Shown: positions 1 through 64,000 of the stretch, one piece after another
How positions within the stretch are numbered: position 1 is the first letter of the stretch
Layout: every line of letters begins with the position of its first letter
Sequence record: PZ445446.1
Length of the DNA stretch: 64,000 nt
Source: a phage
Reading direction: 5' to 3' (one strand)
Program-made: the position numbers and the translations under genes
The notes under the pieces: model-generated
Seen by the model: only the letters and a program-made list of their open reading frames with translations
Database searches by the model: none
What the model was told of the DNA's origin: nothing

Positions 1-136
1 TGGGCAAAAAGTCAACAAACTTATCTTGATCCTTGGTGGATGATCGAAAATAGTCGTTGACAGGAAGTAAGATTAGATATAAGATGCTTCACACAAACAG
101 AGCGTTGATTGTTTAACACTTAAGGAGACCGCTAAG

Positions 137-391
137 ATGAAAATTACTCTGAAGCCAGAATGCGTTGAAAATGACCGAGCTTTTAAAGATTGCACAATCG
201 GTGCAATTTATGAAGCAGAGTTTTGTGAGAACCCTTTGGTAAAAGCCCTTCTGGAAGAAGGAGCTCCTCTATCACAGGAAGAGCTTGATGAGTTGGAAAA
301 CTCAGCACAGTGCCTTACCTTTAAAGATGATGAAGGAGACTCTGTCTGGTGCACTGTTAATGAAGTAGTTTTTGTAAAACCTGAACATTAA
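137..391 (+). CDS. hypothetical small protein (tandem paralogue family with next two ORFs)
   Basis: 84 aa ORF; TTGACA-like promoter upstream at ~57-90; shares KDC...CT motifs with ORFs 455-727 and 724-1116. Confidence 0.5.
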   Translation: MKITLKPECVENDRAFKDCTIGAIYEAEFCENPLVKALLEEGAPLSQEELDELENSAQCLTFKDDEGDSVWCTVNEVVFVKPEH

Positions 392-393
392 TG

Positions 394-427
394 CTTGACA
401 ACAGTCATAGGGCCTACTATAATGGCC
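394..427 (+). promoter_or_regulatory. sigma70-like promoter
   Basis: TTGACA, 17 bp spacer, TATAAT, directly upstream of ORF starting at 455. Confidence 0.55.
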
Positions 428-454
428 CTATCAAAACGGAAGGGGACCACAGCA

Positions 455-727
455 ATGACCAAACAATATCAACGAATTAAAGCCAAGGTTAAGCCAGACT
501 ATCTGGAGAAGGACTCTGCTTTTCGGGACTGCACAGCTGACAAAGTTTACACAGGGGCCGTCCTGTTGAACGATGAACTTGAAGTAGATATTCTGGGTAA
601 AGAGGCCACTATTAAGGACGACCAAGGCGATTATGTTTGCTGCACCACACGTGAGCTAGAAATCTTAGAATACTTCGGTGAAATCTTCACCTCTCTTGAT
701 GATTACTTAGATGATGAGGAAGCGTGA
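455..727 (+). CDS. hypothetical small protein (paralogue of 137-391)
   Basis: Internal ATG at 455 chosen over track start 395 because the consensus promoter lies at 394-427; motifs FRDC...CCTTRE resemble neighbouring ORFs. Confidence 0.5.
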   Translation: MTKQYQRIKAKVKPDYLEKDSAFRDCTADKVYTGAVLLNDELEVDILGKEATIKDDQGDYVCCTTRELEILEYFGEIFTSLDDYLDDEEA

Positions 728-1116
728 TGAAAAATATTTGGGATATCGATATCTTTGAAGCCTCTAAGCTTGATGGTGCTGATGGAGTGATTATGGTGTC
801 TGATGGCAAGGCAACACTAACTTCTGGGGATATCATCTATGCCTTGGACGAGCTGGCGCTTCTGAAATCTACCGGTAACACTTTAGAGGAGCGTCTTCAA
901 GGCTTCGCCTTCAAAGAAGGCACAAATACCGCCATGATGTGCACCACACGGACAGTTCAAGTTGGTAACGGTGTCTATATGATCATTGCTGTGTGTCCTA
1001 AATTCAGCAACGTCAACAAAGATGATGCTGACGCTGTCAACGATGTGGTTGTTCTCTTCGTGGGTGACGCTATGGCAGATCTGATGAATGCAGGAGAAGC
1101 AGCAAATGAAGACTGA
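724..1116 (+). CDS. hypothetical protein
   Basis: 130 aa ORF, ATGA overlap with upstream gene; contains MCTTRT motif resembling the two upstream paralogues. Confidence 0.45.
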   Translation: MMKNIWDIDIFEASKLDGADGVIMVSDGKATLTSGDIIYALDELALLKSTGNTLEERLQGFAFKEGTNTAMMCTTRTVQVGNGVYMIIAVCPKFSNVNKDDADAVNDVVVLFVGDAMADLMNAGEAANED

Positions 1117-1408
1117 AAACATCACCCCCGCAGGGTTCTTAAAAGTATACCGTGAACTGCTATATACTACAGAGGACAGTGTTCTAGAGTATCCAGAATA
1201 TCTTTTGCTGTATAAGTATCTGCAGGAGGCTGGTGAAAATCTGCCAGTTAGTGCAGAAGGTGGTCCGAACTGGATATACAGCGCATGGAGAAAGGTTGAC
1301 ATTCTCCCCGACCCAGGTAAAGATATGGTAGTTTGGCAGCTTATTAACAACATCGGGATTCCAATCTTTGATGAAGCTGTTAAAATCTATTTTGAACTTG
1401 ACGATTAA
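1106..1408 (+). CDS. hypothetical protein
   Basis: ORF from track (1088-1408); start moved to ATG at 1106, which has caggagaag SD 6 nt upstream. Confidence 0.4.
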   Translation: MKTENITPAGFLKVYRELLYTTEDSVLEYPEYLLLYKYLQEAGENLPVSAEGGPNWIYSAWRKVDILPDPGKDMVVWQLINNIGIPIFDEAVKIYFELDD

Positions 1409-1425
1409 TATCAGGAGACCTTAAG

Positions 1426-1671
1426 ATGACTGAAGTAGTTGCTCGCGCAGGACAGAAAGTACGTTGTGTTGAAGTAGGTTTTGGTGGCAAAGGGTGTCAA
1501 AACTTGACTCAAGGTAAGGAATACGCTGTTATTTCTGGTGGTGGCGACGAAAGTATTGTGTTCGAGGGCCACATCCTGGATGCTGAAAACTTTGAAATCT
1601 TTGACGACGATGGAGATCCGATCACCTGCCTGCTGGACGGGAATTGGGGAACTTTCGAAGTGATTGGCTAA
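1426..1671 (+). CDS. hypothetical protein
   Basis: 81 aa ORF with aggagacc SD; no recognisable motif. Confidence 0.45.
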   Translation: MTEVVARAGQKVRCVEVGFGGKGCQNLTQGKEYAVISGGGDESIVFEGHILDAENFEIFDDDGDPITCLLDGNWGTFEVIG

Positions 1672-1754
1672 CAAATACCTATTGTAATTTACAGAAGGGG
1701 ATGCTAAAATAGTGTCTCCTTCTATGTTGTTCAAATAAAATCGGAGATTCCATA

Positions 1755-2120
1755 ATGGAACAAATGAACGATCAAGCGTCGGTTGCGATGAACGAGCAAG
1801 AACAACCTCAAGAATTTTTCTTAGGGTTAAGTAAAGATCAAGTGTCTCTTCTGCTAGTGCTTTCTTCTTTCATGGGAAGACTTCAGGAGCTCACACAACA
1901 GCCAGAGGCTGAACAATTATTCCAAGCTTTGCGTGAAGAAGAAAAATATCGTCGTTTGGACTATGCCTTAGGTTGGGTAGCTCAACAACGAGATATGCTG
2001 ATGGCCCTCTCTGGGACCACAAGTTTTGCAATGGGCCTGCTGGCTCAAGTTCAGGACAAATTAATTCAAGCAGGGTTTGCACACACGGCAAACACTAACG
2101 AAGAACAAGGAGACAAATAA
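1755..2120 (+). CDS. hypothetical protein
   Basis: 121 aa ORF; stop overlaps start of downstream SSB-like gene (TAATG). Confidence 0.45.
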   Translation: MEQMNDQASVAMNEQEQPQEFFLGLSKDQVSLLLVLSSFMGRLQELTQQPEAEQLFQALREEEKYRRLDYALGWVAQQRDMLMALSGTTSFAMGLLAQVQDKLIQAGFAHTANTNEEQGDK

Positions 2121-3346
2121 TGAGCGTTATTCAACAATTTGCTAACCCGATGAATCCGCGTGAAACTGTTTTACTGGCTCACGGCATGATTAAACGTGTC
2201 AGCATCAAACCTATCAAAGGTGCTGATCCTACAACAGGTATTAAAACCACTGTGTGGCAAGGTAAGAAAATTGAGTCCAGCCACACCATCTCTTTACTGA
2301 TTTCTGAACTGGATTCCTCTGATAACCTGCTTCAAGGTGGTGAAGAAGTCTGGATCAGTATGGGTGATAAACTGCTTAAACCGGGTCATCAAGACTCTGT
2401 CTCTGTTAAAATTGATGACAAGTGGGAAACCGTAACACCGGGATGGATCGTAAATATCCCTTTGAAGGCAAACGAGCATAACGGTAAGACCTATTACAAA
2501 GGCTCACTGGCTAAGATGGTCAAGCTGGGGGCAGGAGAGGCTCCAGCAGCGACTCAGCAGCAAAAACAGCAACAAGGTGCACAATCACAAGGCCAGAAGC
2601 AGAAACCTCAGCAGAATGCCAATCAGGACGTTTTACGCATCTATGGTGATGTGACTCAGATTGTTGGCAACGTGGTTACTGTTAATGACCACAAGATTGG
2701 CGAAGGTGCTATGGTTGTCACTGATGAGCAGCTTAAAGACCTGGTGGTAGGTGGTCGTGTTGCAGCCATTGTTGACAAAGACACCGGAAACATTATCAGT
2801 GGTTTCAAAGCCTATCCACCTAAGTCAGAGAACGGCACCCAAGGCTCTGGTGGCAAGCGTAAATCCTCTTACGACCCTATTGGTGTGGAGACGGGACATA
2901 GCATCAATGCGTTGCAAATCATCCTAGATCGCGGGTTTAAGGTGGACGACCCACTAAGCGTGGCTAAAACACTGCACGTAGTCACCATTGAGCTTAAGAA
3001 AGAGTATGCTCAAGCCACCAACCGAACTGAGGATGAAGTAGGTGCCAGTGTCGGTAATGCGGTGTTGAACGCTTGTCGCCGTATTGACAAGAAAACGAAA
3101 GTTGATGATTTTGCAGCGGCAATTACTGCAGAAGCAAAAGATGTCTTGACTAATCTGGCTGAGCCGTTGTACGATTGGATCAAGAACGGTGCTGGGTCAA
3201 CTGACCATCAAGAACCTCAGGCTGCCAAACAGGAAGCAGCTCCACAGCAAAATACTGTAGACGCTCCTCCTGTAAATGATGAGGAAGATGACCCGATGGA
3301 TCAGAATCCAGCACAGTACGCCTTTGATGATGACATCCCATTCTAA
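2120..3346 (+). CDS. single-stranded DNA-binding protein-like (two-domain, acidic C-terminal tip)
   Basis: 408 aa; ends in DDDIPF, identical to the conserved C-terminal tip of bacterial SSB; Q-rich low-complexity linker; second acidic stretch before the tail. Confidence 0.5.
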   Translation: MSVIQQFANPMNPRETVLLAHGMIKRVSIKPIKGADPTTGIKTTVWQGKKIESSHTISLLISELDSSDNLLQGGEEVWISMGDKLLKPGHQDSVSVKIDDKWETVTPGWIVNIPLKANEHNGKTYYKGSLAKMVKLGAGEAPAATQQQKQQQGAQSQGQKQKPQQNANQDVLRIYGDVTQIVGNVVTVNDHKIGEGAMVVTDEQLKDLVVGGRVAAIVDKDTGNIISGFKAYPPKSENGTQGSGGKRKSSYDPIGVETGHSINALQIILDRGFKVDDPLSVAKTLHVVTIELKKEYAQATNRTEDEVGASVGNAVLNACRRIDKKTKVDDFAAAITAEAKDVLTNLAEPLYDWIKNGAGSTDHQEPQAAKQEAAPQQNTVDAPPVNDEEDDPMDQNPAQYAFDDDIPF

Positions 3347-3361
3347 CATATAGTTAACATA

Positions 3362-3390
3362 GCCCTGCCCGAAAGGGTGGGGCATTTTTG
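3362..3390 (+). terminator. rho-independent terminator candidate
   Basis: GC hairpin gccctgccc-gaaa-gggtggggc followed by attttt, immediately after the SSB-like stop. Confidence 0.45.
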
Positions 3391-3408
3391 TATAAGGAGA
3401 TCTGAAAA

Positions 3409-3825
3409 ATGACATTAGAAGATATCATTGTTAAGCCTGAGAACTATGACCAATACAACCTGTCAACTCAATCTGTAGACCTTGGATGCGCCACGGTCAG
3501 TGCGTGGCTGGTTAACGGAAAAGAGCTGGATAAATGCTTAGAAGCTCACATGTCTATTAACAAGTTTCTGGATGAAAATACTCACTGGCTTGAGGGTGCA
3601 GGCGTATATGCTTCATGGTTGGAGAGTATGGGATTCGACTACCAATCTGAAGAGGGGTGGTGGAGCTATTTAGCTATCTGCCCAGAGACGCTGCAATGCT
3701 TCATGAAATATTCTGAAGATTTAGAGTATCGCGCTGTGGTTGACAGTGCTATTGCCCGTTATAGCCGTAAACCTTTTTCCCACGACATTAAAACTGTGGA
3801 AGAATTTGTTGAAGTTTTCTGTTGA
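3409..3825 (+). CDS. hypothetical protein
   Basis: 138 aa ORF with aaggaga SD. Confidence 0.45.
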   Translation: MTLEDIIVKPENYDQYNLSTQSVDLGCATVSAWLVNGKELDKCLEAHMSINKFLDENTHWLEGAGVYASWLESMGFDYQSEEGWWSYLAICPETLQCFMKYSEDLEYRAVVDSAIARYSRKPFSHDIKTVEEFVEVFC

Positions 3826-3921
3826 CACAGGTTGAAAGGTGTGCAATTATAACTTCATAGAACGGGAGGACGTGATGAACGAAGAAAACTGGGATGTATA
3901 ACTAACAGGAGGCCACTGCCC

Positions 3922-4119
3922 ATGATTTATCGAATCCGTGTAAGAGAAGATGCACCAGGCTGTTACTTTGACTGGCGTGGGTGGTGGTTTCTCCACCCGA
4001 TGGATGGACTCACAGATAGAATGCTGGATGCTGCCCTTTATACAGATACCGACATAGAATATAATCTCTATCTGAAGGACGGTATAGATAACGGTCTATT
4101 TGAAGCAATTCCTGTGTAA
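3922..4119 (+). CDS. hypothetical small protein
   Basis: 65 aa ORF with aggagg SD. Confidence 0.4.
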   Translation: MIYRIRVREDAPGCYFDWRGWWFLHPMDGLTDRMLDAALYTDTDIEYNLYLKDGIDNGLFEAIPV

Positions 4120-4187
4120 GAGACTGTGATAGCCATGTTTTATGATCTTCCTGTAGCACCACCACCTGTTGAACCTGGAGAACTAAG

Positions 4188-4613
4188 ATGATCTATGAAA
4201 TGCCAAAACTGATTCGTGACGATGCCCAAAACGCTCACACCATTATTATGGGCAAACGCATGGATATTATTTGTCATAAAGATTTCTGGGAAGGAAGTTA
4301 CTTCACAGAGTATTTTGGTAAACTGGACAATGGTCTGCTGATCCAGTTCTACACCGATGCGGAAAACAACATTCACTGGGAGTTCGAAACTGAAGATATC
4401 CATAAACTTTTCACCTTCCTCGGTATTAAGGTTGAGGCCAAGTTTGAAGAAGGTGAGTGCGACGATTGTGGATTCTATGAGGTAACAGATTTCTACCTTC
4501 CAAGTGGTAAAAATCTCTACTACGAAAGCCACTTCGGCAACTCAAATATGCCACAGGGTTGGGATGAGTTTTTGGAAATTGCAGAAGAGGAGCTGAAATA
4601 CCGTGATTATTGA
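4188..4613 (+). CDS. hypothetical protein
   Basis: 141 aa ORF; overlaps downstream gene start. Confidence 0.45.
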   Translation: MIYEMPKLIRDDAQNAHTIIMGKRMDIICHKDFWEGSYFTEYFGKLDNGLLIQFYTDAENNIHWEFETEDIHKLFTFLGIKVEAKFEEGECDDCGFYEVTDFYLPSGKNLYYESHFGNSNMPQGWDEFLEIAEEELKYRDY

Positions 4614-5061
4614 TACTGTAAAGGGAGATCTAATCTCCATTTTCAAGAAAGGGTCAGGCCACATGATCCACGGTTGTAACTGCTTTCACACAATGGGTGC
4701 AGGTATAGCGAAAGATATTGCCCGTGAGTTCCCTCAAGCACTGGCAGCCGACAAAGAGACTGCTTATGGTAATCTAGACAAGCTGGGTATGTTTTCTTGT
4801 TGGGAGCATTTTGCCAAGACCAGGGTCGTATATGGAATCAACCTGTATACCCAGTTCTACCCAGGGCCCAATGCTGAATACTTCTCAATCATGAAAGGTT
4901 TTGAGCGAGTCAACGAGGTATTCAAAGGTATGTCATTGCCGTTCTACATTCCTAAAATCGGATGCGGTATTGGAGGTCTAAAGTGGGAACATGTAGAAGA
5001 TGTAATTAATCTTGCAACCACAGATATTGATGTGGTTGTAGTAGAGTACAAAAAGTGTTGA
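4603..5061 (+). CDS. macro-domain-like protein (putative ADP-ribose binding/processing)
   Basis: 152 aa; HGCNC...MGAGIAKDIA and IPKIGCGIGG resemble macro-domain glycine-rich ADP-ribose binding loops. Confidence 0.4.
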   Translation: MIIDTVKGDLISIFKKGSGHMIHGCNCFHTMGAGIAKDIAREFPQALAADKETAYGNLDKLGMFSCWEHFAKTRVVYGINLYTQFYPGPNAEYFSIMKGFERVNEVFKGMSLPFYIPKIGCGIGGLKWEHVEDVINLATTDIDVVVVEYKKC

Positions 5062-5115
5062 CGACCATCTTCTGAGGTGATATAGTTTCCACAACAACTA
5101 AAAGAGGAGAGCACT

Positions 5116-5286
5116 GTGGAGACTAAAATCTTAATTCTTGCTGTGGTAGATACAACCGAAGGAGCTATATTCGAATCTGCAGGAGGGTATTTCTACCTAC
5201 CATACGGAAAAAGAACTTCCGAGCCAAGTAAAGATTCAATCCTCAAAGTGTTCCCGTGTGCTTTCTGGCTGGAGATTTTGGTATAA
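5116..5286 (+). CDS. hypothetical small protein (GTG start)
   Basis: ~56 aa ORF not in track; GTG preceded by aaagaggag SD and TTGACG/TATAGT promoter-like sequence at ~5060-5092. Confidence 0.25.
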   Translation: METKILILAVVDTTEGAIFESAGGYFYLPYGKRTSEPSKDSILKVFPCAFWLEILV

Positions 5287-5312
5287 GATTGCAGATGATT
5301 TGGGAGAGAATT

Positions 5313-5507
5313 ATGAGAAACAAGAAAGAACTTTACTCTGGTGAGTGGATCAACGATCAACAGGTGGGAGAGGTAACCTGCTTCCGATGTTTTACCAGGT
5401 ACAATCTTAAAACTGCACCAAAAAGTGTTCCAAAGACTGATGGTTATTATATAAAAGAACCTCATTGCCCAAAATGTAAATGCCGATTGTACTGGAGCAA
5501 TCTGTAA
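5313..5507 (+). CDS. zinc-ribbon small protein
   Basis: 64 aa from internal ATG with ggagag SD; CFRC...CPKCKC four-cysteine motif. Confidence 0.4.
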   Translation: MRNKKELYSGEWINDQQVGEVTCFRCFTRYNLKTAPKSVPKTDGYYIKEPHCPKCKCRLYWSNL

Positions 5508-5511
5508 GAGG

Positions 5512-5539
5512 TTGACATCTGAAAACTGCAGTGTATAAT
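5512..5539 (+). promoter_or_regulatory. sigma70-like promoter
   Basis: TTGACA, 16 bp spacer, TATAAT upstream of ORF 5571. Confidence 0.5.
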
Positions 5540-5570
5540 ATACGCATAAACTAACAGAGAGCGATGTATT

Positions 5571-5762
5571 ATGGTAATTTTTAACCGGGATGGTATCATA
5601 GTTAGACAGCACCCGTTCCTTGAATACTATCAAATTGAGCAATGGTGCTACGGGGATTGCAGTCACTCCTATGGGCAAAGTTGGGGATACCGTACAGTTT
5701 TTGAATCCACAGACCTTGACAAAGTAAGACAGAAAGTTTTAGAACTTATTAACAACAAGTGA
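5571..5762 (+). CDS. hypothetical small protein
   Basis: 63 aa ORF downstream of consensus promoter. Confidence 0.45.
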   Translation: MVIFNRDGIIVRQHPFLEYYQIEQWCYGDCSHSYGQSWGYRTVFESTDLDKVRQKVLELINNK

Positions 5763-5769
5763 GTATGAT

Positions 5770-6102
5770 ATGGTAACATTAGAAAGACGTAAAGCTATTG
5801 CCGCCACACTGGCAGACATCTTTTGGGATTGTAATTTAAAATCTACCCGAAATTGTGGCGCATCTGTAGATGTATTATTCCCACGGCCTACTATTGTTGC
5901 AATGGGCAACCTTCTTGATGTGGTATATGGAGCATGGGACAAGGAAGGTGGATTCTATATCTGGCAACCTGACTACGGGACTTGGAAAGAGGTTAGTGGT
6001 TCTACGGACTTCACTCCTGCAGTGGCTAAAATGGATGGCTGGAAAATCTATGTCGGTAACGACATGGAACTGAAAGGCGAAATTGTTTACTGGTTACCTT
6101 AA
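5770..6102 (+). CDS. hypothetical protein
   Basis: 110 aa ORF, tight spacing to neighbours. Confidence 0.45.
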   Translation: MVTLERRKAIAATLADIFWDCNLKSTRNCGASVDVLFPRPTIVAMGNLLDVVYGAWDKEGGFYIWQPDYGTWKEVSGSTDFTPAVAKMDGWKIYVGNDMELKGEIVYWLP

Positions 6103-6122
6103 GAAAGTGCAGGAGATAAAGT

Positions 6123-6368
6123 ATGAACAAAGGGTGGACATTTGTAGACGGCGTTGAAAACATGCCTCTAGGAAAGTATATTGTAGCCATGGCAGATGAG
6201 AATGGCAAGGTTGATTTCGGAGCTTGCGAGATTGTTCTTGCAGGATCTGGTGACCATGTGCACAAAACTGGGATAATTAACGGTCATTTCTACTTTGATT
6301 ACAACCCTGTTGTGGCGTATATGGCTATGCCAGAGTTAGAGCTCCCAAAGGAGGGTGCAGATGTTTAA
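6123..6368 (+). CDS. hypothetical protein
   Basis: 81 aa ORF with aggagataaag SD. Confidence 0.45.
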   Translation: MNKGWTFVDGVENMPLGKYIVAMADENGKVDFGACEIVLAGSGDHVHKTGIINGHFYFDYNPVVAYMAMPELELPKEGADV

Positions 6369-6558
6369 GCTTAAATCTGCATGGAACATCGCTGTGGGGG
6401 ATGAGATCCGCATCCCAGGTGGAAAGACCATTATGAAGATATCACGTATCGAGTATGAAGGTGATCGTGTATTTCATATCTTTGCAGAAGATGGTCGAGA
6501 AATTTATATACAGGCAGGCTCTCACATCTATATCAGTAAGAAAGGGGACGACAAATGA
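6355..6558 (+). CDS. hypothetical small protein
   Basis: 67 aa ORF overlapping upstream gene end with aggag SD. Confidence 0.4.
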   Translation: MQMFKLKSAWNIAVGDEIRIPGGKTIMKISRIEYEGDRVFHIFAEDGREIYIQAGSHIYISKKGDDK

Positions 6559-6887
6559 CAGAGATCATCGTTTCAACTGCAGGGTATGTATTCCTGACAA
6601 TCATTGCGTTGGCTATTCTGGTGGCGGTGTATGGATTTGTTATCCTGCCTATTCTTGAGACATTTAGCTTGTGTCGGTGTTGGAGAAAAGCTTACGGACC
6701 ACAACCGTGGAAAGACTGGTTTCATTTGGTGCGTATAGCGTTCTCTTATGCCTATGATCACTCCAGCAGTGCATGCGTAACCGGGTACCATGCCTACAAC
6801 TGGAACTGGGAAGGGCTTGGGAGATGGACTGTTACAAAAACTATACCCTTACGGTTGTATAAAGGAAAGAACACACTGGGAGCCTGA
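6555..6887 (+). CDS. putative membrane protein
   Basis: 110 aa; ATGA overlap with upstream gene; N-terminal hydrophobic segments. Confidence 0.4.
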   Translation: MTEIIVSTAGYVFLTIIALAILVAVYGFVILPILETFSLCRCWRKAYGPQPWKDWFHLVRIAFSYAYDHSSSACVTGYHAYNWNWEGLGRWTVTKTIPLRLYKGKNTLGA

Positions 6888-6889
6888 TA

Positions 6890-7900
6890 TTTTAAGTTAT
6901 CAGATTGCCAGAGATCAGGAGGATTTCTAAAATGGATTTCCTCCTTTTGATATTTTACCTACCAGGATATTTTAAAATCCTTAGAAAATCAGAAAATGGA
7001 TCGAAAACTAAAATGGATTTTTCAGAGCAGGCACGACGAGATGAACCACTCATCCTATCGTCTGCACCATATTCCAGACCACCATTACAGATTTCCCGCA
7101 CATGCTCACACCCTTCTACTAGAACTTCCCCCACTTACCCTTGACCTTTTATAGTAATAATCCAACCACTACCTTGAAGTTGTGGCGCAGCTTTCCAAGT
7201 ACTCGATCTGTTTTTCGTTTCAAAGATTGAATTTTCTGAAAATTTTTCTCGATAAATTTCTCAGTACTCGATCTGTTTTTCGTTTTCTGAATCGGATTTT
7301 CTGGAAATCGTTCCGGCTCTCGACCTGAAATTTTTGGGGACGAAATCGATTTTTCGTTTTCAGAAATGGATTTTTAAAATTTCTATATGGGAATATTTTA
7401 GTGGATACTATTTTATAGGAAATTGTTACGGAGGATAATTAGCGTGCTAATTAAATTTATTAAATGCGAGGAGTTCTCATTTAGAATTTTGAATGATAAT
7501 CATTCTCGTTTGCAGAATAACGGGCAGGCCCGGTGATTGTCTCCCGGCCCCTACTGCCCCGGCTTGTTATTATAGTAACACACAGGACAAAGAAAGCAAG
7601 AAGTTTTTGCATAAATTTTTAGACGATAATGATAATCGTTCTCATTTCATGCAGCGCCCATCCCCGGTGGTTGTCTCCCCCGTCACCGGTGCCTGCCGTC
7701 CTTTCGATAGGTATATTTTGCCACCTGGCGGGGCCGCTGTCAACACTTTTCAAAAAAAAAAAAAATTCTAACCTGATGCGCTGACCGCTGCAACCTGGCG
7801 GGGCCAGCCTGGCAGGGCCTAACTGACCAGGTAGGAGAGAATGAAGGCTTGCAAACCTGGTGGGCCTATGCTATAGGATAGGTAACAATTGAAGAGGAGG
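6890..7900. repeat. non-coding repeat-rich region
   Basis: Two direct copies of gtactcgatctgtttttcgttt (~7200 and ~7264), several aaatggattt / gattttc units, paired gataatc(a/g)ttctc and gtg(a/g)ttgtctccc copies, and an A14 homopolymer at ~7752-7765. Confidence 0.6.
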
Positions 7901-7907
7901 TACAAAA

Positions 7908-8045
7908 ATGGAAGGTAATATGATCCCCCTGGTTGAAAAGGCTATGGCGGGAGCGTTGGAACATAAAGAAGAGTACGAAAAAATGATGGTTAACCTGGCA
8001 GGGGCGGCGGCTGGAGAATTCTACCCAAAAAATAATTTTAACTAA
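7908..8045 (+). CDS. hypothetical micro-protein
   Basis: 45 aa ORF not in track; strong SD agaggagg 6 nt upstream of ATG. Confidence 0.35.
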   Translation: MEGNMIPLVEKAMAGALEHKEEYEKMMVNLAGAAAGEFYPKNNFN

Positions 8046-8130
8046 TGGTTGACAGCTCGGACAGTTCTTGTTATTCTTATCCTCACAAGGTGAACAACAC
8101 CACACCAATTAACAGAGAGGATAAAAAATC

Positions 8131-8328
8131 ATGAACGCCTACGGAATTAAAGTACGTCGCAACACTCGCCAGGTGGTCACCAATCAAGTGATTTGCCGGG
8201 TGGATGTAACCATCAACAACGGGCAAGGCCTTTATAAATTTCGTCGCGGTCATAGCTATACCCTGCAACAGCTTAACCGTTGCGCCCTGACAAAAGGTCA
8301 GATCAACCACTGGTTTAATAAAAAATAA
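8131..8328 (+). CDS. hypothetical small protein
   Basis: 65 aa ORF; TTGACA promoter-like sequence at ~8048 and agagaggataaaaaatc SD. Confidence 0.45.
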   Translation: MNAYGIKVRRNTRQVVTNQVICRVDVTINNGQGLYKFRRGHSYTLQQLNRCALTKGQINHWFNKK

Positions 8329-8391
8329 TGTTGACATATGGTCTGACACAAAATACACTGAAATCACAAAAGACACTAAGAGGATAAAATC

Positions 8392-8790
8392 ATGAAAACC
8401 ACTACCTTTAATTTTGATAATGCGGACTTTTCTTTTTCTGATGTCAAGAACTGCCGCCGTGATCGTGGATTTTACAAGGCTTATAATCTGGTGGGCCTGG
8501 ACGATGACAATAATTTGCACGAAGTAGCTGAGATCCGGTATTATGCCGCCGCCAGTGGTAACACTCACTACTGCGTGTTTTGGATTCACGACAACAAGAA
8601 CAATAAGTACGGTTATACTGGCGGCAAGGCGAGCGGTCACGGTTACGATAAAGCTAACGCAGCACTTGAGAGCGCATTAAATGCTATGGGGATCACTGCC
8701 GACGGCTGGATCTACGAAGAAGAGTTTTTGTCGGCACTTGCTGACCACCTGGGCTATAAAAAGCACATTGTGACATGCGCCCACGAATAA
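8392..8790 (+). CDS. hypothetical protein
   Basis: 132 aa ORF; TTGACA promoter-like at ~8331 and aagaggataaaatc SD. Confidence 0.5.
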   Translation: MKTTTFNFDNADFSFSDVKNCRRDRGFYKAYNLVGLDDDNNLHEVAEIRYYAAASGNTHYCVFWIHDNKNNKYGYTGGKASGHGYDKANAALESALNAMGITADGWIYEEEFLSALADHLGYKKHIVTCAHE

Positions 8791-8873
8791 AAATCATTGA
8801 CACGCTGCAAAATTTAAGTAAACTAGACACAAAAGGCGGGAATGTTTCCCGCCAGCACAAAGGAAAAAAGATC

Positions 8874-9269
8874 ATGAATAAGAACGTACGCCGCATCATG
8901 AACGAACTGGCAAACGATGAAAAAATTATTGACATGCATTTAGTCAACATTTGCCGCCGTTGTGTAACATATAACAACCGCGCCGCAAAAGCGCGTGAGA
9001 TGAACGCAAAAGGCACCTTAAAGCCCTTTCAGGTGGTTGTAAAATCTATAACCAGTGCAGCAGGCCAGGCGCATGACCACAACAACGGGAGCACTAATAT
9101 TGATCCGTCTTACGTAATGAAACGGATCCGGACTTGCAAGAATAAAGAGCAGGTGTATAATGTCATAGACTGGTTGGATTCTATGGGCGATGTGGTTTAC
9201 AATAGGTTTTCTGCAGCTATCGAGATCCAGCTTGACAGGTTGGACGGTAAAGTACTGAAAACTTACTAA
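8874..9269 (+). CDS. hypothetical protein
   Basis: Internal ATG at 8874 chosen; upstream TTGACA, then 5'-UTR hairpin ggcggga-atgtt-tcccgcc, then aggaaaaaag SD. Confidence 0.45.
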   Translation: MNKNVRRIMNELANDEKIIDMHLVNICRRCVTYNNRAAKAREMNAKGTLKPFQVVVKSITSAAGQAHDHNNGSTNIDPSYVMKRIRTCKNKEQVYNVIDWLDSMGDVVYNRFSAAIEIQLDRLDGKVLKTY

Positions 9270-9271
9270 GA

Positions 9272-9318
9272 TTATTTTTAGATGGCCTTGACTTCAGGGC
9301 CATCAATAAAGTAAACTA
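9272..9318 (+). repeat. repeated intergenic promoter-hairpin element, copy 1
   Basis: attatttttagatggccttgacttcagggccatcaataaagtaaact; a 7-bp inverted repeat (gatggcc/ggccatc) encloses a TTGACT -35-like hexamer. Confidence 0.6.
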
Positions 9319-9349
9319 ATCCCAGTTAAGCGAAAAAGGAGGCTTGAAG

Positions 9350-9469
9350 ATGAGCACTACACGCCAACACACAAAGGTAACGATTATCGTTTGCATCATT
9401 GGTTACATCCTGGCGCAAATGTTGATGGGTAGCGCCAATGATTTCGCAAAATTTTTCTTAGACTTTTAA
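9350..9469 (+). CDS. hypothetical small membrane peptide
   Basis: 39 aa ORF not in track; aaaggagg SD; hydrophobic core IIVCIIGYILAQMLM. Confidence 0.35.
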   Translation: MSTTRQHTKVTIIVCIIGYILAQMLMGSANDFAKFFLDF

Positions 9470-9497
9470 TTGACAAGCTAACTTAAATCAGTATAAT
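9470..9497 (+). promoter_or_regulatory. sigma70-like promoter
   Basis: TTGACA, 16 bp spacer, TATAAT upstream of ORF 9550. Confidence 0.55.
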
Positions 9498-9549
9498 ACT
9501 AAGCACATAAACGGGAAAACTTCCCAGAACACCAAAAGGAGAAAACATT

Positions 9550-9900
9550 ATGAATACTTCCATCACTATGACCGCCGAAGAAAAAGCCCTGCAGATCGCC
9601 GCTCTGAAAAAACAGATTGCAGAACTTGAAGACAAGATCGACAATTTTGAAATCGACGAAGACAAGTACGACGATAAATATGATGAATGGTTAGACGAGA
9701 TCTACGGCGAAATTATGATCGGAAACATTTCTTTTCTTCCGTCGCGTATCCTCAAGGAGCTAGATCCTATCGCTTACCGCTGCGGATTTAGCGACTACAT
9801 CGACAGCCTGGATATTGAGGACGATGAAGAATACCAGGAATTACAGACAGAGTTAGAAGAAGCAAAAGAAGAGCTTGCAGAACTGGAAGAAAACGAGTAA
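9550..9900 (+). CDS. hypothetical acidic coiled-coil protein
   Basis: 116 aa ORF with aaaggagaaaac SD; highly acidic and heptad-like. Confidence 0.5.
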   Translation: MNTSITMTAEEKALQIAALKKQIAELEDKIDNFEIDEDKYDDKYDEWLDEIYGEIMIGNISFLPSRILKELDPIAYRCGFSDYIDSLDIEDDEEYQELQTELEEAKEELAELEENE

Positions 9901-9950
9901 GATTATTTTTAGATGGCCTTGACTCCAGGGCCATCAATAAAGTAAACTTT
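9901..9950 (+). repeat. repeated intergenic promoter-hairpin element, copy 2
   Basis: Near-identical to copy 1 (gatggccttgactccagggccatcaataaagtaaac), directly after the stop at 9900. Confidence 0.6.
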
Positions 9951-9989
9951 ATACTGTTAACACTGAACTAATGCATAGGAGTTAAAACC

Positions 9990-10235
9990 ATGGCAGCACT
10001 AATCACCAAATATTATGCCCCTACCAACACCAAAAGCGCCCGTATCATGGTAAAAGGCTTCGGACGTAAAAAGGTGTACACCTGGGATTATGCCTTAGAC
10101 ACGGAAGACAACTACACCAACGCGATGACCGATTTTATTAATGATCTGAACACGCGGATCTTGACAAATTATAAAATTACCGATATTGCCTATATAGGGG
10201 AAGGCGGGATCTGTTTTGTCGGTATCGTCAAATAA
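9990..10235 (+). CDS. hypothetical protein
   Basis: 81 aa ORF with aggag SD downstream of repeat element copy 2. Confidence 0.45.
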   Translation: MAALITKYYAPTNTKSARIMVKGFGRKKVYTWDYALDTEDNYTNAMTDFINDLNTRILTNYKITDIAYIGEGGICFVGIVK

Positions 10236-10310
10236 GCTGTTTTTTCGGTGGTCCTGGTAGCAGGGCCATCTATAAAGATAGTTTATCAATACAATGAAAG
10301 GAGAAAGTAC

Positions 10311-10664
10311 ATGATCAGCGGGGCAAGTTTTATTATTGGCGCTATTGCTACGGCTTTAATTGTAAACAAGATCCAATCTAAAAACGAAAAAGATAGCAAC
10401 GCCCTTACAGAATACCCGTTTTGGGTATTCAACGACAATGAAGACTATATTATCAAGTACAAGAATGAGAAGGGCGACCAGGTAACACCGCGACCGATCC
10501 CGGCTTACAAGATGCAAGAAACACTATACCGCCTAAAGGCTGGAGGCGCAAAAATCGTAGACTTTTGGGGATACGATCACACAGATCAGGAAGTTATAAA
10601 GCGCCGTATCCGGGCTATTCAGGCCAATATTGAAGTTAGCAAGGGGGGAATATATGAAGATTAA
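10311..10664 (+). CDS. putative membrane-anchored protein
   Basis: Internal ATG at 10311 with aaaggagaaag SD; N-terminal hydrophobic segment; degenerate copy of the repeat element upstream at ~10236-10290. Confidence 0.45.
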   Translation: MISGASFIIGAIATALIVNKIQSKNEKDSNALTEYPFWVFNDNEDYIIKYKNEKGDQVTPRPIPAYKMQETLYRLKAGGAKIVDFWGYDHTDQEVIKRRIRAIQANIEVSKGGIYED

Positions 10665-10851
10665 TTTTGAGAAGATTGTAAAGCGATCTCATGCTTCCGA
10701 AGAGCTGCCGGAACGCCGCCAGCGCAACAATAAACTGAATAAGCCAAAAAGATTTGGGAAGATCTGGCGGAATCATTATGATCGCAAATTACCGGGCCTG
10801 CTTTTGGAACGTGAACGACAGGCGGAACGATACCGCCACAAAGGCAAATAA
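10654..10851 (+). CDS. hypothetical basic small protein
   Basis: ~66 aa from ATG at 10654 with aaggggggaa SD; Arg/Lys rich. Confidence 0.4.
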   Translation: MKINFEKIVKRSHASEELPERRQRNNKLNKPKRFGKIWRNHYDRKLPGLLLERERQAERYRHKGK

Positions 10852-10858
10852 CAACCAA

Positions 10859-10887
10859 CGCCCCGCCATTGTGCGGGGCTTTTTATT
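10859..10887 (+). terminator. rho-independent terminator
   Basis: Hairpin ccccgc-cattgt-gcgggg followed by ctttttatttc. Confidence 0.6.
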
Positions 10888-11092
10888 TCTATCCTACAAA
10901 TAGCGCCCCTGGTTGGCCCTGTAAGCGCCAAAAAGGCCCCACCTATGCAATCGCCCCCCTTTAACCTGAAAACATCGCTTAGGGCCGTTTTATGGCGTTA
11001 AAAATATCATTGACAGTGATTTTATTTAAAGCTTGACATCTTAAACAGGTTAGCTATACTAACCACATCAAAGAGAGAAAGGAGTAAACGCC

Positions 11093-11341
11093 ATGCGTAA
11101 ATTAAAAAATTTTGATAAAGTTGATGTTGTCCTGAATAATTTTTACTACTGCAACAACAAGGCCATTTGGTGGCGTGATAGTTCCACCGATAAAGTCAAG
11201 GCGCGCTTTCTCCAGGGGCACTGGCAAGGCCGCCCAGTGATTAAAATCATGGGGCAATTGGTAGCGTTTAAAAATTGCCGCCGTGTTGATGACGTTGAAG
11301 AGATCTTGAATATTTTACGCCACAATAATTTAAAAAAATAG
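11093..11341 (+). CDS. hypothetical protein
   Basis: 82 aa ORF; TTGACA/TATACT promoter-like at ~11026-11055 and aaaggag SD. Confidence 0.5.
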   Translation: MRKLKNFDKVDVVLNNFYYCNNKAIWWRDSSTDKVKARFLQGHWQGRPVIKIMGQLVAFKNCRRVDDVEEILNILRHNNLKK

Positions 11342-11343
11342 TG

Positions 11344-11371
11344 TTGACAAGTAAATCTCAATAAGTATACT
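11344..11371 (+). promoter_or_regulatory. sigma70-like promoter
   Basis: TTGACA, 16 bp spacer, TATACT; followed by 5'-UTR hairpin ggcgggaa-gttt-tcccgcc and SD. Confidence 0.55.
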
Positions 11372-11428
11372 TAAGCACACAGGCGGGAAGTTTTCCCGCC
11401 ACTAACAAAGAAAATAGGAGAAAATATC

Positions 11429-12052
11429 ATGACCACCGTTAACATTACCACAGGTTGCAATTTATCTTTCGACGTGCTGACCGATGAACAAAAAGAAAAA
11501 GCTATTGAAATGGTCCGCGAAAGAGAAGAACACAGCGGAGAGGATTTTTTCGCAGAAAGTGTAATTGAATATTATAAAGAACAAGTTTTTCCAGAGTACG
11601 GCCTTGAAGATACCGATGTACATTGGTCCGGCTTTTGGTGTCAAGGCGATGGCGCGTCAATTAGTGCTGAAAATGTAGACTTAGAGAAATTCTTGCGTAA
11701 AGTCAAGGCCCTGACCAAGTTCCGATCAATTCGTCACTTGTTCGGAACAATGCACGATGGCGAACTATCAGCCAGTGTTGAACGCGACAAGTACAGCCAT
11801 TACAGCCATGAAAACACTGTAAGCGGATATATTGATACTACCTGGCTAGATCTGACCGCAAAACAAGAAAATAAAGTAGAAGATCTGGAAGAGCTGATCA
11901 CCGAGACGGTACGGGAGCTATCCCGCAAGGTTTATGTAGACCTGGAGGAGGCCTATCTTGAACAGTTTACTACCGAAAACCTGATCGGCCTTATTGAAGC
12001 CAATGATTGGCGGTTTGATGTGGATGAATATGGAGAAATGAGTTTTTCATAA
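11429..12052 (+). CDS. hypothetical protein
   Basis: 207 aa ORF with ataggagaaaatatc SD; no recognisable motif. Confidence 0.5.
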   Translation: MTTVNITTGCNLSFDVLTDEQKEKAIEMVREREEHSGEDFFAESVIEYYKEQVFPEYGLEDTDVHWSGFWCQGDGASISAENVDLEKFLRKVKALTKFRSIRHLFGTMHDGELSASVERDKYSHYSHENTVSGYIDTTWLDLTAKQENKVEDLEELITETVRELSRKVYVDLEEAYLEQFTTENLIGLIEANDWRFDVDEYGEMSFS

Positions 12053-12143
12053 ATAAAGTGTTGCAATAATCTAAAAACCTGCTATATTAAAACTTAAGGG
12101 GGAGAGATGACTTGCCCCCACACAAAACAAAGAGGAAAACATC

Positions 12144-12524
12144 ATGAAAAACACTACTAAAGCTATTGACACCGTTATGTTTAACCTGGTTACATTCCGT
12201 GAAGATATGAAAGATCTTCCACGTGAAACAGTGTGCGACCATATCGAAAACTATCGCAAACTAATCAAAGAGTTGCCTTTAAAACGTGACCAGTACGCGG
12301 CTAACGCTATGCTTAACGCCATGATCAAGAAAATGATTCAGTGCGATTTGACTTTAGCTTATGATTATGCAGGTGGTCGTTTTGCAGTATACAATCAGCC
12401 CGTGCCTGGTATGAGCACCACAGAAGAATTGCACGCGTTAAATCTAAAACAAGACGTATGGGATAACATGCCCCGCGTGGTGGTGTGGGCAGAAAGCGGA
12501 AAGATTTACGGCGATAATTTTTAA
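12144..12524 (+). CDS. hypothetical protein
   Basis: 126 aa ORF with aagaggaaaacatc SD; TTGCAA/TATATT promoter-like and GC hairpin upstream. Confidence 0.5.
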   Translation: MKNTTKAIDTVMFNLVTFREDMKDLPRETVCDHIENYRKLIKELPLKRDQYAANAMLNAMIKKMIQCDLTLAYDYAGGRFAVYNQPVPGMSTTEELHALNLKQDVWDNMPRVVVWAESGKIYGDNF

Positions 12525-12588
12525 TCAGGTAACAGGCGGCATATTTGCCGCCTTATTGTTAAACAGAACTGCAAAAGAGGTACATAGA

Positions 12589-12960
12589 ATGGAATTTATT
12601 ATTTTGGCTGTAGTAGTTGCCTTGTTCAACGCCTGGATCGCTGGCAAGATGGGTAGATCCGCTTTTCTATGGTTTGTTATATCTATTTTCCTGGGAGTGG
12701 TTGCAACTATTGTATTGGTTATCCTTGCAATTGTTGACAAGGGGAATAATAGAAAGGGTAAAGTATTTTCAGACCTGTACGACGCTCAAACGTTTGTCAA
12801 CGCCTATTATAGTGATCTTCCAGTCTCCCTACGCTGCAGCCTGGCACAACAGGTTTTTGATGAGGCTAAAACCAGAGACCAAGCCCATGAGATATGTTTA
12901 ACTGAGGCGGATCGCCTATTTGAGAGGAATAGAAAATATGTGGACCAGCCGTTTAAATAA
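12589..12960 (+). CDS. putative membrane protein
   Basis: Internal ATG at 12589 with aaaagagg SD; two predicted TM segments. Confidence 0.45.
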   Translation: MEFIILAVVVALFNAWIAGKMGRSAFLWFVISIFLGVVATIVLVILAIVDKGNNRKGKVFSDLYDAQTFVNAYYSDLPVSLRCSLAQQVFDEAKTRDQAHEICLTEADRLFERNRKYVDQPFK

Positions 12961-13179
12961 TGCCACGTTAATTAACCCCTTTAGTGAAGATTTGAAGCCA
13001 GCCGCCTGGCGGGATGGATTCAATAACGAAAGCTTTATTTTCAGGCCTGATCTTAAGGAATTTTATAACAATGGATCGAACAACGACAGAGATAATTTTT
13101 CTTGTAATGTGCGTGGTGATAATACTCCTGGGGGCCATTGCAAACCACGTCACTGCTAACAGGAGGAAAGGGGGAGACG

Positions 13180-13299
13180 ATGACACCCAAGGATAAGCCC
13201 CGCACCGATAAGGCGCGCCGTGTTATGGTATGGCTTGAGATCATCGCCCTTGAAATATTGTTAGGCGTAGGGATGTATTTTATCGCTGTAAGTAACTGA
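13180..13299 (+). CDS. hypothetical small membrane peptide
   Basis: 39 aa ORF not in track; strong SD aggaggaaaggggga; hydrophobic C-terminal half; terminator follows. Confidence 0.3.
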   Translation: MTPKDKPRTDKARRVMVWLEIIALEILLGVGMYFIAVSN

Positions 13300-13303
13300 T
13301 AAC

Positions 13304-13340
13304 GGCCCCGATCCCTGGGGCCTAACTTTTCAAATTTTTT
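13304..13340 (+). terminator. rho-independent terminator candidate
   Basis: Hairpin ggcccc-gatccct-ggggcc followed by T-rich tract. Confidence 0.5.
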
Positions 13341-13438
13341 CTCCCTGAGTGTTGCAATCCGATCCAGAATATGGATAATAACAATCAACGGGGAGACACT
13401 CCCCACCGCATAGACAAAGTTCCAAAAGGAGAAACAAA

Positions 13439-13639
13439 ATGAGCAACAATATCCGCGTTATTAACTTCAAAAAAGAAGAAAAAATTGCCGTGCTGATTGA
13501 CGGTCAAGAAATCTTTAAAGGTGATTATGAAGATCATCAAACGGCGATTAGTATCACTCGCGTGATTGGTTACCATAATTTTTACCCTCAAGGCGCTGAG
13601 GCAGCAGTAAAACGAATTAAAGAGATTGTAGGCCTGTAA
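13439..13639 (+). CDS. hypothetical small protein
   Basis: 66 aa ORF; TTGCAA/TAATAA promoter-like and aaaaggagaaac SD. Confidence 0.45.
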   Translation: MSNNIRVINFKKEEKIAVLIDGQEIFKGDYEDHQTAISITRVIGYHNFYPQGAEAAVKRIKEIVGL

Positions 13640-13640
13640 A

Positions 13641-13690
13641 ATTTATTTTTAGATGGCCTTGACTCCAGGGCCATCAATAAAGTAAATTTA
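13641..13690 (+). repeat. repeated intergenic promoter-hairpin element, copy 3
   Basis: atttatttttagatggccttgactccagggccatcaataaagtaaat, directly after the stop at 13639. Confidence 0.6.
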
Positions 13691-13730
13691 AACCCTGTTA
13701 AAATAATCAGTGCAAAAAGGAGTAATGATC

Positions 13731-14030
13731 ATGTTTATCCAGGCTAATAATCTTTATTTCTTTGATGGTCAGATCGTAGACGGCGTGGAGGTGGAAATCA
13801 CCGGGTGCCCTGGCGGTCAGGTTATGACTTTTCGGAATAATGCCTTTGATGATTCTCATATCGTTATGAGAATGGAAGTTAGTAAGCTGGATGACAAGAA
13901 AACACTTATCGACTATTCCGTCAAAGATCATCCAGACTACCACATGATCTATGGTGATTTGTGCATTGTTGACCGTGACAAGGTGGGCGGCATTGTGATC
14001 GCTATTGTGAACGATGTTTTCTCAAACTAA
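13731..14030 (+). CDS. hypothetical protein
   Basis: ATG at 13731 with aaaaaggagtaatgatc SD (track start 13710). Confidence 0.45.
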   Translation: MFIQANNLYFFDGQIVDGVEVEITGCPGGQVMTFRNNAFDDSHIVMRMEVSKLDDKKTLIDYSVKDHPDYHMIYGDLCIVDRDKVGGIVIAIVNDVFSN

Positions 14031-14047
14031 TTTCAGCAGGTGATTTT

Positions 14048-14398
14048 ATGAAAGTAAAACTATATTACCTTAATGAGCTTAACCCCCTTGCCCAGGTCCG
14101 CGCCCTGGCTAATACCTTGATTTGTGAGAAATCTGTATATTGTGTTGAGCTTAACGCCATGCGTGAACGTCTCAAAGGTGGTTACTTTGACATCCATGCT
14201 GCAATCAACGGCCTGAATATGGAATTTATCCGCTTACGTAACAGCCGCCAGAATCTGGCAAGAATGGAACAAGATCCGGCCCACCTTCGTAAGCTGGTTA
14301 TTGAAAATCATCTGATGTTTAATGCCGATGGTGATTATTACCATTTTCACCGCAAACGCTGGTACCGTGGCGGCAATACAGGCAAGAATGCAAAATAA
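14048..14398 (+). CDS. hypothetical protein
   Basis: 116 aa ORF; weak SD; hairpin plus T-tract after stop. Confidence 0.45.
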   Translation: MKVKLYYLNELNPLAQVRALANTLICEKSVYCVELNAMRERLKGGYFDIHAAINGLNMEFIRLRNSRQNLARMEQDPAHLRKLVIENHLMFNADGDYYHFHRKRWYRGGNTGKNAK

Positions 14399-14599
14399 GG
14401 CCCCAGGCAGGGCCTGCAGCGATATAATCACATAAAGGCTATGCGGTTGCATGGCCTTTATTATTTTAGCGTTACAGCGGCCCCAAGGCGCTTAAAAAAT
14501 TTTTAAAGAAGTACTTGCATCAAGTCCTACAATATGGATAATAGGACGTGTCAGGGGGGCGGCCCCCAATCATTAACCGGATAGATAGGAGTTAAAATC

Positions 14600-14884
14600 A
14601 TGGCTATTGTCACCGTTGGCGATGTAGTGGAAATGGAAGCAAAATACTTAAAAGCGGGTATGCATATCCTACGGAATGATCAAGAATTGTTATTAACGAT
14701 GGTAGACTATAATCCCGGCCAGGATTATCCAAGCATCGACTACTTTTTTGAGTATGTTGATGAAGAATTGAAAGAGGATGAGGCTTATCAGGGTGAATTC
14801 TGCAATTTCTTTTGCCCTGATGAGGTTGTAAAAGTTATCTATCAACCTGGAGTACCTTTCCCGCTGCACGCTATCAATAAATAA
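14600..14884 (+). CDS. hypothetical protein
   Basis: 94 aa ORF; TTGCAT/TAATAG promoter-like, GC hairpin ggggggcggccccc, ataggag SD. Confidence 0.45.
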   Translation: MAIVTVGDVVEMEAKYLKAGMHILRNDQELLLTMVDYNPGQDYPSIDYFFEYVDEELKEDEAYQGEFCNFFCPDEVVKVIYQPGVPFPLHAINK

Positions 14885-14938
14885 ACCTGGTGGGGCCGAA
14901 AAGGCCCCAATTATGAAAATAAAGAGAGGTAAATCATC

Positions 14939-15172
14939 ATGATGGAACAAATTAAACGCGCTGAGTCTATTAATGGCAATGTGATCTATTTTGTCAGCAA
15001 AAACGAAAAAGGCGTACCATATGCGGCGGTAATAGTACAACCTGACGGCGATTATTGGTTTACTGTGTACGGCGCTTATTCTTTTGGGCGTCCGGTGCAT
15101 GATAGAATTTTGAAAGTAGCGAACCCTACCGGGAAAAATATTACAGCAGAAAAATTTTTTGAAAATAGTTGA
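14939..15172 (+). CDS. hypothetical protein
   Basis: 77 aa ORF; 5' hairpin ggggcc-gaaa-aggcccc then aagagaggtaaatc SD. Confidence 0.45.
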   Translation: MMEQIKRAESINGNVIYFVSKNEKGVPYAAVIVQPDGDYWFTVYGAYSFGRPVHDRILKVANPTGKNITAEKFFENS

Positions 15173-15249
15173 CATGACCATATAAGACTGTAGAATATAA
15201 ATCAAAGGGGGCAACAAGCCCCACCAACCACAAAGAGGATAAAAAATCA

Positions 15250-15426
15250 TGGCTATTATTGCAAAGACTGAGATCGTAGGCTTAGATTCTATTCTCCTCG
15301 CATATGAGGAAGCTATAGAAATGTATGTGGTTTCCTATGGTGAATATATCCGTGAATATAAATCTATTGATCTGGCTTTTGAATGTTATATTCGCCAGGT
15401 TAATAAAGCGTACGATGATTATCGTT
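15250..15426 (+). CDS. hypothetical small protein
   Basis: 58 aa ORF not in track; TTGACA/TAGAAT promoter, hairpin ggggc-aacaa-gcccc, aaagaggataaaaaatc SD. Confidence 0.4.
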
Positions 15427-15518
15427 AAAATAGCTTGACAACAAACAACCATCTAACAAAGCATAATACATAAGGCGGTGGAATGGTCCGCCACCTGGAA
15501 CAAGAAGAGGAAAACAAG

Positions 15519-15623
15519 ATGAAACAGAAATTAATTGATGCGGTGATCCTGGTTATTGCCCTGGGTATTGGCCTGATTGCAACCATGTCTAATATGATCT
15601 TGTCTTCCAACGGTATCGGGTGA
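15519..15623 (+). CDS. hypothetical small membrane peptide
   Basis: 34 aa ORF not in track; TTGACA/TAATAC promoter, hairpin, aagaagaggaaaac SD; single hydrophobic helix. Confidence 0.3.
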   Translation: MKQKLIDAVILVIALGIGLIATMSNMILSSNGIG

Positions 15624-15632
15624 GGTTGGCAA

Positions 15633-15848
15633 ATGATCACTAACAAAACAGGCAAAACAGAATTTTTACGCAACTTACAGATCGGCAAGCCTGAGATCTG
15701 GTATTGCACTAAAACACCACGTGACGAAATGAAAGACTTCACCGCCACGCTGCAACGGGTAAAGATATCCATCACGCAGAAAAAGGCCTTATTAGTGGTG
15801 GAAGGTGAGATCCCCCAAACCGTTGTTATAGTTGGGCGTACAGCATAG
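15633..15848 (+). CDS. hypothetical protein
   Basis: 71 aa ORF directly downstream of micro-ORF; weak SD. Confidence 0.35.
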   Translation: MITNKTGKTEFLRNLQIGKPEIWYCTKTPRDEMKDFTATLQRVKISITQKKALLVVEGEIPQTVVIVGRTA

Positions 15849-15939
15849 TTTAATTTATACCGATACCCGAAAATTAACCAACAAAGCATAAACAGGCGGT
15901 TACCGCCGCCTTAAACGTAGCAGAAAGAGGATAGACACA

Positions 15940-16224
15940 ATGAAAAAGATGATCGCAGTGGTTGCCCTGGTTGTTGGACTTAATGCGCCTGTAATGGCTA
16001 AAGAGCTGGCAAAAGAGGTTAATCTAACGGATATTCATGCCGTCAATCAAATAGGGGTTACTTATCGCTTATGCCTTGCCGCTAAAACTTTTAAGGACGG
16101 CACGACAGAGTACTACGGATTCGAGGGTATCCGGTGCGGTGAGCTTGCTCGCGACCTTAAGGAAGATCCAGACCTGGAAGATCTGCCCATAACCGTGAAC
16201 GGGAAAACTTACGTAAACCGTTAA
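15940..16224 (+). CDS. putative secreted protein
   Basis: 94 aa; N-terminal signal-peptide-like MKKMIAVVALVVGLNAPVMA; hairpin and gaaagagg SD upstream. Confidence 0.45.
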   Translation: MKKMIAVVALVVGLNAPVMAKELAKEVNLTDIHAVNQIGVTYRLCLAAKTFKDGTTEYYGFEGIRCGELARDLKEDPDLEDLPITVNGKTYVNR

Positions 16225-16373
16225 CCATGAGAAAGATAATTATCACCTTGGGGATTGTGGCGGGATCGCTGGCGCTCTTTCCCCTTATGGTTAGATATGT
16301 GCTGATCAGTATTGTCCTGATAGTCAGTGATCTATTGGAAACGGTTGGCACCTTGTTTTAAAGAGCGGTAAAA

Positions 16374-16565
16374 ATGAATATCGAACAAGTTAGAAAGGTA
16401 TTAGCAGTACTGCGTTATCATAATCATAGAAAGGTTATAGACGATCCTGATTATGTTGATTCAAGTCTGGAAGGGGATACACTGCAAGCCATAAGCAACA
16501 TGCAAGAATTGCTAAAGCGCATGACAGAGAAAAACCGACCGGACTACATAGGCGAAAAAATATAA
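16374..16565 (+). CDS. hypothetical small protein
   Basis: 63 aa ORF; hairpin plus T-run terminator follows. Confidence 0.4.
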   Translation: MNIEQVRKVLAVLRYHNHRKVIDDPDYVDSSLEGDTLQAISNMQELLKRMTEKNRPDYIGEKI

Positions 16566-16582
16566 TCCTTATAAACTACAAA

Positions 16583-16610
16583 ACAGGGCTTGCAATGGTC
16601 CTGTTTTTTG
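16583..16610 (+). terminator. rho-independent terminator
   Basis: Hairpin acaggg-cttgcaatggt-cctgt followed by tttttg. Confidence 0.5.
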
Positions 16611-16777
16611 TTATACTTGTTTCACGGCAGGCACCTGGCGACGGGGGGAGACAATCACCGGGTGTGCCTGCTATATAAAAATTATAAAAACCGTTGACAT
16701 CTGCCAGGTGGTGGGGTAGCATTTATCTCGAAGGGGGCAAAAGCGCCCACACAACAACCGGAAGAGAGGAAAACGCC

Positions 16778-17050
16778 ATGTTAAGCTGGATTAACCAAGA
16801 AGTTGAATCACGTTTTAATGCTATTTGGGATCTCATCGAAAAAGAGGACGGAACATCAAGCCCTTATCTCAATAATCTTGAATTCCATTTCGTGGAAGCG
16901 ATGAACGCAGAACATGATCACGAAGGTGGTGCGGATGAATTCGCTAAAGGATATGGCTTCAACAATGCCAACGAAATGATCGAGGCGGTTGTACTCCAGG
17001 CTGAGGAAGATTATCAATTAAAAACGCTTGAATTCTGCCGCCGTAAGTAA
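16778..17050 (+). CDS. hypothetical protein
   Basis: Internal ATG at 16778 with gaagagaggaaaacgcc SD; TTGACA promoter-like and hairpin upstream. Confidence 0.45.
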   Translation: MLSWINQEVESRFNAIWDLIEKEDGTSSPYLNNLEFHFVEAMNAEHDHEGGADEFAKGYGFNNANEMIEAVVLQAEEDYQLKTLEFCRRK

Positions 17051-17110
17051 TAAGATAATGACACGGGCCAAAAGGCCCACTAATCAGAACCGCACAAAGA
17101 GGTAAACATC

Positions 17111-17374
17111 ATGAAACGTCTTGATCAGCTCAAATTAGTTCAATATATGGCTTATCGTGTTCTTGAAGTCCAGAAAGGTAGCAAAAAAGAGGTTTGCGAG
17201 AAAGCTTATAAGATCTTCACTCGCAAAAAAGATGACTGGATGCTGCGCCAGACTAAAAAGGCTGACATCTTGGGGTACCTGGAAGAAGAGATCCGCCTTG
17301 AAGAGCAAGAAGAGATCCGCCGTAGTGAGGCAGATTATCAGGCAGCTTGGGAAAACTGGATGAGCAACAAATAA
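17111..17374 (+). CDS. hypothetical protein
   Basis: 87 aa ORF; hairpin gggcc-aaaa-ggccc then aaagaggtaaacatc SD. Confidence 0.5.
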   Translation: MKRLDQLKLVQYMAYRVLEVQKGSKKEVCEKAYKIFTRKKDDWMLRQTKKADILGYLEEEIRLEEQEEIRRSEADYQAAWENWMSNK

Positions 17375-17440
17375 TACAACAAGTTACATGGTCAGGGGCA
17401 ATAAAGCCCCTTGATCACATAAAAATTATGCTATCCCTGG

Positions 17441-17469
17441 TTGACAGGGATCGGCAGTTTTGCTATATT
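17441..17469 (+). promoter_or_regulatory. sigma70-like promoter
   Basis: TTGACA, 17 bp spacer, TATATT upstream of ORF 17519. Confidence 0.55.
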
Positions 17470-17518
17470 CTTTTTTGAAGGGAAGTTGTAAGAAAATTAA
17501 CTAAGAGGTAAAAACACC

Positions 17519-17938
17519 ATGAACATTAAATCTAATAATCCGGCATATAGCTTTGATAACGCTTTTTGTCACGGTCCGGCGGCGAAAGGATTCGAAATCG
17601 ATGGTAAACTAATTATTGTCAATGTTGACGGGGAAGAGGTTGCAGTATATCCGGTGGCAGACGTAAAAAGCCGTTTACAATGCCGCATGGATGTTACCGC
17701 CTATCAGCTTGATCCGGTCCGCATAGTTGCCCTGGTCCTGGAAGAAGAAATTAAAGCCATGCACCATAGCAACAGATTTATTGGTGACGCGCAGGATAAT
17801 ATGAAAGTATGCCGCCATAAAGTTAATGAAGTGCTTAAAGAGTACGGCTATAAAGATCTTATGATCAAACGTGAGGAAAAATTCCGCTACCGTAACGACC
17901 TGGCAAATCGGATTTTTGAAATATACGAATCATTATAA
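17519..17938 (+). CDS. hypothetical protein
   Basis: 139 aa ORF with taagaggtaaaaacacc SD; last gene of the rightward block. Confidence 0.5.
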   Translation: MNIKSNNPAYSFDNAFCHGPAAKGFEIDGKLIIVNVDGEEVAVYPVADVKSRLQCRMDVTAYQLDPVRIVALVLEEEIKAMHHSNRFIGDAQDNMKVCRHKVNEVLKEYGYKDLMIKREEKFRYRNDLANRIFEIYESL

Positions 17939-17956
17939 TTTTTTAACTGAATTATC

Positions 17957-17981
17957 AAGGGGCTTAGGCCCCTTTCTTTTT
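17957..17981 (+). terminator. rho-independent terminator
   Basis: Hairpin aggggc-ttag-gcccct followed by ttcttttt. Confidence 0.6.
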
Positions 17982-18539
17982 GTCTGCTCTTCTCCTACCA
18001 TAAACGGCCCTACCTGGCAAGTGGAATAATTGACTAGCCATCAATCCCACATACTGTACAAATATACATGGAAAATAACTATTGCATAATTTTTCATTGT
18101 GTGGTAGCAAGTCCATTTTTACCCGTTTTCTCTCCCAAAAGTGCACGTAATGCCGCTATTGCACAAATTTTAACCTGATGCACATCTCCAATATCTTGTC
18201 AACAACTAAAAATCTTTATAAGTCATACACTTACACAGCATCGAAAGCGTGTTCTACGCGAAAAATCGAGTATAACTATAGCCGCCAGATCTCAGAATTC
18301 ACGTACGCACGCCATTCTATAGCCTGCAAAGTATTTATTCCAACCACAGAATAACGGAATAGTCAATACCTGCATAAAATAATTATTCGTGTAAACTGCA
18401 TAACATAAATCAGCTCAGGTGTCAACATTTTTCGTAAACAGTCCGAAATTATCACGATGAGCTATCATAAACAGAGAAATATTTAGTCGTCTAATGTTTA
18501 CTGTACATTACTATACTGACTGGAATCATTAGATGACTA

Positions 18540-19010
18540 AGAGAAAGATAAGAAATAATTAATAATGTAATTATTTTACCTGTAACAATAAGGCAACTAT
18601 GCAAACGAATGGCATGGCGCGACGGAGTCGCGACATAATATAAAAGCAGTAACCATCACCCCCGTGATAGTTTGTCTGCAAACTATTAATCAGATCATAG
18701 TTGCCTTGTATTTAGTTAATCATGACATAACAAGCAAGGCAACTATAGATCTTCTAATAGTTGCCCTGCTTTTATATTATGTCATAGGAACGCCCGAAGG
18801 GGTGACCTAGTCACCTGGTATAGCCAGCGAAAGATTATTAACTTGTCGATTGTTATCTTGTTAATTGTTTTCATGCAAACGAATGGCATGGCTTATCATC
18901 TATGCGTGAACAGTGAGGCATGCAATAGTAACAATTGTTATTGTATCCAGTGTGTTGAGTATGCCCAGTGTGTCACTATTATGTCATATTATGTCACAGT
19001 ATGTCAGACA
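18540..19010. repeat. iteron-like repeat cluster in non-coding convergence zone
   Basis: Direct and inverted copies of caaggcaactat / atagttgcc, two copies of atgcaaacgaatggcatggc (~18597 and ~18877), and a run of (t)atgtca(t/c/g) units at ~18975-19010. Confidence 0.5.
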
Positions 19011-20458
19011 AGTTTTCCTCCTCTTTGTCAAGTGCTGCATGAAAAATTTACAAGCTTGTATGGTAGCATTTTTGCGGCCCTGTTTACATTCAGTGTTGTA
19101 TGTATAATCCTTGTTGTGTGGGCGTTTAGACGTCTGGACGGTCAGAAGTTTGCAGGTCAATATCTAATCTATTGGCTGCTAACTATATCCCCCACAAATA
19201 ATAAGAAATATAATTGTTATGTGCGTAAACAGTAACCCATGTTATCAATCCCTGTATGTATCGCCAGTGGTGCGCATAATGGGTATTATGTTAAATTGCC
19301 CGTAATGATAACAGTTCTCACAATGATAGGTATTCTCATTCATCCACACAAAATAGGTTGCAAATGTTGTGCCACTGTGTGAACGGCCTGGCCTATTAAT
19401 TTCTCTCACTGCCTCGATATTTGAGAATTGTTATAAGAATGAGAAGTATTCCCATTCCGTCCGCCTGGCAGCACTCCAGTAGCTACCGGCTCCTGACAGG
19501 GCAGCACTCCTGTAGGTCAGGTCAAAATCGTGGTAGAATTGGGCCTGTTCAGATATTTCTGACTGACTCTTCAGATCTGTGTGGGAAAAGCCAACCTCTC
19601 CGGAGGGGCAGGGGAGGTCAATTAAAAAATTTACGTGGTGTATGAAGCGCTCTTCAGGTAAGGCATGTATTATGGGATGAAACCCTCTTCAGGCAATGAT
19701 ATTTGTGGGTGTGATATTTGCTGGAAAGCCAGATATGACGGGACTCCCGGCGGGGATGGGGTAGTACAGACAGGGAAAATATGGGGATGTAGTTGGGTAA
19801 ATTGATCAGACAGGTAGAGTATGGAATATGTTACAAGTATGTTAAATAGGGAGGATGAATATCTGCAGGATTTGTGTGTAAAATCAAAGACTTAAGTGGT
19901 GTTGTGGTATTTTCTATAAATAATTCAAGTTTAATAGGTAATATTTGTCTCTATCCACTTTGTGTGGTAAACAGATTCAGATGAAATTGGTTTACAAGTG
20001 TATACATAATATACAAATTAAAGATACAAGAAACCCCCCTCCCCCTTCGGCTACCATTCACCTTTTCCTCTGACTGGTACTTAAACACTTATTCAGACTC
20101 TTCAGGTTATCACCCATATATCATATGGCAGTGACTGGTGTCCTCCGGCCCCTCTTTCGTCACCCGTCCGCTTCGCCATGCTAATGCCATAGCCAATGGT
20201 TCGGTTGTTCACTCTGTTCACTCAGGTGTATCTCCATACCCCTTCAAACCGAAGAGAACAGAAAACCCGAATTACTCGGTAAAAGAAAAGAGAAGAACTT
20301 AATTTTATCAGGATAGGCAAGAATGTCAAGGCATGACTGCTCACTAAACAAGCAAACAGTCATGTGTGGAAGGTAAGTGATTGTGGTGGTGGGAAATTTA
20401 GTTGAAAGATGTGTTATAGGTGCGCTTCCAGCACTTTGGCCGGGCAGCTAATTGTGTG

Positions 20459-20674
20459 TCAGTCCAGCGGTTCATCCTCTACTTCACTGAAATCAATGTT
20501 CATGGTCTCCTCCCAACCATCGATCTCAGCACAAGAGTGGAGTTCTTTAGGGTTTACTCCCAAAGCCTCAGCAACAGAGTCTATATTTAACACCTCTGGC
20601 AGGTATGATTCATCGAATTCAAGGTAAATCAGGCCACGAGTGTTGTCAGCTCCACCAAATATCTCTATCTTCAT
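20459..20674 (-). CDS. hypothetical small acidic protein
   Basis: 71 aa ORF; distal gene of the leftward block. Confidence 0.4.
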   Translation of the reverse strand: MKIEIFGGADNTRGLIYLEFDESYLPEVLNIDSVAEALGVNPKELHSCAEIDGWEETMNIDFSEVEDEPLD

Positions 20675-20795
20675 GAAATCTCCTCTGGAAATGAGAGTGT
20701 GAACAGGGTTTTATACGTTCTAATGCACAGGAATTATACACGTTTGCCTCTTCAGGCCATGCTTTAGCATGAGGAACCTGTGTGGGCTCGGTGCT

Positions 20796-21008
20796 TCATA
20801 GTCTACCACCTCTGAACTCTTCGTGCTCAGGCATAATAGAGAACCAGATATCTACGATGTCCTCCCACGTCAGGTCATCAGCCTCAGGATCTGTCTGGGA
20901 CGAAGATGAAGAGTCCTCAGAATCTAAGTTTTCCTCTTTAACTGGCTCATCCAAGGGACATATGGTCACTCCTTCGGATGTCTCTTCAGATGCATGTGTG
21001 TTGATCAT
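20796..21008 (-). CDS. hypothetical small acidic protein
   Basis: 70 aa ORF, Ser/Asp/Glu rich. Confidence 0.35.
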   Translation of the reverse strand: MINTHASEETSEGVTICPLDEPVKEENLDSEDSSSSSQTDPEADDLTWEDIVDIWFSIMPEHEEFRGGRL

Positions 21009-21368
21009 GTTCCCCCCGTGAGTATTCCGGCAACAGCCGCTATGGAAGTAATGATCATCAGGATCACCACTAAAACTTCAGACAATGTTCTCATTGTATA
21101 TTCCATATTCTCCAAACTGTGTGTGGATACTATCACGGGAGCGGTAATGTGTCAACAGCAACGCCGCGAGGGTTTGGTTAAAATCCGAGCGTATGGTGAT
21201 TTGGGTCAAAACGGACGTGCGTTCTCGCTACGCTCGAAAGAGAGACTTGTTTGTAGAAAGCTCTTAAACGCTCTGTAACGAGATTATCTGTCCAAGGTAT
21301 GCAATCGTGCACCAGATAAAGAAAAGGACGCCACAGAGCGTCCTAGGTGTCTTAAATTTGATATTTTG

Positions 21369-21680
21369 CTATACCCATGAGGGCTTATCAAGGTTGGAGT
21401 AGCTGAAAGGTGTCAAAAGGTGACTGTCAAAATCCCTCAAACTATCCAAATCTTTTTCCTCGTCCTGACACCATCTGTGCCTACATTTATTGTTGTAGTG
21501 CATAGAATGCATAGCGTTCTGCAACTTAACAGGTACAAGTGATTCAGGAGTAGATAGTATTGTTGGGTATGCCAGAATCACCTCAAACAGTGGAAACACA
21601 TCGAAACTAAAGTCTATCTCTGCAGAGGTTGATGGCATATAGGAGTATTTAGCCGCCTTTGTAGACATAATCCACCTCAC
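21369..21680 (-). CDS. hypothetical protein
   Basis: 103 aa ORF; 4-nt overlap with upstream gene. Confidence 0.4.
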   Translation of the reverse strand: MRWIMSTKAAKYSYMPSTSAEIDFSFDVFPLFEVILAYPTILSTPESLVPVKLQNAMHSMHYNNKCRHRWCQDEEKDLDSLRDFDSHLLTPFSYSNLDKPSWV

Positions 21681-22003
21681 ACAGGTTTGATAATACCTTT
21701 ACCGAATAATTCTTCGTATCTAATCTTATCCGGATCCCACTCTTGGATAATTTCGAAGACAATATCCAACCCAGGGATAATCACTTCTCCAGTGTCAAGT
21801 TTGGCAAGAACAAAACCAGAAGGCTGAATGGTTTCCCAGTTGCGCCGATTGGAATAGAAGACCTCGAAAATATCGCCGACCTTTATCTGTTGATCAAGAT
21901 GTTCAAGATTCTCTTTCATATAGACGCAGCGGATTTTTCGTGCAGGCCAGAGACCACCTGCATCACGTTCATTTAGCTCTTTTACAGTAATCGGTATACC
22001 CAT
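21677..22003 (-). CDS. hypothetical protein
   Basis: 108 aa ORF; SD-like gaaggag upstream. Confidence 0.45.
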   Translation of the reverse strand: MGIPITVKELNERDAGGLWPARKIRCVYMKENLEHLDQQIKVGDIFEVFYSNRRNWETIQPSGFVLAKLDTGEVIIPGLDIVFEIIQEWDPDKIRYEELFGKGIIKPV

Positions 22004-22058
22004 CTCAAATCTCCTTCATAGATAGTAAAAAGAGGGGCCCAAGCCCCCCTCTTTGTCA

Positions 22059-22364
22059 TTATTCTACAGAGCGTTTGAACAGAATGTCTGCCTCAGACAT
22101 GTGCTCAACCTCTTCTTCGATTTTAGCGCGACGTTTTTCAGCCTCATAGCGAATATCGAACTCGGTAGCCACCAGAGATTTGATGAATTTAGGAGAATAC
22201 AGGTGATCCTGCTTCTCAACGAGAATGATATCCTTAATGGCATCTTTCAGATCTTTAATCTGAAGTTGGAGTTCTACCAGTTCTTCGATTGTTTTGCGAA
22301 GGCGATCACGCTCTGCAGTGTCAGAAGGAAGAGAGGTGAACAGTTCAACTTTAGATTTAGCCAT
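22059..22364 (-). CDS. hypothetical coiled-coil protein
   Basis: 101 aa ORF; charged heptad-like sequence. Confidence 0.45.
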   Translation of the reverse strand: MAKSKVELFTSLPSDTAERDRLRKTIEELVELQLQIKDLKDAIKDIILVEKQDHLYSPKFIKSLVATEFDIRYEAEKRRAKIEEEVEHMSEADILFKRSVE

Positions 22365-22392
22365 AGTAAGAGTCTCCTTATGTTGTTTTAAA

Positions 22393-22644
22393 TTAACGTT
22401 CTACAAAAATACCGTTCAGTTCAATAACCAGGAATTTCTGGTCTTCACTATCGTCTCGTGCCAGCACCTCACAGACGTATCGGTCATCCCCATCATCATC
22501 GCAGTCAAATACAAGACTGAGGACTTTATCATGGTAAACCTTCGCCACTACCGCCTCGTAAGTATTGCCGATTGTGAATCCAAGATAATCTCCGATGCAT
22601 TTGACAACAACATGGTCTCCAGCATTTAAGTCAATCTTCGTCAT
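22393..22644 (-). CDS. hypothetical protein
   Basis: Start moved to internal ATG at 22644, which has aaggagcgcagta SD; DDDGDD acidic stretch. Confidence 0.4.
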   Translation of the reverse strand: MTKIDLNAGDHVVVKCIGDYLGFTIGNTYEAVVAKVYHDKVLSLVFDCDDDGDDRYVCEVLARDDSEDQKFLVIELNGIFVER

Positions 22645-22799
22645 TACTGCGCTCCTTGGGTAATAATACTGTATGTAAAACTTTAACCAGAGATGTGAAT
22701 AACGCCCCAAAACACACCGATAGCGCTAAAACAGACAAGGCCATCATTAAAGCTTCAGTAAAATCAGTCATTCCTCACCTCTTGTTAGTCACTGTACTA

Positions 22800-23063
22800 T
22801 CATTTATCCTTGTCGTCAAGAACTTTTTTAAATCTTTCAGGGATATCTCCCGTTCTTAGATAGTTCATGACCTCGCAAGGTTCCCACTTGAATTTCTTAC
22901 AGAGCAGGGCGGCTGAGATTGTTTCATTGCGAAAAGAAAGGATATTAATATCCCACTCTGAGAACCCCAACTTCCGAAGGGTAGCTACAGAAATCCTCAC
23001 CGCAACCCAGCAGCAAAAACATGCAACAAACGCCACTGCTACAACCCACATCAGGATGTTCAT
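22800..23063 (-). CDS. putative membrane protein
   Basis: 87 aa; N-terminal hydrophobic helix. Confidence 0.4.
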   Translation of the reverse strand: MNILMWVVAVAFVACFCCWVAVRISVATLRKLGFSEWDINILSFRNETISAALLCKKFKWEPCEVMNYLRTGDIPERFKKVLDDKDK

Positions 23064-23152
23064 ATAAGCACCTTACTGAAATACAAGACACAGTGTTAAG
23101 GTTACTGACCAGCAAATAATTAACAGTGCCGTTGCAACCTTTGCAAGATTTA

Positions 23153-23440
23153 TCATAGTGCCTCTAAGATTTCATATCCTTCGGGTCGGAATACAAGCCA
23201 CTCCGTGGCTCCGTTTGGTCGATACGCTTTATACAGAACAACCTGGTCTCGGCACATGCACATGGCTACATAGTTTTCATCCACACCTGCAGCCTGCATT
23301 GCATCTTCTTCTCCGGCAACTGCTTTGCTTACAACTTCCTTGGTAGGCAGGTGTGCGATCAGCTCGTCACCATCATTAATTCCAAAATGGCTGAGTTCGC
23401 CGTTGGTATCTTTAATCTTAATCTTAACCAGATCTTTCAT
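23153..23440 (-). CDS. hypothetical protein
   Basis: 95 aa ORF; stop/start overlap with upstream gene. Confidence 0.45.
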   Translation of the reverse strand: MKDLVKIKIKDTNGELSHFGINDGDELIAHLPTKEVVSKAVAGEEDAMQAAGVDENYVAMCMCRDQVVLYKAYRPNGATEWLVFRPEGYEILEAL

Positions 23441-23769
23441 TAGTCTTCCCCCAGGTTCAAAGGTCCTAAGATTTCATATGCCAGATTAGAAGTTACAAGA
23501 GGGTCTTCTGCGTCTTTAGTATTATACCACCCGTGAATGACCAGAGTCCCACTTTGTTTCATGTCCAACTGGAACTCTTCTGCCGTTTCCTCATCCAGCT
23601 CCAAGATTTCCATAAGGTATTTGATGTTAGGGAGGTATGCAGCTGTTACAGTCCCCTCTACCAGACCTTCAGGCCAACCTACATCTGGATGACAAGTAGG
23701 AACCAGGTTGGTCAGCTTAATGGTGTACGCTTTTTCTGCACGAGCCTTCAGTAACGGGTCAATCTTCAT
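23440..23769 (-). CDS. hypothetical protein
   Basis: 109 aa ORF, translationally coupled. Confidence 0.45.
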   Translation of the reverse strand: MKIDPLLKARAEKAYTIKLTNLVPTCHPDVGWPEGLVEGTVTAAYLPNIKYLMEILELDEETAEEFQLDMKQSGTLVIHGWYNTKDAEDPLVTSNLAYEILGPLNLGED

Positions 23770-24119
23770 TATTCGTCCTCCTCTTCGGTACCTGCTTCCA
23801 GTAATAAGTTAAGAATATCTTCTGCACAAGGTTCATAGAACTCTTGGCCTTCATTATCGATGATTTTGTAGTCATCTCCACGAATAATCAGGGGATCACT
23901 ATCAAAATTATCGAGACCTTTAACAACGACAACACGATCGATTGCCATCATTGTAAGAACTTTATCGACATCTTCCTCTGCTACACCATACTGCAGCAGA
24001 ATGTCTTTGGTAGGAGGAACAGCATCCACCACAACGCCGTTACCAAAACCTTCTGGAAGTTTAGCTAAAATATCTTCCGGAACCACATTCACATCAAAAC
24101 CGGTAATTTCTACTTTCAT
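23769..24119 (-). CDS. hypothetical acidic protein
   Basis: 116 aa ORF beginning MKVEITG; acidic C-terminus. Confidence 0.45.
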   Translation of the reverse strand: MKVEITGFDVNVVPEDILAKLPEGFGNGVVVDAVPPTKDILLQYGVAEEDVDKVLTMMAIDRVVVVKGLDNFDSDPLIIRGDDYKIIDNEGQEFYEPCAEDILNLLLEAGTEEEDE

Positions 24120-24380
24120 TTACAGCACCTCTTCGTCAACTACTTCATAAAAATGGCCTGGGATTGCAATAGCGTTCTCACCTTCACCTACAAACACAGT
24201 TCCGTCAAGAATCAACATCATAAGAATTTCTGTAATATCCTCTTCCGGAACGTTGCCAAAACCTTTAATCAGCTCGTAGGTTGGAATATTTACCTCTAAG
24301 ATGTCACCATCTTTAGAACGGAAATCAACACCGTCCTGAATCTCTGCCGTTTCAAGGTTTTTCAATTTAATCTTCATCAA
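24120..24380 (-). CDS. hypothetical acidic protein
   Basis: 86 aa ORF beginning MMKIKLK; resembles 25544-25813 in start and C-terminal EVVDEE. Confidence 0.45.
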   Translation of the reverse strand: MMKIKLKNLETAEIQDGVDFRSKDGDILEVNIPTYELIKGFGNVPEEDITEILMMLILDGTVFVGEGENAIAIPGHFYEVVDEEVL

Positions 24381-24456
24381 TCGGTCCCCTGTCTTGTTAA
24401 GATGAAGGTATTATTTCACACAGGGTTGGCGTTGTCAACACCTGTGTGCAAGAAAA

Positions 24457-24852
24457 TTACTGAAACAGTGCGGATAAATTACCTTCTGGTGGGAACTTAT
24501 CTGCCAAAAACGGTGTTAGCACAGTAGCCTTCTGAAGATCTGGGGTCCACTCGTTGTTCAGAACATCCCAGTAGTACGCAATGTTGCTGTGTGGGTGCCG
24601 CATTACGAACTTTTTCCCTTCGTAGTCATCTGAAACCTCTACAGAAGAAATAACAACAGAATCTTCAAGGGTTTCTTCATAGAAAGATCCACCTTCAAAT
24701 TTCCAACGAGATGCAAGAGCCCCTGCCTTGAACGCTGCAGATAACGGACTGTCGGCAAGAACATACATTTCTTGCACTCTGTCGCTGCGATCTTTGCTTC
24801 TTACGTTGTATACAGTATCTGAGCTATACTCAACACGGTATAGGCTTACCAT
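24457..24852 (-). CDS. hypothetical protein (paralogue of 26659-27057)
   Basis: 131 aa; shares HP(H/D)S...YW...W(T)P motif with ORF 26659-27057. Confidence 0.45.
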   Translation of the reverse strand: MVSLYRVEYSSDTVYNVRSKDRSDRVQEMYVLADSPLSAAFKAGALASRWKFEGGSFYEETLEDSVVISSVEVSDDYEGKKFVMRHPHSNIAYYWDVLNNEWTPDLQKATVLTPFLADKFPPEGNLSALFQ

Positions 24853-25211
24853 TACCGCACCTCCTCAATAACTTCCACATCTGAACCTACCACAAATGCA
24901 AAAGGACAGGTTTCATGAAAGATATCCGGATCGCCGCCAAGCTTGCTAACAATTTCTCCACCACTAATAAACACAAGCTCACCGATATTCATCAGATTGC
25001 TGAAATAGTACCCATAATGATTAAAGAATGCAGCAGGGTCAGGTAGACTAGTAGCCTCAAGCACTACATCAGTTGAGGTTACTTTCTTATCATAACCTCT
25101 CGCCTTTTGAGATGCAAGATCTGCAGAATCCTCAGGCGACCGGAGATGCACAGGAATTGTTTCACCAATAAAGCGTACTTTCATATTATCACCCAACAAC
25201 CATAGCTTCAA
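24852..25211 (-). CDS. hypothetical protein
   Basis: 119 aa ORF; start may be the internal Met at MKVRF. Confidence 0.4.
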   Translation of the reverse strand: MKLWLLGDNMKVRFIGETIPVHLRSPEDSADLASQKARGYDKKVTSTDVVLEATSLPDPAAFFNHYGYYFSNLMNIGELVFISGGEIVSKLGGDPDIFHETCPFAFVVGSDVEVIEEVR

Positions 25212-25452
25212 AAGGGGTCATGAACGAATAAACGGCATCATCATCTGCTTCAGGGAATGCTCCCAAAGACTTCATGTCTGAGCCCTTGACAAATACAAGG
25301 TTTTGATCAAAAGCTTCTTGAGGATCAATCCGATACATATTTCGTAGAATATCGCCTACCTCCTCATCAAGAGGTGAGTATGCTGTGCACGTTTTTCCGA
25401 TCAAGCTTTGAGAATCAGGGTATCCACCTGAAGTTTTAAAATAAACAATCAT
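25189..25452 (-). CDS. hypothetical protein
   Basis: 87 aa ORF overlapping downstream gene. Confidence 0.4.
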   Translation of the reverse strand: MIVYFKTSGGYPDSQSLIGKTCTAYSPLDEEVGDILRNMYRIDPQEAFDQNLVFVKGSDMKSLGAFPEADDDAVYSFMTPFEAMVVG

Positions 25453-25543
25453 ATAGTATCACCTCTGGTAAGAGATTGGGATTCCTTTCCCACAAATAAT
25501 TACAAACCTTCCTTATCGAGGAAGTATGCTAATCCAAGCAAGA

Positions 25544-25813
25544 TTATTCCTCTACAATCTCATACACATCCGGAGTTACAATCAACTCTTCTCCGTTACC
25601 CGGTGCAACAAACACCACCATGCCTTCAGGTGTGTGCTTTTTAGCCATCTCGATAACATCTTCTCGCAGAGCTGGCTCCATCAGATCAAAACCTTCACCC
25701 AGGGCATCACGAACCACCTTCATATAGTCAACTGGTTGTGCTTCGACAATCATACCTTCAACCAGTCCACAGTTTTTGTCTGCCAGCTCAGTTTTGAATA
25801 ATTTAATTTTCAT
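25544..25813 (-). CDS. hypothetical acidic protein
   Basis: 89 aa ORF beginning MKIKLFK. Confidence 0.45.
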   Translation of the reverse strand: MKIKLFKTELADKNCGLVEGMIVEAQPVDYMKVVRDALGEGFDLMEPALREDVIEMAKKHTPEGMVVFVAPGNGEELIVTPDVYEIVEE

Positions 25814-25950
25814 TTAGAGGCCTCCTCAATTATTTGATATTAATAGCCGTAACCTAACACATTAACTACAACTGCGATTGCAAACATAATTTCAAAGCAT
25901 GCAATCTCTACATTTGGGACTAATTTCTTGATCACACCCATTGTAGCACC

Positions 25951-26268
25951 TCATTCTCTAAAGTCAATCTTTACTTTGCCTTTCCCCTTACCTTTCTTTC
26001 CACCGCATTTAGCCAGTTGACGTGCTGCAACATCTACCATACGGTCAGTTGCCTCGTAAGCATCACTGCCTTTAGCTTTGGCAATAACTTCTTTTCCAGA
26101 ATTGTCAAAAATGAACGCCATAACTTCCTGGTGATCATTTTCAACTTTTACACTCACACGTGCATAGTTGGCAGAGGGATGCAAACGCTCCAGCTTAGAC
26201 ATTTTGTGGGAAATGAAAGACACCATACCTTCAGTGATTTCTACGTTGCCAGTGATTTCAATTTGCAT
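25951..26268 (-). CDS. hpf: ribosome hibernation promoting factor / RaiA (YfiA) family homologue
   Basis: 105 aa; N-terminus MQIEITGNVEITEGM matches the HPF/YfiA start (MQLNITGNNVEITEAL in E. coli HPF); shared KLE, VKVE, G-D-Y-A-D and ARQL positions; lysine-rich tail; aagga SD. Confidence 0.65.
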   Translation of the reverse strand: MQIEITGNVEITEGMVSFISHKMSKLERLHPSANYARVSVKVENDHQEVMAFIFDNSGKEVIAKAKGSDAYEATDRMVDVAARQLAKCGGKKGKGKGKVKIDFRE

Positions 26269-26350
26269 AACGTGTTCCTTTTAAAGAAGAGGGAACCAAA
26301 CCCTCTTTGAAAACAATGATACTAAATCTGAAGCGTTGTGTCAACAGTTT

Positions 26351-26641
26351 TTACAGATTGTTGTCGATAGTTTTTAAAATATCCACAGCAAGATCTGCCA
26401 TTTTTCGAACATACTCTGCAAACTCAACAGGATCCTTGATCAAAGAATTCACAGGGTCGTACCCTAGAGCGTTCAAAATGGCTGCAGCATCTACAACCTT
26501 CTCATCATTTGCGAAGATCTCTCCATCAAACTTGTAGGTCCATTTTGAGTCAATCTTGGCAGGGAATGATTGGTCAACGCTTGTTACACCATCCTTTTTA
26601 AACGCTCCGGTGTTATCAGTGTCTAGAACTAAATCCATCAT
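26351..26641 (-). CDS. hypothetical protein
   Basis: 96 aa ORF. Confidence 0.45.
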   Translation of the reverse strand: MMDLVLDTDNTGAFKKDGVTSVDQSFPAKIDSKWTYKFDGEIFANDEKVVDAAAILNALGYDPVNSLIKDPVEFAEYVRKMADLAVDILKTIDNNL

Positions 26642-26658
26642 GTTAGTACCTCACCGTT

Positions 26659-27057
26659 TCAGTTTAGCTTTTCTTCAACAACCCCATAGCTCGGGACAGA
26701 GTCAAGAGCTTTCTGGTTTAAAAGTGGTGTAGCAGAATCTGCAAACGGTGTCCAAGTTTTTGTTCTGGCGTTCCAGTAATGCTTCACTCTGGAATCTGGA
26801 TGCACTATAACAAAAACTTTTTCACTTGTCAACACATTAATTTCTTCCACACCCCTGCTGATAATTTCTCCGTCATATCCCCCGGTCTGGTATCCTTCGT
26901 ACCAGGTTCTTGCATAGGCATAGCCAGCCTGCCAGCATGCAGCCTCCTCCGAGGTGGAGACTACGTAGAAGTCTTTCTCAAATTCTGGGATACGCCCTTG
27001 CTTTACGCTCCAAGCTCCGCGAATTTTCATTGTAACTTTGAATAGTTTATTTTTCAC
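26659..27057 (-). CDS. hypothetical protein (paralogue of 24457-24852)
   Basis: 132 aa; shared motif with ORF 24457-24852. Confidence 0.45.
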   Translation of the reverse strand: MKNKLFKVTMKIRGAWSVKQGRIPEFEKDFYVVSTSEEAACWQAGYAYARTWYEGYQTGGYDGEIISRGVEEINVLTSEKVFVIVHPDSRVKHYWNARTKTWTPFADSATPLLNQKALDSVPSYGVVEEKLN

Positions 27058-27069
27058 AACGGTTACCCA

Positions 27070-27324
27070 TCACAGTTCTACAATATCTGCATCTGACCCT
27101 GCCCCAAAGGCATAATAGGACTCTTCCCCGAAATAATATTCCGGTGCACCAGCAGCGATCAGGTCTGATCCCAAAATGAATACCACGTTGTGGCCTACAT
27201 AGCTGTGATTTTGCCGCACAGGATCATCCCACGGCAACCCTTCGAAGTATACCGCAGGGACGACCTTTCCTTTCAGGAAGGATTGCCCCAAGTAGACGTT
27301 AGAATCAAGAATTTTAACCTTCAT
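27070..27324 (-). CDS. hypothetical protein (DLIAAGA family)
   Basis: 84 aa beginning MKVKILDS; shares MKVK-LD and DLIAAGA motifs with 27314-27541 and 30955-31188. Confidence 0.45.
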   Translation of the reverse strand: MKVKILDSNVYLGQSFLKGKVVPAVYFEGLPWDDPVRQNHSYVGHNVVFILGSDLIAAGAPEYYFGEESYYAFGAGSDADIVEL

Positions 27325-27541
27325 GATCGTCCTCCACTATCTCTACATCCTCACCTAGGGCAAAGTTGTAGGTCCACTGACTGTCAAAGCATTCCTGAGA
27401 TGCACCAGCGGCAATAAGATCTGCCCCTTTTATTTTTAAAAGGTCAGGGTAATCTTCGTTAGGGACAGCAGTAAACACTTTCCCTACTAAAGGCTCCTGA
27501 CCAATATAGAAGCTTGAATCTAAAACTTTAACTTTCATCAA
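27314..27541 (-). CDS. hypothetical protein (DLIAAGA family)
   Basis: 75 aa paralogue of adjacent gene. Confidence 0.45.
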   Translation of the reverse strand: MMKVKVLDSSFYIGQEPLVGKVFTAVPNEDYPDLLKIKGADLIAAGASQECFDSQWTYNFALGEDVEIVEDDHEG

Positions 27542-27825
27542 CGGTCTCCATCAGGTGGTTGTGGGACGTAAACACTGTTACGAATATCGTCCGCAGTATA
27601 GTAATAAGTGTCTCCAACCCTATCTCTGGCTGCAATGTACTCTGCTATACCAATAAGTGCCATTGATTTGGTGGCGTATCTTCCCCACTCGTTAGCTCCC
27701 CAGTAGAATTTAGACCAGTAGGGAATAATACCGAACAAATATACCTTTTGACGAACTTCCCAGTAAGTGCCTTTTCCGACAAGTTTAAACTCTACTTCAC
27801 TACTGTTAATCTTTTTCATTATCAA
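27538..27825 (-). CDS. hypothetical protein
   Basis: 95 aa ORF, 4-nt overlaps on both sides. Confidence 0.45.
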   Translation of the reverse strand: MIMKKINSSEVEFKLVGKGTYWEVRQKVYLFGIIPYWSKFYWGANEWGRYATKSMALIGIAEYIAARDRVGDTYYYTADDIRNSVYVPQPPDGDR

Positions 27826-28118
27826 TCTCCCTCTACCGTGGTCGGATTGTCAGTAAGAAATTGAGCATTGGCTGGAGGCACGCCTGACATTTTCCACACA
27901 ACCATAAGTTTGTAACCAGGAACTCTATTAAGTGCAGATCGAGTAGAGTTTGTGCACGTATACTTTCGCTTTCCAAACCCGTTCTCCATCATAATCCAGT
28001 ACCCAGTATCTTTGTCACCAGGTATCGGTAGACCACCTTCATCAACCCACTGAATGGACCACGGCACGATGGCTACAGCTTTATATTTAAACTTTTTAAA
28101 CCACTCAAAAAGTTTCAT
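27822..28118 (-). CDS. hypothetical protein
   Basis: 98 aa ORF. Confidence 0.45.
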   Translation of the reverse strand: MKLFEWFKKFKYKAVAIVPWSIQWVDEGGLPIPGDKDTGYWIMMENGFGKRKYTCTNSTRSALNRVPGYKLMVVWKMSGVPPANAQFLTDNPTTVEGD

Positions 28119-28213
28119 AATTCAGCCTCGCATAGACATAATCACTATAAACAGGCAAACAATGAATCCGAATGCCACGCCACCCATAAACGTTAATATT
28201 GATGCAATCATAG

Positions 28214-28477
28214 TCAATCAGCCTCGCTTGGCAACTCTTCTACCTTAACATGCCGAAAAGTGTTACCGTAATGGTTGATCCATGACATCAGCTCGCTTTC
28301 TTGCTCTTCCTCTGGGATGAACTCTCGAATGCTGACAAGTTTTAAGAAAACCCAATCACAATCTGCACCCATTCTACCAGACAGGCAATAGTGCTTCATA
28401 AAAACCCCCCCACCTGGTTTAGAATATTGCTTCTTCCATTGCACCTGAGAGCAACAAAGAGGTGATCTGGCTAACAT
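28214..28477 (-). CDS. hypothetical protein
   Basis: 87 aa ORF. Confidence 0.4.
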   Translation of the reverse strand: MLARSPLCCSQVQWKKQYSKPGGGVFMKHYCLSGRMGADCDWVFLKLVSIREFIPEEEQESELMSWINHYGNTFRHVKVEELPSEAD

Positions 28478-28613
28478 TCATCTCAGACTCTACTTCCTCC
28501 CCTTTGAAAGGTTCGCGGCAGAATAGGACTGTTTCAGGACTTTTACTTCGAACAGTATAATACAAATCATTCAATGTGTTGTAGTAATAAGTGTTAAAAC
28601 GTAAGTTTTTCAT
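28419..28613 (-). CDS. hypothetical small protein
   Basis: 64 aa ORF overlapping neighbour by ~59 nt; weakest of this cluster. Confidence 0.3.
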   Translation of the reverse strand: MKNLRFNTYYYNTLNDLYYTVRSKSPETVLFCREPFKGEEVESEMNVSQITSLLLSGAMEEAIF

Positions 28614-28897
28614 TTTCTAGTCCCCTTCTTAGATTTTTGTGTAGAAACGCTTTCTGCAATACGAGACAAACGTTCTTCTGAAGCCTTGCCTATTCCAGGT
28701 TTTTTGAGTGGGTTATCTTTATGACCACAATCCAATTGGATATTGGATACCTCTCCAACCTTGTAAGTCAATTCTAGCAAAAGGTTGTCGTCCTTGTCAA
28801 ATGTTCTTACGATAAATTTTTTATCGTTCTCCTGAACTTCGTATCGGGTACCCGCAGTATACAGCATGGTGCCATCCGCATAGGATATCCAGATCAT
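28610..28897 (-). CDS. hypothetical protein
   Basis: 95 aa ORF, translationally coupled. Confidence 0.4.
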   Translation of the reverse strand: MIWISYADGTMLYTAGTRYEVQENDKKFIVRTFDKDDNLLLELTYKVGEVSNIQLDCGHKDNPLKKPGIGKASEERLSRIAESVSTQKSKKGTRK

Positions 28898-29241
28898 TGA
28901 ACCTCCTTCTGCTGCAACAGCATTAACTCTTTGTTGGAGATTTTTACTGCTGTTTTTATTGTTCCATCTTCACGAAACCACGACCAGAACTCTACAGTGT
29001 CCCCACTGTCAAGCAAAGCATACCCGTGGTAGAAGTCTTTGTCCTTAGACAGTTTCTCATCTATGTCTGCATCGACACATTCGTGATCCATAGCATTTTG
29101 CCTGAATGCATCGGTTATACCAATGCACGCCTTGCTCTCAAGACTGGTATATCCGATATCTTTTAATTCAGTTTCCCAAGTCCAGTACCCTATAAAAGCT
29201 AAAACAGCTACCCACATTAATAACGTTTTAATCTTTGGCAT
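28894..29241 (-). CDS. putative membrane-anchored or secreted protein
   Basis: 115 aa; N-terminal hydrophobic segment LLMWVAVLAFIGYWTW. Confidence 0.4.
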   Translation of the reverse strand: MPKIKTLLMWVAVLAFIGYWTWETELKDIGYTSLESKACIGITDAFRQNAMDHECVDADIDEKLSKDKDFYHGYALLDSGDTVEFWSWFREDGTIKTAVKISNKELMLLQQKEVQ

Positions 29242-29303
29242 TCTCTCTACCTCTTTCTTAGTTTATTTCACTATGGCACATCCTTTGTGCCATATCTCAA
29301 CCA

Positions 29304-29765
29304 CTACTTAAATAGTAGTCCAAAATAGTGCAAAATTAACAGAAGTTGAACTACACCTAGTGCAACGGCGAGTATGTTAATCTTAGAATCGAAAAACTTC
29401 TTAACTTTTACTCTAAAAGGTTCCTTAATGTCCTTTACGATCCTATTTATAGATGATTTCATATCCCTGATTACCATCCTAAACATTAGAGACGGATCTT
29501 CCTTCTCTGTAATAGAATCGAAAACATACTCTCTTCGGTCATAAGGACCTCCAGATCTGCGTATTAACCTCTCCACAGAGACCTCGTACGACACACCTGT
29601 AACGTAATCATCTATGATAAGTAGTGACGGGTCTTTATCGTCCAAGGGTATTAAAGTTATCTTTCCAGATTTTGTTAAAATTTCTCCTTTTTCAAGCAAG
29701 GTGTACCAATGCTCTCTACCAAGATTGTTGAGGCACGTTTTTACATATTTAACAAACATCGTCAC
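29304..29765 (-). CDS. hypothetical protein with C-terminal TM helix
   Basis: 153 aa; C-terminal ILAVALGVVQLLLILHYFGLLF. Confidence 0.45.
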   Translation of the reverse strand: MTMFVKYVKTCLNNLGREHWYTLLEKGEILTKSGKITLIPLDDKDPSLLIIDDYVTGVSYEVSVERLIRRSGGPYDRREYVFDSITEKEDPSLMFRMVIRDMKSSINRIVKDIKEPFRVKVKKFFDSKINILAVALGVVQLLLILHYFGLLFK

Positions 29766-29965
29766 CCCTCATCGCACGTCTGATATAACCACTCTATGAA
29801 ATCTTGATACCATTCGCCCTCTGAGCGCTCCGTAGGCCAATAATCTTCACCCTCTCGTGCATTAAAATCTGAGTATTCAACTTTCCACTCCTTTACCAGC
29901 TCGTGGAGAAGGTTTTCAGCCTGCTCTAAAGATTTATTTTTTGCCATTGCTGTCTCCTTTTTCAA
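29762..29965 (-). CDS. hypothetical small protein
   Basis: 67 aa ORF; start possibly the internal Met at MAKNK. Confidence 0.4.
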   Translation of the reverse strand: MKKETAMAKNKSLEQAENLLHELVKEWKVEYSDFNAREGEDYWPTERSEGEWYQDFIEWLYQTCDEG

Positions 29966-30166
29966 GATAGTTATACATCAGAACTGCACCACCTAAGATG
30001 GCTACCAGTAACAATATCCCAGATAGCATCTCAATAAACATGGCTTGAAACACTGGAAGGTCTCCCTAAATTAACGCACCATTTTAAATACATGCTCTTT
30101 TCCCATAAAGGTGCCTGGCTAAGATCTGCGTAGAACGCAATCTCTTTAAGAACAGTATAGATAGTT

Positions 30167-30394
30167 TTAGGTGCGGTCTCCATCCCTACTCTCCTTCCTG
30201 ATATTCTTGTAGTAATCAACTAGGCACATTATTACGATGAAGATAACAACAGGCCAAAAAGGTGCAGCAGTGATGATGGTGATAAAATCATCAAACTTCA
30301 CCCTTCGTCTGGACACGATGCATACACCTGTCAAGAATACCGCTGTTATAACGGACATTACCAGGTAACCTATTAGCACAACATTTATACTCAT
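30167..30394 (-). CDS. putative membrane protein
   Basis: 75 aa, two hydrophobic helices. Confidence 0.4.
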   Translation of the reverse strand: MSINVVLIGYLVMSVITAVFLTGVCIVSRRRVKFDDFITIITAAPFWPVVIFIVIMCLVDYYKNIRKESRDGDRT

Positions 30395-30424
30395 TGGTCC
30401 TCCCTTTGTAGGTTAAATTGTATA

Positions 30425-30958
30425 CTACAAATGGTCGCTGAGGGTGTCAAGAAAATTATCCCGTTCTTTCTCAGAGTTTTCATGTGTGTAGCTGAAAAAC
30501 ATATCGAGAATAACCTTATTGATATATTCCAGCTCCTCTGTGTTCAGATGCTTAGCAGGATCTACAATGACATCCCAAATATCATACAGACCACACTCAT
30601 GATACCCATAACGCCACTCAATTGTCAAGCTGAGCGGCAAATCTTTACCTTCACAAACAACCTTCCATCTACATATGTTGGTATCTGGTCGTACCTGTGC
30701 ACGGTAAACCTGCACAAAATCCAATTTGAATTTGAGGTACTCGTCATACAATTTAAGCACAAAGCTCTCGATTTGTGGAGACACTTTTGCAGCAAACTGT
30801 GCGTATTTGTACTTGCACTGGATGATCTTTCTACGTTTTGCAGTTAAATTTTTTGCCGCCAGTTGTTCTTCAGTGTATCTCCACCTACGATCAACAAACG
30901 CAACAGGGTCTTTGTCCCCATAGAGGTCTTCCCAGTTAATCAGAAGCATACCTGTCAC
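30425..30958 (-). CDS. hypothetical protein
   Basis: 177 aa ORF. Confidence 0.45.
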   Translation of the reverse strand: MTGMLLINWEDLYGDKDPVAFVDRRWRYTEEQLAAKNLTAKRRKIIQCKYKYAQFAAKVSPQIESFVLKLYDEYLKFKLDFVQVYRAQVRPDTNICRWKVVCEGKDLPLSLTIEWRYGYHECGLYDIWDVIVDPAKHLNTEELEYINKVILDMFFSYTHENSEKERDNFLDTLSDHL

Positions 30959-31188
30959 TCCTCCACAACTTCAAGGCCTTTACCGCCTCGCTCTGGCAGA
31001 TTACTTAAAGATAGGTAATACATATAATCAGGAGAGATCCTGCCAGACTCTGCACCTGCAGCTAGTAAATCCTTCCCTTTAACCAGGACAACATTCTCGT
31101 TTGCAGATAGCCGTTTTGCTTCCACAATTTTACCAACACAGTCAACCAAGGAAGGGTACCCTAAATCTGTAAGAAATTTAACTTTCAT
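30955..31188 (-). CDS. hypothetical protein (DLIAAGA family)
   Basis: 77 aa beginning MKVKFLTD with DLLAAGA motif. Confidence 0.45.
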   Translation of the reverse strand: MKVKFLTDLGYPSLVDCVGKIVEAKRLSANENVVLVKGKDLLAAGAESGRISPDYMYYLSLSNLPERGGKGLEVVEE

Positions 31189-31225
31189 GCTACCTCCTAC
31201 CTACCGTCCCTGGTAAGATAAATTA

Positions 31226-31624
31226 TTACTGAACAGAGCGCGGTGCTGGGAAGGATAACTCTTCTAAAGAGAAGATTTCATTTCCTACCACCCAAGTTGC
31301 TGGGTCATCTGGATCAACAGGTTGGATAATCATTACCTCATCCGCCTCGCACACACGTTTCCCACCCATAGTAGCGTCAGCCACTAACATACGCGGCTCT
31401 TCAGAAATGCACAGGTAGCCACCTCGGCCCACTGTTCCTTCCACGGGATCCTGCCCTTTGACCACAATGAATACCTTCTCTCCTGTGGCGATATTACTTT
31501 TCACACTAACAGTTTGACCAACTTTAGATGTACCGATCTTGGTGGCTTCAAACATTAAATCCCGAATTACTGTTGCATAGTTGCCGGACACTTTCTTACC
31601 TTCTTTAGTAATCTCAATCTTCAT
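31226..31624 (-). CDS. hypothetical protein
   Basis: 132 aa beginning MKIEITK. Confidence 0.45.
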   Translation of the reverse strand: MKIEITKEGKKVSGNYATVIRDLMFEATKIGTSKVGQTVSVKSNIATGEKVFIVVKGQDPVEGTVGRGGYLCISEEPRMLVADATMGGKRVCEADEVMIIQPVDPDDPATWVVGNEIFSLEELSFPAPRSVQ

Positions 31625-31893
31625 AATCTAGGCTCCTTAAATGAATCTATGTAATCAATTAAATCCCAAGCATCCCTATGACCTGTCAGAGGGTATACTT
31701 CTCCAAGAGGGATCATAGCAATAAGTCTATCAAAAACCCAATCTGGACGCAACATTTTATGGTGATACTCCCACTCACCTTCTACAGACTTTTTCTGAGT
31801 GATCAGGATCTCTGTGTAGTGTTTCGCCTGTCTTGAGTAGATTGAGAATGACTTGTACATAAATGGCCCCCTCTTGTTGAAAACAAAATACAC
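31621..31893 (-). CDS. hypothetical protein
   Basis: 90 aa ORF. Confidence 0.45.
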   Translation of the reverse strand: MYFVFNKRGPFMYKSFSIYSRQAKHYTEILITQKKSVEGEWEYHHKMLRPDWVFDRLIAMIPLGEVYPLTGHRDAWDLIDYIDSFKEPRL

Positions 31894-31895
31894 TA

Positions 31896-32249
31896 CTACC
31901 AGGTCACTGTCAAGTAGGCAACTGTGTTATTTTTCTCCGGAGAGATGCCAACAACATCCACCTGCAGACCTCCTGCCCTCAAATCCCCAACAATGTGTGG
32001 GAAGTAGTCTGAGAGGTGTGATGGGAGATTTATCGAAAATCCACATCCCAGAAAGCCTGCTAACGCTTTATTTTGTATCTCCCCAACAATCGCATCATAA
32101 ATAGAGTTAAGCTCGTCAGGAAGCGTTACAGGACGTTTTAGCGCTAACTGGTGCAACTTGTCCTTAGCACTCATTTTCATTTCAAGTCTGCCTCTGGTGG
32201 TGCCAACCACATAAATGGCGGCAAGTCTAGACGGTTTTTCTTGTCCCAT
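31896..32249 (-). CDS. hypothetical protein
   Basis: 117 aa ORF; true start probably the internal Met near 32180 to avoid overlap with the methyltransferase. Confidence 0.35.
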   Translation of the reverse strand: MGQEKPSRLAAIYVVGTTRGRLEMKMSAKDKLHQLALKRPVTLPDELNSIYDAIVGEIQNKALAGFLGCGFSINLPSHLSDYFPHIVGDLRAGGLQVDVVGISPEKNNTVAYLTVTW

Positions 32250-32710
32250 ACAAAATATGCATATGCCTGCCCATCCGTTCTACCATTAGATTGGAATGAC
32301 GGACGCTTAGATATTGTGATCACAGTGGTAGGTGCATTATCAAGCCACCATTCAAATCTGGCCTTGCTTTCCAGAAAATTAAGACGCAAAAGCATAATAA
32401 CTACGTCGGCATCTTTCAACGCCTTGTCCACAAACTCACGAGCCAGGCTGTACGGCGGGTTGGTGATAATACAGTCAACATGGTTGTATTCTGTATTCAG
32501 ATAGTCAACACCTTCTTGGATTTCTCCCCATGCAGATCCTAACGGCATACGGGAGTAGAACACACCTGAGGCACTATTCCTGCAAGGCTCTAAGTAGGTC
32601 CAGTCTTCTGGGAACGGAATAAGGTCATACAGCCCTTCTGCACACCACTCCGGTGTCACATACTCATCGTAGGCGTTACGTTGTTCATCAGGTTTTCTAG
32701 CACAAGTCAT
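32177..32710 (-). CDS. DNA methyltransferase (small, NPPY-type, N6-adenine or N4-cytosine)
   Basis: 177 aa; catalytic motif IV IITNPPY. Confidence 0.55.
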   Translation of the reverse strand: MTCARKPDEQRNAYDEYVTPEWCAEGLYDLIPFPEDWTYLEPCRNSASGVFYSRMPLGSAWGEIQEGVDYLNTEYNHVDCIITNPPYSLAREFVDKALKDADVVIMLLRLNFLESKARFEWWLDNAPTTVITISKRPSFQSNGRTDGQAYAYFVWDKKNRLDLPPFMWLAPPEADLK

Positions 32711-32761
32711 GCAAATCTCCAGATCATAAAAGCCCTCCGAAGAGGGCTTTAGAATTAATGT

Positions 32762-33811
32762 TTAAGCTTCTTCGACAATTCCTGCACCCAGGATTTTTTC
32801 ATTGAGCTCTTTTGCTGTTTTAATAATATTGTCCACAAGACGCTTGCGAGTCTTATCTTTCACCTTAACCTCTTCACCGCCGTTCAGAGTAGTCTTCAAT
32901 TGAGACAGAATATCCTGAAGTTCAACGACAGAGAATCTCTGCAGATCTTCTGAAGTAATCTCACCCAGGGCAATTCGGACGGTCTCGCCACTTTCCATCT
33001 GCAGATTCAGGAACACAGTGTGAACATCACCTTTCGAACCACCCGCTTTTGCAGATTCAACAGCATGAACTAACTCATCTAAAGATGTGCACTGATGAAT
33101 CTCCGGAAGACCTGCTTCACCTAACACGCCTTCTTCATCACCTTTTGCCAGAAGCTTTTTCGGTTTTTGTCCGTTCTGGATGCGTTGTATGTTGCCTTCA
33201 TCCAGAATAATAGCTCCAGTGCGTGCTGCCAACTCTTCTCCGTCCAACCACACTTCGCCACCAGCTGTGATGGATGCGATCTCATCTTCTGTCAGCACCC
33301 CACCGTAGTATTTTTCGATCAGGTGTTCAAAACGTTTTTTCCAGTAGCTGACCTGAGTATTCATGTTAACACCGTTACCATAAGTGCCACCTTGATAGTA
33401 GTGGAACATAAATTCTGTGTCCGGAGCCACAGTACGTTCTTTGCAACCAAGCCATAAGATTGTTCCAGCAGAGCAGCACATCCCTTCAGCATGTGCAACA
33501 ACGCTTGCCTGAGACTCGCGGAATGCCTGCAGATAGGCCATTGCAATGTGCACGCAACCACCAGGGCTATTGATGATCACACGAATGCTTTCTTCCGGCT
33601 GAGCCATACGGATCGTCTGCAGACGAGACATATGATCCTGCAGGTCCTCCAAATCGTCGATATAAAGAACGTGGTCAACAACAGGTGTTGGGTAGCTGTA
33701 TGTTTCCATGATACCGCCCGGCATACCAAACATTTTATTACTCATAGGTTCGAAACCGTTCTGTTTTTCTTTCATGCCGTGTACCATGGTGCTGCGAGGT
33801 GTTAAATTCAT
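32762..33811 (-). CDS. ClpP-like serine peptidase with C-terminal extension
   Basis: 349 aa; VIINSPGG and G-x-CCSAG resemble ClpP YINSPGG and GQAASMG; ~150 aa extra C-terminal region. Confidence 0.55.
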   Translation of the reverse strand: MNLTPRSTMVHGMKEKQNGFEPMSNKMFGMPGGIMETYSYPTPVVDHVLYIDDLEDLQDHMSRLQTIRMAQPEESIRVIINSPGGCVHIAMAYLQAFRESQASVVAHAEGMCCSAGTILWLGCKERTVAPDTEFMFHYYQGGTYGNGVNMNTQVSYWKKRFEHLIEKYYGGVLTEDEIASITAGGEVWLDGEELAARTGAIILDEGNIQRIQNGQKPKKLLAKGDEEGVLGEAGLPEIHQCTSLDELVHAVESAKAGGSKGDVHTVFLNLQMESGETVRIALGEITSEDLQRFSVVELQDILSQLKTTLNGGEEVKVKDKTRKRLVDNIIKTAKELNEKILGAGIVEEA

Positions 33812-33871
33812 GAGAAATCCTTAATATTGGAAGTTGAAAGCTATTTATTTAAACCTGATTCACATTTACCT

Positions 33872-34183
33872 TTATTTAGCAATCACTATGGAGTACTTAC
33901 GATTGTCAGAAGCATCACAACTCAATGATTGCCAATCTACCACATACCACGTATCATTGTCAACAATTACTTTATCGCCTGTTCTGTAGCAAGTGCTGCT
34001 TTCAATAATTCGAGACTCGATAAAGAATCTGTGTCGGCGCTCACGTAGCAACGCTAAGTTGATTATATTACCACCGCTGTCCTTGATCCACACATTCTTG
34101 GATCCCTTATTTGCCAAAATTGTCTCGCCGTTATAGACAAACAGGCAGTATATTTTATTCAGTTTCTCTTGTATTGTAGCCAT
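33872..34183 (-). CDS. hypothetical protein
   Basis: 103 aa ORF. Confidence 0.4.
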   Translation of the reverse strand: MATIQEKLNKIYCLFVYNGETILANKGSKNVWIKDSGGNIINLALLRERRHRFFIESRIIESSTCYRTGDKVIVDNDTWYVVDWQSLSCDASDNRKYSIVIAK

Positions 34184-34284
34184 ACTGTCCTTCTCTCTGT
34201 TTTGTCCGATAATAATATCTAAAGCTTACCTATTTGTCAACAACTGTTTTAGATATTTAAGGGTGGAATAACCACCCTTCTGTA

Positions 34285-35073
34285 TTACTCGGAAACAGGG
34301 GTCCAAATATGATTTGCACGATCCTCAATAAGATTGAGTGCGATCTGACGACCCAACCCAGAACGAACGACATCGTCTGGACTATCAAAGCTGATCATTC
34401 CAACCTCAGGATCTGGATGACGAGTAAAGAAATCCGTCACCCATGCAAGGCCAGATTTACCAGGGATGTCACGTTGGCTATTATCACCCATAATTACAAG
34501 GGTGGCTTGATCAGAGATCCTTGTGATAATTGACAACATTTCTTCAGGGTTAGTTTGCTGTGCCTCGTCAATCAGGACAAAGCATCGCTCATCGAAACTA
34601 CGACCACGAATGCTTTCAACTTCACAAATCTCGATACGGCTGTTCTGACCGTCTCCCAGCATTGCGGCAAAAGCACCTTTGCCAACACGACGACAAATCG
34701 TGTCCATCATGCTTCGAAGATAGGGCCACAGTTTCTGCATTGCATTTCCAGGTTTAAATCCTGAAGTCTTTCCTGTCTGAACGTAAGGACGTGCAACAAT
34801 AATCTTATCAATCTCGTTCTTACGCAGAAGATCACCTGCATATGCAGATGCCATGAATGTCTTACCGGATCCAAACACACCGTTTACAATAATAATCTTA
34901 CGTGACCCTAGATAATCAAGATACTTTTGCTGCTTCTTATTCATTGGTCGGAGAGCTGGAGCGGTGTGCTCTCTTTCGTCAGCAAATTTCTCAGCAGCCT
35001 TACGCAGGCGATCAGATTTGCGAGCCTCTCTAGCTTCATCACGCATGCGTTTTGTTTCTTTAGCTCGACCCAT
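34285..35073 (-). CDS. phoH: PhoH-like ATPase
   Basis: 262 aa; Walker A GVFGSGKT and overall PhoH-like layout. Confidence 0.75.
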   Translation of the reverse strand: MGRAKETKRMRDEAREARKSDRLRKAAEKFADEREHTAPALRPMNKKQQKYLDYLGSRKIIIVNGVFGSGKTFMASAYAGDLLRKNEIDKIIVARPYVQTGKTSGFKPGNAMQKLWPYLRSMMDTICRRVGKGAFAAMLGDGQNSRIEICEVESIRGRSFDERCFVLIDEAQQTNPEEMLSIITRISDQATLVIMGDNSQRDIPGKSGLAWVTDFFTRHPDPEVGMISFDSPDDVVRSGLGRQIALNLIEDRANHIWTPVSE

Positions 35074-35111
35074 GTTGGGACTCCTTTCAGATTGAGATGT
35101 GCCAAGTACTT

Positions 35112-35462
35112 TTACTGCAACAGTTTTTCAATAGCCGCTTCCATGCTGCTTGCAACAGCCTGAACTCGGATATTCATCTCTTCTTGGTGGATCAGCTCCT
35201 TAAGCTCTTTAATGGTAAATTCTTTAGAGAAACCTTCCACCATAATCTTGTGCAAGGCTTCTTGCGTGTCTACTTGCAAGAACTTTTCCAGTTTGTTGGC
35301 AGAGGCTTCTAAATCAGCCCGAATACGAGGGTCATCTGTGCGATTCAGCATTAGGCGTAAGCCATCAAGATTAGTAGAAATAGCATCTGCATGTTGAGTA
35401 ACTAACCGTGGCAAAATGAGATCTACAAACTTATTAGCCAAATCGATACGTTCTTGTGTCAC
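35112..35462 (-). CDS. hypothetical protein (GTG start)
   Basis: 116 aa ORF; first codon is GTG at 35462. Confidence 0.4.
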   Translation of the reverse strand: MTQERIDLANKFVDLILPRLVTQHADAISTNLDGLRLMLNRTDDPRIRADLEASANKLEKFLQVDTQEALHKIMVEGFSKEFTIKELKELIHQEEMNIRVQAVASSMEAAIEKLLQ

Positions 35463-35572
35463 TGTTGCACCCCCTCTTCATCTTCATGATGTTTCTTTTC
35501 ACGCTTGTGTTTTTTCTTAAGCTCAAGCGCAATCTCTTTCTTGTACGCCTTCTTCAAGGCTTTTTTAGCCAT
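35459..35572 (-). CDS. hypothetical lysine-rich micro-protein
   Basis: ~37 aa ORF not in track; SD ggagg 7 nt upstream; stop overlaps downstream GTG start. Confidence 0.3.
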   Translation of the reverse strand: MAKKALKKAYKKEIALELKKKHKREKKHHEDEEGVQQ

Positions 35573-35634
35573 TTGGCACCTCCTCTGCTTTCATTACGGC
35601 AATTATAACCAACTCAACAAAGCTTTGTCAACAA

Positions 35635-36108
35635 CTAGTCTACCTGAACCCAACCGCCTGATACTTTTTTAAACATTCTTTGGTTATCACTGCCTCGGAA
35701 CGGTTTCTTGGTTGGTAAATCTTTTACATACTTACCGTCAATGATGATATCAGCCAGTTTAAGAACATCACTAGAGATATGGTCAAATGTGAACCCAGTA
35801 TATACAAGAATAGTTTTCTTGTCACCAAATTTTTCCTTAATTTTCTCCATCAGGCTAATAATATCTGGCTCATTATAGTATGCTAAGGGTTCTCCACCCA
35901 GTAGAGAGATACCGCACACAGACGGGTTATCTAAATCTGACAAGATTTTTTGCAAGTCTTCTTCAGTGAACTTCCTCCCCTTATCTTTTGACCAAAATGC
36001 CTGATTAAAGCAACCAGGGCAAGCGTGTGGGCACCCAGATACCCACAAGGCAGTTCTAATACCTGGTCCTTCGGTGTAAGATATTTCTGTGTATCCAGCA
36101 ATGTTCAT
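35635..36108 (-). CDS. nrdG: anaerobic ribonucleotide reductase activating protein (radical SAM)
   Basis: 157 aa; CPHACPGC radical-SAM cysteine cluster; directly downstream of nrdD. Confidence 0.75.
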   Translation of the reverse strand: MNIAGYTEISYTEGPGIRTALWVSGCPHACPGCFNQAFWSKDKGRKFTEEDLQKILSDLDNPSVCGISLLGGEPLAYYNEPDIISLMEKIKEKFGDKKTILVYTGFTFDHISSDVLKLADIIIDGKYVKDLPTKKPFRGSDNQRMFKKVSGGWVQVD

Positions 36109-36221
36109 AGATACTCCGCATCACATTTAGGGCAATGCCAAATAAAATCGTCTAGTGCCTTGCACCAACGAAGATTACAACTACAGCCGCACTTGCAAAT
36201 TTTATAAATACCTGATGACAT
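36105..36221 (-). CDS. hypothetical Cys-rich micro-protein between nrdD and nrdG
   Basis: 38 aa ORF not in track (MSSGIYKICKCGCSCNLRWCKALDDFIWHCPKCDAEYL); ggagg SD 6 nt upstream; stop overlaps nrdG ATG. Confidence 0.35.
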   Translation of the reverse strand: MSSGIYKICKCGCSCNLRWCKALDDFIWHCPKCDAEYL

Positions 36222-36284
36222 ACTGCACCTCCTAGCTCACTGTGTGTCAATAATATGCCACATCCTTGTGGCTTTTGTCAAGAA

Positions 36285-38408
36285 TCAGCAACCACAACTT
36301 CCGTAGTGCTTAACTCGCTCGATAACTTCCGCTTGCTTACCTTTATTGTAAGGACGGGAGTTAGGACTGGAAAGGTATCCAGACACACGTCGAATTACAC
36401 TGATCGTTCCCTCTTCATGGTTTCCACACTCTGGGCATACAAAGCCTTTAGCTGTTGCACTGAACTCACCAGAGAAACCACACTTGAGACATTTATCCAC
36501 AGGCTGGTTAATACCAAAATACATAATGTGTTTATACCCGAAGTCAACAAGAGCCTCTAAAGCATCCAGGTTGTTTTTCAGGTTAGGTGTTTCTACGTAT
36601 CCGATGTTGCCACCAGAGGAGATCATAGCAAAACCTTCCTCATACTCCCACTTATCAAAAGGAGAGCTATTTATCCATACTGGCTGATGGAAACTGTTGG
36701 TGAGATATTCATGCTCGTGCTTCAACACTTCCGGATATTCACGATCCAGACAGGTTGCAGCTTTATAGCATAGACTCTCAGAAGGAGTGCCGTACAAGCT
36801 AAATGCTAGTCTACTTTCCTTCTTGTATCGCTCACAAGCATCTCTCATGTGCTGAAGGATTCCAAGAGCTAAAGCCTTGTCACCCTCTCTGCCCAAAATC
36901 TGACAGGTTTCATACACACCGATATACCCAATACTGATGGAAGCGTACCCGTCATAGAAGAGTTTATCAATACTCTCTTCAGGATCCAGGCGAGCAAGAG
37001 CGCCTTCACACCACATGATGGGGTTCTGCCCTGCCTTTGTTCCTTTTAGACGATTAACCCTTACAAGGTGAGCCTCGTATGCAAGATCCAAGTATTCGTC
37101 AAGAACTGCAAAGAAATCAACACCTTCCGTCTTGGCTTTTGCCGCAATCATTGGCAGGTTAAGGCTAACAACGCCTAAGTTAAATCTGCCAAGGTATTTC
37201 TCCTCGCCTGTTTCCAAGTCATTGTATTTGCTAAGAAAACTCCTGCAACCCATGCTAGTTACTTTGCCATCTGTCGAGCCTGTCACTTTTCTATTTAGTG
37301 GTACAGATACGAAGTCAGGATAGATACGTTCTGCACAGCATTCCAGAGCTAATCGTTTCAAATCATAGTTAGGATCCCCAGGGTTCATGTTGACACCCTC
37401 TTCCAGGAAGAACAGCACTTTAGGGAACACAGGTGTGATACGTTCTTCACCAAGACCCATTTTGTGGACTTTCAGGTAGTTTTTGGTAATCATTCTACCA
37501 AAGACCGAGGTATCCAGTCCTAAACTCAATGTGATGAATGGAGTTTGCCCGTTGACAGAAGTTAACGTGTTGATTTGATAGAGCAAAGTCTGCATGCTGT
37601 CAAATACGTCTTTATCTGTCATTTGCATTGCAACAGTTTCAGCATCCGGCAACCAATGTTCCTGGCAAAATTTAAGGTTCTTCTCATAGGTTGCTTCAGC
37701 ATACTGTGCCAGATAATGATCAATATGGCTCATAGTCTGACCACCATATTGAGCACTAGCTACCGCACTAGAGATTTGGCTAAGGATTGTTGTTGCAACC
37801 CCTATTGACTTCGGCTTGCTGACATGGGCGTTACCAATGTTGAATCCGTTTTCCAACATATCTGGATAATTTACCAAACAACAGTTTGTTAACGGACTGA
37901 TCAAGTAGTCAAGATCATGCACATGGATGAATCCTTTATTGTGCTCTTCGGAGACACGGTCTGGCAGGATCTGTGTTGATGCAAGGTGTTTGCTAAGAAT
38001 ACCTGCAAGCAGGTCGCGATGAGTGTGTACATGATTAGTAGGCTTATTTGCGTTTTCTTTTGTAAATTCATCACAAGTTCGATCCAAGAAGCCACTAATA
38101 TCTGCAAGCAGTTTTCCACCTGCCTCTCTGTTATTATCTCTTGTCTGTCTATACTGGATGTATTCTCTGGCTGCACATTTTAAACCCATATCCATAAGAG
38201 CATCTTCAACAAGGATATGGATATTTTTTACAGAGATCGTGCACTGGTCGGTTGGTAGATTGTTAGCAACAACTTCATTAACCGCGCAGGCGATCCGGTA
38301 AGCTTCTTCTTCAGTATGTCCAGACTCAAGTAAGGCGGACTCTGCCGCCTTGATCACCTTAATTCCGTTATAGAACTCTTCTCTACCGTCCCGTTTTACA
38401 ACTTTCAC
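36285..38408 (-). CDS. nrdD: anaerobic ribonucleoside-triphosphate reductase (class III)
   Basis: 707 aa; C-terminal glycyl-radical motif RRVSGY; Zn ribbon CLKCG...CPECG. Confidence 0.85.
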   Translation of the reverse strand: MKVVKRDGREEFYNGIKVIKAAESALLESGHTEEEAYRIACAVNEVVANNLPTDQCTISVKNIHILVEDALMDMGLKCAAREYIQYRQTRDNNREAGGKLLADISGFLDRTCDEFTKENANKPTNHVHTHRDLLAGILSKHLASTQILPDRVSEEHNKGFIHVHDLDYLISPLTNCCLVNYPDMLENGFNIGNAHVSKPKSIGVATTILSQISSAVASAQYGGQTMSHIDHYLAQYAEATYEKNLKFCQEHWLPDAETVAMQMTDKDVFDSMQTLLYQINTLTSVNGQTPFITLSLGLDTSVFGRMITKNYLKVHKMGLGEERITPVFPKVLFFLEEGVNMNPGDPNYDLKRLALECCAERIYPDFVSVPLNRKVTGSTDGKVTSMGCRSFLSKYNDLETGEEKYLGRFNLGVVSLNLPMIAAKAKTEGVDFFAVLDEYLDLAYEAHLVRVNRLKGTKAGQNPIMWCEGALARLDPEESIDKLFYDGYASISIGYIGVYETCQILGREGDKALALGILQHMRDACERYKKESRLAFSLYGTPSESLCYKAATCLDREYPEVLKHEHEYLTNSFHQPVWINSSPFDKWEYEEGFAMISSGGNIGYVETPNLKNNLDALEALVDFGYKHIMYFGINQPVDKCLKCGFSGEFSATAKGFVCPECGNHEEGTISVIRRVSGYLSSPNSRPYNKGKQAEVIERVKHYGSCGC

Positions 38409-38683
38409 TTTTTCTCTCCAAAACCATTCTTAACAAAAGAGATGAAATCGTCGGCACCGCCTATATGGACACTGTCAAGATCGCTTTCTAAGAAGATCTG
38501 CGGCAACGTTCTGGGGACAATTGGACTGCACTTCTCAATAAGCTCTTCTTTTGTGTAGCCCTCGCCAAGTGTCTTATATACAAAAGGCAGACCTTTGCTG
38601 ATTGCAAATTCTTTTGCTCTGACACAATGTGGGCAGTTATCCTTACCGTAAATGATGATGAAAAAAGATTTTTCGCAGCTCAT
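38405..38683 (-). CDS. glutaredoxin/NrdH-like redoxin
   Basis: 92 aa; CPHC active site; positioned between nrdB and nrdD. Confidence 0.7.
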   Translation of the reverse strand: MSCEKSFFIIIYGKDNCPHCVRAKEFAISKGLPFVYKTLGEGYTKEELIEKCSPIVPRTLPQIFLESDLDSVHIGGADDFISFVKNGFGEKK

Positions 38684-38686
38684 ATA

Positions 38687-39775
38687 TTAAAACTCCCAAA
38701 TTTCTTCTTCAGCGTCGTTAACAGTTGTGTTGACGCGGTAGTCAGTGTTCGACATTTCTTGGTTCGCCGTCTGTTGTAATGAAGGTTTCATCCACACCTG
38801 CATAAACGGTAGCGGGTCCTTTGTTGGCGGCACAAAGTCTTTGTCGATGTCGTAGTAATCATAAATCGGTGAGCAGTTATAGTCAACCCACTCTTTAAGC
38901 AACGGTGAGTTAAGACCTATAATCGCTCTTCCTTCGCTGAAAATATAGTCACTCCAACCGTACTCTTTGGTTCGTACTTCATCAAGAATCTCTTTTAACT
39001 CCCCCTTTATCTCAAGGAAGCTTTTCTCCCATGCGGGATCATTAAGCAAGATATCAATGATGGCAAAATCACCTTTCGAATGTAGCATTTCGTCAAGCAT
39101 GATTTTTTGAACAAGCTGCGCCACCTGAACAAAGATACCCTGTTCAGCTACTGCGAAAGTGCATGCAAAACTTGCAATAAACTCAATACTTTCCAGAGCT
39201 AAAAGCGCAAAAAGCGCTCTAAGAATGCATTTCCGCACAATATCTTCTTCAACACTAGAAGGATCCAGGCGGTATTTTGCACCAATAACCTCAAGCTCTT
39301 GCATGTATTTGACAATAACGCCGGATCTGCTCAGAACGTTTTGGTTTTCCTGAATCTCTTCTATAATCTCACGGGCATTGGGGAGGCATTGTCTAACAAT
39401 CTCTGAGTAAGTTAGTGCGTGAAGAACTTCAATCTCTGACTGTTTCATCAATAGAGTGAAAAGCTCACTATTAGTGATGAATGGTGAAAAGAGGCAGATG
39501 ATCGATCTTGCCGCAACGCTATCAGCCTCCCATTGCCACATCAAGGTCTGCACCATCACGTCATAAGTTGACTTTGAGCATGTTACAAAATCTGAAATAG
39601 ATTGCGACAAATCCACTTCATCCTCTGCCCAATCTTGCTCTTTTTGTTTTTTGTATAGTTCAAACAGTTGTGGATATTTTTTGTTGATAGAGTCGTACAT
39701 ACCCATTTGCTGTCCCAGAAACAGCGGATAGTCACCAGTTTTATGAGCGGTGTTCTCAGCATTAAATACAGCCAT
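38687..39775 (-). CDS. nrdB: ribonucleotide reductase small subunit (class Ia)
   Basis: Start set at ATG 39775 (gaggtag SD) rather than track start 39835, which overlaps nrdA; ferritin-like R2 length and position. Confidence 0.75.
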   Translation of the reverse strand: MAVFNAENTAHKTGDYPLFLGQQMGMYDSINKKYPQLFELYKKQKEQDWAEDEVDLSQSISDFVTCSKSTYDVMVQTLMWQWEADSVAARSIICLFSPFITNSELFTLLMKQSEIEVLHALTYSEIVRQCLPNAREIIEEIQENQNVLSRSGVIVKYMQELEVIGAKYRLDPSSVEEDIVRKCILRALFALLALESIEFIASFACTFAVAEQGIFVQVAQLVQKIMLDEMLHSKGDFAIIDILLNDPAWEKSFLEIKGELKEILDEVRTKEYGWSDYIFSEGRAIIGLNSPLLKEWVDYNCSPIYDYYDIDKDFVPPTKDPLPFMQVWMKPSLQQTANQEMSNTDYRVNTTVNDAEEEIWEF

Positions 39776-39813
39776 TATTCTACCTCTAAAATGGGGCCGA
39801 AGCCCCTTTAAAA

Positions 39814-42129
39814 TTATAGTGCACAGCTTTCGCAATACGGATCTTCAACTGAACTATCTGCAATCAAAGGATAGTTCTTTCTGGTTTCATCTTCAGCCTG
39901 TTTCTTGGCATGAAGTTCCTCTGCCAAGGAGTCACCAGCACCAACCCTAGAGTTTAAATAATACCATGTCTTCATCCCGAATTTAGTGGCACGGATAAGG
40001 TACCCTAACTGCTCCTTCATTGAAATTTTACCATCTTTCAACTTGGTGTAGTCTATGTATAAATCCGCGCTGATTGCCTGACCTGTGAATTTTTGAATCA
40101 CGGCATACATATCGATCATGTCGTTAGTATCAACGTCCCAAGCCGAGGTGTAATACTCTTTCAACTCATCATAGTCAGGAACGATAAACAGCACCTGCCC
40201 TTGTGGCGACTTTTTAAAGATAATGTGCTCACGGACAGGATAAACCCCGTTAGTGGTGTTTGTTGCCAGCGAAGAGCTTTCATTAGGCATATATGCTTCA
40301 AGAACGCTATTACGTAGCCCACCATTCTCAATGATTTCTTTACGTAACCCTTCCCAATCCTGTTTAAGAGAAGGATCTTTCACCACGCTATCGACCTCTT
40401 TGTTATAGGTGTCGATTGGTAACCAACCTTCTGGATATTTTGTTTTATGCATCCACTCGCAGACACCACGCTCTTTTGCCAACCGTAAACTTGCCTTATG
40501 CAAGCTGTAGCTGTGAAGTTCTGCAAGATCGTGAACGAGCTGTTTACTTTCAGGAGACCCGTAAGTAACCTTGTGGCTGGCAATAAAATGTGCAACATTG
40601 GTAAGGCCAACCCCGATGGATCTGCGTTTTTTAACTGTGCTTTCCATATTTTCATACGGATATGTCATGATTTCTATAACATTGTCAATCATAAGCACCG
40701 TATAGTATGCAACATCCTCATACTCCTCTGGAGTAACCCTCCCAGCTACAAGAGATGACAGGAAGCACAATGCAACCTCTCCATCATCAGCATCGTGCTT
40801 GAAGATATTACGCATATCTGAATAGCCTTTTGTCGGGAGGGCTATTTCTGCACACAGGTTGCTTGAATAGATCACATCTTTAAAAGGTGTATGTCTATTC
40901 ATCTCATCTGTCCAGTATACGTACAGCCTTCCCACCTCAGTGCGCTGCGTGATCAGTTCAACAGCAAGATCTCTAGCTCGGATCCATGTTTTAGGAATAC
41001 TGTCATCTTTAGCAATACGATCAACCTCTGCATCAAACTCCTCCATAGACATGGTGAAGATACCCTCATGCAGTTGAGGCGCGTGCTTATAAGAAACAAG
41101 CATCCAATCTAAATTCTTAGCCACACGGTTGATAAACGACCTATTAATACCGATGGAGTAGTCCATGGTGTTGATTCTTTTTGAAGCAACAGTCATAGGG
41201 TTTCTCAAACGGATTAGCTCATCAATCTGCGGGTCCAGTGCAAGGAATGATACTGTTGCAGAACCACCACGTGATTGTTGTCTGTTCTCCTTAACCCCAG
41301 CATCAATACCTCGATAATATGGAATCTTACCCATATGTTTAATAGTGTTACCACGAACACCATCGCCTGCAGATCTTGAGGATAAGTAGTAGCCGATACC
41401 TGCTTGATTAACCGTCATTGTGTACGCAACTTCACGTGCCACACCAATAGATTTTGCTGTATCGTCAGCTTTTATTACACAACAAGATGCATACCCTGTC
41501 TTACCTGTGCGCAGCCCGTTTAAGTACGGTGTCGGGGCATTGATCTTTAAGTCGGACAGATAAGTGTATAATTTTACAACATCGTTGATACGACGTTCTT
41601 TCGGCATATTCTTCATGACAGCCATTGCTATCCCCATAAACATCATCTGGGGAGATTCAAACAAGGTGTCTTTAAGAGTATCCTTGATCCCATATTTGTC
41701 GCGAAACTGTTTAAGGACTGCATAGCCATAACCGAGATCTTTACTGTGGTCAATAACAGCGTCTAAAGTGTTTAGCTCGGTAAAGCTATAGCCCATATCC
41801 TCCCAATACCCTTTCTCAACCATGGTATTGTAAAATGATGGTAAGGAAGGGATCTTTGTAAACCCTCCAAAAGCCTCTTTATAGATCTGACCAATAAGAA
41901 CACGACCAGCCATACGGGAATGTGCTTCGTCTTTACGGCTAACACAAGAGTCTATAATAGCTTGGTTAACTTCTTTGGTTGTACATCCATCATACAACCG
42001 CTTGTAGGCATCCAGTGCAATATGTGACCAATTGCCGTTACCGTCGTCACCGAAAATAGCTGCCTTATTTAAACGTTCTGGATCGAATGCCACTTCACAT
42101 CCGTTGCTTTTAATTACCTTGGTGATCAA
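39814..42129 (-). CDS. nrdA: ribonucleotide reductase large subunit (class Ia)
   Basis: 771 aa; N-terminal ATP-cone-like ITKVIKSNGCEVAFDPERL; C-terminal CESCAL; first codon is TTG with GGAGGA SD, overlapping upstream stop. Confidence 0.85.
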   Translation of the reverse strand: MITKVIKSNGCEVAFDPERLNKAAIFGDDGNGNWSHIALDAYKRLYDGCTTKEVNQAIIDSCVSRKDEAHSRMAGRVLIGQIYKEAFGGFTKIPSLPSFYNTMVEKGYWEDMGYSFTELNTLDAVIDHSKDLGYGYAVLKQFRDKYGIKDTLKDTLFESPQMMFMGIAMAVMKNMPKERRINDVVKLYTYLSDLKINAPTPYLNGLRTGKTGYASCCVIKADDTAKSIGVAREVAYTMTVNQAGIGYYLSSRSAGDGVRGNTIKHMGKIPYYRGIDAGVKENRQQSRGGSATVSFLALDPQIDELIRLRNPMTVASKRINTMDYSIGINRSFINRVAKNLDWMLVSYKHAPQLHEGIFTMSMEEFDAEVDRIAKDDSIPKTWIRARDLAVELITQRTEVGRLYVYWTDEMNRHTPFKDVIYSSNLCAEIALPTKGYSDMRNIFKHDADDGEVALCFLSSLVAGRVTPEEYEDVAYYTVLMIDNVIEIMTYPYENMESTVKKRRSIGVGLTNVAHFIASHKVTYGSPESKQLVHDLAELHSYSLHKASLRLAKERGVCEWMHKTKYPEGWLPIDTYNKEVDSVVKDPSLKQDWEGLRKEIIENGGLRNSVLEAYMPNESSSLATNTTNGVYPVREHIIFKKSPQGQVLFIVPDYDELKEYYTSAWDVDTNDMIDMYAVIQKFTGQAISADLYIDYTKLKDGKISMKEQLGYLIRATKFGMKTWYYLNSRVGAGDSLAEELHAKKQAEDETRKNYPLIADSSVEDPYCESCAL

Positions 42130-42434
42130 TTTGCTTCCTCCACTTCATTAACGTATTTATCAAGGCAGGTATCAGTATCTTGCTGGATAAAGGTATCCTC
42201 TTCTACAGAGATATTTATAATTTTACCTGTATACTCGTCATAATAAACATCATCATACATTTTAATATCGTTTGTCAGGCCGTTGAACCAAAGCCAACCA
42301 ACATACTCTGCCCGACTTGCAAAACCAAGATCCTTCCACTTGGAGTTATGACTCATCTTCACCACCTTAGCTTTCAATACCGAATAATTTTTCCAGGCGA
42401 TGCAGATCTTCAAAATTGAAAGGTTCATCAACAA
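42126..42434 (-). CDS. hypothetical protein
   Basis: 102 aa ORF; stop overlaps nrdA start. Confidence 0.4.
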   Translation of the reverse strand: MLMNLSILKICIAWKNYSVLKAKVVKMSHNSKWKDLGFASRAEYVGWLWFNGLTNDIKMYDDVYYDEYTGKIINISVEEDTFIQQDTDTCLDKYVNEVEEAN

Positions 42435-42867
42435 TATGAATATCTTCAGCCTTTTCAGATTGTTTTGTATACTTTCTTACATTAACACGATCCTCTACAG
42501 GGATATCATACGGAAGATCTTGAACAAGCATTGCCTCACCGGGTGCTTTATCTACATCTAAAATATCTACACCGTTATACATTTGCGGGTATCTAAAGTC
42601 TGCACGCATGACACCAGCAAATACATCTGCCTTTCGATAATGTGTTGGCTTATTTTTGCATCGAACGTTTTTTCCACGAAGAACATCAATACTTTTTAAA
42701 TCAAACCCTACGGCAAAGAGTGCAGCTCGGAGACCGTTTCGTGTGCGAACGTTAAACCCGGGAACGGTAGATAGGAAATCCAAAGTAACTGAAATAAATG
42801 TCTTTTTAGGAATCATAACATTACTCATATCTGTCTCCATTTCTGGCTCACTAACAAAGTGAGCCAT
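42367..42867 (-). CDS. hypothetical protein
   Basis: 166 aa ORF between thyX and nrdA. Confidence 0.45.
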   Translation of the reverse strand: MAHFVSEPEMETDMSNVMIPKKTFISVTLDFLSTVPGFNVRTRNGLRAALFAVGFDLKSIDVLRGKNVRCKNKPTHYRKADVFAGVMRADFRYPQMYNGVDILDVDKAPGEAMLVQDLPYDIPVEDRVNVRKYTKQSEKAEDIHIVDEPFNFEDLHRLEKLFGIES

Positions 42868-42926
42868 TATTATAGATTATCTGATACTATTAGTCAACAC
42901 AAAAGTTACCTATCGCTGTGATAGGA

Positions 42927-43910
42927 TTAACCTTTCACGAAGTGGTTATTAAGCAGTTGTCTGTGCTGAACCCACCCACAAAAGTTGGCAGACCAGAATT
43001 TACCATCACGGTCTTGATGGGTTACACCTTCCTGCCAAGTACTGATGTCTTGTGTGATTTCACATGAAGACAGGTAGTAGTTTAAACGTTCCATTGCGTT
43101 ATCGTGATCCATAGGTGTTGCCTGGTGCTCGTAAGGGCTTGCATGAATACGATCCCCACCAATCAATTTTTTAGCCACACTGTCTGCCTTTTCAAACGTG
43201 CTGTCAATATTTCGATAAGATACTTGTGCACAGCAACTAGCACTGATAGACAGAGCTTCTTTAGTATCGAGAATGCAGAGCTTTCCTTCTGTGTCACGCA
43301 CAGCGTAGTTAAACTCTCCGTCCAAATAAACGTGCTCTACATATGGGGTGTGCCATTGACCCGGTTTAAGGATTTCAGGAGTGCTATTCCCAAGAGCCTC
43401 CCACATACAATTAGCCAACATCTGAATCGTAGGATCCGCATCGTGCCAGCAACGGAGGTGGAAAAAATTGTTCCACTCGGTGCTTGTTACAACTGTTTTC
43501 ATGCGCTGAAAAGGCTCCACTAAGCGGTTACATACTTGCTTATGGTAACCAGCAAGTGCGAACTTCTCTGCATGCCAAGCGGCGTTTTTTGCAGCCTCTT
43601 TCCAAAACTCTTCAGGAGTTAGCTCCATGTCAGTGTACTCTACACGGATCTTTTGATCGTGTTCCCCACCATCCTCCATTCCTCGCTTATTTACACCGAA
43701 GCGAACTGGCATTGCCGGATTCTCCACAATCTGCTGCAGCATCTTGCCGACAGGCACTGCACGGGAAGACATGGCGTTTCGGCTGAATACTCGATGCGTC
43801 ATAAGCTCTGAGTGAATAATTCGAGGATACTCTAGCTCAAAAGTGGTGATGCGCTTACCTTTCTCGGAAATGCTGTCAGCAATGATCTTTGCAGTGCACA
43901 GTTTTAGCAT
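42927..43910 (-). CDS. thyX: flavin-dependent thymidylate synthase (ThyX-like)
   Basis: 327 aa; YPRIIHSELMTHRVFSRNAMSSR fits the ThyX signature; TAATG overlap with upstream gene. Confidence 0.6.
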   Translation of the reverse strand: MLKLCTAKIIADSISEKGKRITTFELEYPRIIHSELMTHRVFSRNAMSSRAVPVGKMLQQIVENPAMPVRFGVNKRGMEDGGEHDQKIRVEYTDMELTPEEFWKEAAKNAAWHAEKFALAGYHKQVCNRLVEPFQRMKTVVTSTEWNNFFHLRCWHDADPTIQMLANCMWEALGNSTPEILKPGQWHTPYVEHVYLDGEFNYAVRDTEGKLCILDTKEALSISASCCAQVSYRNIDSTFEKADSVAKKLIGGDRIHASPYEHQATPMDHDNAMERLNYYLSSCEITQDISTWQEGVTHQDRDGKFWSANFCGWVQHRQLLNNHFVKG

Positions 43911-44110
43911 TATTTAGCTCTCCTTGTTTTAATTTTGGAAATTTCGTCTGGGTTTATATTGGCCTTAAATGCAAGGTATCTGTTAAACATATCAGAGCAC
44001 ATATCTTGGGTGATCCTGGAGGCATACACTAGCTTACCTCCTAGATCATACACCTCTAGCCAGTCACCATATCTGACTACAGGATCGCCACCTTTAGAAC
44101 ATCTGACCAT
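43910..44110 (-). CDS. hypothetical small protein
   Basis: 66 aa ORF, translationally coupled to thyX. Confidence 0.4.
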   Translation of the reverse strand: MVRCSKGGDPVVRYGDWLEVYDLGGKLVYASRITQDMCSDMFNRYLAFKANINPDEISKIKTRRAK

Positions 44111-44111
44111 T

Positions 44112-44705
44112 TCAAATACCTTCTAAAAATTTTCCTATTTTATACCAGCTATTAGCGGTATAGTCAACACTGACCTTTAACTCCTCGAATTGCTCATAAG
44201 GCGTATCTTTTAGGATTTTAATAACTTCAGGTCGTGAAGCGAATTGGTTCAGGTATTCATGCCTGTCGTCAATTATAACATCTACAGCCACATTCCCTTT
44301 GAAATGTGTGGCGTAGAAGCCGTGGCCCTGGGTGTGGTCGTCCAGATCCATAAAATCACTGGTCCAACGCTTTAAGAACCTTGATTTAGATGCAAGGTGA
44401 CCTTTCTTGCATACCGAGATAAATGCAAGCTTGTGACCACGAGCCACCAAATCTTTCATAACCTCAACAGCCCCATCTTCAGGCTTAAGAAAGTCGTAGA
44501 GGAATGGGTCACTCCAGAAATCAAAAGGCCCTATGATGTTTTCTTTGGGGCGATCAGGCCAATACTTTGACAGATCGTAATACATCAGTCCATTAGAAGG
44601 TTTAGCGACTGTCTTACTGGCTGGACCATACAAACGCTCCAACCACTCCCACCATGCTGTTCCTGAATCTACCAGTGTCAAATCTACATCAATTCCGATT
44701 AACAT
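44112..44705 (-). CDS. HAD-family phosphatase (putative 5'-nucleotidase)
   Basis: 197 aa; N-terminal IGIDVDLTLVD matches HAD motif I (DxDxT). Confidence 0.5.
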   Translation of the reverse strand: MLIGIDVDLTLVDSGTAWWEWLERLYGPASKTVAKPSNGLMYYDLSKYWPDRPKENIIGPFDFWSDPFLYDFLKPEDGAVEVMKDLVARGHKLAFISVCKKGHLASKSRFLKRWTSDFMDLDDHTQGHGFYATHFKGNVAVDVIIDDRHEYLNQFASRPEVIKILKDTPYEQFEELKVSVDYTANSWYKIGKFLEGI

Positions 44706-45316
44706 TCTTCTTGGGCCTCTTTAGCATCAATATACTTGCACACAATCTCCGATGCACACTCCCAAGGTGCACCTTCAGGGTTTACAACATCAAACTCAAC
44801 CCCTTTTATTCCGTTCTTTTCCAGACTTAGATAGGTTCTGGAATCATTTCCCCAGTCATATCCTACACGGTGAATACGGAACAACAACAGATCTCCACCT
44901 GTGCTGTATGCGTACTCGCTAAGGCATGCCAGCTCCTCTTTGAATCCCCCATCGGAGTAAACAATAACCCCTTTACCTTCAGGGAAATCTTTCTTCAAAG
45001 ATGCGACTGCGGCTTTACCGAAAGCATCTTCACCAAAGATAGGTTTAATCAGATTTTCACTACAATGGATCATCCATTCTCGCGGAGAAACATGCTTGCC
45101 GTCTATCATTAAGAAAGGGCAAGGCTCTTCTTTGTAGTGGCGGTCATAAAGTGCATTCCAGAGTTGAGGAGTTACACCAGCTGCCTTAATTGCCACACTG
45201 AAGAGCATCTCCTTAACCTCACGGTGGTGTGAGTTAGGAATAGCTTCCAACAAGAGATCTGCAATGTGATCCTTACCACTGCTGGGTGGGGCGTTAAGAA
45301 CAATAATATCCATCAA
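44699..45316 (-). CDS. deoxynucleoside monophosphate kinase-like (T4 gene 1-like)
   Basis: 205 aa; N-terminal P-loop IVLNAPPSSGKDHIADLL parallels T4 gp1 IFLSGVKRSGKDTTADFI. Confidence 0.55.
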   Translation of the reverse strand: MMDIIVLNAPPSSGKDHIADLLLEAIPNSHHREVKEMLFSVAIKAAGVTPQLWNALYDRHYKEEPCPFLMIDGKHVSPREWMIHCSENLIKPIFGEDAFGKAAVASLKKDFPEGKGVIVYSDGGFKEELACLSEYAYSTGGDLLLFRIHRVGYDWGNDSRTYLSLEKNGIKGVEFDVVNPEGAPWECASEIVCKYIDAKEAQEEC

Positions 45317-45516
45317 AAACCTCCATGGTATTCTTCAACTGCATCAATAATACTTTTACACTTATCTACCAGCTCGTTAGCCACTACAGCGTCGTCTTCC
45401 CAAACAGCCTCCTCAATCTGATCAAGCAATGATCGCATCTTACTCATCATTTCTGGGATAAAGTTTTCTGAAAAGCTGTCTGGAATTGTTAACTCTAGTG
45501 TCATTTCGGTCTCCAA
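45313..45516 (-). CDS. hypothetical small acidic protein
   Basis: 67 aa ORF. Confidence 0.4.
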   Translation of the reverse strand: METEMTLELTIPDSFSENFIPEMMSKMRSLLDQIEEAVWEDDAVVANELVDKCKSIIDAVEEYHGGF

Positions 45517-45531
45517 TCATACTATGCGTTA

Positions 45532-45990
45532 TTAGAAGTTTGTTTTTACACGTCCCTTTTCATCAACCTCGTTGTTAGCTAAAAGCGTTACAAAGTCTGT
45601 GAAACGGACATGAAGAACTCTTTTCTTATCAAGGTATCCTAAAGCCACCCCTGAGAAATTTAGCATCAAAGGGGCTAAAGAAGCTCTGGCACTGAAATGC
45701 TGTTGTTCTACCCTTCCAACACCCTTAGTGTAGGATGGGTTAAGATTGTAAGTTCTGAATCCCAGTTTTGTTGGAGCTTTAGAATTAAAAACGACTTTAT
45801 AGCGTTTCTTACTCAACTTATGCTCCAGGATAAGCATTCCCTTATCACCTTTGATAAGTTGAAAATCTGTAAAGTGCTCTTTTAAGACGAAAGGTAGTGC
45901 CAGTCCCATCGCCTGTCCTCTTTGTACCGCTGTCTCACCAAAAGCTTTTGCATCAGTAAGTTCTTTGGTCAAGTCTATGCTTTTGATCAT
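45532..45990 (-). CDS. hypothetical protein
   Basis: 152 aa ORF. Confidence 0.45.
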   Translation of the reverse strand: MIKSIDLTKELTDAKAFGETAVQRGQAMGLALPFVLKEHFTDFQLIKGDKGMLILEHKLSKKRYKVVFNSKAPTKLGFRTYNLNPSYTKGVGRVEQQHFSARASLAPLMLNFSGVALGYLDKKRVLHVRFTDFVTLLANNEVDEKGRVKTNF

Positions 45991-46801
45991 ACCTGGTCTC
46001 CAAAATGTATTGTAGTTCTTTCTTACCTATACTCTTCATTCCAGCAGTCTTACCTGCTTCTTCTTGAAAAGAAGAATAGCATTCAGCAAACACTCTGTCA
46101 ACACCGTTAACTAAAGATTTTATGAAATATGTTGATTCTTCAGATTTTGGGTCATCATCCCCCAATACTTTTCCAGCATTATACCCAACACGTCTTACAC
46201 AGAAGTCGTAGTCATCTGGTGTGCTAAAAGAAAATAACTTATTCTCTCCAATCTCTACAGGATCCCTATTGCACGCCTTTTTCTCCCAAATTTGGAAAAC
46301 ACATGGCACGTCATAAGGTTTGCCATTAAGTAAAAACGAATTCTTAGGGCACCTTTCGCTGTAGACAAGGTGCATCGACATGTCCAGTTTGTTTGCAAAA
46401 AATATTTTTTCAAATGTCCGTGGCAAGATGAAGGCTATAGCCCCTCCAAGCTCTAGCAATGATGCACAATGGTTAAAGAATTTGCAAGCTAAGGATGAAT
46501 TCTTGCCAAATGGTGGGTTACCTATGAAGACATCTGCCTTGGGATGCACCTCCAAGAAGTTTGCCTGAATGCACGGTGTTGGTCCTTCAAATTCAGGATC
46601 TGGTACTAAATCGTACGACAGTATCTCTGAAAATAGTTTTGAAAAAGAACCCCTTCCAGCAGAAGGCTCAACGTATGCACAATTCCCATACTTATCTTTT
46701 ACTTTACCAACAAGATATTCTGCATACTCAGGGTTTGTGTAGTATTTGTCGTTGGACTCTTTCTTGCTCAAAGTGCCTCCAAAAGGAAAAGGGAGGCGCA
46801 A
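45953..46801 (-). CDS. DNA methyltransferase (SAM-dependent, NPPF motif)
   Basis: 282 aa; motif I-like YVEPSAGRGSF and motif IV FIGNPPFG. Confidence 0.6.
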   Translation of the reverse strand: MRLPFPFGGTLSKKESNDKYYTNPEYAEYLVGKVKDKYGNCAYVEPSAGRGSFSKLFSEILSYDLVPDPEFEGPTPCIQANFLEVHPKADVFIGNPPFGKNSSLACKFFNHCASLLELGGAIAFILPRTFEKIFFANKLDMSMHLVYSERCPKNSFLLNGKPYDVPCVFQIWEKKACNRDPVEIGENKLFSFSTPDDYDFCVRRVGYNAGKVLGDDDPKSEESTYFIKSLVNGVDRVFAECYSSFQEEAGKTAGMKSIGKKELQYILETRYDQKHRLDQRTY

Positions 46802-46816
46802 GCCTCCCTATAATTG

Positions 46817-47800
46817 TTAGATTATCTGAATCAGGGTATTTTTCATTTCTTCTCTGGTGCGGATGTTGTTACGGTCACGAACAACAGATCCACAACCTTC
46901 GCAGCGGTATGTTTTAAATGCACTCAGTTGAGTATACGCCAAAGCTTCTTCCTCGTGAAGGTGTTCTCCACCACAGCGTGGGCAACGAACTTTTGGCTCC
47001 TCATCCTGGTAGTACAATGACATGTTGGGGTGCTGCTTAGCAAACGGGCGAGCCAGCAAATACAGGCCTTCCAGAGATAGGATATCGCCAACATTGTACT
47101 CCCGCATCTGTTTAAACGCCTCAAGATCACCGTGAACACACTTGATCCACATTTCAAATGTGTGGTCAATCAGTTTCTGTCGGGCAAGTTGGAAGTATTT
47201 GCATGCATACTCCAAAGTGTTTGCATTCAAACGGAATGCCTTCTTGATCATTTTAAGGGTGTCAACCTCTTTGTAGGGGCTTGTTGGAGGCAATCCGTGA
47301 AATGCAAATCGTTGGTTGGCCCACCCACAGTCAAAACCTGAATTGTGGGCTACTGCGACATCACATTTATCCAGATAATACCACAAATCCTGAATCAATT
47401 CGAGATCATTGTGAATATCCTCATCCCACATTTTGTAATCAGGAAGAGCGCAGTCAACCACACTAGGACTGTCTAACCACTTACCTGCGAAAGTTAGCAT
47501 GTAGGGCATAATTTCAATACCGCAGGTTTGAATGTTGGTCTTATAGTGCCCAAAGAACCAGCCGTTTGTTGGAGATGTCTCTGTATCATACACCCAAACT
47601 TTAGCACCTTTGTGCTCTTCAAGGAAGCGCTCCGTTGCTTCTCCTACAATCTCTGACATATTCTCTTGTGCACGTTTAAGCTGTAGTCGGATCCAGCTCT
47701 CACGTGACTCACGGCCTAAAAATTCACGAGCAATTTGTCTATTAGTGTATCCCTGTTGCTTTAGTGTTAAAATTTGCTCAAGAGTTAACTTTGTCATCAT
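46817..47800 (-). CDS. DEDDh 3'-5' exonuclease with N-terminal HTH and C-terminal zinc ribbon
   Basis: 327 aa; Exo I VYDTETSP, Exo II AHNSGFD; HTH-like YTNRQIAREFLG; C-terminal CPRCGG...CEGCGS. Confidence 0.6.
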   Translation of the reverse strand: MMTKLTLEQILTLKQQGYTNRQIAREFLGRESRESWIRLQLKRAQENMSEIVGEATERFLEEHKGAKVWVYDTETSPTNGWFFGHYKTNIQTCGIEIMPYMLTFAGKWLDSPSVVDCALPDYKMWDEDIHNDLELIQDLWYYLDKCDVAVAHNSGFDCGWANQRFAFHGLPPTSPYKEVDTLKMIKKAFRLNANTLEYACKYFQLARQKLIDHTFEMWIKCVHGDLEAFKQMREYNVGDILSLEGLYLLARPFAKQHPNMSLYYQDEEPKVRCPRCGGEHLHEEEALAYTQLSAFKTYRCEGCGSVVRDRNNIRTREEMKNTLIQII

Positions 47801-47812
47801 CGTTAAGATTCC

Positions 47813-48034
47813 TTAGTAAAACTGAAGAATGTCTTTTAAAGCGAAGTCACGATATTCGCCCTTGTCTACATCGAAGGCACGCATCAACCACTGCTCTTCT
47901 TTATGATACTCTGTAGAGCCAAACCATAAATTAGGCTCAGTAACGCAGCGATCTGCAACAACACCTTTCCAGTTACGGTATTTCATCCTGATCAGGACTG
48001 AGTCGCAAGGATTGAATACCTTTTTCATCCCCAT
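47813..48034 (-). CDS. hypothetical small protein
   Basis: 73 aa ORF; overlaps end of endonuclease VII-like gene. Confidence 0.35.
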   Translation of the reverse strand: MGMKKVFNPCDSVLIRMKYRNWKGVVADRCVTEPNLWFGSTEYHKEEQWLMRAFDVDKGEYRDFALKDILQFY

Positions 48035-48578
48035 AGAAATCTCTCTCCTCAGTTTTCTTTATAAACTCCTGCATGTAGGACTCAATAGCCTCATGCTTGG
48101 TGCACTCTGGATTAATGACAAGATTGAGATCTGATTCTGCTCGTGCAATGATCGTAGCTTTAGAGCATCTCCTCAAGAACTTTGTCATATCATCTCTGTA
48201 GTTTTTGTGGAGCGGGAAGTCGCTGTAGTCTTTCTCCAAATAGTCAGCCATCCGGCGCAACGCCTCTGATAAACTGCAATCTGTATACTCGTTACAGTAT
48301 TTCATCCAGTATTTAAGCACATACCCCTCAAAGGTATTAGTGCATTGTGACAAAACACCCCTGCAACGACCAGTCAGATGGTCATGATCCAAACAAGGCT
48401 TACGAAGTGGCTCGCACAAGATCGGATCAAGACCATCCTGCTCCTCTGACAATTCTTTTCGAAAGTTGGCTATGTCCTTAGAATCTTTTAACCACCCGTT
48501 ATGAACGGGGGCTTTGACAGCTTTCTTTCTTATTTTACGCTTTGCGATAATCCCTCCAGATGCGCCCTGCCTATCCAA
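47973..48578 (-). CDS. recombination endonuclease VII-like (T4 gp49-like)
   Basis: 201 aa; CLDHDHLTGRCRGVLSQCTN parallels T4 endo VII LDHDHELNGPKAGKVRGLLCNLCN. Confidence 0.6.
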   Translation of the reverse strand: MDRQGASGGIIAKRKIRKKAVKAPVHNGWLKDSKDIANFRKELSEEQDGLDPILCEPLRKPCLDHDHLTGRCRGVLSQCTNTFEGYVLKYWMKYCNEYTDCSLSEALRRMADYLEKDYSDFPLHKNYRDDMTKFLRRCSKATIIARAESDLNLVINPECTKHEAIESYMQEFIKKTEERDFYGDEKGIQSLRLSPDQDEIP

Positions 48579-49159
48579 TAAGCATCTGCGAGATCGGCCT
48601 TACCTTGTACCAAATTGATCCCATCTAGGAACCCAGGTTCAGATACTTCGCAGGCCTTAACCATCAACTTTTTATCCATCGTAACAGGTTTCTTCACAGT
48701 ATGCTCTTTACCTGTCTTTTTGTCAAGCTTTTTCTTCTCCTCGAAAGCAAGTTCCTCAGGAAGATGACTACGAGCAAACTTTTTGGCAGTTGTTGGTGTC
48801 ACTGTGTGGACCTTAAACAGGCCGTCATTTTCACAATCAGCTAAGGCATCCCAAAGCATAACTTCAAGACCGTAAAACAACCCAGCCAGTTCACGTGTGG
48901 CATCCCCGCGTGATCCAAAGGAAAGCCCTTCCATAACTACAGTGTCAACGCCGTGCGTGTGGATATAATATCTGACCTGTTTGCAGATCCAGTCAATACG
49001 CTCAGCAGCTGTTGCAAAAGAAACCGTCCCTGGTTTCTTCTCTTTTGCAGATGAGCTTTGAGTTCGTAACACAACCTTATGAACAGGCTTTCCATCGTCC
49101 CATACAACGCAAGCTGTGTGTGTCAACGACTGGTCTATGGATAATAGACGCTCTCTCAT
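48530..49159 (-). CDS. RuvC-like Holliday junction resolvase
   Basis: 209 aa; N-terminal LSIDQSLTHTACVV (RuvC GIDPG-like) and C-terminal ADLADAYWIGRA (RuvC DAADAxAIA-like). Confidence 0.45.
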   Translation of the reverse strand: MRERLLSIDQSLTHTACVVWDDGKPVHKVVLRTQSSSAKEKKPGTVSFATAAERIDWICKQVRYYIHTHGVDTVVMEGLSFGSRGDATRELAGLFYGLEVMLWDALADCENDGLFKVHTVTPTTAKKFARSHLPEELAFEEKKKLDKKTGKEHTVKKPVTMDKKLMVKACEVSEPGFLDGINLVQGKADLADAYWIGRAHLEGLSQSVK

Positions 49160-49491
49160 GCTTCCTCATCCTCCTCTCCTTCATCAGGAGCATAAGCCTT
49201 ATCTTTGAACAATACGAGAGAGCAAAGCTTAACATCTGTTTCCACACTGGTGAACATGCATAACCGCTCGCCCTCAATCAGCTCACAATCCTCTTTTAAA
49301 ACAGCAGACCATACACGGTCATCTGCGTAATCATCCGTGTACAGGATGTATGAAATGGTGTCATCTTCATACAACCGCCACATACCTGTGGCAACAACGA
49401 ATGTATTTTTTGTTTTAAGTGTCCCTGTTGTGTGATCATCCTCAAAAACAGCTTCCATAATTGCGTTATCTACAGAATTTTTAGTCATCAA
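49156..49491 (-). CDS. hypothetical acidic protein
   Basis: 111 aa ORF. Confidence 0.4.
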   Translation of the reverse strand: MMTKNSVDNAIMEAVFEDDHTTGTLKTKNTFVVATGMWRLYEDDTISYILYTDDYADDRVWSAVLKEDCELIEGERLCMFTSVETDVKLCSLVLFKDKAYAPDEGEEDEEA

Positions 49492-50627
49492 ATTGCTCCA
49501 ACATTTCTAAGAACGTTAACAAGTTTTGTTTGATCATTGAATGTTCGCTTCATATACAAACAGTCAAAAATTATACTCATCCATTGACCTACGGAAATTC
49601 TACGATCAATACCATTGAAGTCAGTATACTTAACAACACCTTTCGGGAACCACTTCTTGTACTGATCAATAATAGCCACCCACATCTCCTTTGGAGTGCT
49701 GCACTGAGACAGTAGGTAGAATGCTGAGGCATCTCCGAACTTACCCTTACCGATAAGTCCTTGATACGGCTTGATGTTGTCAGCAGAGTCACCACACAGC
49801 ATTTGGTATCCGAAGAACAGCATTCCGTAACCACCAACCTCTCCATTAGGCTTCATGAAGATGTCCCCCATACCGTTATCGATCAGCATAGGGGTTTCCC
49901 TTACAAAATCTCCCTTATCGTTTCGCATGGGATCGAACACAAGCCCCGGTAGTGTTCTTTGGTCCTTATCAATAGAGATAATAAACTTGTTGAACTTACC
50001 TGTTTTTTGGTAGTGGTTCCAACCTTCAAATTGCTGGATAGCTAACCAGTCATCAGCCTCGATACCGTTGATCACTTGAGCATTATACTGCTTTTGGAGA
50101 TACTGTCTTGCATCTCCAAGCAGCAGTGGTCGAAGAGTATTGTTACGGTTGGCTTTGTATCTTTCCGGCATTGGAAGATCTAGTCTGAAGTTACCTGTGC
50201 CTCCCAACACCCCGACACATCGCTCTTCCGGAATACCAAGATAGTTAAGAACTGCATTTGCCTTACATTTTATTGTGTGCAAGCAGTTCTCTACAGGGTC
50301 AGGTGTTTGGATATCCAAGACATCAAAATCTTCACGTGTCCACGGAATAAACTCCTTACCAGACTTTTTACATGCGGCTTCACGGTTGGTATTCTCAGCT
50401 TTTAGCCAACCACCAACGGTGTTCTTCTGCCGCCCCCAGAACTCTGTTCGTGTTTTAAACATCTTCTTACGTCCGGAGGCTTTGTGTGTTACCTCAATTG
50501 TCCTTTTTTCACAACTTGCTGCAGCTTGATATGCAACCTGATCGAAGTCATAATAAACTATAGCGTCAGGTTCAAGAAGATCAGCCAGACAATCTATGGA
50601 CTCAATAAGTGGATATTCTCTACTCAA
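49488..50627 (-). CDS. RNase H / 5'-3' exonuclease (T4 rnh-like, FEN family)
   Basis: 379 aa; VYYDFDQVA, IEADDWLA, ISIDKD and GDSADNI align with T4 RNase H CLIDFSQIA, YEADDHIA, ISSDGD and GDKKDNV. Confidence 0.65.
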   Translation of the reverse strand: MSREYPLIESIDCLADLLEPDAIVYYDFDQVAYQAAASCEKRTIEVTHKASGRKKMFKTRTEFWGRQKNTVGGWLKAENTNREAACKKSGKEFIPWTREDFDVLDIQTPDPVENCLHTIKCKANAVLNYLGIPEERCVGVLGGTGNFRLDLPMPERYKANRNNTLRPLLLGDARQYLQKQYNAQVINGIEADDWLAIQQFEGWNHYQKTGKFNKFIISIDKDQRTLPGLVFDPMRNDKGDFVRETPMLIDNGMGDIFMKPNGEVGGYGMLFFGYQMLCGDSADNIKPYQGLIGKGKFGDASAFYLLSQCSTPKEMWVAIIDQYKKWFPKGVVKYTDFNGIDRRISVGQWMSIIFDCLYMKRTFNDQTKLVNVLRNVGAI

Positions 50628-50928
50628 AGACCCTCCTGTTAGTTATTCTGCAAGATGGTTGGATGCTGTAATGGAATGCATCATCACTCTCTGCAATAAG
50701 TGACTCAACATCCCAATACTTTTCAAAAAGGAACGGATTAGACCCCCAGTGGTGGGTTATTTTCATCAAGGAGTCTGGTATCATATAACCACAGATCTTA
50801 ATTACATCGCCAGGTTGAATTGTGTTTTCATGAAGGTTGCTTGCCTTCTTCAGAATCATACCTTTATGATTCTCGTTTGCATACAACTGGACAATATCTT
50901 TATCTTCAACAATAAAAATTTTAAGCAT
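50620..50928 (-). CDS. hypothetical protein
   Basis: 102 aa ORF. Confidence 0.4.
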   Translation of the reverse strand: MLKIFIVEDKDIVQLYANENHKGMILKKASNLHENTIQPGDVIKICGYMIPDSLMKITHHWGSNPFLFEKYWDVESLIAESDDAFHYSIQPSCRITNRRVFE

Positions 50929-50987
50929 ACCTAGTTCTCCTAGTTTATAGATATCTGACCGATAATATCAGATTAATAACACTTTTG

Positions 50988-51281
50988 TCAAGACTTTTTA
51001 GTCTTTCTTGGAGAGCTTTTTGTTGATCTTTTCCTTTTGTGGTAGATTCCAAGTGCAGCGTTTTCTTGGGCGCACGTTTTAACAGTTCTCAGACAAGAGC
51101 TTTCAGCTTTAGGCAGGTTTAACTCCCACCAACCAAGCCAGTAAAGTTCTGATTCAGACAACTGCTCAGATTCAGCCTTCCGATACAAGGCTTGCATACC
51201 TCTGATGATATCGTCCAGAGGTGTATCGAATACAAAAGCTGTCTTATCGAATTTCTCTTTTACAGATCTCTTAGCCATCAA
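50988..51281 (-). CDS. hypothetical basic protein
   Basis: 97 aa ORF with basic C-terminus. Confidence 0.4.
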   Translation of the reverse strand: MMAKRSVKEKFDKTAFVFDTPLDDIIRGMQALYRKAESEQLSESELYWLGWWELNLPKAESSCLRTVKTCAQENAALGIYHKRKRSTKSSPRKTKKS

Positions 51282-51735
51282 GGTAACCCTCTATCCACGA
51301 AAAGTCAGTCTTCCACTCTGGAACTTTACTAAGCTCACGCCACTCTGCAAAGCAGTCTCGGTAATACGCCTCTGCCATACCTTTGGTGATCTTATTCACC
51401 TTAGCCAACTGATTAACTGCCTGAGCATACTTTCCACGAATATTTGCTAACCCAGGATGCACCGATGTGTGACAATCTGGGCACAACGCTATCAGTCCGA
51501 CAAGCCGGATCACTCCCTCTTCGAAAGTGTAAAGTTCATGACACTCCACTGGGTGTTTGCTGCCTTTACCGCCACACACCTCACAAGTGTAGTTGGCTTC
51601 TCTATAGCACTTCTTGCGGATCTTATCCCACTCACTCTTCTTCACAGCGTTTCGGAGGTTATTATACCAAGCTGTTTCTGGGATCAGTTGCACAATAAGC
51701 CTGCGTTCAGACTTCATTAAACGTCCGTCTTCCAC
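51271..51735 (-). CDS. HNH endonuclease
   Basis: 154 aa; CEVCGG...HPVECHELY...CPDCH HNH/zinc motif. Confidence 0.6.
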   Translation of the reverse strand: MEDGRLMKSERRLIVQLIPETAWYNNLRNAVKKSEWDKIRKKCYREANYTCEVCGGKGSKHPVECHELYTFEEGVIRLVGLIALCPDCHTSVHPGLANIRGKYAQAVNQLAKVNKITKGMAEAYYRDCFAEWRELSKVPEWKTDFSWIEGYLDG

Positions 51736-51744
51736 GTATCCCCC

Positions 51745-51951
51745 TTATTCAAAGAAATGGGTGCGAGGGCAGGAACCTGCCTCGCCTTGTTTCACAAGCT
51801 CGTAGAGCTCACCTTGGCTTGTCTCATAAAGGCAAATACGTTTACCATTGTCCCGATACACATCGACAAGATACGCTGTTTCACCTGCAAACACGACACC
51901 ACAGGCCAGACATGCTGCCATGAACAAAATTGCCAACAGAAAATCTTTCAT
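51745..51951 (-). CDS. putative secreted protein or lipoprotein
   Basis: 68 aa; signal-like N-terminus with cysteines (LAILFMAACLACGVV); immediately downstream of lysozyme. Confidence 0.4.
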   Translation of the reverse strand: MKDFLLAILFMAACLACGVVFAGETAYLVDVYRDNGKRICLYETSQGELYELVKQGEAGSCPRTHFFE

Positions 51952-52014
51952 GGTTAAACCCTCCTGAACATCTTATGAGGTAACAATACCACGTCCGTGT
52001 GGTCATGTCAATGA

Positions 52015-52485
52015 TCAATCCAGGACAACGCCGCCTGCCTTTTTAAACACCTCGATCAACTTCTCGATCTTCTGTTCATGCTGACCATATCCAGCACCAG
52101 GTAACGAAGCCCAGCGGCTGCGGCATTTATAGATGGCCTGATGAATACGCCCTTCATCAATGTCGGCGAGAGCCTTGCACTCACGGATCAGTTGCAACGC
52201 AATCTTGTCCTGACTGGCAGGGCCAAAATCTGGTAATCCTAACTGTTTCATGTAGTGTTTAGCAAACTTCTCCAAAACCTGGTAACGACCAGCAGCGGAG
52301 GAGGTAAGTTTAGCATTTAGCTTAACGTAAACACCAGGATGCTTGCTATAATCGCTGAACAGCTTGCCGCCGACTATGACATCGTACCCCCGATCCTTAG
52401 TAGGTTGTCTACCATTATCTGTGCCTTCCGAATATGCGATCATATCCAAGAAAGCTTTTCGTTGAACATTTTTATCAAGTTTCAT
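52015..52485 (-). CDS. endolysin, lambda R-type lytic transglycosylase
   Basis: 156 aa; QRKAFLDMIAYSEGTDNGRQ...GYDVIVGG...WASLPGAGYGQ closely matches phage lambda R. Confidence 0.8.
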   Translation of the reverse strand: MKLDKNVQRKAFLDMIAYSEGTDNGRQPTKDRGYDVIVGGKLFSDYSKHPGVYVKLNAKLTSSAAGRYQVLEKFAKHYMKQLGLPDFGPASQDKIALQLIRECKALADIDEGRIHQAIYKCRSRWASLPGAGYGQHEQKIEKLIEVFKKAGGVVLD

Positions 52486-52609
52486 TTTTCATACTCTCCA
52501 GTTTACTCATAACTAACCAGATCAACAACACTGCATAGTGTGGTTATGTAGGTGCCAATTGAAAAACCATCATTCAATTGGCTACCGTTACCTACTAGAC
52601 CCTCCTACA

Positions 52610-53893
52610 TCATTCCAGAACCTCCCAAGTATCTGGGTTAACATTTCGGACGCAGATACCGACAGGGAATTGGTAGTTGTTGTCTTCTGTCCTTGCTTGA
52701 TATTTGAAGGTGACAAACTTGCCGATCATTTCCTGCATCCTGTCATAGCTACGCTCCTCGTGCGTGCCTTTCATCTTCATTTTAACAACAACACCCTCCT
52801 TGTCAACACAGATAAGAACACCTTCATCATTCTTATCTTTCTCAACGTCAATAACTTTCACCTCTGCGTCGTTGAACTTTTTCCATTTCAATGCTTCAGA
52901 TGTTCGCTGACCATACTCATACTTACCACAGAAGTTACGCATAATGGTACCTTCATATCCTTCAGACATAAATATACCAACAGACTCTTCGCACCGATCA
53001 ACTGTATATGCAAGCTCTGCATCAACAACCTTAATATGATCAAGCATCAAAGAAGAAATAGCACCATTTGCCTCCATAAGATCCTTACAGCGCCCAGACT
53101 CTGTTTCAGGATCCCACCACACCTTATCGCTAGGGATATCGAAAATATGATACTCTAAGTCGTAGCTGCAGTACCCTCCGTAACGCAAATCATCACGAAC
53201 AGGCTCAACATCAACAGGAATGTCCATCTTGTTGAAGTTTTTGTATGTTGCTAAACCTGCCTTAATCGCAGCCTGACGTCGTTTTTTATCTGCCTTGTAG
53301 TCTTTATCGATCTCGGCCTGAATTTCTTCCTGTGTGCGCCATCGTTTAGCAAGAGAAACTATTTTCTGCAGAGGCAGACCATGAATATAGAGCTCTCCGT
53401 CGAGCTGTTTAATCCCAGTGGTGAGGTGGAAAGAGCGAAGTTGCTCCAGAAGCTTTCCTTGAATAGGGTAGGACTTATTACCACGGGAAATAAATTTGGG
53501 CTCACCATTCTGGAAAACAACAAGTAGACGAAGGCCATCTAACTTACGCAAGATCCAGCAAGGTAATTTAAGAGCCTTGCCACGCTTCAGGTAGTCATGC
53601 ACCAGCATGGGTAAAAGGTCAACACCCTGCTCGCAATCTTCCATATTCTCAACATACCCCAGACGGACTTGTTTTTCCCACTTGCTAATAGCCTCAAGCT
53701 CGGCCTGTTGCTCAGCGGTAGTCTCGTTGGTACGACCTACGTTCTTAGGCGTGCATACCGTCTCTTTGTATTGCAGTTTACCATCAAGCTTGCCAAACTC
53801 TACGATAACCTTATCACCATCCGTGAATACTTTCCACTGTTGGTAGCTGCCATCTTTGTTCAGTGCGTACAGTGTTGTTTTGATCTGATGCAT
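52610..53893 (-). CDS. ATP-dependent DNA ligase
   Basis: 427 aa; adenylation motif I KLDGLR (KxDGxR). Confidence 0.65.
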   Translation of the reverse strand: MHQIKTTLYALNKDGSYQQWKVFTDGDKVIVEFGKLDGKLQYKETVCTPKNVGRTNETTAEQQAELEAISKWEKQVRLGYVENMEDCEQGVDLLPMLVHDYLKRGKALKLPCWILRKLDGLRLLVVFQNGEPKFISRGNKSYPIQGKLLEQLRSFHLTTGIKQLDGELYIHGLPLQKIVSLAKRWRTQEEIQAEIDKDYKADKKRRQAAIKAGLATYKNFNKMDIPVDVEPVRDDLRYGGYCSYDLEYHIFDIPSDKVWWDPETESGRCKDLMEANGAISSLMLDHIKVVDAELAYTVDRCEESVGIFMSEGYEGTIMRNFCGKYEYGQRTSEALKWKKFNDAEVKVIDVEKDKNDEGVLICVDKEGVVVKMKMKGTHEERSYDRMQEMIGKFVTFKYQARTEDNNYQFPVGICVRNVNPDTWEVLE

Positions 53894-54162
53894 TACTCGG
53901 CCTCTTCCTTAAAAATGTTAAACATCTCTTCTTTACTCATTACCAACCAGTCTCCCATAAAGTCAACTAACCAATCTCCCTGGTACAAGACCAGGTTACC
54001 AAACGGCTCGACAAGCTCACACATGCGACGAAGATCTCTGGTACGAACAGGTGACGATGTAAACACACCTGTATCAATCCACCGTTGCAGATCAGATACT
54101 GATGAAGAGCTTCCGTCAAACTGGTGTGCTTCTACAGGTTTAGCAAGATTAAATAACGGCAC
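53893..54162 (-). CDS. hypothetical protein
   Basis: 89 aa ORF; start/stop overlap with ligase. Confidence 0.4.
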   Translation of the reverse strand: MPLFNLAKPVEAHQFDGSSSSVSDLQRWIDTGVFTSSPVRTRDLRRMCELVEPFGNLVLYQGDWLVDFMGDWLVMSKEEMFNIFKEEAE

Positions 54163-54487
54163 TGCAGTCCTCCTTATCTAATAGGTCTTTTATCGGGTAA
54201 ACAAGCAGGTGTGGATCGTAATAATTTATAGTTTTATTCTGCCACACTATGAACTTAATTACAACTAAATTTACCACATCTTTATCTCCATGTAGTCCAA
54301 CACACAGATTTGTCCATATTTTGTGGTTGAATACTTTGCTGTCGATGTAGATCTTAGTGTCAAACTTATCCTCTATCCTGCCTATGAGTTTAACCAACTC
54401 TTTCATCTGATCCCCAAACACAGCATCGTTTTCAAGATCTCTAGAGTGCTTGTACATAACTATCTTCCTCACTTGCATACTTTCCAC
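54149..54487 (-). CDS. hypothetical protein
   Basis: 112 aa ORF. Confidence 0.4.
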   Translation of the reverse strand: MESMQVRKIVMYKHSRDLENDAVFGDQMKELVKLIGRIEDKFDTKIYIDSKVFNHKIWTNLCVGLHGDKDVVNLVVIKFIVWQNKTINYYDPHLLVYPIKDLLDKEDCSAVI

Positions 54488-54520
54488 AACAAGTAAAGCC
54501 GGGTAATCCCGGCTATGTTG

Positions 54521-55234
54521 TTAAATATACTCTGTTACATCCTTGAAGCTCGAAGGCTTCATGATCTTACCTTTGCTGTCAAGGAATATGATAACTTTAT
54601 TACCGTTGTAGAATTCTTCCTTAGCAACAAAACCTTCATATCGACCATCAAAGCGTCGCTCAAGATCTTTAATCTCCAACTCGATGAGTTGTTCAGCAGG
54701 CATATCTGCACTGGCACCGTGTGAATACTGTAGATGGTTGACCCGTGCAAACTTGCTGTCATTCGATTTGAGAACCTTACGCATCATCCCGCACACATCG
54801 CCGCGAAGCTGGAACAGCAAAGCTGTTGACAACTCTGCTAAGCGGTAAGCGGACGCTTTTTGCTTAGAGGTGTTTTTCGCAGCGATCAGTGTATCATAGA
54901 ACTCACCGATCTTGAACTTAAGACCCTGTGGATTATCAAACAGGTTTGACCACTTTTCGTGATTATCATTAACAAGATAAGCGGCATAACTTGTGACAAC
55001 GTGAAGATCGCAGGCCTCTTTTAGCAGGTGATCTCCGCCATCACCTTTCTCCAGCTCTTCCAAAACTTCATTGAACTCTTCCTCAATGAAGCTAAGCTGT
55101 AATTCGAATGGTGTGTATGATTTTTTCACTTTAGCTGCCACACGGTTCCAGTTTTCCACCCAGTTGGCAGACCAAAGGTAGTTTTCAGGTTGGGACAGTT
55201 TTTCCAGGTTGTCAATTAATTTGGTATTCAGCAT
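54521..55234 (-). CDS. hypothetical protein (possible MazG-like nucleotide pyrophosphohydrolase)
   Basis: 237 aa; FIEEEFNEVLEELEKGD...ACDLHVV is reminiscent of the MazG/HisE EExxE...E...D motif; assignment weak. Confidence 0.3.
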   Translation of the reverse strand: MLNTKLIDNLEKLSQPENYLWSANWVENWNRVAAKVKKSYTPFELQLSFIEEEFNEVLEELEKGDGGDHLLKEACDLHVVTSYAAYLVNDNHEKWSNLFDNPQGLKFKIGEFYDTLIAAKNTSKQKASAYRLAELSTALLFQLRGDVCGMMRKVLKSNDSKFARVNHLQYSHGASADMPAEQLIELEIKDLERRFDGRYEGFVAKEEFYNGNKVIIFLDSKGKIMKPSSFKDVTEYI

Positions 55235-55247
55235 TAAAGGTCTCCTT

Positions 55248-56009
55248 TTAAAGTTCCATAAAGTTTTCTACGGTCTCAATGAATGTTTTATCAGAGAAAG
55301 CATCAACCGCCCCGTTAAACCAAACTGGGATGCCGCGATCCTCATATTGGTAAATATCACTACGTGAAATACCATTCTCCCCTAGCTGCTGTGAGTCGTA
55401 TTTGTTAACGATCAGCAGTTTGGTTCCCTTATTGCAGGCAGGGAATAGCTCCCAGTTAAAATTGATAACTGTGTTGGAACACCCTACAAGGATAACCATA
55501 TCATTACTCGTAAGAGAAGTCAACAGGTCATACATGTCTGTATACTTCGGAGCTACTTCTCCGAAGAACACCACATTAGGTTTAACCCAGGTATACTTTC
55601 CTGCATCTACCTCAGAGTATCCAATGTCCTTAATGACGTCACTTCCTTCATCGTCCTCATAGACTATTTCTGGCAAATACCCGTGAACATGTAAAATATC
55701 TTCATGTTTTACACCAGCACGCTCCAGCAAATCATCTACATTGGTGGTAAGGTTGATCACACGACCAGACCAGCGGGAATACCACTCAGCGATCCGAAGA
55801 TGTGCAAGGTTAGGCTCAACACCGCCTAGAGCTACACGACGTGCATTGTAAAAGTCATGCACCTTGTAGTAGTTCTTGGCAAAGGTGTGGATGTTGCACA
55901 CCTCATCGATGCTGAAATTCTCCCACATTGCAGTGCTACCAGATCGGAAAGTGGGAATACCAGATTCAGCGCTCAAACCAGCACCGGAGATAATAATCAG
56001 TCGTCGCAT
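55248..56009 (-). CDS. Sir2-family NAD-dependent protein (sirtuin-like, no Zn module)
   Basis: 253 aa; GAGLSAESGIPTFR matches the sirtuin NAD-binding motif; HG catalytic dyad; no CxxC...CxxC zinc ribbon. Confidence 0.7.
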   Translation of the reverse strand: MRRLIIISGAGLSAESGIPTFRSGSTAMWENFSIDEVCNIHTFAKNYYKVHDFYNARRVALGGVEPNLAHLRIAEWYSRWSGRVINLTTNVDDLLERAGVKHEDILHVHGYLPEIVYEDDEGSDVIKDIGYSEVDAGKYTWVKPNVVFFGEVAPKYTDMYDLLTSLTSNDMVILVGCSNTVINFNWELFPACNKGTKLLIVNKYDSQQLGENGISRSDIYQYEDRGIPVWFNGAVDAFSDKTFIETVENFMEL

Positions 56010-56017
56010 AAGTGTCC

Positions 56018-56368
56018 TCAGTAGATGTTTTGTTTAATCTCTATTCCAAACTTTTTAAACGAGTCAGCTGCAAGCATGAATTTACGAGCCGCTGATGGGT
56101 TAGAAGTATGCACGAAAATCTTCACGTTGTCAACTACAGGGGGCTTACCAAATACAAATTTTTCCTCCAACATAGATAGGCAATCGTACCCTTCGAACAC
56201 CTCTCCAAGGTCGTTGTCCATGTGCCACTCAGAAACGCGTCTGTAGAGCTTTCCCCTATCGTTAATAAAATCTATAAACTCGGAGGAATTCTTTAGCCAA
56301 ATAGCGTCTGGGAGCCCATAATTTGACGGATCTCTCAAGTCATCCAGCCACACAATCAACTTCTTCAT
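56018..56368 (-). CDS. hypothetical protein
   Basis: 116 aa ORF between Sir2 and RNA ligase. Confidence 0.4.
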   Translation of the reverse strand: MKKLIVWLDDLRDPSNYGLPDAIWLKNSSEFIDFINDRGKLYRRVSEWHMDNDLGEVFEGYDCLSMLEEKFVFGKPPVVDNVKIFVHTSNPSAARKFMLAADSFKKFGIEIKQNIY

Positions 56369-57300
56369 TGCATATAGTTCTCGTTGTGGAAATAGTAATC
56401 AAGTATCTCACGGCGTTCCTGCTCCAGGAGGCAGTTCCACACATCTTCTGTGTAATTGTTACGAATGAAGTTTACCATGCCGTAAAACTCTTCGTCAACA
56501 CGTTTAAAGATATCATCATCCCAAATCCTCCAAGCTTTACCCCTCATTACGGCCTTCCGTGCCAGGTAGTATGGAGACTTGATCTTCAGCTGCAGGTCAT
56601 AAGGGTAGTAAGGCTTACGGATCATATACCCTTCGCCCCTTGTTTCTGCGGCTAATTCTTTTGCATAGCTGAACGGGATTTCACGCACAGTGTGAGGACG
56701 TTTTGCACCAAGGTATTTGGCAATCCCATCTAAAGCTGCTTCTGGTAGCATTATTCCAGAATCATTATATCTGCAACCTATCAAATATGCGCCATGGTCT
56801 TCTTGAACAATATGCGGATCTGAAGGGTGACAAATTTCAAACATGAATGTCATGTTTTCATTGCCCATAACCTTCTTGATAAGATCTAAATTACCACATT
56901 GCTCTTGGATGGTTTCCTTTGCAAGGTTACAATATGGAGAATCAAGAGACCCGGTTGTTGAGAACAATAGGTCACCTTTATGAGATGATACCACACCAAG
57001 GAATCCGTTCTTTTTCTCTACCGCAGTCACAAGCTTATTGTCAGGCAGGTTGGTGGAGTTTTCTCCCAAGTTAAACACTTTTGTGAAGGGCCATGCCACA
57101 ACATTTCCTTCATTACCTACAACAATGCCTCGGCACTCCAGTAAACGAGGGGACAAATGCCATAAATTGTTGTAAAATACTTTTCTAGCATATTTATAGA
57201 TCTTTAACCCGAGATCTGGGTAATACCTACTGGTTACAAGACCTTTGTCAACTAGGTCGTCTGCATTAAAATACTTCATCATACGTTCCTCATTTGTCAT
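56365..57300 (-). CDS. RNA ligase 1 (T4 RnlA-like)
   Basis: 311 aa; LECRGIVVGNEG, KVFNLGEN, AVEKKNGFL, FSTTGS align with T4 Rnl1 LECRGIMFEMDG, KFFNLNEN, LTKEDGSL, FKSKGS. Confidence 0.7.
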   Translation of the reverse strand: MTNEERMMKYFNADDLVDKGLVTSRYYPDLGLKIYKYARKVFYNNLWHLSPRLLECRGIVVGNEGNVVAWPFTKVFNLGENSTNLPDNKLVTAVEKKNGFLGVVSSHKGDLLFSTTGSLDSPYCNLAKETIQEQCGNLDLIKKVMGNENMTFMFEICHPSDPHIVQEDHGAYLIGCRYNDSGIMLPEAALDGIAKYLGAKRPHTVREIPFSYAKELAAETRGEGYMIRKPYYPYDLQLKIKSPYYLARKAVMRGKAWRIWDDDIFKRVDEEFYGMVNFIRNNYTEDVWNCLLEQERREILDYYFHNENYMQ

Positions 57301-57343
57301 TTTGTCAGTCTATCCTGCCACACAAATAACCTAGTGTCAACAC

Positions 57344-57808
57344 TTGAAATTAACAAAACAGTTAGGTATACTATCGTTGAAATTAAAACGGAGGGTCACT
57401 ATGTCTAAAATGCTATATATCGTGCGTGGTCTACCAGGGTCTGGCAAATCAACACTGGCAAATGCGCTATCTTTAGAGGGTCTGTATCCACATTTTGAGA
57501 ACGACATGTTCTGGTACGACGATGATGGAAATTACAACTGGGATGCAAGTAAAGTCACACTTGCAGCAAAATGGTGCAAAGATAACGTAGAAGATATGAT
57601 GCGTATGGGATACGACCGTATCGTGGTAAGTAATACGTTTACAAAAGAAAAATATGTGCAAAAATATATTGACATGGCAATCAGTTATGGGTATAGTTAT
57701 ACCGTAATCGTGGTTGAAAACCGCCACGGTAATAAAAGCATTCATGCTTCAGACGAGGTTGTGGATCGTATGGAACGCCAACTTAAAAACTGCATTAAAC
57801 TTAAATGA
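57344..57808 (+). CDS. P-loop polynucleotide kinase-like protein
   Basis: 154 aa; Walker A GLPGSGKST in a context like T4 Pnk N-terminus (GCPGSGKST); TTGAAA/TATACT promoter-like and ggaggg SD. Confidence 0.55.
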   Translation: MKLTKQLGILSLKLKRRVTMSKMLYIVRGLPGSGKSTLANALSLEGLYPHFENDMFWYDDDGNYNWDASKVTLAAKWCKDNVEDMMRMGYDRIVVSNTFTKEKYVQKYIDMAISYGYSYTVIVVENRHGNKSIHASDEVVDRMERQLKNCIKLK

Positions 57809-57815
57809 GGAATGT

Positions 57816-58370
57816 ATGAAATACTTTGTAACAAGCGACACACACTTTCTCCACCAGCGGGTCATGGAGTTCGATTCATGTCAAAAACACAGATCTCAGT
57901 ATGATCACAATCTTGACAGTATGAATGCGGGAATCATCGCCGAGTGGAACTCTGTTGTGTCACCTGCAGACACTGTGTTCCACTTGGGAGATATTGCGTG
58001 CACTAATGATAAGAATATCAACAACTTACTTCCAGATATTCTAAATATGTTGAACGGACATATTATTCTTGTTCGTGGCAACCATGACACAAGGACGACT
58101 GTCAGAATTATGAAAGAGTTCGGTCATGAGGTTGTAGATTATTACGAGCTTCGCCACAACAAGAATTTGATCTGTATGAGCCATTACCAATTTGCAAAGT
58201 GGAACAGAAAGCCTCACGGATCAGTCCAACTGTTCGGTCATGCTCACGGAACCACACAACAGTTGTTTGGCAGGCAGCTTGATGTCGGTTGGGATGTGTG
58301 GGGGAGACTCTTACCATTAGAAGAGGCATACCGTATTGCAATGAGTTTTGCTATTGACAGCGGGGAGTAA
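57816..58370 (+). CDS. metallophosphoesterase (calcineurin-like)
   Basis: Start at ATG 57816 (gagga SD) rather than track 57714; motifs SDTHF, GD, VRGNHD. Confidence 0.65.
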   Translation: MKYFVTSDTHFLHQRVMEFDSCQKHRSQYDHNLDSMNAGIIAEWNSVVSPADTVFHLGDIACTNDKNINNLLPDILNMLNGHIILVRGNHDTRTTVRIMKEFGHEVVDYYELRHNKNLICMSHYQFAKWNRKPHGSVQLFGHAHGTTQQLFGRQLDVGWDVWGRLLPLEEAYRIAMSFAIDSGE

Positions 58371-58417
58371 TCCCTGCTATTTTAAAGAAAATTGCCACAC
58401 AAGGAGAATCAGGAGAT

Positions 58418-58768
58418 ATGAAAGATGGGGATAAGCTGCTATATCTTAAAGTCCCCCTTGAAATACTGTCTATGTCAAAAGTTTTGAATGACACAACTGG
58501 AGAGGTTGTTGTTCTTGACTTGTATGACAAGATCGTATACTGCTACCTGCACAACTGGTATAAGCTTGGAGGAAATTCACGCTTCACACCCAGCACAAGG
58601 AAAATTGCAGCAGATGTTGGGATAAAGAAAACAAAAGCAGCAGCGTGCGTTAAAACTTTAGAGTGTGCAGGGGTGGTTGAAACATCCACACAAGGGAGAG
58701 GTAAAAGATGCACATTTTCCAAAGTTTTGCCACCAGAAGAAGTTATTCGGATGTCAACAACTGGTTAG
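58418..58768 (+). CDS. putative HTH DNA-binding protein
   Basis: 116 aa; HTH-like STRKIAADVGIKKTKAAACVKTLECAGVV; immediately upstream of palindromic iterons. Confidence 0.45.
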   Translation: MKDGDKLLYLKVPLEILSMSKVLNDTTGEVVVLDLYDKIVYCYLHNWYKLGGNSRFTPSTRKIAADVGIKKTKAAACVKTLECAGVVETSTQGRGKRCTFSKVLPPEEVIRMSTTG

Positions 58769-58840
58769 ACCAGTAAAAACTTAAATATCTGTACTATAAG
58801 GATTCGTATGTTTTATGTTCGCCATGGAACGGATACTATT

Positions 58841-58926
58841 AACTGTCCGTGATACGGACACTACTGTCCGTCACGCGGACACATCTGCCCGTAATACGGA
58901 CACTAACTGTCCGTGATACGGACACA
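58841..58926. repeat. four tandem palindromic ~21-bp operator/iteron-like sites
   Basis: aactgtccgtgatacggacac x2 (identical, first and fourth) plus two variants; each unit is an inverted repeat gtccg-N5-cggac; followed by ~120 bp AT-rich DNA. Confidence 0.65.
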
Positions 58927-59045
58927 TAAAGAATATAACTAAAATAACTAAATAATAAAAAATAAAAGATCTAGTACTTATGGTACTAAGTACATATACT
59001 TAACTTATGTAGAATATACTAGATCCTAAGTACCATGTTTTAAAT

Positions 59046-59330
59046 TTATTACTTACTATGGGCAGTGTCGGCCCTTCATTGGCACTCGCCTACGAGGGGC
59101 GAGATGCCGGGCCTCCTTGGTGGACACAATAACAGAAGTGCATACATGCAGGTCTGTTAACATGTGTGGGAGCGAAGCGATAGCGCAGGCCAAAGGCCGA
59201 GCACTGATGTGGACCACCGACGAAAGCTTGCCAGCGCCGTAAGGAGTCGGTTGAGAGTCTCCCGCGCGAGCTTGGATGAAGTTTATGTGTGGAAACTGAC
59301 AAGAAGGTCCCTAAATCGCTCCACAGCCAT
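59046..59330. other. GC-rich structured non-coding segment (candidate ncRNA or long structured leader)
   Basis: ~285 bp with local hairpins (e.g. ctcgcc-tacgagg-ggcgag), no credible ORF on either strand; the minus-strand 70 aa ORF looks like non-coding translation. Confidence 0.3.
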
Positions 59331-59428
59331 ATAAACTATACCAAGTAAGGCAATCGCACCAGTTTGATAGAAAAGCTCGTTACAAAGCGATACAGTGAGT
59401 TTTTCTATAACTTGAAGAGGAGGCAGCT

Positions 59429-60007
59429 ATGAGTCCACGCAAAGATGACCGTGAAAAGATTGCAAAACGTTATCAGAATGAAGAACAGATGGAGAAAACT
59501 TTCGAGTGGAAGCCAGGTTTCCAGCGTAATCATTCTAACGCTCGTGATCGTAAGCATCCGGATAAGTGGTTAACACCGCCAAATGATGGCATGCAGGTTG
59601 GGGATGAGAAGGAGCTGTCACCTGGAAAAGATGGCAACTACATTCGCACTAAGGAAGCAGGTCCAAAGGATGACAGCTATCTTGTAGATAAGGTTCTTGA
59701 TGGTATTGATGTAGATGTTGACACTGCACGAAACCTTTTTCTTGGTTGGTATCGTACAGGGTTTTTCGACATCAAGGCTATTCGTCGTGTTTGTGATATT
59801 AAAAAGTCTGCATATGATGATGACTCTCTACATCGCACTCTGAGACAATACTCAGAGAGATACGGTCATCCAGTTATCACTCTTGACGATATTAACGAAG
59901 TGATGTATCATGCAGAGGTTGTTGCAGGTAGATTCGGTGATGCATATCTCGGTATTCTTTCTGCAAAAGATGAGGTAATGTTAAATAAAATTTACTATGA
60001 ACGCTGA
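59429..60007 (+). CDS. hypothetical protein
   Basis: 192 aa ORF with gaggagg SD. Confidence 0.5.
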   Translation: MSPRKDDREKIAKRYQNEEQMEKTFEWKPGFQRNHSNARDRKHPDKWLTPPNDGMQVGDEKELSPGKDGNYIRTKEAGPKDDSYLVDKVLDGIDVDVDTARNLFLGWYRTGFFDIKAIRRVCDIKKSAYDDDSLHRTLRQYSERYGHPVITLDDINEVMYHAEVVAGRFGDAYLGILSAKDEVMLNKIYYER

Positions 60008-60206
60008 GGAGCGCTTAATGAACAACCCGGTAGCAAAGAACTGTAATAAGTTCAACAAGTCTGCAATTCACACTGACAGGAAAAAGAGCTGGTCTCCTGA
60101 CATTGACGAGGAGCTTGAGAGTTACTTTGAAGACCTGGTCACTAATGCAGATGAGGTTGCGATTAAAGAATACGCAGACAGGAAGGATAAGGCCGGAATC
60201 TGTTGA
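59997..60206 (+). CDS. hypothetical small protein
   Basis: 69 aa ORF overlapping upstream gene end. Confidence 0.35.
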   Translation: MNAEERLMNNPVAKNCNKFNKSAIHTDRKKSWSPDIDEELESYFEDLVTNADEVAIKEYADRKDKAGIC

Positions 60207-60282
60207 CAAAAATAGTGTTACCTGATAAGATCTGCAATATGATGTGATGCAATTTTAACTTACGAGGTCTACAGGTAATGCT

Positions 60283-60525
60283 ATGTTTAAGGTTAAGCTC
60301 GTTTTTCGTTCCATGAATGAGGATTATTTAGAAGATGAAGGTGAATTTCGTGCACTGGATGATGCAATAGATTTTGCCAACGACTTAGCTTGTATGAATA
60401 CAGGTTATGGGCTATGTTGTTGGGATGGTGGTGTTCAGATCGGTGATAGCAAGATCTTCTACTTCTACCCTGAGCCTGATAACAAACAAATTAAGTATGT
60501 TTTATTTATTTGTGCTTTACAATGA
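60283..60525 (+). CDS. hypothetical protein
   Basis: 80 aa ORF. Confidence 0.4.
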   Translation: MFKVKLVFRSMNEDYLEDEGEFRALDDAIDFANDLACMNTGYGLCCWDGGVQIGDSKIFYFYPEPDNKQIKYVLFICALQ

Positions 60526-60529
60526 GGTT

Positions 60530-60860
60530 GTTTTCGTGTATCATGATGAATATCCAATTTAAAGATGAATTTGATGGCTTTATCTCTGGATGCTTTGAAA
60601 CAGGGTTCGGAGAAGACTGAGTTCCCCTTAGAGGGCTTGATAGTGCACCACACTTAAAATGGTAGGGGCAGCCAGCACATGACGATGTGACCCCAGCCAA
60701 CCTGTAACAAGGTCGAGCCGAAGCGCGGGTAATAGGCCTCTGGTAACCCACTTGTTGGGTCTTGCTGGCCCAGGACGCTGGACAAGTCGCAGGGAATACC
60801 ACCCTGCGGCGAACTTGACAATCAGTATTTGCTATGATAAAATCCACCTATCACGTGATA
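60530..60860. other. GC-rich structured non-coding segment (candidate ncRNA)
   Basis: ~330 bp lacking plausible ORFs; hairpins such as cgcaggg-aatacca-ccctgcg; overlapping minus-strand ORF has Ser/Pro/Arg-rich composition. Confidence 0.3.
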
Positions 60861-60871
60861 ATGGAGGAAAC

Positions 60872-61210
60872 ATGGCGGATACAACTAAAAAGCGTCGCCG
60901 TAGAGGCAGACCTCTGAAAGAGGAGTCCAACGCCATTCAGCTAGAGAAGAACATCCTTGATATGAAGGAATCTTTTATAGCGATGGTTCCAGAAGCTCAC
61001 AAAGTTTTAAGAGAGCTGATGTTGGACCCGAAAACCAAACAAAATATTCGTCAAAGCATTGCAGAGTATGTTCTTGATAAGGCAGACCGAATGCAGGAAG
61101 AATATGATGAGATGTTTGGTGAAGAGGAAGAGGTGGTAGTGGAAGAGGCTGAAAAACCAGCACCTTTTATGCCATTTACTACAGAAATACAGCCTGTTAG
61201 CAATAGCTAA
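60872..61210 (+). CDS. small basic DNA-binding protein (possible terminase small subunit)
   Basis: Start at ATG 60872 with ggagga SD; N-terminal KKRRRRGRPLKE basic/AT-hook-like segment, acidic C-terminus; function inferred only from position and charge. Confidence 0.35.
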   Translation: MADTTKKRRRRGRPLKEESNAIQLEKNILDMKESFIAMVPEAHKVLRELMLDPKTKQNIRQSIAEYVLDKADRMQEEYDEMFGEEEEVVVEEAEKPAPFMPFTTEIQPVSNS

Positions 61211-61219
61211 AATATTTTC

Positions 61220-61248
61220 TTGACAAACTTTGCTTAACAGTGTAATAT
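61220..61248 (+). promoter_or_regulatory. sigma70-like promoter upstream of tRNA cluster
   Basis: TTGACA, 17 bp spacer, TAATAT. Confidence 0.5.
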
Positions 61249-61306
61249 TGTAAACATGGTCTCCCACCTTTTCTGGCGGCTAAGGTGTAAAAGAAAGCCA
61301 CCCAGT

Positions 61307-61381
61307 GCCCTGTTAGCTTAGTGGATAAAGCAGCGGCCTTCTAAGCCGTTGACACTGGTTCGAGTCCAGTACGGGGTGCCA
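61307..61381 (+). tRNA. tRNA-Arg (anticodon UCU)
   Basis: Hand-folded cloverleaf: acceptor gccctgt/acggggt (two G-U), D-arm gctt/aagc, anticodon loop cttctaa, T-loop ttcgagt, encoded CCA. Confidence 0.7.
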
Positions 61382-61385
61382 AATT

Positions 61386-61472
61386 GGGGAGTTATCCCGT
61401 AGAGGTAGCGGTGTAGACTGTAAATCTATTGTCATTGCGACTCGGGTGGTTCGACTCCACCACTCCCCACCA
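61386..61472 (+). tRNA. tRNA-Tyr (anticodon GUA), type II
   Basis: Acceptor ggggagt/actcccc, anticodon loop ctgtaaa, long variable arm, T-arm ggtgg-ttcgact-ccacc, CCA encoded; close to E. coli tRNA-Tyr. Confidence 0.75.
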
Positions 61473-61586
61473 AATTTATATTTTTAGATGCATAAATAAT
61501 ACAGATAATGGCATTGATATTTATCGTCGTTTATACTAGTCACTAACTGCTCGAAAATCAGTGTCATTATCAGTATAATTTATAAA

Positions 61587-61677
61587 GGAGGGTAGGGAGC
61601 AATGGTGCTCAAGCGGTCTTGAAAACCGTCCCGTTGAGGATGACTCGATGATGGTTCGATTCCATTACTCTCCGCCA
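61587..61677 (+). tRNA. tRNA-Ser (anticodon UGA), type II
   Basis: Acceptor ggagggt/actctcc, D-stem gagc/gctc, anticodon stem gcggt/accgt with loop cttgaaa, long variable arm, T-loop ttcgatt, CCA encoded. Confidence 0.7.
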
Positions 61678-61766
61678 CATTGTTGACCTTGTAATTAAGC
61701 GAAAGCCGGAAGCAGAACCGGATTATCAAATGTTACAGTCGTCATCGCCGACTAGCAACATGGTCA

Positions 61767-61863
61767 ACATACTGAGCTAGGTAAGCCCTTTGGCAAGGGC
61801 GAGGATTTTTAATCCTGAAAATAGACGAGGTAGTCGTTGAATACATAGGTGGTTCGATTCCAT
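61767..61863 (+). tRNA. atypical tRNA-like gene (UUU-like anticodon loop, ~30-nt extra region, no encoded CCA)
   Basis: Perfect 7-bp acceptor gctaggt/acctagc, normal D-arm (gccc-tttggcaa-gggc) and T-arm (ggtgg-ttcgatt-ccatc), anticodon-like loop tttttaa; ~30 nt between anticodon and T arms; 3' end is CCT. Confidence 0.4.
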
Positions 61864-61870
61864 CACCTAG

Positions 61871-61946
61871 CACCTTTTTGCTGATGTAGCACAATCGGTA
61901 GTGCAATTGATTTGTAATCAATAGGTTGTAGGTTCAAGTCCTGCCA
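61871..61946 (+). tRNA. tRNA-Thr (anticodon UGU)
   Basis: Acceptor gctgatg/catcagc, D-stem gcac/gtgc, anticodon stem attga/tcaat with loop tttgtaa, T-loop ttcaagt, CCA encoded. Confidence 0.75.
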
Positions 61947-61947
61947 T

Positions 61948-62022
61948 CAGCACCAAGGCCCTGTAGCTGGAAGGTTCAAGCAAGCGACTCATAATCGCCA
62001 GACGGTGGTTCAATTCCACCCA
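61948..62022 (+). tRNA. tRNA-Met (anticodon CAU; initiator/elongator/Ile-lysidine not resolved)
   Basis: Acceptor ggccctg/cagggcc, anticodon loop ctcataa, T-arm ggtgg-ttcaatt-ccacc, CCA encoded. Confidence 0.65.
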
Positions 62023-62033
62023 GGGCCACCAAA

Positions 62034-62110
62034 TAGTAAATACTCCGCGTAGCTCAGCTTGGTAGAGCGCCTGATTTGGGATCAGGAGGTCGAGTGTTCG
62101 AATCACTCCG
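62034..62110 (+). tRNA. tRNA-Pro (anticodon UGG)
   Basis: Acceptor ctccgcg/cgtggag, D-arm gctc-agcttggta-gagc, anticodon stem cctga/tcagg with loop tttggga, T-loop ttcgaat, CCA encoded. Confidence 0.75.
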
Positions 62111-62165
62111 TGGAGACCACTTTCAGTTATACTTTAAACATATATAAACAAAAGGAACCTTTAAA

Positions 62166-62435
62166 ATGTATACACTTAAAATTGTAGAGCGTGTAAATCC
62201 AACTCATACCGTAGATTTTCGTGACGATTTCAATCCTCTGGCTGTAAATCTTCGAGAGTCATATCATGAACTCAGCTGCGATGCAGTGGTGGTCTTTTTT
62301 GAAGACAACTCTGAAGGGGCGGTAGCTTGTGTTGTTGATAGTGAGCAGAAGTTTTATATTTACAGAGATGTAGATGCATACTTGATGAATGAAAACGCAG
62401 TTACTGTTAGAATCATCCACCGAGTGCCTCGATAA
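62166..62435 (+). CDS. hypothetical protein
   Basis: 89 aa ORF with aaaggaacc SD; terminator-like hairpin downstream. Confidence 0.45.
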   Translation: MYTLKIVERVNPTHTVDFRDDFNPLAVNLRESYHELSCDAVVVFFEDNSEGAVACVVDSEQKFYIYRDVDAYLMNENAVTVRIIHRVPR

Positions 62436-62486
62436 GTATTAGTCTCCTTTTAGTTAGTTTCGATCTATTTAGGTTACTCAATTTTA

Positions 62487-62528
62487 ACCCGCCCCGTTAG
62501 CTGTATAGCTGCGGGGTTTTTTCGTTTC
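62487..62528 (+). terminator. rho-independent terminator candidate
   Basis: Hairpin ccccg...cgggg (loop ttagctgtatagctg) followed by ttttttcg. Confidence 0.45.
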
Positions 62529-62540
62529 TGGAGCCTTAAA

Positions 62541-62939
62541 ATGATTTCAGGTTTAACATGGCTGAGTAGGTATAGAGGGATCATAAAAGGTTTAGTTTTT
62601 GCAGCGGCTATAGGTACAGCTTATCTTGGGGCCGTGTATTGGTTTAACTCTAAGCTTAATGAAGCATACCAAGAAGGTGTGTCAGCAACAGAGTTGAAGT
62701 GGGAACGGATCCTTGATCAGCAACAAAAGCAGGCCGACAAAATTAAAATGGGCCACGCAGAGGAGGTTAAAAACCTTGAAAAATCCCTTTCTGATCTACA
62801 GGATAAATTAAATATAGCTGAGAGGGCAGGTAGAGAAAAGCAGATTATCTACCTCCAATCACCTGAAGGTAAGAAGTCAACACTTCCTGATCAGCTTATA
62901 GATATTTATAATGAGAGTATCAATCAGGAGGATCGATGA
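62541..62939 (+). CDS. i-spanin (Rz-like)
   Basis: 132 aa; N-terminal TM helix then charged coiled-coil-like region; overlaps downstream lipoprotein gene. Confidence 0.5.
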   Translation: MISGLTWLSRYRGIIKGLVFAAAIGTAYLGAVYWFNSKLNEAYQEGVSATELKWERILDQQQKQADKIKMGHAEEVKNLEKSLSDLQDKLNIAERAGREKQIIYLQSPEGKKSTLPDQLIDIYNESINQEDR

Positions 62940-63223
62940 GAGTTGCCACACTGTTTATTGCGTGCTTGTTATTATGTGGGTGTGCAACCAGCGTTGAGAG
63001 AGAATACAAGATTGACCCTCCGGATGTAGGAAGGTTGATTGTTAAACCCCCAGAAGGTGCCATGAAACCACCTGCTAAAGCTATGCCTTTGAAGAAAGGT
63101 GCGCCAGATGCAGTGAATTCTGGCATTATGAGGGATAATAATCTGTCTTGTAGCAATGATAGAGCTAAATTGATCATTTTGCAAGACTATATTAGAACAC
63201 TGTTTCCAAAGGAGAGAGGTTAA
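62936..63223 (+). CDS. o-spanin (Rz1-like outer-membrane lipoprotein)
   Basis: 95 aa; signal plus lipobox-like LLLCGCAT, proline-rich mature region; ATGA overlap with upstream gene. Confidence 0.5.
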   Translation: MRVATLFIACLLLCGCATSVEREYKIDPPDVGRLIVKPPEGAMKPPAKAMPLKKGAPDAVNSGIMRDNNLSCSNDRAKLIILQDYIRTLFPKERG

Positions 63224-63648
63224 TGTCTAAGATTTACGGACCGTGTTCTGAAAAGCAGAAGATGATCCTCGAAAACGATGCAGATATTTTGGTAATCGGC
63301 GGTGCCGCAGGGTCTGGCAAGTCGTTCCTCTTGCAATTGATGCCACTTAAAATTATTGATGACCCCCACAGCTCTGTGGTTATGTTCCGAAGAACAACCC
63401 CGCAGTTGGAAGGTGAGGGTGGACTATGGCCTAAAGCGGTAGCTATTTATAGTGATCTGCCTGAAAACATTAAGCCAAAGTTCAGAGAGAAGGATCATAA
63501 GTTCATTTTTCCACGGTTTGATCCGAACACTGGCAAGTGGGATAGAAGCAAAAAGGGAGCTGTTGTAAAATACTGCCACATGGAGTATGTACAAGATAAG
63601 CTTAACCATCAAGGGCTTGAGTACACCATGGTTTGCTTCGATGAGGGT
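63223..63648 (+). CDS. terL: terminase large subunit, exon 1 (ATPase N-terminus, interrupted by intron)
   Basis: Walker A GGAAGSGKS and Walker B-like MVCFDEG; ORF stops after only 142 aa exactly where group I intron elements begin. Confidence 0.6.
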
Positions 63649-64000
63649 TAATTTGTAGCTCTCGTAAAACCTCCCTAATTGCGGGGAAATCTTTACTATT
63701 AATACCACCAACCTGTCATGGTAACATGATAGAGGCTTCGAAGAGAGATCGAAGGTATGGTAACAGTGTGTTAATTTAGATAATCCGCAGCGAAGCATCC
63801 GAGAGGATGAACGTTCAACGACTAGTCGAAAGACGTAGAATCAAGCGATTCGAAACGGGAGGATAAGCGGTTGTTGTCGCTTATAAGATATAGTCTGGTC
63901 TGCATGGAGACATGCAGCTGCCTGAAAATGGCGGGGCAAGACTAGCGACCTTGCCCGAACATAAACGACACAATTCGAATGGGAGCAGATAGACTATCTG
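63649..64000 (+). ncRNA. group I self-splicing intron (5' portion; continues beyond window)
   Basis: Core elements in canonical order: P-like aattgcggggaaa (~63677), Q-like aatccgcagcg (~63782), R-like gttcaacgactag (~63813), S-like aagatatagtc (~63885); exon ends in U; candidate IGS gctctc can pair with exon gagggu. Confidence 0.65.

Follow-up and report, generated by a model that had tools for sequence, protein, structure and literature searches.

Three ancient paralogous families account for 12 of the 29 genes in a block of small genes of an rV5-like coliphage

Twelve genes in an 8.5-kb block of the Vequintavirus PZ445446.1, an rV5-like coliphage of E. coli, descend from three ancient families, A (five genes), B (two) and C (five), through tandem duplication, which gave rise to an array of C genes, and through duplication of an A-A-B gene cassette. 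Their products are most likely conserved accessory proteins of the early or middle phase that bind host factors, a reading to which we assign a probability of about 0.5. The block (positions 23153-31624 of the window, the whole 64,000-nucleotide stretch analysed) shares 99.7% identity with phage WalterGehring and holds 29 annotated CDS, all of them small, tightly arrayed and on the minus strand. It lies toward the 3' end of a long minus-strand gene run, and genes 82-163 of rV5, including those for nucleotide metabolism, have been proposed to form one transcription unit (PMC3606486).

The first-pass annotation had described about 35 small acidic proteins with local duplications. The small-gene array stands, the count falls to 29 CDS and acidity applies to part of the set: about two thirds of the genes code for acidic products. 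Among the 26 block ORFs of at least 40 aa, a pI below 5 is found for only 15, while nine have neutral or basic products, membrane proteins among them in several cases. The acidic excess over the remaining window is modest (Fisher p=0.01). Duplication is wider than had been claimed, as the families make up 40% of the block, with the A-A-B order present twice and a four-gene tandem array of C genes. An all-vs-all comparison established paralogy beyond shared composition, by blastp for A and B pairs and by profiles for C. Only four paralogue pairs at E<1e-3 were detected among the 465 window ORFs, three of them inside the block, and a search of the rest of the genome found no A, B or C member outside it.

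Family A (phrog_5009) comprises genes 30955, 27314 and 27070 (genes are named by their first coordinate) together with two divergent members, 25189 and 24852, the latter through its C-terminal half. The A and B genes are as follows.

30955..31188, minus strand: family A, 77 aa; phrog_5009 E=8.3e-36; the paralogue closest to lambdoid-prophage copies
27314..27538, minus strand: family A, 74 aa; gene 1 of A-A-B cassette 1; phrog_5009 E=9.7e-39; AlphaFold query
27070..27324, minus strand: family A, 84 aa; gene 2 of cassette 1; phrog_5009 E=4.7e-32
26659..27057, minus strand: family B, 132 aa, GTG start; gene 3 of cassette 1; phrog_7379 E=1.5e-73
25189..25452, minus strand: divergent family A, 87 aa; gene 1 of cassette 2; core A profile E=4.8e-5
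24852..25184, minus strand: divergent family A, 110 aa; gene 2 of cassette 2; core A profile E=2.4e-4
24457..24852, minus strand: family B, 131 aa; gene 3 of cassette 2; phrog_7379 E=2.1e-66

The grouping of the three core A genes, proposed earlier from their motifs, was borne out. Genes 27070 and 27314 are 42% identical over 83 aa (blastp E=6e-15; hhalign probability 99.7%), the former carrying an insertion between strands 2 and 3, and 30955 matches 27314 with a blastp E of 1e-6. The phrog_5009 profile covers all three end to end (1e-32 to 1e-39), and the motifs MKVKxL and DL(I/L)AAGA were confirmed in each. The two divergent members had been overlooked. The orthologue of 25189 in the divergent lineage L007 matches the core A profile at E=3.7e-6; 25189 itself is matched weakly by phrog_5009 (1.2e-4) and pairs with the three core groups at hhalign probabilities of 75-84%. 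An 87-aa protein of the rV5-like phage CM1 in BFVD, which from its length alone we infer to be the 25189 orthologue, matches the A model at TM 0.79. For 24852, alignment to family A is limited to the C-terminal 40 residues; its L007 orthologue matches the core A profile at E=6.6e-7, and the phrog_5009 profile gives no match, whereas the local profile and hhalign (95.4% probability and E=1.7e-8 against the 27070 group) do.

The two B genes, likewise paired beforehand, are 28% identical over 119 aa (blastp E=1e-9), both match phrog_7379 over positions 1-131 of 131 and both contain the HP(H/D)S..YW..WTP motif, which upholds the pairing. The GTG start of 26659 is supported because its N-terminus aligns with that of 24457. 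A search of 1.84 billion representatives returned only two real distant relatives of family B, P0098, which is a distant 24457 orthologue at the same position in L007, and P0099. P0101-P0103 were discarded as repetitive proteins matching a YYW motif, the L007 ORF 8068-8358 was rejected as a diverged B gene, and an hhalign link between 26659 and 30425 proved to be an artefact of a Bas59 deletion chimera in the orthologue alignment. Since the A-A-B triplet occurs twice in the block (permutation p about 0.001), it points to a segmental duplication.

Family C, as delimited by profile searches, consists of five genes and excludes 31226.

31226..31624, minus strand: non-member, 132 aa; phrog_5748, a separate family
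25544..25813, minus strand: family C, 89 aa; leave-one-out C profile E=2e-5; orthologues 2e-7 and 3e-6
24120..24377, minus strand: family C, 85 aa; AlphaFold query
23769..24119, minus strand: family C, 116 aa; acidic C-terminal tail; leave-one-out E=1e-7
23440..23769, minus strand: family C, 109 aa; N-terminal extension; leave-one-out E=8e-5; joined from all three seeds
23153..23440, minus strand: family C, 95 aa; leave-one-out E=5e-8

Single pairs within family C are weak (phmmer E=1e-5 for 23769/24120; 1e-3 to 0.02 for the remaining pairs). Iterative searches that drew on orthologues from two divergent lineages nevertheless reached one and the same closed group of 14 proteins from each of three seeds, the next match standing at E=0.33. 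A candidate counted as a member when a profile from which its own orthologue group had been left out still recovered it; all five groups were the top non-training matches (E=5e-8 to 7e-3) in a set of 932 ORFs. Cassette 2 separates 25544 from the C array; its orthologue in the second divergent lineage, L011, adjoins other C genes. The MKIK/MKIE family proposed earlier thus keeps 23769, 24120 and 25544, gains 23153 and 23440, and loses 31226, which gave no significant match to the A, B or C profiles in any test.

The pairwise scores of family C, marginal when taken alone, and MK- starts, which are frequent across the genome, could suggest that the similarities are spurious and reflect shared composition or false ORFs, with no true paralogues. 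This is effectively refuted: cross-validated profiles recover every omitted group, PHROG assignments for A and B are concordant, the AF2 models are confident, dN/dS is well under 1 and the orthologues are syntenic in divergent phages. Core A and both B genes match phrog_5009 and phrog_7379 (both 'unknown function') end to end with E=1e-32 to 1e-73, whereas PHROGs splits 25189, 24852 and the five C genes into the single-lineage families 13920, 13661, 12794, 12457, 12155, 12359 and 11868, none of which carries a functional assignment. The five-member A, the five-member C and the A-A-B cassette links shown here are missing from PHROGs.

Purifying selection acts on all 12 family genes (dN/dS 0.04-0.22). 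The paralogues are syntenic in L007 and L011 at 28-87% amino-acid identity, and at least 80% of positions 22000-32000, block included, is present in 115 of the 121 Vequintavirus records. Meaningful DNA repeats were not found in the block and the paralogues retain no residual DNA similarity; the duplications are therefore ancient. Recombinant and collapsed paralogues also exist, such as P0001, a 27314/27070 hybrid, which indicates that unequal crossing-over is ongoing.

Such core-like conservation and selection would fit a role within the phage itself or between phages, in replication, transcription, assembly or superinfection exclusion. The place of family A in prophages, at the start of the late operon, points the same way, as does the PHROG annotation of one neighbour.

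29304-29765: neighbouring gene, 153 aa; PHROG labelled virion structural protein

We consider this role unlikely, however, because viable natural isolates lack several of the members, because tblastn, at its sensitivity, did not find families A, B and C in other Vequintavirinae genera, and because neither a DNA-binding signature nor a basic surface was seen.

Family A has also spread beyond rV5-like phages, to lambdoid prophages and to an unrelated contig with an SU10-type capsid gene. Gene 30955 is 41-42% identical to P0027 of mEp-type lambdoid phages, and the homologues P0027, mEp554 and mEp010 lie between the Q antiterminator and the holin/lysis genes, among about ten small ORFs. The Q-to-lysis slot of lambdoid prophages is a 'moron' hotspot. 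Family A is single-copy there, whereas the virulent rV5-like myovirus has five copies.

Natural isolates lack two overlapping segments of the block.

26745..30552: segment absent from EduardKellenberger (Bas59); 15 block genes missing
27883..29729: segment absent from MaxBurger (Bas54)

Bas59 plates normally despite its loss. The absence of positions 26745-30552 is tolerated on E. coli K-12, which shows that no fewer than two A genes, one B gene and some 12 neighbours can be dispensed with in the laboratory. The deletion had no detectable phenotype on the tested hosts and defence systems. On 11 defence systems, the EOP pattern of Bas59 is the same as that of the intact Bas58 (PMC8594841 S1 Data), in a comparison that covers only 27070, 27314 and 26659 and in which the remaining paralogues could compensate. 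On EcoPI, Bas58 formed no plaques and Bas59 ranged from none to about 0.001-0.004 (PMC8594841 S1 Data).

These data bear on the proposal, made in the first-pass annotation, of a host-takeover or anti-defence arsenal. Its duplication and HPF components hold, but the arsenal role was an inference that the unchanged EOP of Bas59 and the purifying selection do not support. In its anti-defence form, acidic paralogues would inhibit immune systems, acting for instance as DNA mimics or as decoys for sensors, and their duplication would have served to cover several such systems. The products are indeed small and acidic, the genes lie in an accessory region, part of which is dispensable, family A occupies the lambdoid accessory-gene slot, gene content varies between lineages through insertions of a P22-type gene and TnpB, and sigma-70-like promoters in block gaps would suit either host takeover or anti-defence. 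We nonetheless regard this proposal as rather unlikely. The low dN/dS, the near-universal presence of the block in the genus and the age of the paralogues, each conserved in divergent lineages, speak against it. So do the description of Vequintavirinae as 'exceptionally susceptible' to restriction-modification (RM) systems in the BASEL study (PMC8594841), the sensitivity of the rV5-like phage EdH4 to Hachiman (PMC10925250) and the plating of Bas59. Finally, A, B and C have no match in Pfam, NCBIfam or PDB sequences, known anti-defence families included: Ocr, ArdA, Arn, other DNA mimics and anti-CRISPRs gave no sequence match.

When every protein of the block was searched against Pfam, NCBIfam and PDB sequences, only the HPF homologue gave a match; it had been reported as embedded in the block and indeed sits between the families. 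A search of Rfam with positions 20000-34000 gave no match.

26316..26344, minus strand: sigma-70-like promoter, 11/12 positions, in the gap upstream of the HPF gene; phage Gotham annotates the same site
25951..26268, minus strand: HPF/RaiA-type ribosome hibernation factor homologue, 105 aa, basic; Pfam PF02482 Ribosomal_S30AE
24410..24438, minus strand: sigma-70-like promoter, 11/12 positions, extended -10, in the gap upstream of the C array; phage Gotham annotates the same site

The HPF homologue matches PF02482 with E=1.8e-12 and 48.3 bits (cut-off 23.7) over profile positions 1-83 of 88, and BASEL records annotate it as a ribosome hibernation factor. In L007, the P22-type gene is inserted at the 24410..24438 gap. 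E. coli-type promoters have been found throughout the rV5 genome (PMC3606486).

AlphaFold models, computed from shallow alignments lacking L007 and L011 sequences, predict an acidic, five-stranded, SH3-like β-barrel of 75-115 aa for family A and for family C (pLDDT 92 for 27314 and 83 for 24120), with a helical insertion in the C barrel. Both models match SH3, KOW and PsaE domains over 47-59 residues at 2-3 Å, and of their top 60 PDB matches more than 20 are common to both; Spt5 KOW, PsaE, eukaryotic SH3 and the retroviral integrase C-terminal domain are among the best. No characterised relative was found. No A or C member matched Pfam SH3 or KOW profiles at E<=0.1.

These barrels could act with HPF on ribosomes or RNA and so reprogramme host translation. 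HPF lies between the families behind its own promoter, and it co-occurs with the second A-A-B cassette: the window and L007 carry the two, L011 neither. We hold this to be improbable, as a pI of 4.0-4.7 speaks against direct RNA binding, the co-occurrence is based on three lineages only, and the prophage and SU10-type family A copies have no HPF nearby. A bolder version, in which the ten A and C genes form one diverged acidic SH3/KOW-barrel superfamily that, with HPF, binds ribosomal or transcription-elongation components and takes over host gene expression, strikes us as similarly doubtful. The families share an MK(V/I)K first strand, a G-x-(V/I)-x-A second strand and a (Y/V)E(I/V)(V/L)E last strand; their profile-profile comparison was not significant (probability 6.5%).

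In the favoured reading of host-factor binding, host RNA polymerase would transcribe the block genes from sigma-70-type promoters early or in mid-infection. The small binding modules would then act stoichiometrically by sequestering or redirecting host proteins, each paralogue keeping a distinct partner through variable loops on a conserved barrel. The outcome would be a set of subfunctionalised host-modulation genes and not a fast-evolving arsenal. The GxDLIAAGA helix, which is the best-conserved part of family A and common to all its paralogues, could argue instead for one common partner over diversified targets. Literature on Vequintavirus anti-defence, transcriptomes, phage HPF, rV5 paralogues and EdH4 CRISPRi yielded no functional data for block genes.

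The host-takeover module of SPO1, the early ORFs of T4 and T5's pre-early genes are clusters of small early host-takeover genes in large virulent phages. The block resembles them in its many small uncharacterised genes, host-type promoters, partial dispensability and acidic products. Unlike these clusters (T5 is discussed in PMC13250531), it lies near the 3' end of a long proposed unit and not at the first-injected genome end, and paralogues make up an unusually large share of its genes, 12 of 29.

rV5-like phages rank among the coliphages isolated most often and are used in therapy and biocontrol, and the whole block is annotated 'hypothetical'. With three families, two of which share one predicted scaffold, 12 unknowns become two or three tractable problems, for which Bas54 and Bas59 are ready-made natural deletion mutants. 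Since family A also occurs in lambdoid prophages, its function may be transferable between very different phage lifestyles. Should A, C and HPF prove to form one module, they would represent a new class of phage effector scaffold, common, from BFVD hits, to small proteins of many other enterobacterial phages and of phages of some other hosts.

The small-gene block at window 23153–31624 shares 99.7% identity with Escherichia phage WalterGehring (BASEL Bas51, an rV5-like Vequintavirus) and is matched by 121 phage records, with at least 80% of the region covered in 114 of them (115 of the 121 for the wider query 22000–32000). In the equivalent WalterGehring interval 29 CDS are annotated, exclusively on the minus strand; 27 are labeled hypothetical and the remaining two 'ribosome hibernation factor' (HPF) and 'putative glycosidase'. 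Minus-strand genes run from ~57400 down to ~20200 in the window, where they meet plus-strand genes, and the block therefore sits toward the 3′ end of this run. We infer that the run corresponds to the transcription unit proposed for rV5 genes 82–163, which includes nucleotide-metabolism genes; the rV5 genome paper describes E. coli-type promoters genome-wide and does not mention paralogs (PMC3606486). Eighteen 'Campylobacter phage' records (MG0656xx) are 96–98% identical to rV5-like coliphages over the block, probably because the host is mislabeled or the records are contaminated.

The ORF list describes a tight array with gene products of 31–177 residues. A pI below 5 is predicted for 15 of the 26 block ORFs of at least 40 residues, a share that is 29% elsewhere in the window (Fisher p = 0.01); nine are neutral or basic, among them HPF and a cluster of predicted membrane proteins in the middle of the block. 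The first-pass annotation had reported about 35 small acidic proteins: the small-gene array stands, but 29 CDS and nine neutral or basic ORFs make that description an overcount and an overgeneralization. Other features of the block and the window are as follows.

22029–22054, terminator-like hairpin called on both strands, just downstream of the next gene
22059–22364, minus strand, 101-residue gene annotated 'transcriptional regulator' in rV5, also matched in Klebsiella myoviruses; the best-conserved small gene of the area (87% in relative L007, 73% in L011)
27538–30394, minus strand, central part of the block, with products that are mostly basic or membrane proteins (31–153 residues, hydrophobic segments), unlike the rest of the block, among them a 153-residue protein whose PHROG is annotated virion structural; this is the part missing from natural deletion phages
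61307–62119, cluster of seven tRNA genes
61776–61874, plus strand, within that cluster, 99-nt tRNA-like gene with a four-base anticodon (atcc), assigned no identity by ARAGORN

We compared the block ORFs, and then all 465 window ORFs, by all-against-all blastp, naming genes by their window start. In family A, 27070 and 27314 are 42% identical over 83 residues (E = 6e-15) and 27314 matches 30955 at E = 1e-6; in family B, 24457 and 26659 are 28% identical over 119 residues (E = 1e-9). Independently of blastp, PHROGs groups the three A genes in phrog_5009 and the two B genes in phrog_7379. The recurrence of both families claimed in the first-pass annotation is thus confirmed, and the motifs it quoted are present. 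A family A profile built from the core groups with prophage and other homologs also matches 25189 (E = 4.8e-5) and 24852 (2.4e-4), the next match being at E = 1.6; the orthologs of these two genes in the divergent relative L007 score better still (3.7e-6 and 6.6e-7), hhalign links the two subgroups to family A at 75–95% probability, and phrog_5009 matches 25189 at 1.2e-4. The window therefore encodes five family A members.

The third proposed family, defined by MKIK or MKIE starts, has been redrawn. Its genes each fall in a different PHROG, and an MK start is common in the window genome and hence not evidence of homology. Pairwise scores among the family C proteins are weak (E = 1e-5 for 23769/24120, 1e-3 to 0.02 for the others), but the family proves real once orthologs are included from two divergent syntenic relatives, L007 (a 124-kb contig, assembly GCA_034560175.1) and L011 (a 138.7-kb JGI metagenome contig), which show 28–87% amino-acid identity to the window. 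With these added, iterative profile searches of 932 six-frame ORFs converged from three seeds on an identical set of 14 proteins, comprising 23153, 23440, 23769, 24120, 25544 and their orthologs (next match, E = 0.33), and leave-one-group-out profiles returned every omitted group as top matches (E = 5e-8 to 7e-3). The family thus exists with a different membership: 31226 was never recovered in either search of the 932 ORFs, and 23153 and 23440 join. The 25544-type gene adjoins other C genes in L011.

The rest of the WalterGehring genome encodes no additional members of families A, B or C. Another tandem paralog pair lies at window 137–391 and 395–727 on the plus strand (35% identity over 77 residues, E = 8e-9), heading nine consecutive small acidic proteins (pI 4.1–4.4, window 137–4613); ORF 137–391 weakly matches a family C profile (E = 0.02). 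Beyond the window, WalterGehring has three 264-nt genes in a row (L015 11813–12339, MZ501111 51712–52238), two of them clear paralogs (39% over 82 residues, E = 9e-10), as a further small tandem family.

Along the direction of transcription, the genes (x, other gene) are ordered A(27314) A(27070) B(26659) x HPF x C(25544) A(25189) A(24852) B(24457) C C C C. Since the A-A-B triplet occurs twice (permutation probability ~0.001) and the closest paralog of 24852 is its positional counterpart 27070, the arrangement is consistent with a three-gene cassette having been duplicated. The paralogs retain no nucleotide similarity, and both B types predate the split of the window, L007 and L011 lineages, L007 having kept the 24457 type and L011 the 26659 type. 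Exchange among block genes is still under way: a hybrid of 27314 and 27070 (P0001) is present in public data, as are chimeras in which a deletion has fused 27070 or 26659 to 26351 (P0036, P0041). The 96-residue gene at 26351–26641 (minus strand), acceptor in these two independent chimeras, has the peptide DS(K/Q)WTY(K/N)F in common with 27314, and a 27-nt repeat, 78% identical, lies at 26527–26553 within it and at 27361–27387 within 27314; this gene may be what remains of an A gene, or a hotspot for recombination. A P22-type gene (PF27050, Phage_P22_Y8K6; L007 10467–10763) occupies exactly the site of the promoter-bearing window gap 24381–24456, suggesting that genes have been exchanged with temperate phages of the P22 type, and the counterpart of the small-gene region in L011 has acquired a TnpB gene (OrfB_IS605/Cas12f-like; 13532–14644). 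L011 also carries a T5orf172/MUG113 gene between PhoH and ClpP (1657–2556). The first-pass observation was right in substance: local duplication is borne out, and paralogy is wider than stated.

Among deposited phages, tblastn detected families A and B only in Vequintavirus. Profile searches over 5.8 billion proteins added family A copies in lambdoid E. coli prophages (including P0027, a protein with 309 member sequences) and in phages mEp554 and mEp010, the lambdoid copies sited in a group of ~10 small ORFs that separates the Q antiterminator from the holin, as well as a tandem A pair in an unrelated contig with an SU10-type capsid gene; they did not find families B and C outside rV5-like lineages.

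Relative to phage Aya (~91% identical), dN/dS is 0.04–0.22 in all 12 family genes, similar to a ClpP-like protease and a methyltransferase (0.04 each); these genes are real, constrained and not fast-evolving. The three core A genes have raised dS (0.8–1.4) without raised dN/dS, which suggests exchange of alleles.

The AlphaFold2 model of family A, computed from the family alignment (pLDDT 92.3, pTM 0.80), is five-stranded, with the conserved GxDLIAAGA motif folded into a short helix. The family C model (pLDDT 83.4, pTM 0.72) shares this five-strand layout but carries two extra helices between strands 2 and 3. Profile comparison gives no sequence link from A to C (hhalign 6.5%), and the two families could plausibly descend from one ancestor. 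Foldseek against BFVD retrieved no characterized relative, all matches being uncharacterized small proteins, most of them encoded by enterobacterial phages; an 87-residue protein of rV5-like phage CM1 is among them and equals 25189 in length.

Searches of the block against Pfam, NCBIfam, PDB sequences and Rfam gave no match except HPF, and we found no published data on its genes. Strong sigma-70-like sites occupy the intergenic gaps upstream of HPF (26344–26316) and of the C array (24438–24410), and promoters are annotated at both equivalent positions in phage Gotham. Part of the block is missing from each of two natural isolates: window 26745–30552 from Bas59 and window 27883–29729 from Bas54. 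The first-pass annotation had read the block as a host-takeover or anti-defense arsenal. The BASEL study describes Vequintavirinae as 'exceptionally susceptible' to RM systems (PMC8594841), and across 11 defense systems the plating of Bas59 differs from that of the intact Bas58 only on EcoPI, where Bas59 does no worse (PMC8594841 S1 Data). A possible anti-defense role gets no support from this one available natural deletion, from the selection patterns or from presence and absence across the genus.

The best-supported reading is that the block is a conserved, partly dispensable accessory gene set derived from three old families. Two of the three are predicted by modeling to be small acidic SH3-like barrels, whose most plausible mode of action would be to bind host proteins. 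The most interesting remaining reading is a link to translation, which the KOW-like fold of the models and the embedded HPF may indicate.

Follow-up and report, generated by a model that had tools for sequence, protein, structure and literature searches.

The rV5-like coliphage DNA analysed here (sequence record PZ445446.1; the whole 64,000-nucleotide stretch is referred to below as the window) encodes a short-type protein of the HPF/YfiA (Ribosomal_S30AE) family with a single domain. Its gene is under strong purifying selection, including the part that encodes a Lys/Gly-rich C-terminal tail. Membership of the HPF family is as good as certain, and the ancestry is a gammaproteobacterial-type short HPF, now well diverged at 41% identity to E. 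coli HPF. The gene itself is already known, having been annotated since the rV5 record and published and assayed in 2019. New here are the analysis of selection, which extends to the tail, a copy in a sister lineage, a canonical ribosome-contact set that, judged from alignments, is only partly kept, the non-relatedness of the neighbouring genes, and the gene's own sigma70-type promoter. The features of the locus are collected in Table 1.

Table 1. Features of the phage HPF locus, in positions of the window
Feature	Coordinates	Strand	Basis
Phage HPF homologue CDS, 105 aa plus stop	25951..26268	-	ORF list and translation; PF02482 and TIGR00741 matches
Shine-Dalgarno AAGGA	26276..26280	-	Seen in the sequence itself, 8-12 nt ahead of the ATG
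Codons 1-88, folded S30AE/HPF core	26005..26268	-	AlphaFold2 model and Foldseek
Codons 89-105, Lys/Gly-rich basic tail GGKKGKGKGKVKIDFRE	25954..26004	-	Composition, pLDDT
Sigma70-type promoter, TTGACA-17 nt-TATCAT	26316..26344	-	11/12 consensus positions; directly upstream of the HPF gene

The ORF starts with ATG and has 105 codons, the end coordinate taking in the stop codon; the coding strand is minus, and the plus-strand translation of the same interval is meaningless. An earlier note, made without database searches, had described the product, MQIEITGNVEITEGMVSFISHKMSKLERLHPSANYARVSVKVENDHQEVMAFIFDNSGKEVIAKAKGSDAYEATDRMVDVAARQLAKCGGKKGKGKGKVKIDFRE, as a homologue of bacterial HPF/YfiA along most of its length, and profile searches bore this out with significant matches above threshold. 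Pfam Ribosomal_S30AE (PF02482) was matched with 48.3 bits (gathering score 23.7; E 1.8e-12), residues 3-88 aligning onto profile positions 1-83 of 88, and NCBIfam TIGR00741 (HPF/YfiA family) scored 45.9 bits, above its cut-off of 40.9. The best-scoring NCBIfam model was NF007780, the enterobacterial HPF equivalog (55.8 bits, below its cut-off of 125), while the RaiA/YfiA equivalog NF007654 reached 17.6 bits, below a cut-off of 158. Its PHROG is phrog_12469 ('unknown function'; E 2e-70), with a more distant match to phrog_8990 (S30AE family; E 1.5e-6). No second Pfam domain was found in the 105-aa protein, and the C-terminal dimerisation domain of long HPFs is absent. With phmmer, residues 1-89 aligned onto residues 1-89 of E. 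coli HPF (2rql; E 5.3e-12, 41% identity), and the short similarities that the note had quoted were all present in this alignment (MQIEITG-NVEITEG/MQLNITGNNVEITEA, KLE, (V/L)KVE, G.D.Y.A.D and ARQL). The lysine-rich tail was likewise as described.

Structure prediction and superposition, which the note had proposed as a check, recovered the HPF topology. The AlphaFold2 model, built from 21 sequences, had a mean pLDDT of 82, with values per 10-residue block of about 87-94 over residues 1-80 and 80 for residues 81-90, falling below 50 over residues 91-105, which are predicted to be disordered. The order of DSSP elements in the model was E2-7, H13-29, E33-43, E46-55, E60-67 and H70-92. Foldseek superposed the model on V. 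cholerae HPF (4hei) with an rmsd of 1.0 Å and on E. coli HPF in the hibernating ribosome (6h4n_x) with an rmsd of 1.1 Å (TM 0.82/0.90, 41% identity), TM values for the two ranging over 0.82/0.90-0.93, and all 36 PDB matches at E <= 0.001 were chains of the HPF/YfiA/pY family. Invariant or near-invariant columns of the family were matched at T12, K22, A63, D69, Y71 and D75. The core (residues 1-88) has a pI of 5.9, compared with 6.5 for E. coli HPF, and the 17-residue tail, with seven basic residues, a pI of 10.3, giving 9.0 for the whole protein.

The window is from a Vequintavirus. The 5 kb around the gene were 99.8% identical to Escherichia phage WalterGehring (Bas51, MZ501111), in which the gene is bas51_0154, and 97-99% identical to many other Vequintavirus coliphages. 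Using tblastn, the protein was detected in 118 of 50,697 phage records, all with an alignment over >= 80% of its length and almost all with an identity of at least 95%; these correspond approximately to the whole clade matching this region (120 records). Its annotation varies among public records, including 'sigma 54 modulation factor', 'ribosome hibernation factor', 'hpf' and 'RaiA'. The BASEL phages WalterGehring, AlexBoehm and RudolfGeigy carry identical proteins labelled 'ribosome hibernation factor', and the RefSeq name is 'ribosome-associated translation inhibitor RaiA'. In the rV5 record (DQ832317) the gene is ORF144, 'sigma 54 modulation factor; similar to Klebsiella oxytoca P17161'. 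The gene of the window is the same gene, at the same position and with the same promoter (P144), and its product is 99% identical to the rV5 protein (ABI79209), from which it differs only at residue 104, where G in rV5 is R here, a conservative tail polymorphism.

Several records of this region deserve separate mention. At least seven (MT884008-MT884011 and OR062525/528/530) label the HPF gene 'ATP-dependent protease La type I', which is clearly wrong for a 105-aa S30AE-domain protein. A further 18 records named 'Campylobacter phage' (MG0656xx; C5, C9, C14, C15, A12a, D# etc.) carry an rV5-type region at 97-99% protein identity, unexpected for Campylobacter hosts, which suggests that they are mislabelled or contaminating coliphages. 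Two variants of the gene were also seen: the HPF of phage naswa (L009 301-621) has a one-codon insertion restoring an E. coli-like GNNVEIT, and that of phage JES2013 (L010 301-618) has a GTG start and a replacement (D69N) in the sole column that is invariant in the family alignment.

The rV5 protein and five relatives were presented as phage HPFs by Mizuno et al. (2019, Nat Commun 10:752, PMC6375957). When expressed from pBAD in E. coli, the rV5 HPF could be detected in the crude extract, not in the 70S/100S fractions, and the abundance of 100S particles did not discernibly change (PMC6375957). Cells were harvested at OD600 = 1 (late-exponential) and ribosomes pelleted through 500 mM NH4Cl, and the authors named growth phase, salt stripping and a genuine loss of binding as possible reasons for the negative result (PMC6375957). 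Given that harvest point and that salt concentration, we do not regard the result as decisive. A gut-coliphage study of 2020 repeated the same annotation, and our literature search for later functional work on phage HPF returned nothing beyond these two papers.

Among seven rV5-like copies of the gene, dN/dS was 0.02-0.2 (Nei-Gojobori), and by the same method the copy in the window differed from one of them (L004) by 28 synonymous and 6 non-synonymous changes. In the Lys/Gly tail, L004 showed 5 synonymous changes and 1 non-synonymous change. The phage HPF is thus under strong purifying selection, tail included. Selection could be followed further in a sister lineage of the rV5-like phages, recovered as four metagenome or read-archive sequences (L005-L008, 15.7-126 kb) that are syntenic across the block of small genes in which the HPF gene lies, at 28-84% protein identity. 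The orthologue there (P0004, on contigs of about 125 kb known from metagenome or read-archive assemblies only) has 103 aa, is 64% identical to the HPF of the window and occupies the syntenic position in the same block, and HPF is better conserved between the lineages than most of its neighbours. Its tail is also basic and ends K-W-D-Y, compared with K-I-D-F in the window. Between the two lineages synonymous sites were saturated (pS 0.78), with pN at 0.25. The sister lineage was not found in the collection of 50,697 phage records, where the best matches of P0004 were rV5-type copies at 64%.

These data bear directly on whether the gene does anything for the phage. Host-derived auxiliary genes are often transient and the single functional test gave no phenotype (PMC6375957), as would be expected if a host gene had been picked up by chance and were now decaying without a phage role, or if it were mis-annotated. 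We consider this highly improbable: the dN/dS values and the excess of pS over pN between lineages exclude it, the ORF is intact in all eleven copies translated (seven rV5-like and four of the sister lineage), the 118 matching records align over most of the protein, the dedicated promoter and the Shine-Dalgarno sequence are conserved, and the fold is confidently predicted.

Relatives of the protein are few. Scanning IMG/VR for more copies gave only two loci, and an exhaustive search of 1.84 billion representatives returned only 22 matches at E <= 1e-3. One apparent relative, P0006 (1160 aa, with eight 'HPF-like' stretches), was discarded as a spurious match to a PPC-domain repeat protein. Outside phages, the closest relatives belong to the gammaproteobacterial short-HPF type and are only 31-45% identical; therefore, unless evolution has been fast, the acquisition was not a recent one. 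Nor do the identities support a recent transfer from the host, at 41% for E. coli HPF and 45% for the nearest non-phage representative. HPFs of jumbo phages (Cronobacter phage GAP32, K4F6Q6; Escherichia phage PBECO4, L7TII8), which Mizuno et al. grouped with the rV5 HPF (PMC6375957), likewise consist of a single S30AE domain with the same fold. However, they are only 21-23% identical to the rV5 type and fall into a different PHROG (phrog_8990, as opposed to phrog_12469), which argues for independent acquisition in the jumbo phages.

Ribosome contacts published for E. coli and Enterobacter HPF were mapped onto the phage proteins through the alignment and are given here in E. coli numbering. Kept in the phage HPF are K23, K26, E44, E60, R83, K87 and K91, and Q29 is replaced by R, the commonest residue of the family at this position. 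The helix-2 basic spine (K80, R83, K87, K89 and K91) has been described as strictly conserved in Gram-negative HPFs; three of its five residues (R83, K87 and K91) remain in the rV5-type protein. R83, which contacts m4C1402, is kept in both phage lineages. By contrast, K80, a lysine in 13 of 17 other homologues, is V in the rV5 type and T in the sister lineage, and K89, basic in 14 of the 17, is G and S, respectively; the sister lineage also has S at the K91 position. T53, which contacts m2G966, has become F (rV5-type) or R (sister lineage). Further replacements in the rV5 type are R33 to S, H55 to F, K93 to G and H95 to G, and most of the positions replaced there are also changed in the sister lineage. 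K80, K89, T53, R33, K93 and H95 of E. coli HPF are replaced in both phage lineages, and according to the published contact lists K93 and H95 touch the E-site tRNA and G693 in the 100S state. As far as alignment can tell, the canonical contact set is only partly kept.

The promoter of Table 1 is annotated in rV5 (DQ832317) as 'Sigma70-type promoter; P144', its sequence is conserved in the rV5-like loci, and a TTGACA box also lies upstream of the gene in the sister lineage. The rV5 genome paper describes only host-type sigma70 promoters across the transcription unit of the HPF gene. Unlike E. coli HPF, which is encoded at the host's own hpf locus, the phage gene sits in a phage small-gene block behind a promoter sequence of the constitutive sigma70 type. 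It would probably be transcribed from this promoter by unmodified host RNA polymerase and, judging by promoter type only, probably early in infection. Between the promoter and the Shine-Dalgarno sequence lies a potential hairpin (AGAGGG...CCCTCT, -9.9 kcal/mol); we rejected it as a structured 5'-UTR element, its z-score against shuffled sequences being -0.83, and Rfam gave no match at E <= 1 in 25400-26800.

The small-gene block comprises about 35 minus-strand genes at roughly 20.4-31.9 kb. As the earlier note had stated, broadly correctly, most of their products are acidic (pI 4-5), and the HPF, at pI 9.0, belongs to a small basic minority. Comparable small-gene blocks in other phages hold host-takeover and anti-defence genes. 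The note had also pointed to neighbours sharing an MK(I/V)EITG-like N-terminus with the HPF. Three neighbours do start with MK(I/V)EI(T/F), but the resemblance does not extend to homology: neither Pfam nor an all-against-all BLASTP linked any neighbour to the HPF, and candidates for HPF paralogues, including the gene at 25544-25813, were rejected at BLASTP E >= 0.17 and hhalign probabilities <= 1%. A Pfam scan of 10 genes of the block found no family match.

The gene at 25544-25813 (minus strand), two genes downstream of HPF, encodes an 89-aa acidic protein that is called 'sigma 54 modulation factor' in naam_151, naswa_172 and other records; since it has no Pfam match and no S30AE/HPF similarity, this label is probably an annotation-transfer error. 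Only 10 nt downstream of HPF, a 33-codon ORF on the minus strand (25840-25941), annotated as rV5 ORF145 and also in Bas51, encodes the hydrophobic peptide MGVIKKLVPNVEIACFEIMFAIAVVVNVLGYGY, and a promoter-like site (TTGACT-16-TACAAT, 25967-25940) overlaps the 3' end of HPF. In the sister lineage the intergenic DNA at the ORF145 position measures only 83 nt, and the ORF appears to be absent. The block also contains a paralogous pair on the minus strand (24457-24852 and 26659-27057; about 130 aa, 31% identical, E 5e-9) and a minus-strand trio of acidic paralogues starting MKVK(I/V/F)L (27070-27324, 27314-27541 and 30955-31188; about 75-85 aa, 31-42% identical), neither with a Pfam match. Elsewhere in the window, seven tRNA-like genes (Arg-TCT, Tyr, Ser, Thr, Met, Pro) lie at 61307-62119 on the plus strand. 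One of the seven, at 61776-61874, is an unusually long element of 97-99 nt with a four-base 'anticodon' atcc, which ARAGORN could not assign but which, at 35.5 bits, still exceeds the Rfam tRNA threshold of 29. It may be a tRNA that contains an intron, one that resembles frameshift suppressors, or a degenerate one.

With regard to function, we lean slightly towards the view that the phage HPF acts by occupying the canonical ribosomal site; we hold it no more firmly because the sole experiment was negative, though not decisive, and because the contact set is partly altered. Like HPF and RaiA, the protein would most likely bind vacant host 30S or 70S particles in the head-body channel, covering the A/P-site decoding region. 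Binding could rely on the retained K22, K25 and R28 of helix 1 and R83, K87 and K91 of helix 2, with the disordered Lys/Gly tail touching further rRNA as it follows the mRNA path in the direction of the E site and the platform, and it would probably be weak and reversible. The likely benefit would be that idle host ribosomes are parked and shielded from degradation, or that residual host initiation is damped, while phage mRNA replaces host mRNA. The rationale of protection draws on E. coli, whose hibernation factors block the access of RNases to sites in 16S rRNA (PMC7913689).

The replaced contacts would also fit an HPF fold that has lost stable ribosome binding and acquired a new function, in which the dsRBD-like fold and the basic tail act on something else, for instance on mRNA of the phage or the host, on tRNA, or, as decoy or inhibitor, on a component of the host's defences or RNases. 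The protein was absent from purified ribosomes despite good expression (PMC6375957), and both lineages have lost the T53 contact as well as two of the five basic residues of helix 2 described as strictly conserved. The family is narrow and divergent, as its 22 matches among 1.84 billion representatives and the low identity of its non-phage relatives attest, and the gene resides in a block of small genes without family matches where scanned. Foldseek in addition returned, far down its ranking, echoes of the phage inhibitors T7 Gp1.2 and Acb4, which have similar small alpha/beta folds, but these matches were weak (E 2.5e-3 to 3e-2, TM 0.37-0.5). We nevertheless judge such a change of target unlikely. 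The residues conserved in both lineages (K22, K25, R28, E43, D69, Y71, D75, R83 and K87) are largely family or ribosome-contact positions, as continued use of the ancestral surface predicts, and none of the data here suggest an alternative partner.

If the phage protein does occupy the canonical site, the tail bears on what follows from that occupancy. E. coli short HPF (YhbH; 2rql, 4v8h, 6h4n chain x) is likewise a single S30AE domain of similar length (95 aa, compared with 105 in the phage protein) and the same fold, with a C-terminal end about 10 residues shorter than the Lys/Gly-rich, disordered phage tail. E. coli RaiA (YfiA, protein Y; 1n3g, 4v8i; 113 aa) has the same fold and presumably the same binding pocket, and although only 24% identical to the phage HPF, it shares with it a C-terminal extension past the length of E. 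coli HPF. The tails measure 17 residues beyond C88 in the phage protein, 8 after K87 in E. coli HPF and 26 in RaiA; that of the phage is net basic, whereas that of RaiA ends in an acidic run. Published structures and reviews describe the RaiA extension as reaching the RMF site and interfering with 100S formation.

By analogy with RaiA, the phage HPF could occupy the HPF/RaiA site as a competitor, its basic tail entering the RMF/anti-Shine-Dalgarno region, so that RMF-HPF 100S dimers are prevented or dissolved, for example in slow-growing or stationary hosts, and host ribosomes stay readily re-usable as 70S for phage mRNAs. Mizuno et al. had proposed that a viral HPF might compete with its cellular homologues and thereby prevent dimer formation (PMC6375957), and the intermediate length of the tail and the purifying selection on it point the same way, as does the known reach of the RaiA extension. 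A basic stretch followed by an aromatic/acidic end is common to the tails of this HPF, of its orthologue in the sister lineage and of many longer-tailed homologues, and the replacement of the K93 and H95 contacts fits a changed role at the C-terminal end. However, the core scores far higher on the HPF model than on the RaiA model (55.8 against 17.6 bits), and occupancy of the A/P site would itself block translation, so that a simple 'wake-up' of ribosomes would not result. The small 100S fraction was, moreover, unchanged on expression of the rV5 protein, although in late-exponential cells with few 100S particles (PMC6375957). We regard this competitor role as a doubtful alternative to the parking and shielding of ribosomes by a protein bound at the canonical site.

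The gene, which is the example published in the 2019 survey of virus-encoded ribosomal proteins (PMC6375957), presents a puzzle: purifying selection on it is strong in two lineages and more than 100 isolates, but the sole experiment found no association of its product with ribosomes. As a tentative and rather improbable solution, the rV5-type protein would be a repurposed hibernation factor, in which a reduced-contact HPF core is combined with a selected, RaiA-style basic tail and serves to undo 100S particles or to shield the ribosome. Perhaps made early in infection, such a factor could undo or prevent the host's RMF/HPF 100S hibernation, or it could shield the decoding centre and the 3' end of 16S rRNA from host RNases or defence nucleases. 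If true, this would explain the un-HPF-like behaviour in the 2019 assay and would amount to a viral takeover of the ribosome hibernation pathway. The rV5-like phages are common phages of E. coli with members in the BASEL collection, and they count as candidates for phage therapy and for the biocontrol of O157; at stake is whether phages employ hibernation factors to silence the ribosomes of their hosts, to protect them or to reawaken them.

Follow-up and report, generated by a model that had tools for sequence, protein, structure and literature searches.

An RNA ligase, a Pnk-type kinase and a metallophosphoesterase that probably form an RNA repair cluster in an rV5-like phage

The window analysed here, a stretch of 64,000 nucleotides from phage record PZ445446.1, belongs to an rV5-like Vequintavirus (a coliphage) and carries at 56365-58370 the genes of an RNA ligase, a small P-loop kinase and a metallophosphoesterase (MPE). 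This cluster is probably a genuine RNA repair module, of a kind that is already known. The best explanation, to which a probability of about 70% is given, is a phage RNA heal-and-seal system encoded by two back-to-back units at the strand-switch point of the genome. Such a system would most likely repair tRNAs, or RNAs of other kinds, after their cleavage by the defence nucleases of bacteria; the activities, the order of the steps and the tRNA substrate are those that we infer from the protein families and from their conserved association in other phages.

The three open reading frames are found at the coordinates given by the original prediction. As it had proposed, the ligase is read from the minus strand and diverges from the kinase, which is followed by the MPE on the plus strand; the spacer between the ligase and the kinase is about 118 nt long. 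This spacer is also the strand-switch point of the genome, with a change of sign of the GC skew at about 57-58 kb. Toward the kinase, it contains a promoter-like site (TTGAAA-17-TATACT, 57344-57372, plus strand) and a GGAGG ribosome-binding site (57390-57394, plus strand), both of which are consensus matches only, the former to a sigma-70-like sequence; a PhagePromoter prediction in phage Gotham coincides with the promoter-like site. In the opposite direction, the ligase opens a tightly packed leftward operon with start/stop overlap, in the order ligase-cREC-Sir2-MazG-like, at the end of which a consensus scan detected a terminator-like G+C-rich hairpin (54497-54514). This hairpin coincides with a terminator predicted in phage Gotham. 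The extent first assigned to the module is therefore right for its three genes and too narrow as a boundary, since cREC, Sir2 and the MazG-like gene share the operon of the ligase. The 4-kb module region is kept at 90-99.5% identity in 117 phage records, and Pfam profiles recognize the ligase, the kinase and the MPE above their gathering scores.

The longest ligase open reading frame (56365-57300, minus strand) encodes 311 aa. Its likely start, preceded by a GAGGA ribosome-binding site, is an ATG at 57282 or 57279; position 57282 agrees with the annotation of phage JeffSchatz and delimits a protein of about 305 aa (56365..57282), assigned by Pfam, PHROG and profile comparison to the Rnl1-type (T4 RnlA-like) ATP-dependent RNA ligases. 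It matches Pfam RNA_lig_T4_1 (PF09511; 55.3 bits for a gathering cutoff of 28.3, E = 1.1e-14) and PHROG 562 (E = 2.7e-66), and its family profile matches T4 Rnl1 (2c5u, E = 4.5e-13) over the nucleotidyltransferase domain, which bears out the Rnl1 homology initially proposed. Judged over 24 homologues and numbered on the 311-aa frame, the invariant residues are R57, K74, F76, K96-x-N98-G99, E155, E223-G224, K239 and K241. The motifs K96-K-N-G, E155, E223-G224 and K239/K241 align with the KEDG, FEF, EGYV and KIKS motifs of T4 Rnl1, the residues of which are essential. The phage protein thus holds nucleotidyltransferase motifs I, III, IV and V, including the motif I lysine nucleophile. The alignment ends at about T4 residue 249, and the last 65 aa or so of the phage ligase do not match the C-terminal domain of the T4 enzyme, a domain tied to tRNA specificity. 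The status of T4 RnlA equivalog (NCBIfam TIGR02308) is not reached either, with 38.6 bits against a cutoff of 242.25.

The kinase frame is listed from a TTG at 57344; its real start is the ATG at 57401, 6 nt past GGAGG, and homologues share this methionine. The resulting protein of 135 aa (57401..57808, plus strand) is predicted to be a minimal Pnk-type P-loop 5'-OH kinase devoid of phosphatase domain. It matches Pfam AAA_33 (40.8 bits, cutoff 27, E = 3.5e-10), PHROG 2071 (1.3e-54) and PHROG 505, annotated as polynucleotide kinase (3.6e-10). Among PDB entries, the best long-alignment matches of its family profile are RazKIN (9d8a, 8e-7), Pnkp1 (4xrp, 2e-5) and T4 Pnk (1ly1, 1.8e-4), with PSTK and CthPnk (4gp7) as further ones, and the longest-aligned top matches are all RNA/tRNA 5'-OH kinases. 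Across 28 homologues, neither the P-loop (G10-LPGSGKST) nor D35 varies; in the alignments, D35 falls on the catalytic Asp35 in T4 Pnk and on the RDD of Pnkp1. T4 Pnk contacts its acceptor and NTP through R38 and R126; where T4 Pnk has R38, the phage family has an aromatic residue (F/W/Y), and the invariant R108, in an E-N-R-H-G motif outside the stretch aligned to T4 Pnk, could match R126. The best Foldseek match of the AF2 model (pLDDT 85) is CthPnk (4gp6). The model has its highest TM scores, 0.62-0.67, with polynucleotide/tRNA kinases, versus 0.45-0.57 with nucleotide and sugar kinases, a modest margin, the latter ranking closely behind the Pnk-type enzymes. Known polynucleotide kinases are matched weakly (E from 1e-7 to 1e-3, TM 0.6-0.67). 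Profile and fold together support a grouping with the RNA/polynucleotide 5'-OH kinases and, with the alignment of D35, uphold the T4 Pnk-like character claimed for this protein. RazKIN has been proven to act as an RNA kinase in tRNA splicing and requires the homologous Asp, and MciKIN likewise requires the homologous Asp36 (PMC11571804).

The MPE gene begins 7 nt downstream of the kinase stop. Its frame is listed from a TTG at 57714, and its real start is the ATG at 57816, as in homologues, for a product of 184 aa (57816..58370, plus strand). This product is a stand-alone binuclear MPE of the aq_1665 clade. It matches Pfam Metallophos_2 (29 against a cutoff of 27), Metallophos (27.9 against 21.5) and PHROG 547 (E = 1.3e-51), and its closest solved relative is Aquifex aeolicus aq_1665 (PDB 1xm7; sequence E = 1.7e-10). 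A Foldseek search with the AF2 model (pLDDT 95.8) returned the same structure (3.7e-8, TM 0.67), followed by MJ0936, Mre11, LpxH and GpdQ. The motifs DxH, GD, GNH[DE] (N89-H90), H and GHxH are all kept, and none of the seven metal ligands (D8, H10, D59, N89, H123, H142 and H144) varies among 35 homologues. The separate calcineurin-like MPE that had been announced is therefore present with an intact active site, and both its motifs and the fold search indicate that it is not a protein phosphatase of the PPP type, the case that could have overturned the proposal. The comparison with the architecture of bacterial Pnkp, in contrast, holds for function and layout and not for orthology. Indeed, the protein lies outside the Pnkp/lambda-phosphatase clade, neither lambda phosphatase nor CthPnkp being present among its phmmer matches at E<=1 or its best 50 Foldseek matches. 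These two enzymes are the binuclear MPEs proven to heal 2',3'-cyclic phosphate RNA ends, with 2'/3'-phosphomonoesterase activity (PMC2190708). As aq_1665, the one close structural relative, has no assigned function, its resemblance to the phage protein gives nothing on the substrate of the latter.

The genes that share the operon of the ligase encode three other proteins. The start codon of cREC, a cyclic-phosphate-processing receiver-like domain of 116 aa (56018..56368, minus strand), overlaps the ligase stop; the protein matches Pfam cREC_REC (PF20274, E = 1.3e-14) and PHROG 1479 (E = 7.5e-35). It is followed by a class III, CobB/SIRT5-like sirtuin of 253 aa (Sir2; 55248..56009, minus strand), which matches Pfam SIR2 (E = 5.6e-27) and, among PDB entries, most closely resembles E. 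coli CobB (1s5p, E = 3.6e-21). The alignment with CobB keeps GAGxSxESGIPTFR, the catalytic HG and FYNARR; the Cys positions of CobB are replaced, and the zinc-binding cysteines are thus absent. In CobB/SIRT5, the class III Y-x-x-R motif binds an anionic group. The last gene of the operon encodes a MazG-like nucleotide pyrophosphohydrolase of 237 aa (54521..55234, minus strand), identified by PHROG 671, annotated as nucleotide pyrophosphohydrolase (E = 1.1e-21), with no sequence match in Pfam, NCBIfam or the PDB. In a KP12-like locus (L003), the module is followed about 2.3 kb downstream by a homologue, with a faint Pfam PRA-PH match. The presence of these three genes in the ligase operon implies an additional or alternative NAD-dependent route at the 3' end.

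The association of kinase, MPE and RNA ligase in many unrelated phages argues in favor of a common function. In KP12-like Klebsiella phages, the order MPE..ligase-cREC-kinase-Sir2 is found on a single strand, with the cREC homologue between the ligase and the kinase. A contiguous MPE-ligase-kinase arrangement is observed in Pseudomonas phages of the Otagovirus and Pakpunavirus groups and in one environmental contig; a 78-kb contig carries a PolyA_pol-family nucleotidyltransferase followed by Rnl1, MPE and kinase, and in freshwater phages the kinase-MPE pair is followed 1.8 kb downstream by an Rnl2-type (PF09414) ligase. The kinase-MPE pair is thus found beside ligases of the Rnl1 or of the Rnl2 type. 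The frequency of these associations was counted in 80 IMG/VR loci recovered with the kinase. An MPE of the same kind is present in 53 of them and an RNA ligase in 46, always on the strand of the kinase and at most 10 kb away; when the loci are reduced to 46 kinase clusters (80% identity), the MPE is found in 30, the ligase in 29 and both in 25. Furthermore, PHROG 8238 is matched at its N-terminus (2-109) by the kinase and at its C-terminus (440-686) by the ligase, which indicates the existence of fused kinase-ligase proteins. Since the three genes recur adjacent to one another on a single strand, whichever the ligase type, the context gives good support to the reading of the three genes as a heal-and-seal set. 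Neither cREC nor Sir2 was found in the 80 environmental loci or in the Pseudomonas phage loci keeping MPE-ligase-kinase, so the widespread core works without them. Kinase, MPE and RNA ligase are a widespread phage core (at least 7,981 kinase clusters exist at 90% identity), to which cREC, Sir2 and MazG are lineage-specific additions.

On this basis, the following sequence of events can be proposed. A metal-independent ribonuclease of the host, such as an anticodon nuclease or a HEPN-type effector, would cut the RNA, generating one end with a 2',3'-cyclic phosphate and one with a 5'-OH. The 135-aa kinase would phosphorylate the 5'-OH at the expense of an NTP, Asp35 serving as general base, and the adjacent MPE would strip the 2',3'-cyclic, 3' or 2' phosphate to yield a ligatable 3'-OH. 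The Rnl1-type ligase, adenylylated on Lys96, would then transfer AMP to the 5'-phosphate and seal the break. cREC, Sir2 and the MazG-like protein may constitute an accessory NAD-linked branch, either a second route for cyclic or 2' phosphates or a means of clearing ADP-ribose by-products. The presence of both cREC/Sir2 and the MPE makes it uncertain how these proteins would share the steps at the 3' end. No biochemical or genetic test of the module proteins was found in the searchable literature. Retron Eco2 still restricts Vequintavirinae, in a study that lists a tRNA cleavage assay among its methods (PMC12916289), so any protection by the module does not extend to all systems of this kind.

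This organization can be compared with several known systems. The closest is the sirtuin-centred RNA-repair neighbourhood designated type 2 (Iyer, Burroughs, Anantharaman and Aravind 2022, Viruses 14:1977, PMC9503650), with Escherichia phage V5 and Proteus phage Mydo as prototypes. [quoted passage not shown] All six genes are present within 54521-58370 and the phage falls in the prototype group (Vequintavirus/rV5); the window is a member of this type and shows no essential difference from it. The tRNA restriction-repair system of T4 (Pnkp, the product of pseT, and Rnl1, or gp63, directed against the anticodon nuclease PrrC) follows a common logic, in which a 5' kinase is combined with a phosphoesterase for the 3' end and a ligase of the Rnl1 family, and the phage kinase has the P-loop, Asp35 and the S-[DN]-T motif of T4 Pnk. 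Here, however, the end-healing functions are split over two proteins, and the phosphatase is a binuclear MPE instead of the DxDxT/HAD acylphosphatase of T4 (PMC3592404). Compared with the kinase domain of T4, the phage kinase also lacks about 30 residues and has an aromatic residue in the place of Arg38, and the ligase has about 305 aa compared with 374 aa in T4, besides its unmatched C-terminal 65 aa. A Pnk-type kinase, a binuclear MPE and an adenylyltransferase ligase are likewise combined in the single polypeptide of Clostridium thermocellum Pnkp and in the Pnkp1/Rnl/Hen1 systems, which supply the best Foldseek match (the CthPnk kinase domain) and the second-best profile match (Pnkp1) of the phage kinase. 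Unlike them, the phage has three separate proteins and no Hen1, its ligase is of the Rnl1 rather than of the Pnkp type, and its MPE belongs to another clade, with a motif II lacking the DRG extension and a GNHD motif III. In the stand-alone tRNA-splicing enzymes KIN, LIG and Tpt1 of Mucorales (Ghosh et al. 2024, PMC11571804 and PMC10946426), the RNA 5'-OH kinases are also small and stand-alone, with healing and sealing on separate proteins. The best PDB sequence match of the phage kinase family is RazKIN (8e-7), aligned with gaps over about 105 positions. The phage ligase differs by its lack of match to fungal ligase structures, and no Tpt1/KptA homologue was detected among the module proteins scanned, Sir2 being a proposed analogue.

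This last comparison bears on an alternative that is possible, although rather doubtful, namely a fungal/plant-style route via a 2'-phosphate junction (Iyer et al.). In such a route, cREC would open the 2',3'-cyclic phosphate to a 2'-phosphate, the kinase would phosphorylate the 5' end and the ligase would seal the 3'-OH,2'-PO4 / 5'-PO4 nick; Sir2 would then use NAD+ to remove the junction 2'-phosphate like Tpt1/KptA, and the MazG-like protein, the MPE or cREC would degrade the ADP-ribose cyclic phosphate product. The MPE would thus be a clean-up enzyme and not the 3' end healer, and the overlap with the best explanation is otherwise complete, the two differing only in 3'-end chemistry. This route, proposed in print (PMC9503650), is consistent with the tight operon, its start/stop overlap and its terminal hairpin, with the colinearity of ligase-cREC-kinase-Sir2 in KP12-like phages, and with the NAD-salvage-type genes (NAPRTase-like and PRPP-synthetase-like), NADAR or Macro encountered near the module in relatives. 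The sirtuin retains the catalytic HG, the NAD motifs and the class III Y-x-x-R. The ligase motif I is K-x-N-G, unlike the K-x-D-G of T4, and K-x-N-G is also motif I of fungal Trl1. However, the ligase profile matches T4 Rnl1 and, at E<=1, no fungal Trl1 structure, and cREC and Sir2 are absent from the environmental and Pseudomonas loci. Moreover, no sirtuin is known to act on an RNA 2'-phosphate and the activity of cREC is itself a prediction (PMC9503650).

Two other readings depart from RNA heal-and-seal altogether. It is improbable that the genes are unrelated neighbours, the kinase acting on a nucleotide or small molecule, the MPE destroying cyclic-nucleotide immune signals or nucleotides, and Sir2 serving host takeover as a protein deacylase or NADase. 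AAA_33 is admittedly broad, nucleotide and sugar kinases come just behind in the fold comparison, Iyer et al. name the kinase simply a nucleotide kinase (PMC9503650), MPEs of the MJ0936, GpdQ and LpxH types use small molecules, and the MPE family, with 25,503 representatives (50% identity, E<=0.001), is very large and mostly stand-alone. Such a view is opposed by the recurrence of the same-strand adjacency in many lineages, by the alignment of the catalytic Asp with that of T4 Pnk, by the RNA/tRNA kinases that make up the best long PDB matches, and by the fusion suggested by PHROG 8238. Very improbable is a role in DNA end repair, in which the kinase and the MPE would heal 5'-OH/3'-phosphate nicks for the ATP-dependent DNA ligase encoded at 52610-53893, the RNA ligase being incidental or fulfilling the other role of T4 gp63, tail-fibre attachment. 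Pnk-family kinases commonly accept DNA, as does MciKIN (PMC11571804), and a DNA ligase gene lies within a few kb of the module here and in loci L002, L006, L091 and L092. Nevertheless, a homologue of the rV5-type DNA ligase is present in only 3 of the 80 kinase loci, compared with 46 for RNA ligases, and the kinase-MPE pair associates with two RNA ligase families. The NCBIfam match of the MPE to PdeM, a ligase-associated MPE, is weak, with 20.5 bits far under the cutoff of 150.

The arrangement is not new: GenBank records name an RNA ligase, a polynucleotide kinase and a phosphoesterase, the neighbourhood is described in PMC9503650, and the same functional reading has been published for phage V5 (PMC9503650, section 3.7.3; PMC7824862, section 3.4.9). 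The value of the cluster as a genome-scan result is ordinary in this respect. If the heal-and-seal module works as we infer, it would be a counter-defence allowing rV5-like phages, a group put to use in phage therapy as well as in the BASEL reference collection, to survive bacterial systems that cut tRNA or mRNA. A broader proposal can be put forward tentatively, and is unlikely to hold as a whole: the kinase and the aq_1665-type MPE would be the main RNA end-healing cassette of phages, and the zinc-ribbonless class III sirtuin of rV5-like phages would work on RNA. The uncharacterised kinase-MPE pair would then be a split Pnkp, and the removal of the 2'-phosphate by the sirtuin with NAD+, as a Tpt1 analogue, would create two parallel routes to a ligatable 3' end. 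This removal, the part already suggested in 2022 (PMC9503650), would represent a new activity for the sirtuin superfamily. The abundance of the kinase-MPE pair in phage metagenomes is very high, so that a single series of enzyme assays would annotate thousands of genes.

A Rnl1-type RNA ligase on the minus strand faces a kinase and a metallophosphoesterase (MPE) on the plus strand, exactly where the original prediction had placed them, and all three (3/3) exceed the Pfam gathering scores. The ligase ORF (56365-57300, minus strand, 311 aa) was recovered both in the ORF list and by Pfam, and its most likely start is ATG 57282 or 57279, preceded by GAGGA. The kinase runs from ATG 57401 to 57808 on the plus strand, with GGAGG 6 nt before the ATG and the same initial Met in homologues. 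The MPE follows from ATG 57816 to 58370, 7 nt past the kinase stop, and this start also agrees with the homologues. The TTG starts listed for both plus-strand ORFs are mechanical artefacts of the ORF caller. The two divergent units are separated by a spacer of about 118 nt, which is also the strand switch of the genome, between a long leftward block devoted to replication and nucleotide metabolism and a rightward block. A consensus scan of this spacer revealed a sigma-70-like site pointing to the kinase, and a promoter is predicted at the equivalent position in phage Gotham.

The module is nevertheless larger than the three genes first proposed, and comprises six genes (54521-58370). The start of cREC, a cyclic-phosphate-processing receiver-like domain protein (PF20274, 1.3e-14), overlaps the ligase stop codon; the sirtuin Sir2 (55248-56009, minus strand, 5.6e-27) lies 8 nt past cREC, and a 237-aa MazG-like protein (54521-55234; PHROG 671, nucleotide pyrophosphohydrolase, 1.1e-21) 13 nt past Sir2. 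A G+C-rich hairpin (54497-54514) after the MazG-like gene closes this unit. Sir2 most resembles CobB of E. coli and SIRT5. Its NAD-binding motif, catalytic HG and FYNARR (Y-x-x-R) are retained; it is devoid of cysteines at the positions of the CobB zinc ribbon, and is predicted to be a zinc-less class III-like sirtuin. At the other end, the MPE is directly followed by a small HTH protein (58418-58768, plus strand; DUF6945/HTH_36), assigned to PHROG 12838 'replication initiation protein' and annotated in GenBank records as a transcriptional regulator, for which a separate promoter-like site is present at 58354-58383.

The 4 kb surrounding these genes match 119 phage records, 117 of which cover at least 80% of the region at 90-99.5% identity, the best match being Escherichia phage A51.2. 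Sequence similarity thus assigns the phage to the rV5-like coliphages (Vequintavirinae/Vequintavirus). The matching records carry the GenBank names RNA ligase, polynucleotide kinase (or AAA ATPase), phosphoesterase and Sir2-family deacetylase. The six-gene finding is real and already known: this exact neighbourhood has been described with Escherichia phage V5 as a prototype (PMC9503650), and what cREC, kinases and calcineurin-like phosphoesterases do more generally when phages repair RNA has been discussed (PMC7824862). In the literature on RNA repair in Vequintavirinae, no experimental study of these proteins was found, and the remaining value of the module lies in its biochemistry. Eighteen records matching positions 55000-59000 at 90-99% identity are named 'Campylobacter phage', 16 of them with Campylobacter jejuni as the host (phage C7, for example, is 98.4% identical over the ligase); the Campylobacter host given in these records looks doubtful.

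Direct phmmer searches of the ligase and the kinase against the PDB returned nothing useful, and profiles built from homologues were therefore required. With a profile of 24 homologues, the ligase matched T4 Rnl1 (2c5u) at E 4.5e-13 over the whole nucleotidyltransferase domain, and no other solved ligase, fungal Trl1 included, was matched at E<=1. The ligase also matches PHROG 562, the T4 RnlA family (2.7e-66). The residues invariant among its homologues, K96 (motif I, K-K-N-G), E155, E223-G224, K239/K241, R57, K74 and F76, align with their T4 Rnl1 counterparts. This protein is however not an equivalog of T4 RnlA (38.6 bits for a cutoff of 242): it is about 70 residues shorter, and its C-terminal 65 residues match nothing. 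The short form is widespread, being detected by tblastn in 755 phage records, with hosts including Escherichia, Pseudomonas, Streptomyces, Vibrio and Klebsiella.

The kinase belongs to a large family of at least 7,981 clusters at 90% identity, nearly all of 127-140 aa. Its mere 135 aa leave no space for a phosphatase domain, and the GenBank name '3'-phosphatase, 5'-polynucleotide kinase' given to it in several Vequintavirus records is an over-annotation. The invariant positions of the family include the P-loop, D35, S-N-T 77-79 and E-N-R-H-G 106-110. The best long-alignment PDB matches of the family profile are all RNA/tRNA 5'-OH kinases: RazKIN (9d8a, 8e-7), a Mucorales RNA kinase for tRNA splicing (PMC11571804), then Pnkp1 of the Pnkp1/Rnl/Hen1 repair complex (2e-5) and T4 Pnk (1.8e-4), followed by PSTK and CthPnk, the kinase domain of Clostridium thermocellum Pnkp (CthPnkp). 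In the alignment to T4 Pnk, D35 falls on D35 and S-N-T on S-D-T, with an aromatic residue at the position of R38. In Foldseek searches with the AlphaFold model (pLDDT 85), CthPnk was the top match, and the highest TM values (0.62-0.67) were obtained with T4 Pnk, CthPnk, Pnkp1, PSTK and the putative kinase 2rhm, against 0.45-0.57 for nucleotide and sugar kinases. Profile and model together favour a polynucleotide kinase, although they are not decisive alone.

Across 35 MPE homologues, none of the seven metal ligands of the binuclear site varies, and the predicted model is of high confidence (pLDDT 95.8). Among solved structures, only Aquifex aq_1665 (1xm7; sequence 1.7e-10, fold 3.7e-8) is close to the MPE, and the Foldseek matches that come after it are MJ0936, Mre11, LpxH and GpdQ; neither lambda phosphatase nor the CthPnkp phosphatase domain is among the best 50. 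The MPE is therefore no PPP-type protein phosphatase, nor is it orthologous to the Pnkp phosphatase. The former reading, considered from the outset as the finding that would sever the link with RNA end healing, was rejected: GDxxDRG and GNHE are absent from the MPE, and no PPP-family member occurs in the same best 50. As for the proposed resemblance to bacterial Pnkp, the domain set is indeed shared, but the window proteins are separate and the MPE is from a different clade than the CthPnkp phosphatase domain. The MPE family (25,503 representatives at 50% identity) is mostly stand-alone; seven longer proteins among the best 150 representatives were scanned for fusions and contained no kinase or ligase domain. 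PHROG 8238, matched at its N-terminus by the kinase and at its C-terminus by the ligase, is the only fusion evidence and points to the existence of kinase-ligase fused forms. Two genes labelled 'Phosphohydrolase (MutT/nudix family protein)', at 4058-4768 of the phiPsa397 locus and 3460-4023 of the LCK69 locus, are mislabelled, as they match the aq_1665-type MPE profile (E 6e-59 and 2e-58).

The gene order around the kinase varies among relatives. In KP12-like Klebsiella phages, a single strand carries the MPE, two small genes, then ligase-cREC-kinase-Sir2-DNA ligase. A contiguous MPE-ligase-kinase cluster without cREC and Sir2 is present in a 91-kb environmental contig, phiPsa397 (Otagovirus) and LCK69 (Pakpunavirus), and a 78-kb contig contains PolyA_pol-family nucleotidyltransferase-Rnl1-MPE-kinase. 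In freshwater phages the kinase overlaps the MPE, with an Rnl2-type ligase (PF09414) 1.8 kb downstream. Eighty IMG/VR loci were retrieved by the kinase profile and scanned with our own profiles. The MPE lies within 10 kb of the kinase in 53 of them, directly adjacent in many, and a ligase was found in 46 (Rnl1-type in 25, Rnl2-type in 27). All MPE and ligase matches share the kinase strand, the background being 79% of the long ORFs in these loci. When the kinases are grouped into 46 clusters (80% identity), the MPE is found in 30, a ligase in 29 and both in 25. Homologues of cREC, Sir2 and the MazG-like protein were detectable in none of the 80 loci. By these counts and gene orders, kinase, MPE and RNA ligase form a recurrent core with an interchangeable ligase family, and the cREC-Sir2-MazG-like trio is an addition of the rV5/KP12 lineages. 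In two large environmental phage contigs, a protein of 403-414 aa directly follows the kinase-MPE pair (L004, 9082-10326; L005, 7109-8320). It was considered as a ligase and rejected, with no informative Pfam match, and is possibly a partner of the pair that has escaped recognition.

RNA heal-and-seal is the best-supported reading of these genes, whose identities, active sites and linkage are observed. The kinase would phosphorylate the 5'-OH, the MPE would take off a cyclic, 3' or 2' phosphate, and the ligase would seal the break; these activities and a tRNA target we infer. The repair logic matches that of T4 Pnkp plus Rnl1, and removal of cyclic, 3' and 2' phosphates is within reach of binuclear metallophosphoesterases such as CthPnkp and lambda phosphatase (PMC2190708). 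The main rival is the scheme of Iyer et al. (the sirtuin proposal is in PMC9503650, section 3.7.3), in which cREC opens the cyclic phosphate, the sirtuin with NAD+ strips the 2'-phosphate in the manner of KptA/Tpt1, and phosphoesterases clear the ADP-ribose products. It differs from heal-and-seal only at the 3' end, and fits the tight ligase-cREC-Sir2-MazG operon as well as the NAD-salvage-type, NADAR or Macro genes that relatives carry close to the module. However, the core does without cREC, Sir2 and the MazG-like protein in most phages, and the ligase is closer to T4 Rnl1 than to Trl1. The MPE and Sir2 routes may also coexist. Repair of DNA ends with the neighbouring DNA ligase is less likely, an rV5-type DNA ligase homologue being present in just 3 of the 80 kinase loci, and so are unrelated functions of the neighbouring genes.

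NAPRTase/NAMPT-like and PRPP-synthetase-like genes occur a few kb from the ligase-kinase genes in several loci from Klebsiella, Pseudomonas and environmental phages (L002 and the KP12-like L003, L006, phiPsa397 and LCK69), and are reminiscent of the gene pair for NAD+ reconstitution in phages. Searched by tblastn, the 64-kb window contains no homologue of NAPRTase, PRPP-synthetase-like, NADAR or HD genes. The only match among the neighbour genes sought is a Macro-like ORF (4603-5061, plus strand, 152 aa), 36% identical to a Macro-domain protein near an RNA ligase-kinase pair in environmental contig L006; such a domain could process ADP-ribose phosphate products.

A tRNA of 97 nt (61776-61872, plus strand) is located 3.4 kb downstream of the kinase-MPE pair. 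ARAGORN left it without a name and reported a 4-nt anticodon, and the Rfam tRNA model gives the anticodon UUU (Lys) and places 26 inserted nt in the variable region, where they can form a short hairpin. A phage tRNA intron as the ligase substrate was rejected, as these extra nucleotides are outside the anticodon loop. This gene is annotated as tRNA-Lys in one GenBank record and is absent from another, and a long extra arm is odd on a tRNA-Lys. Since PrrC and PARIS target tRNA-Lys(UUU), this gene might supply a nuclease-resistant replacement tRNA.
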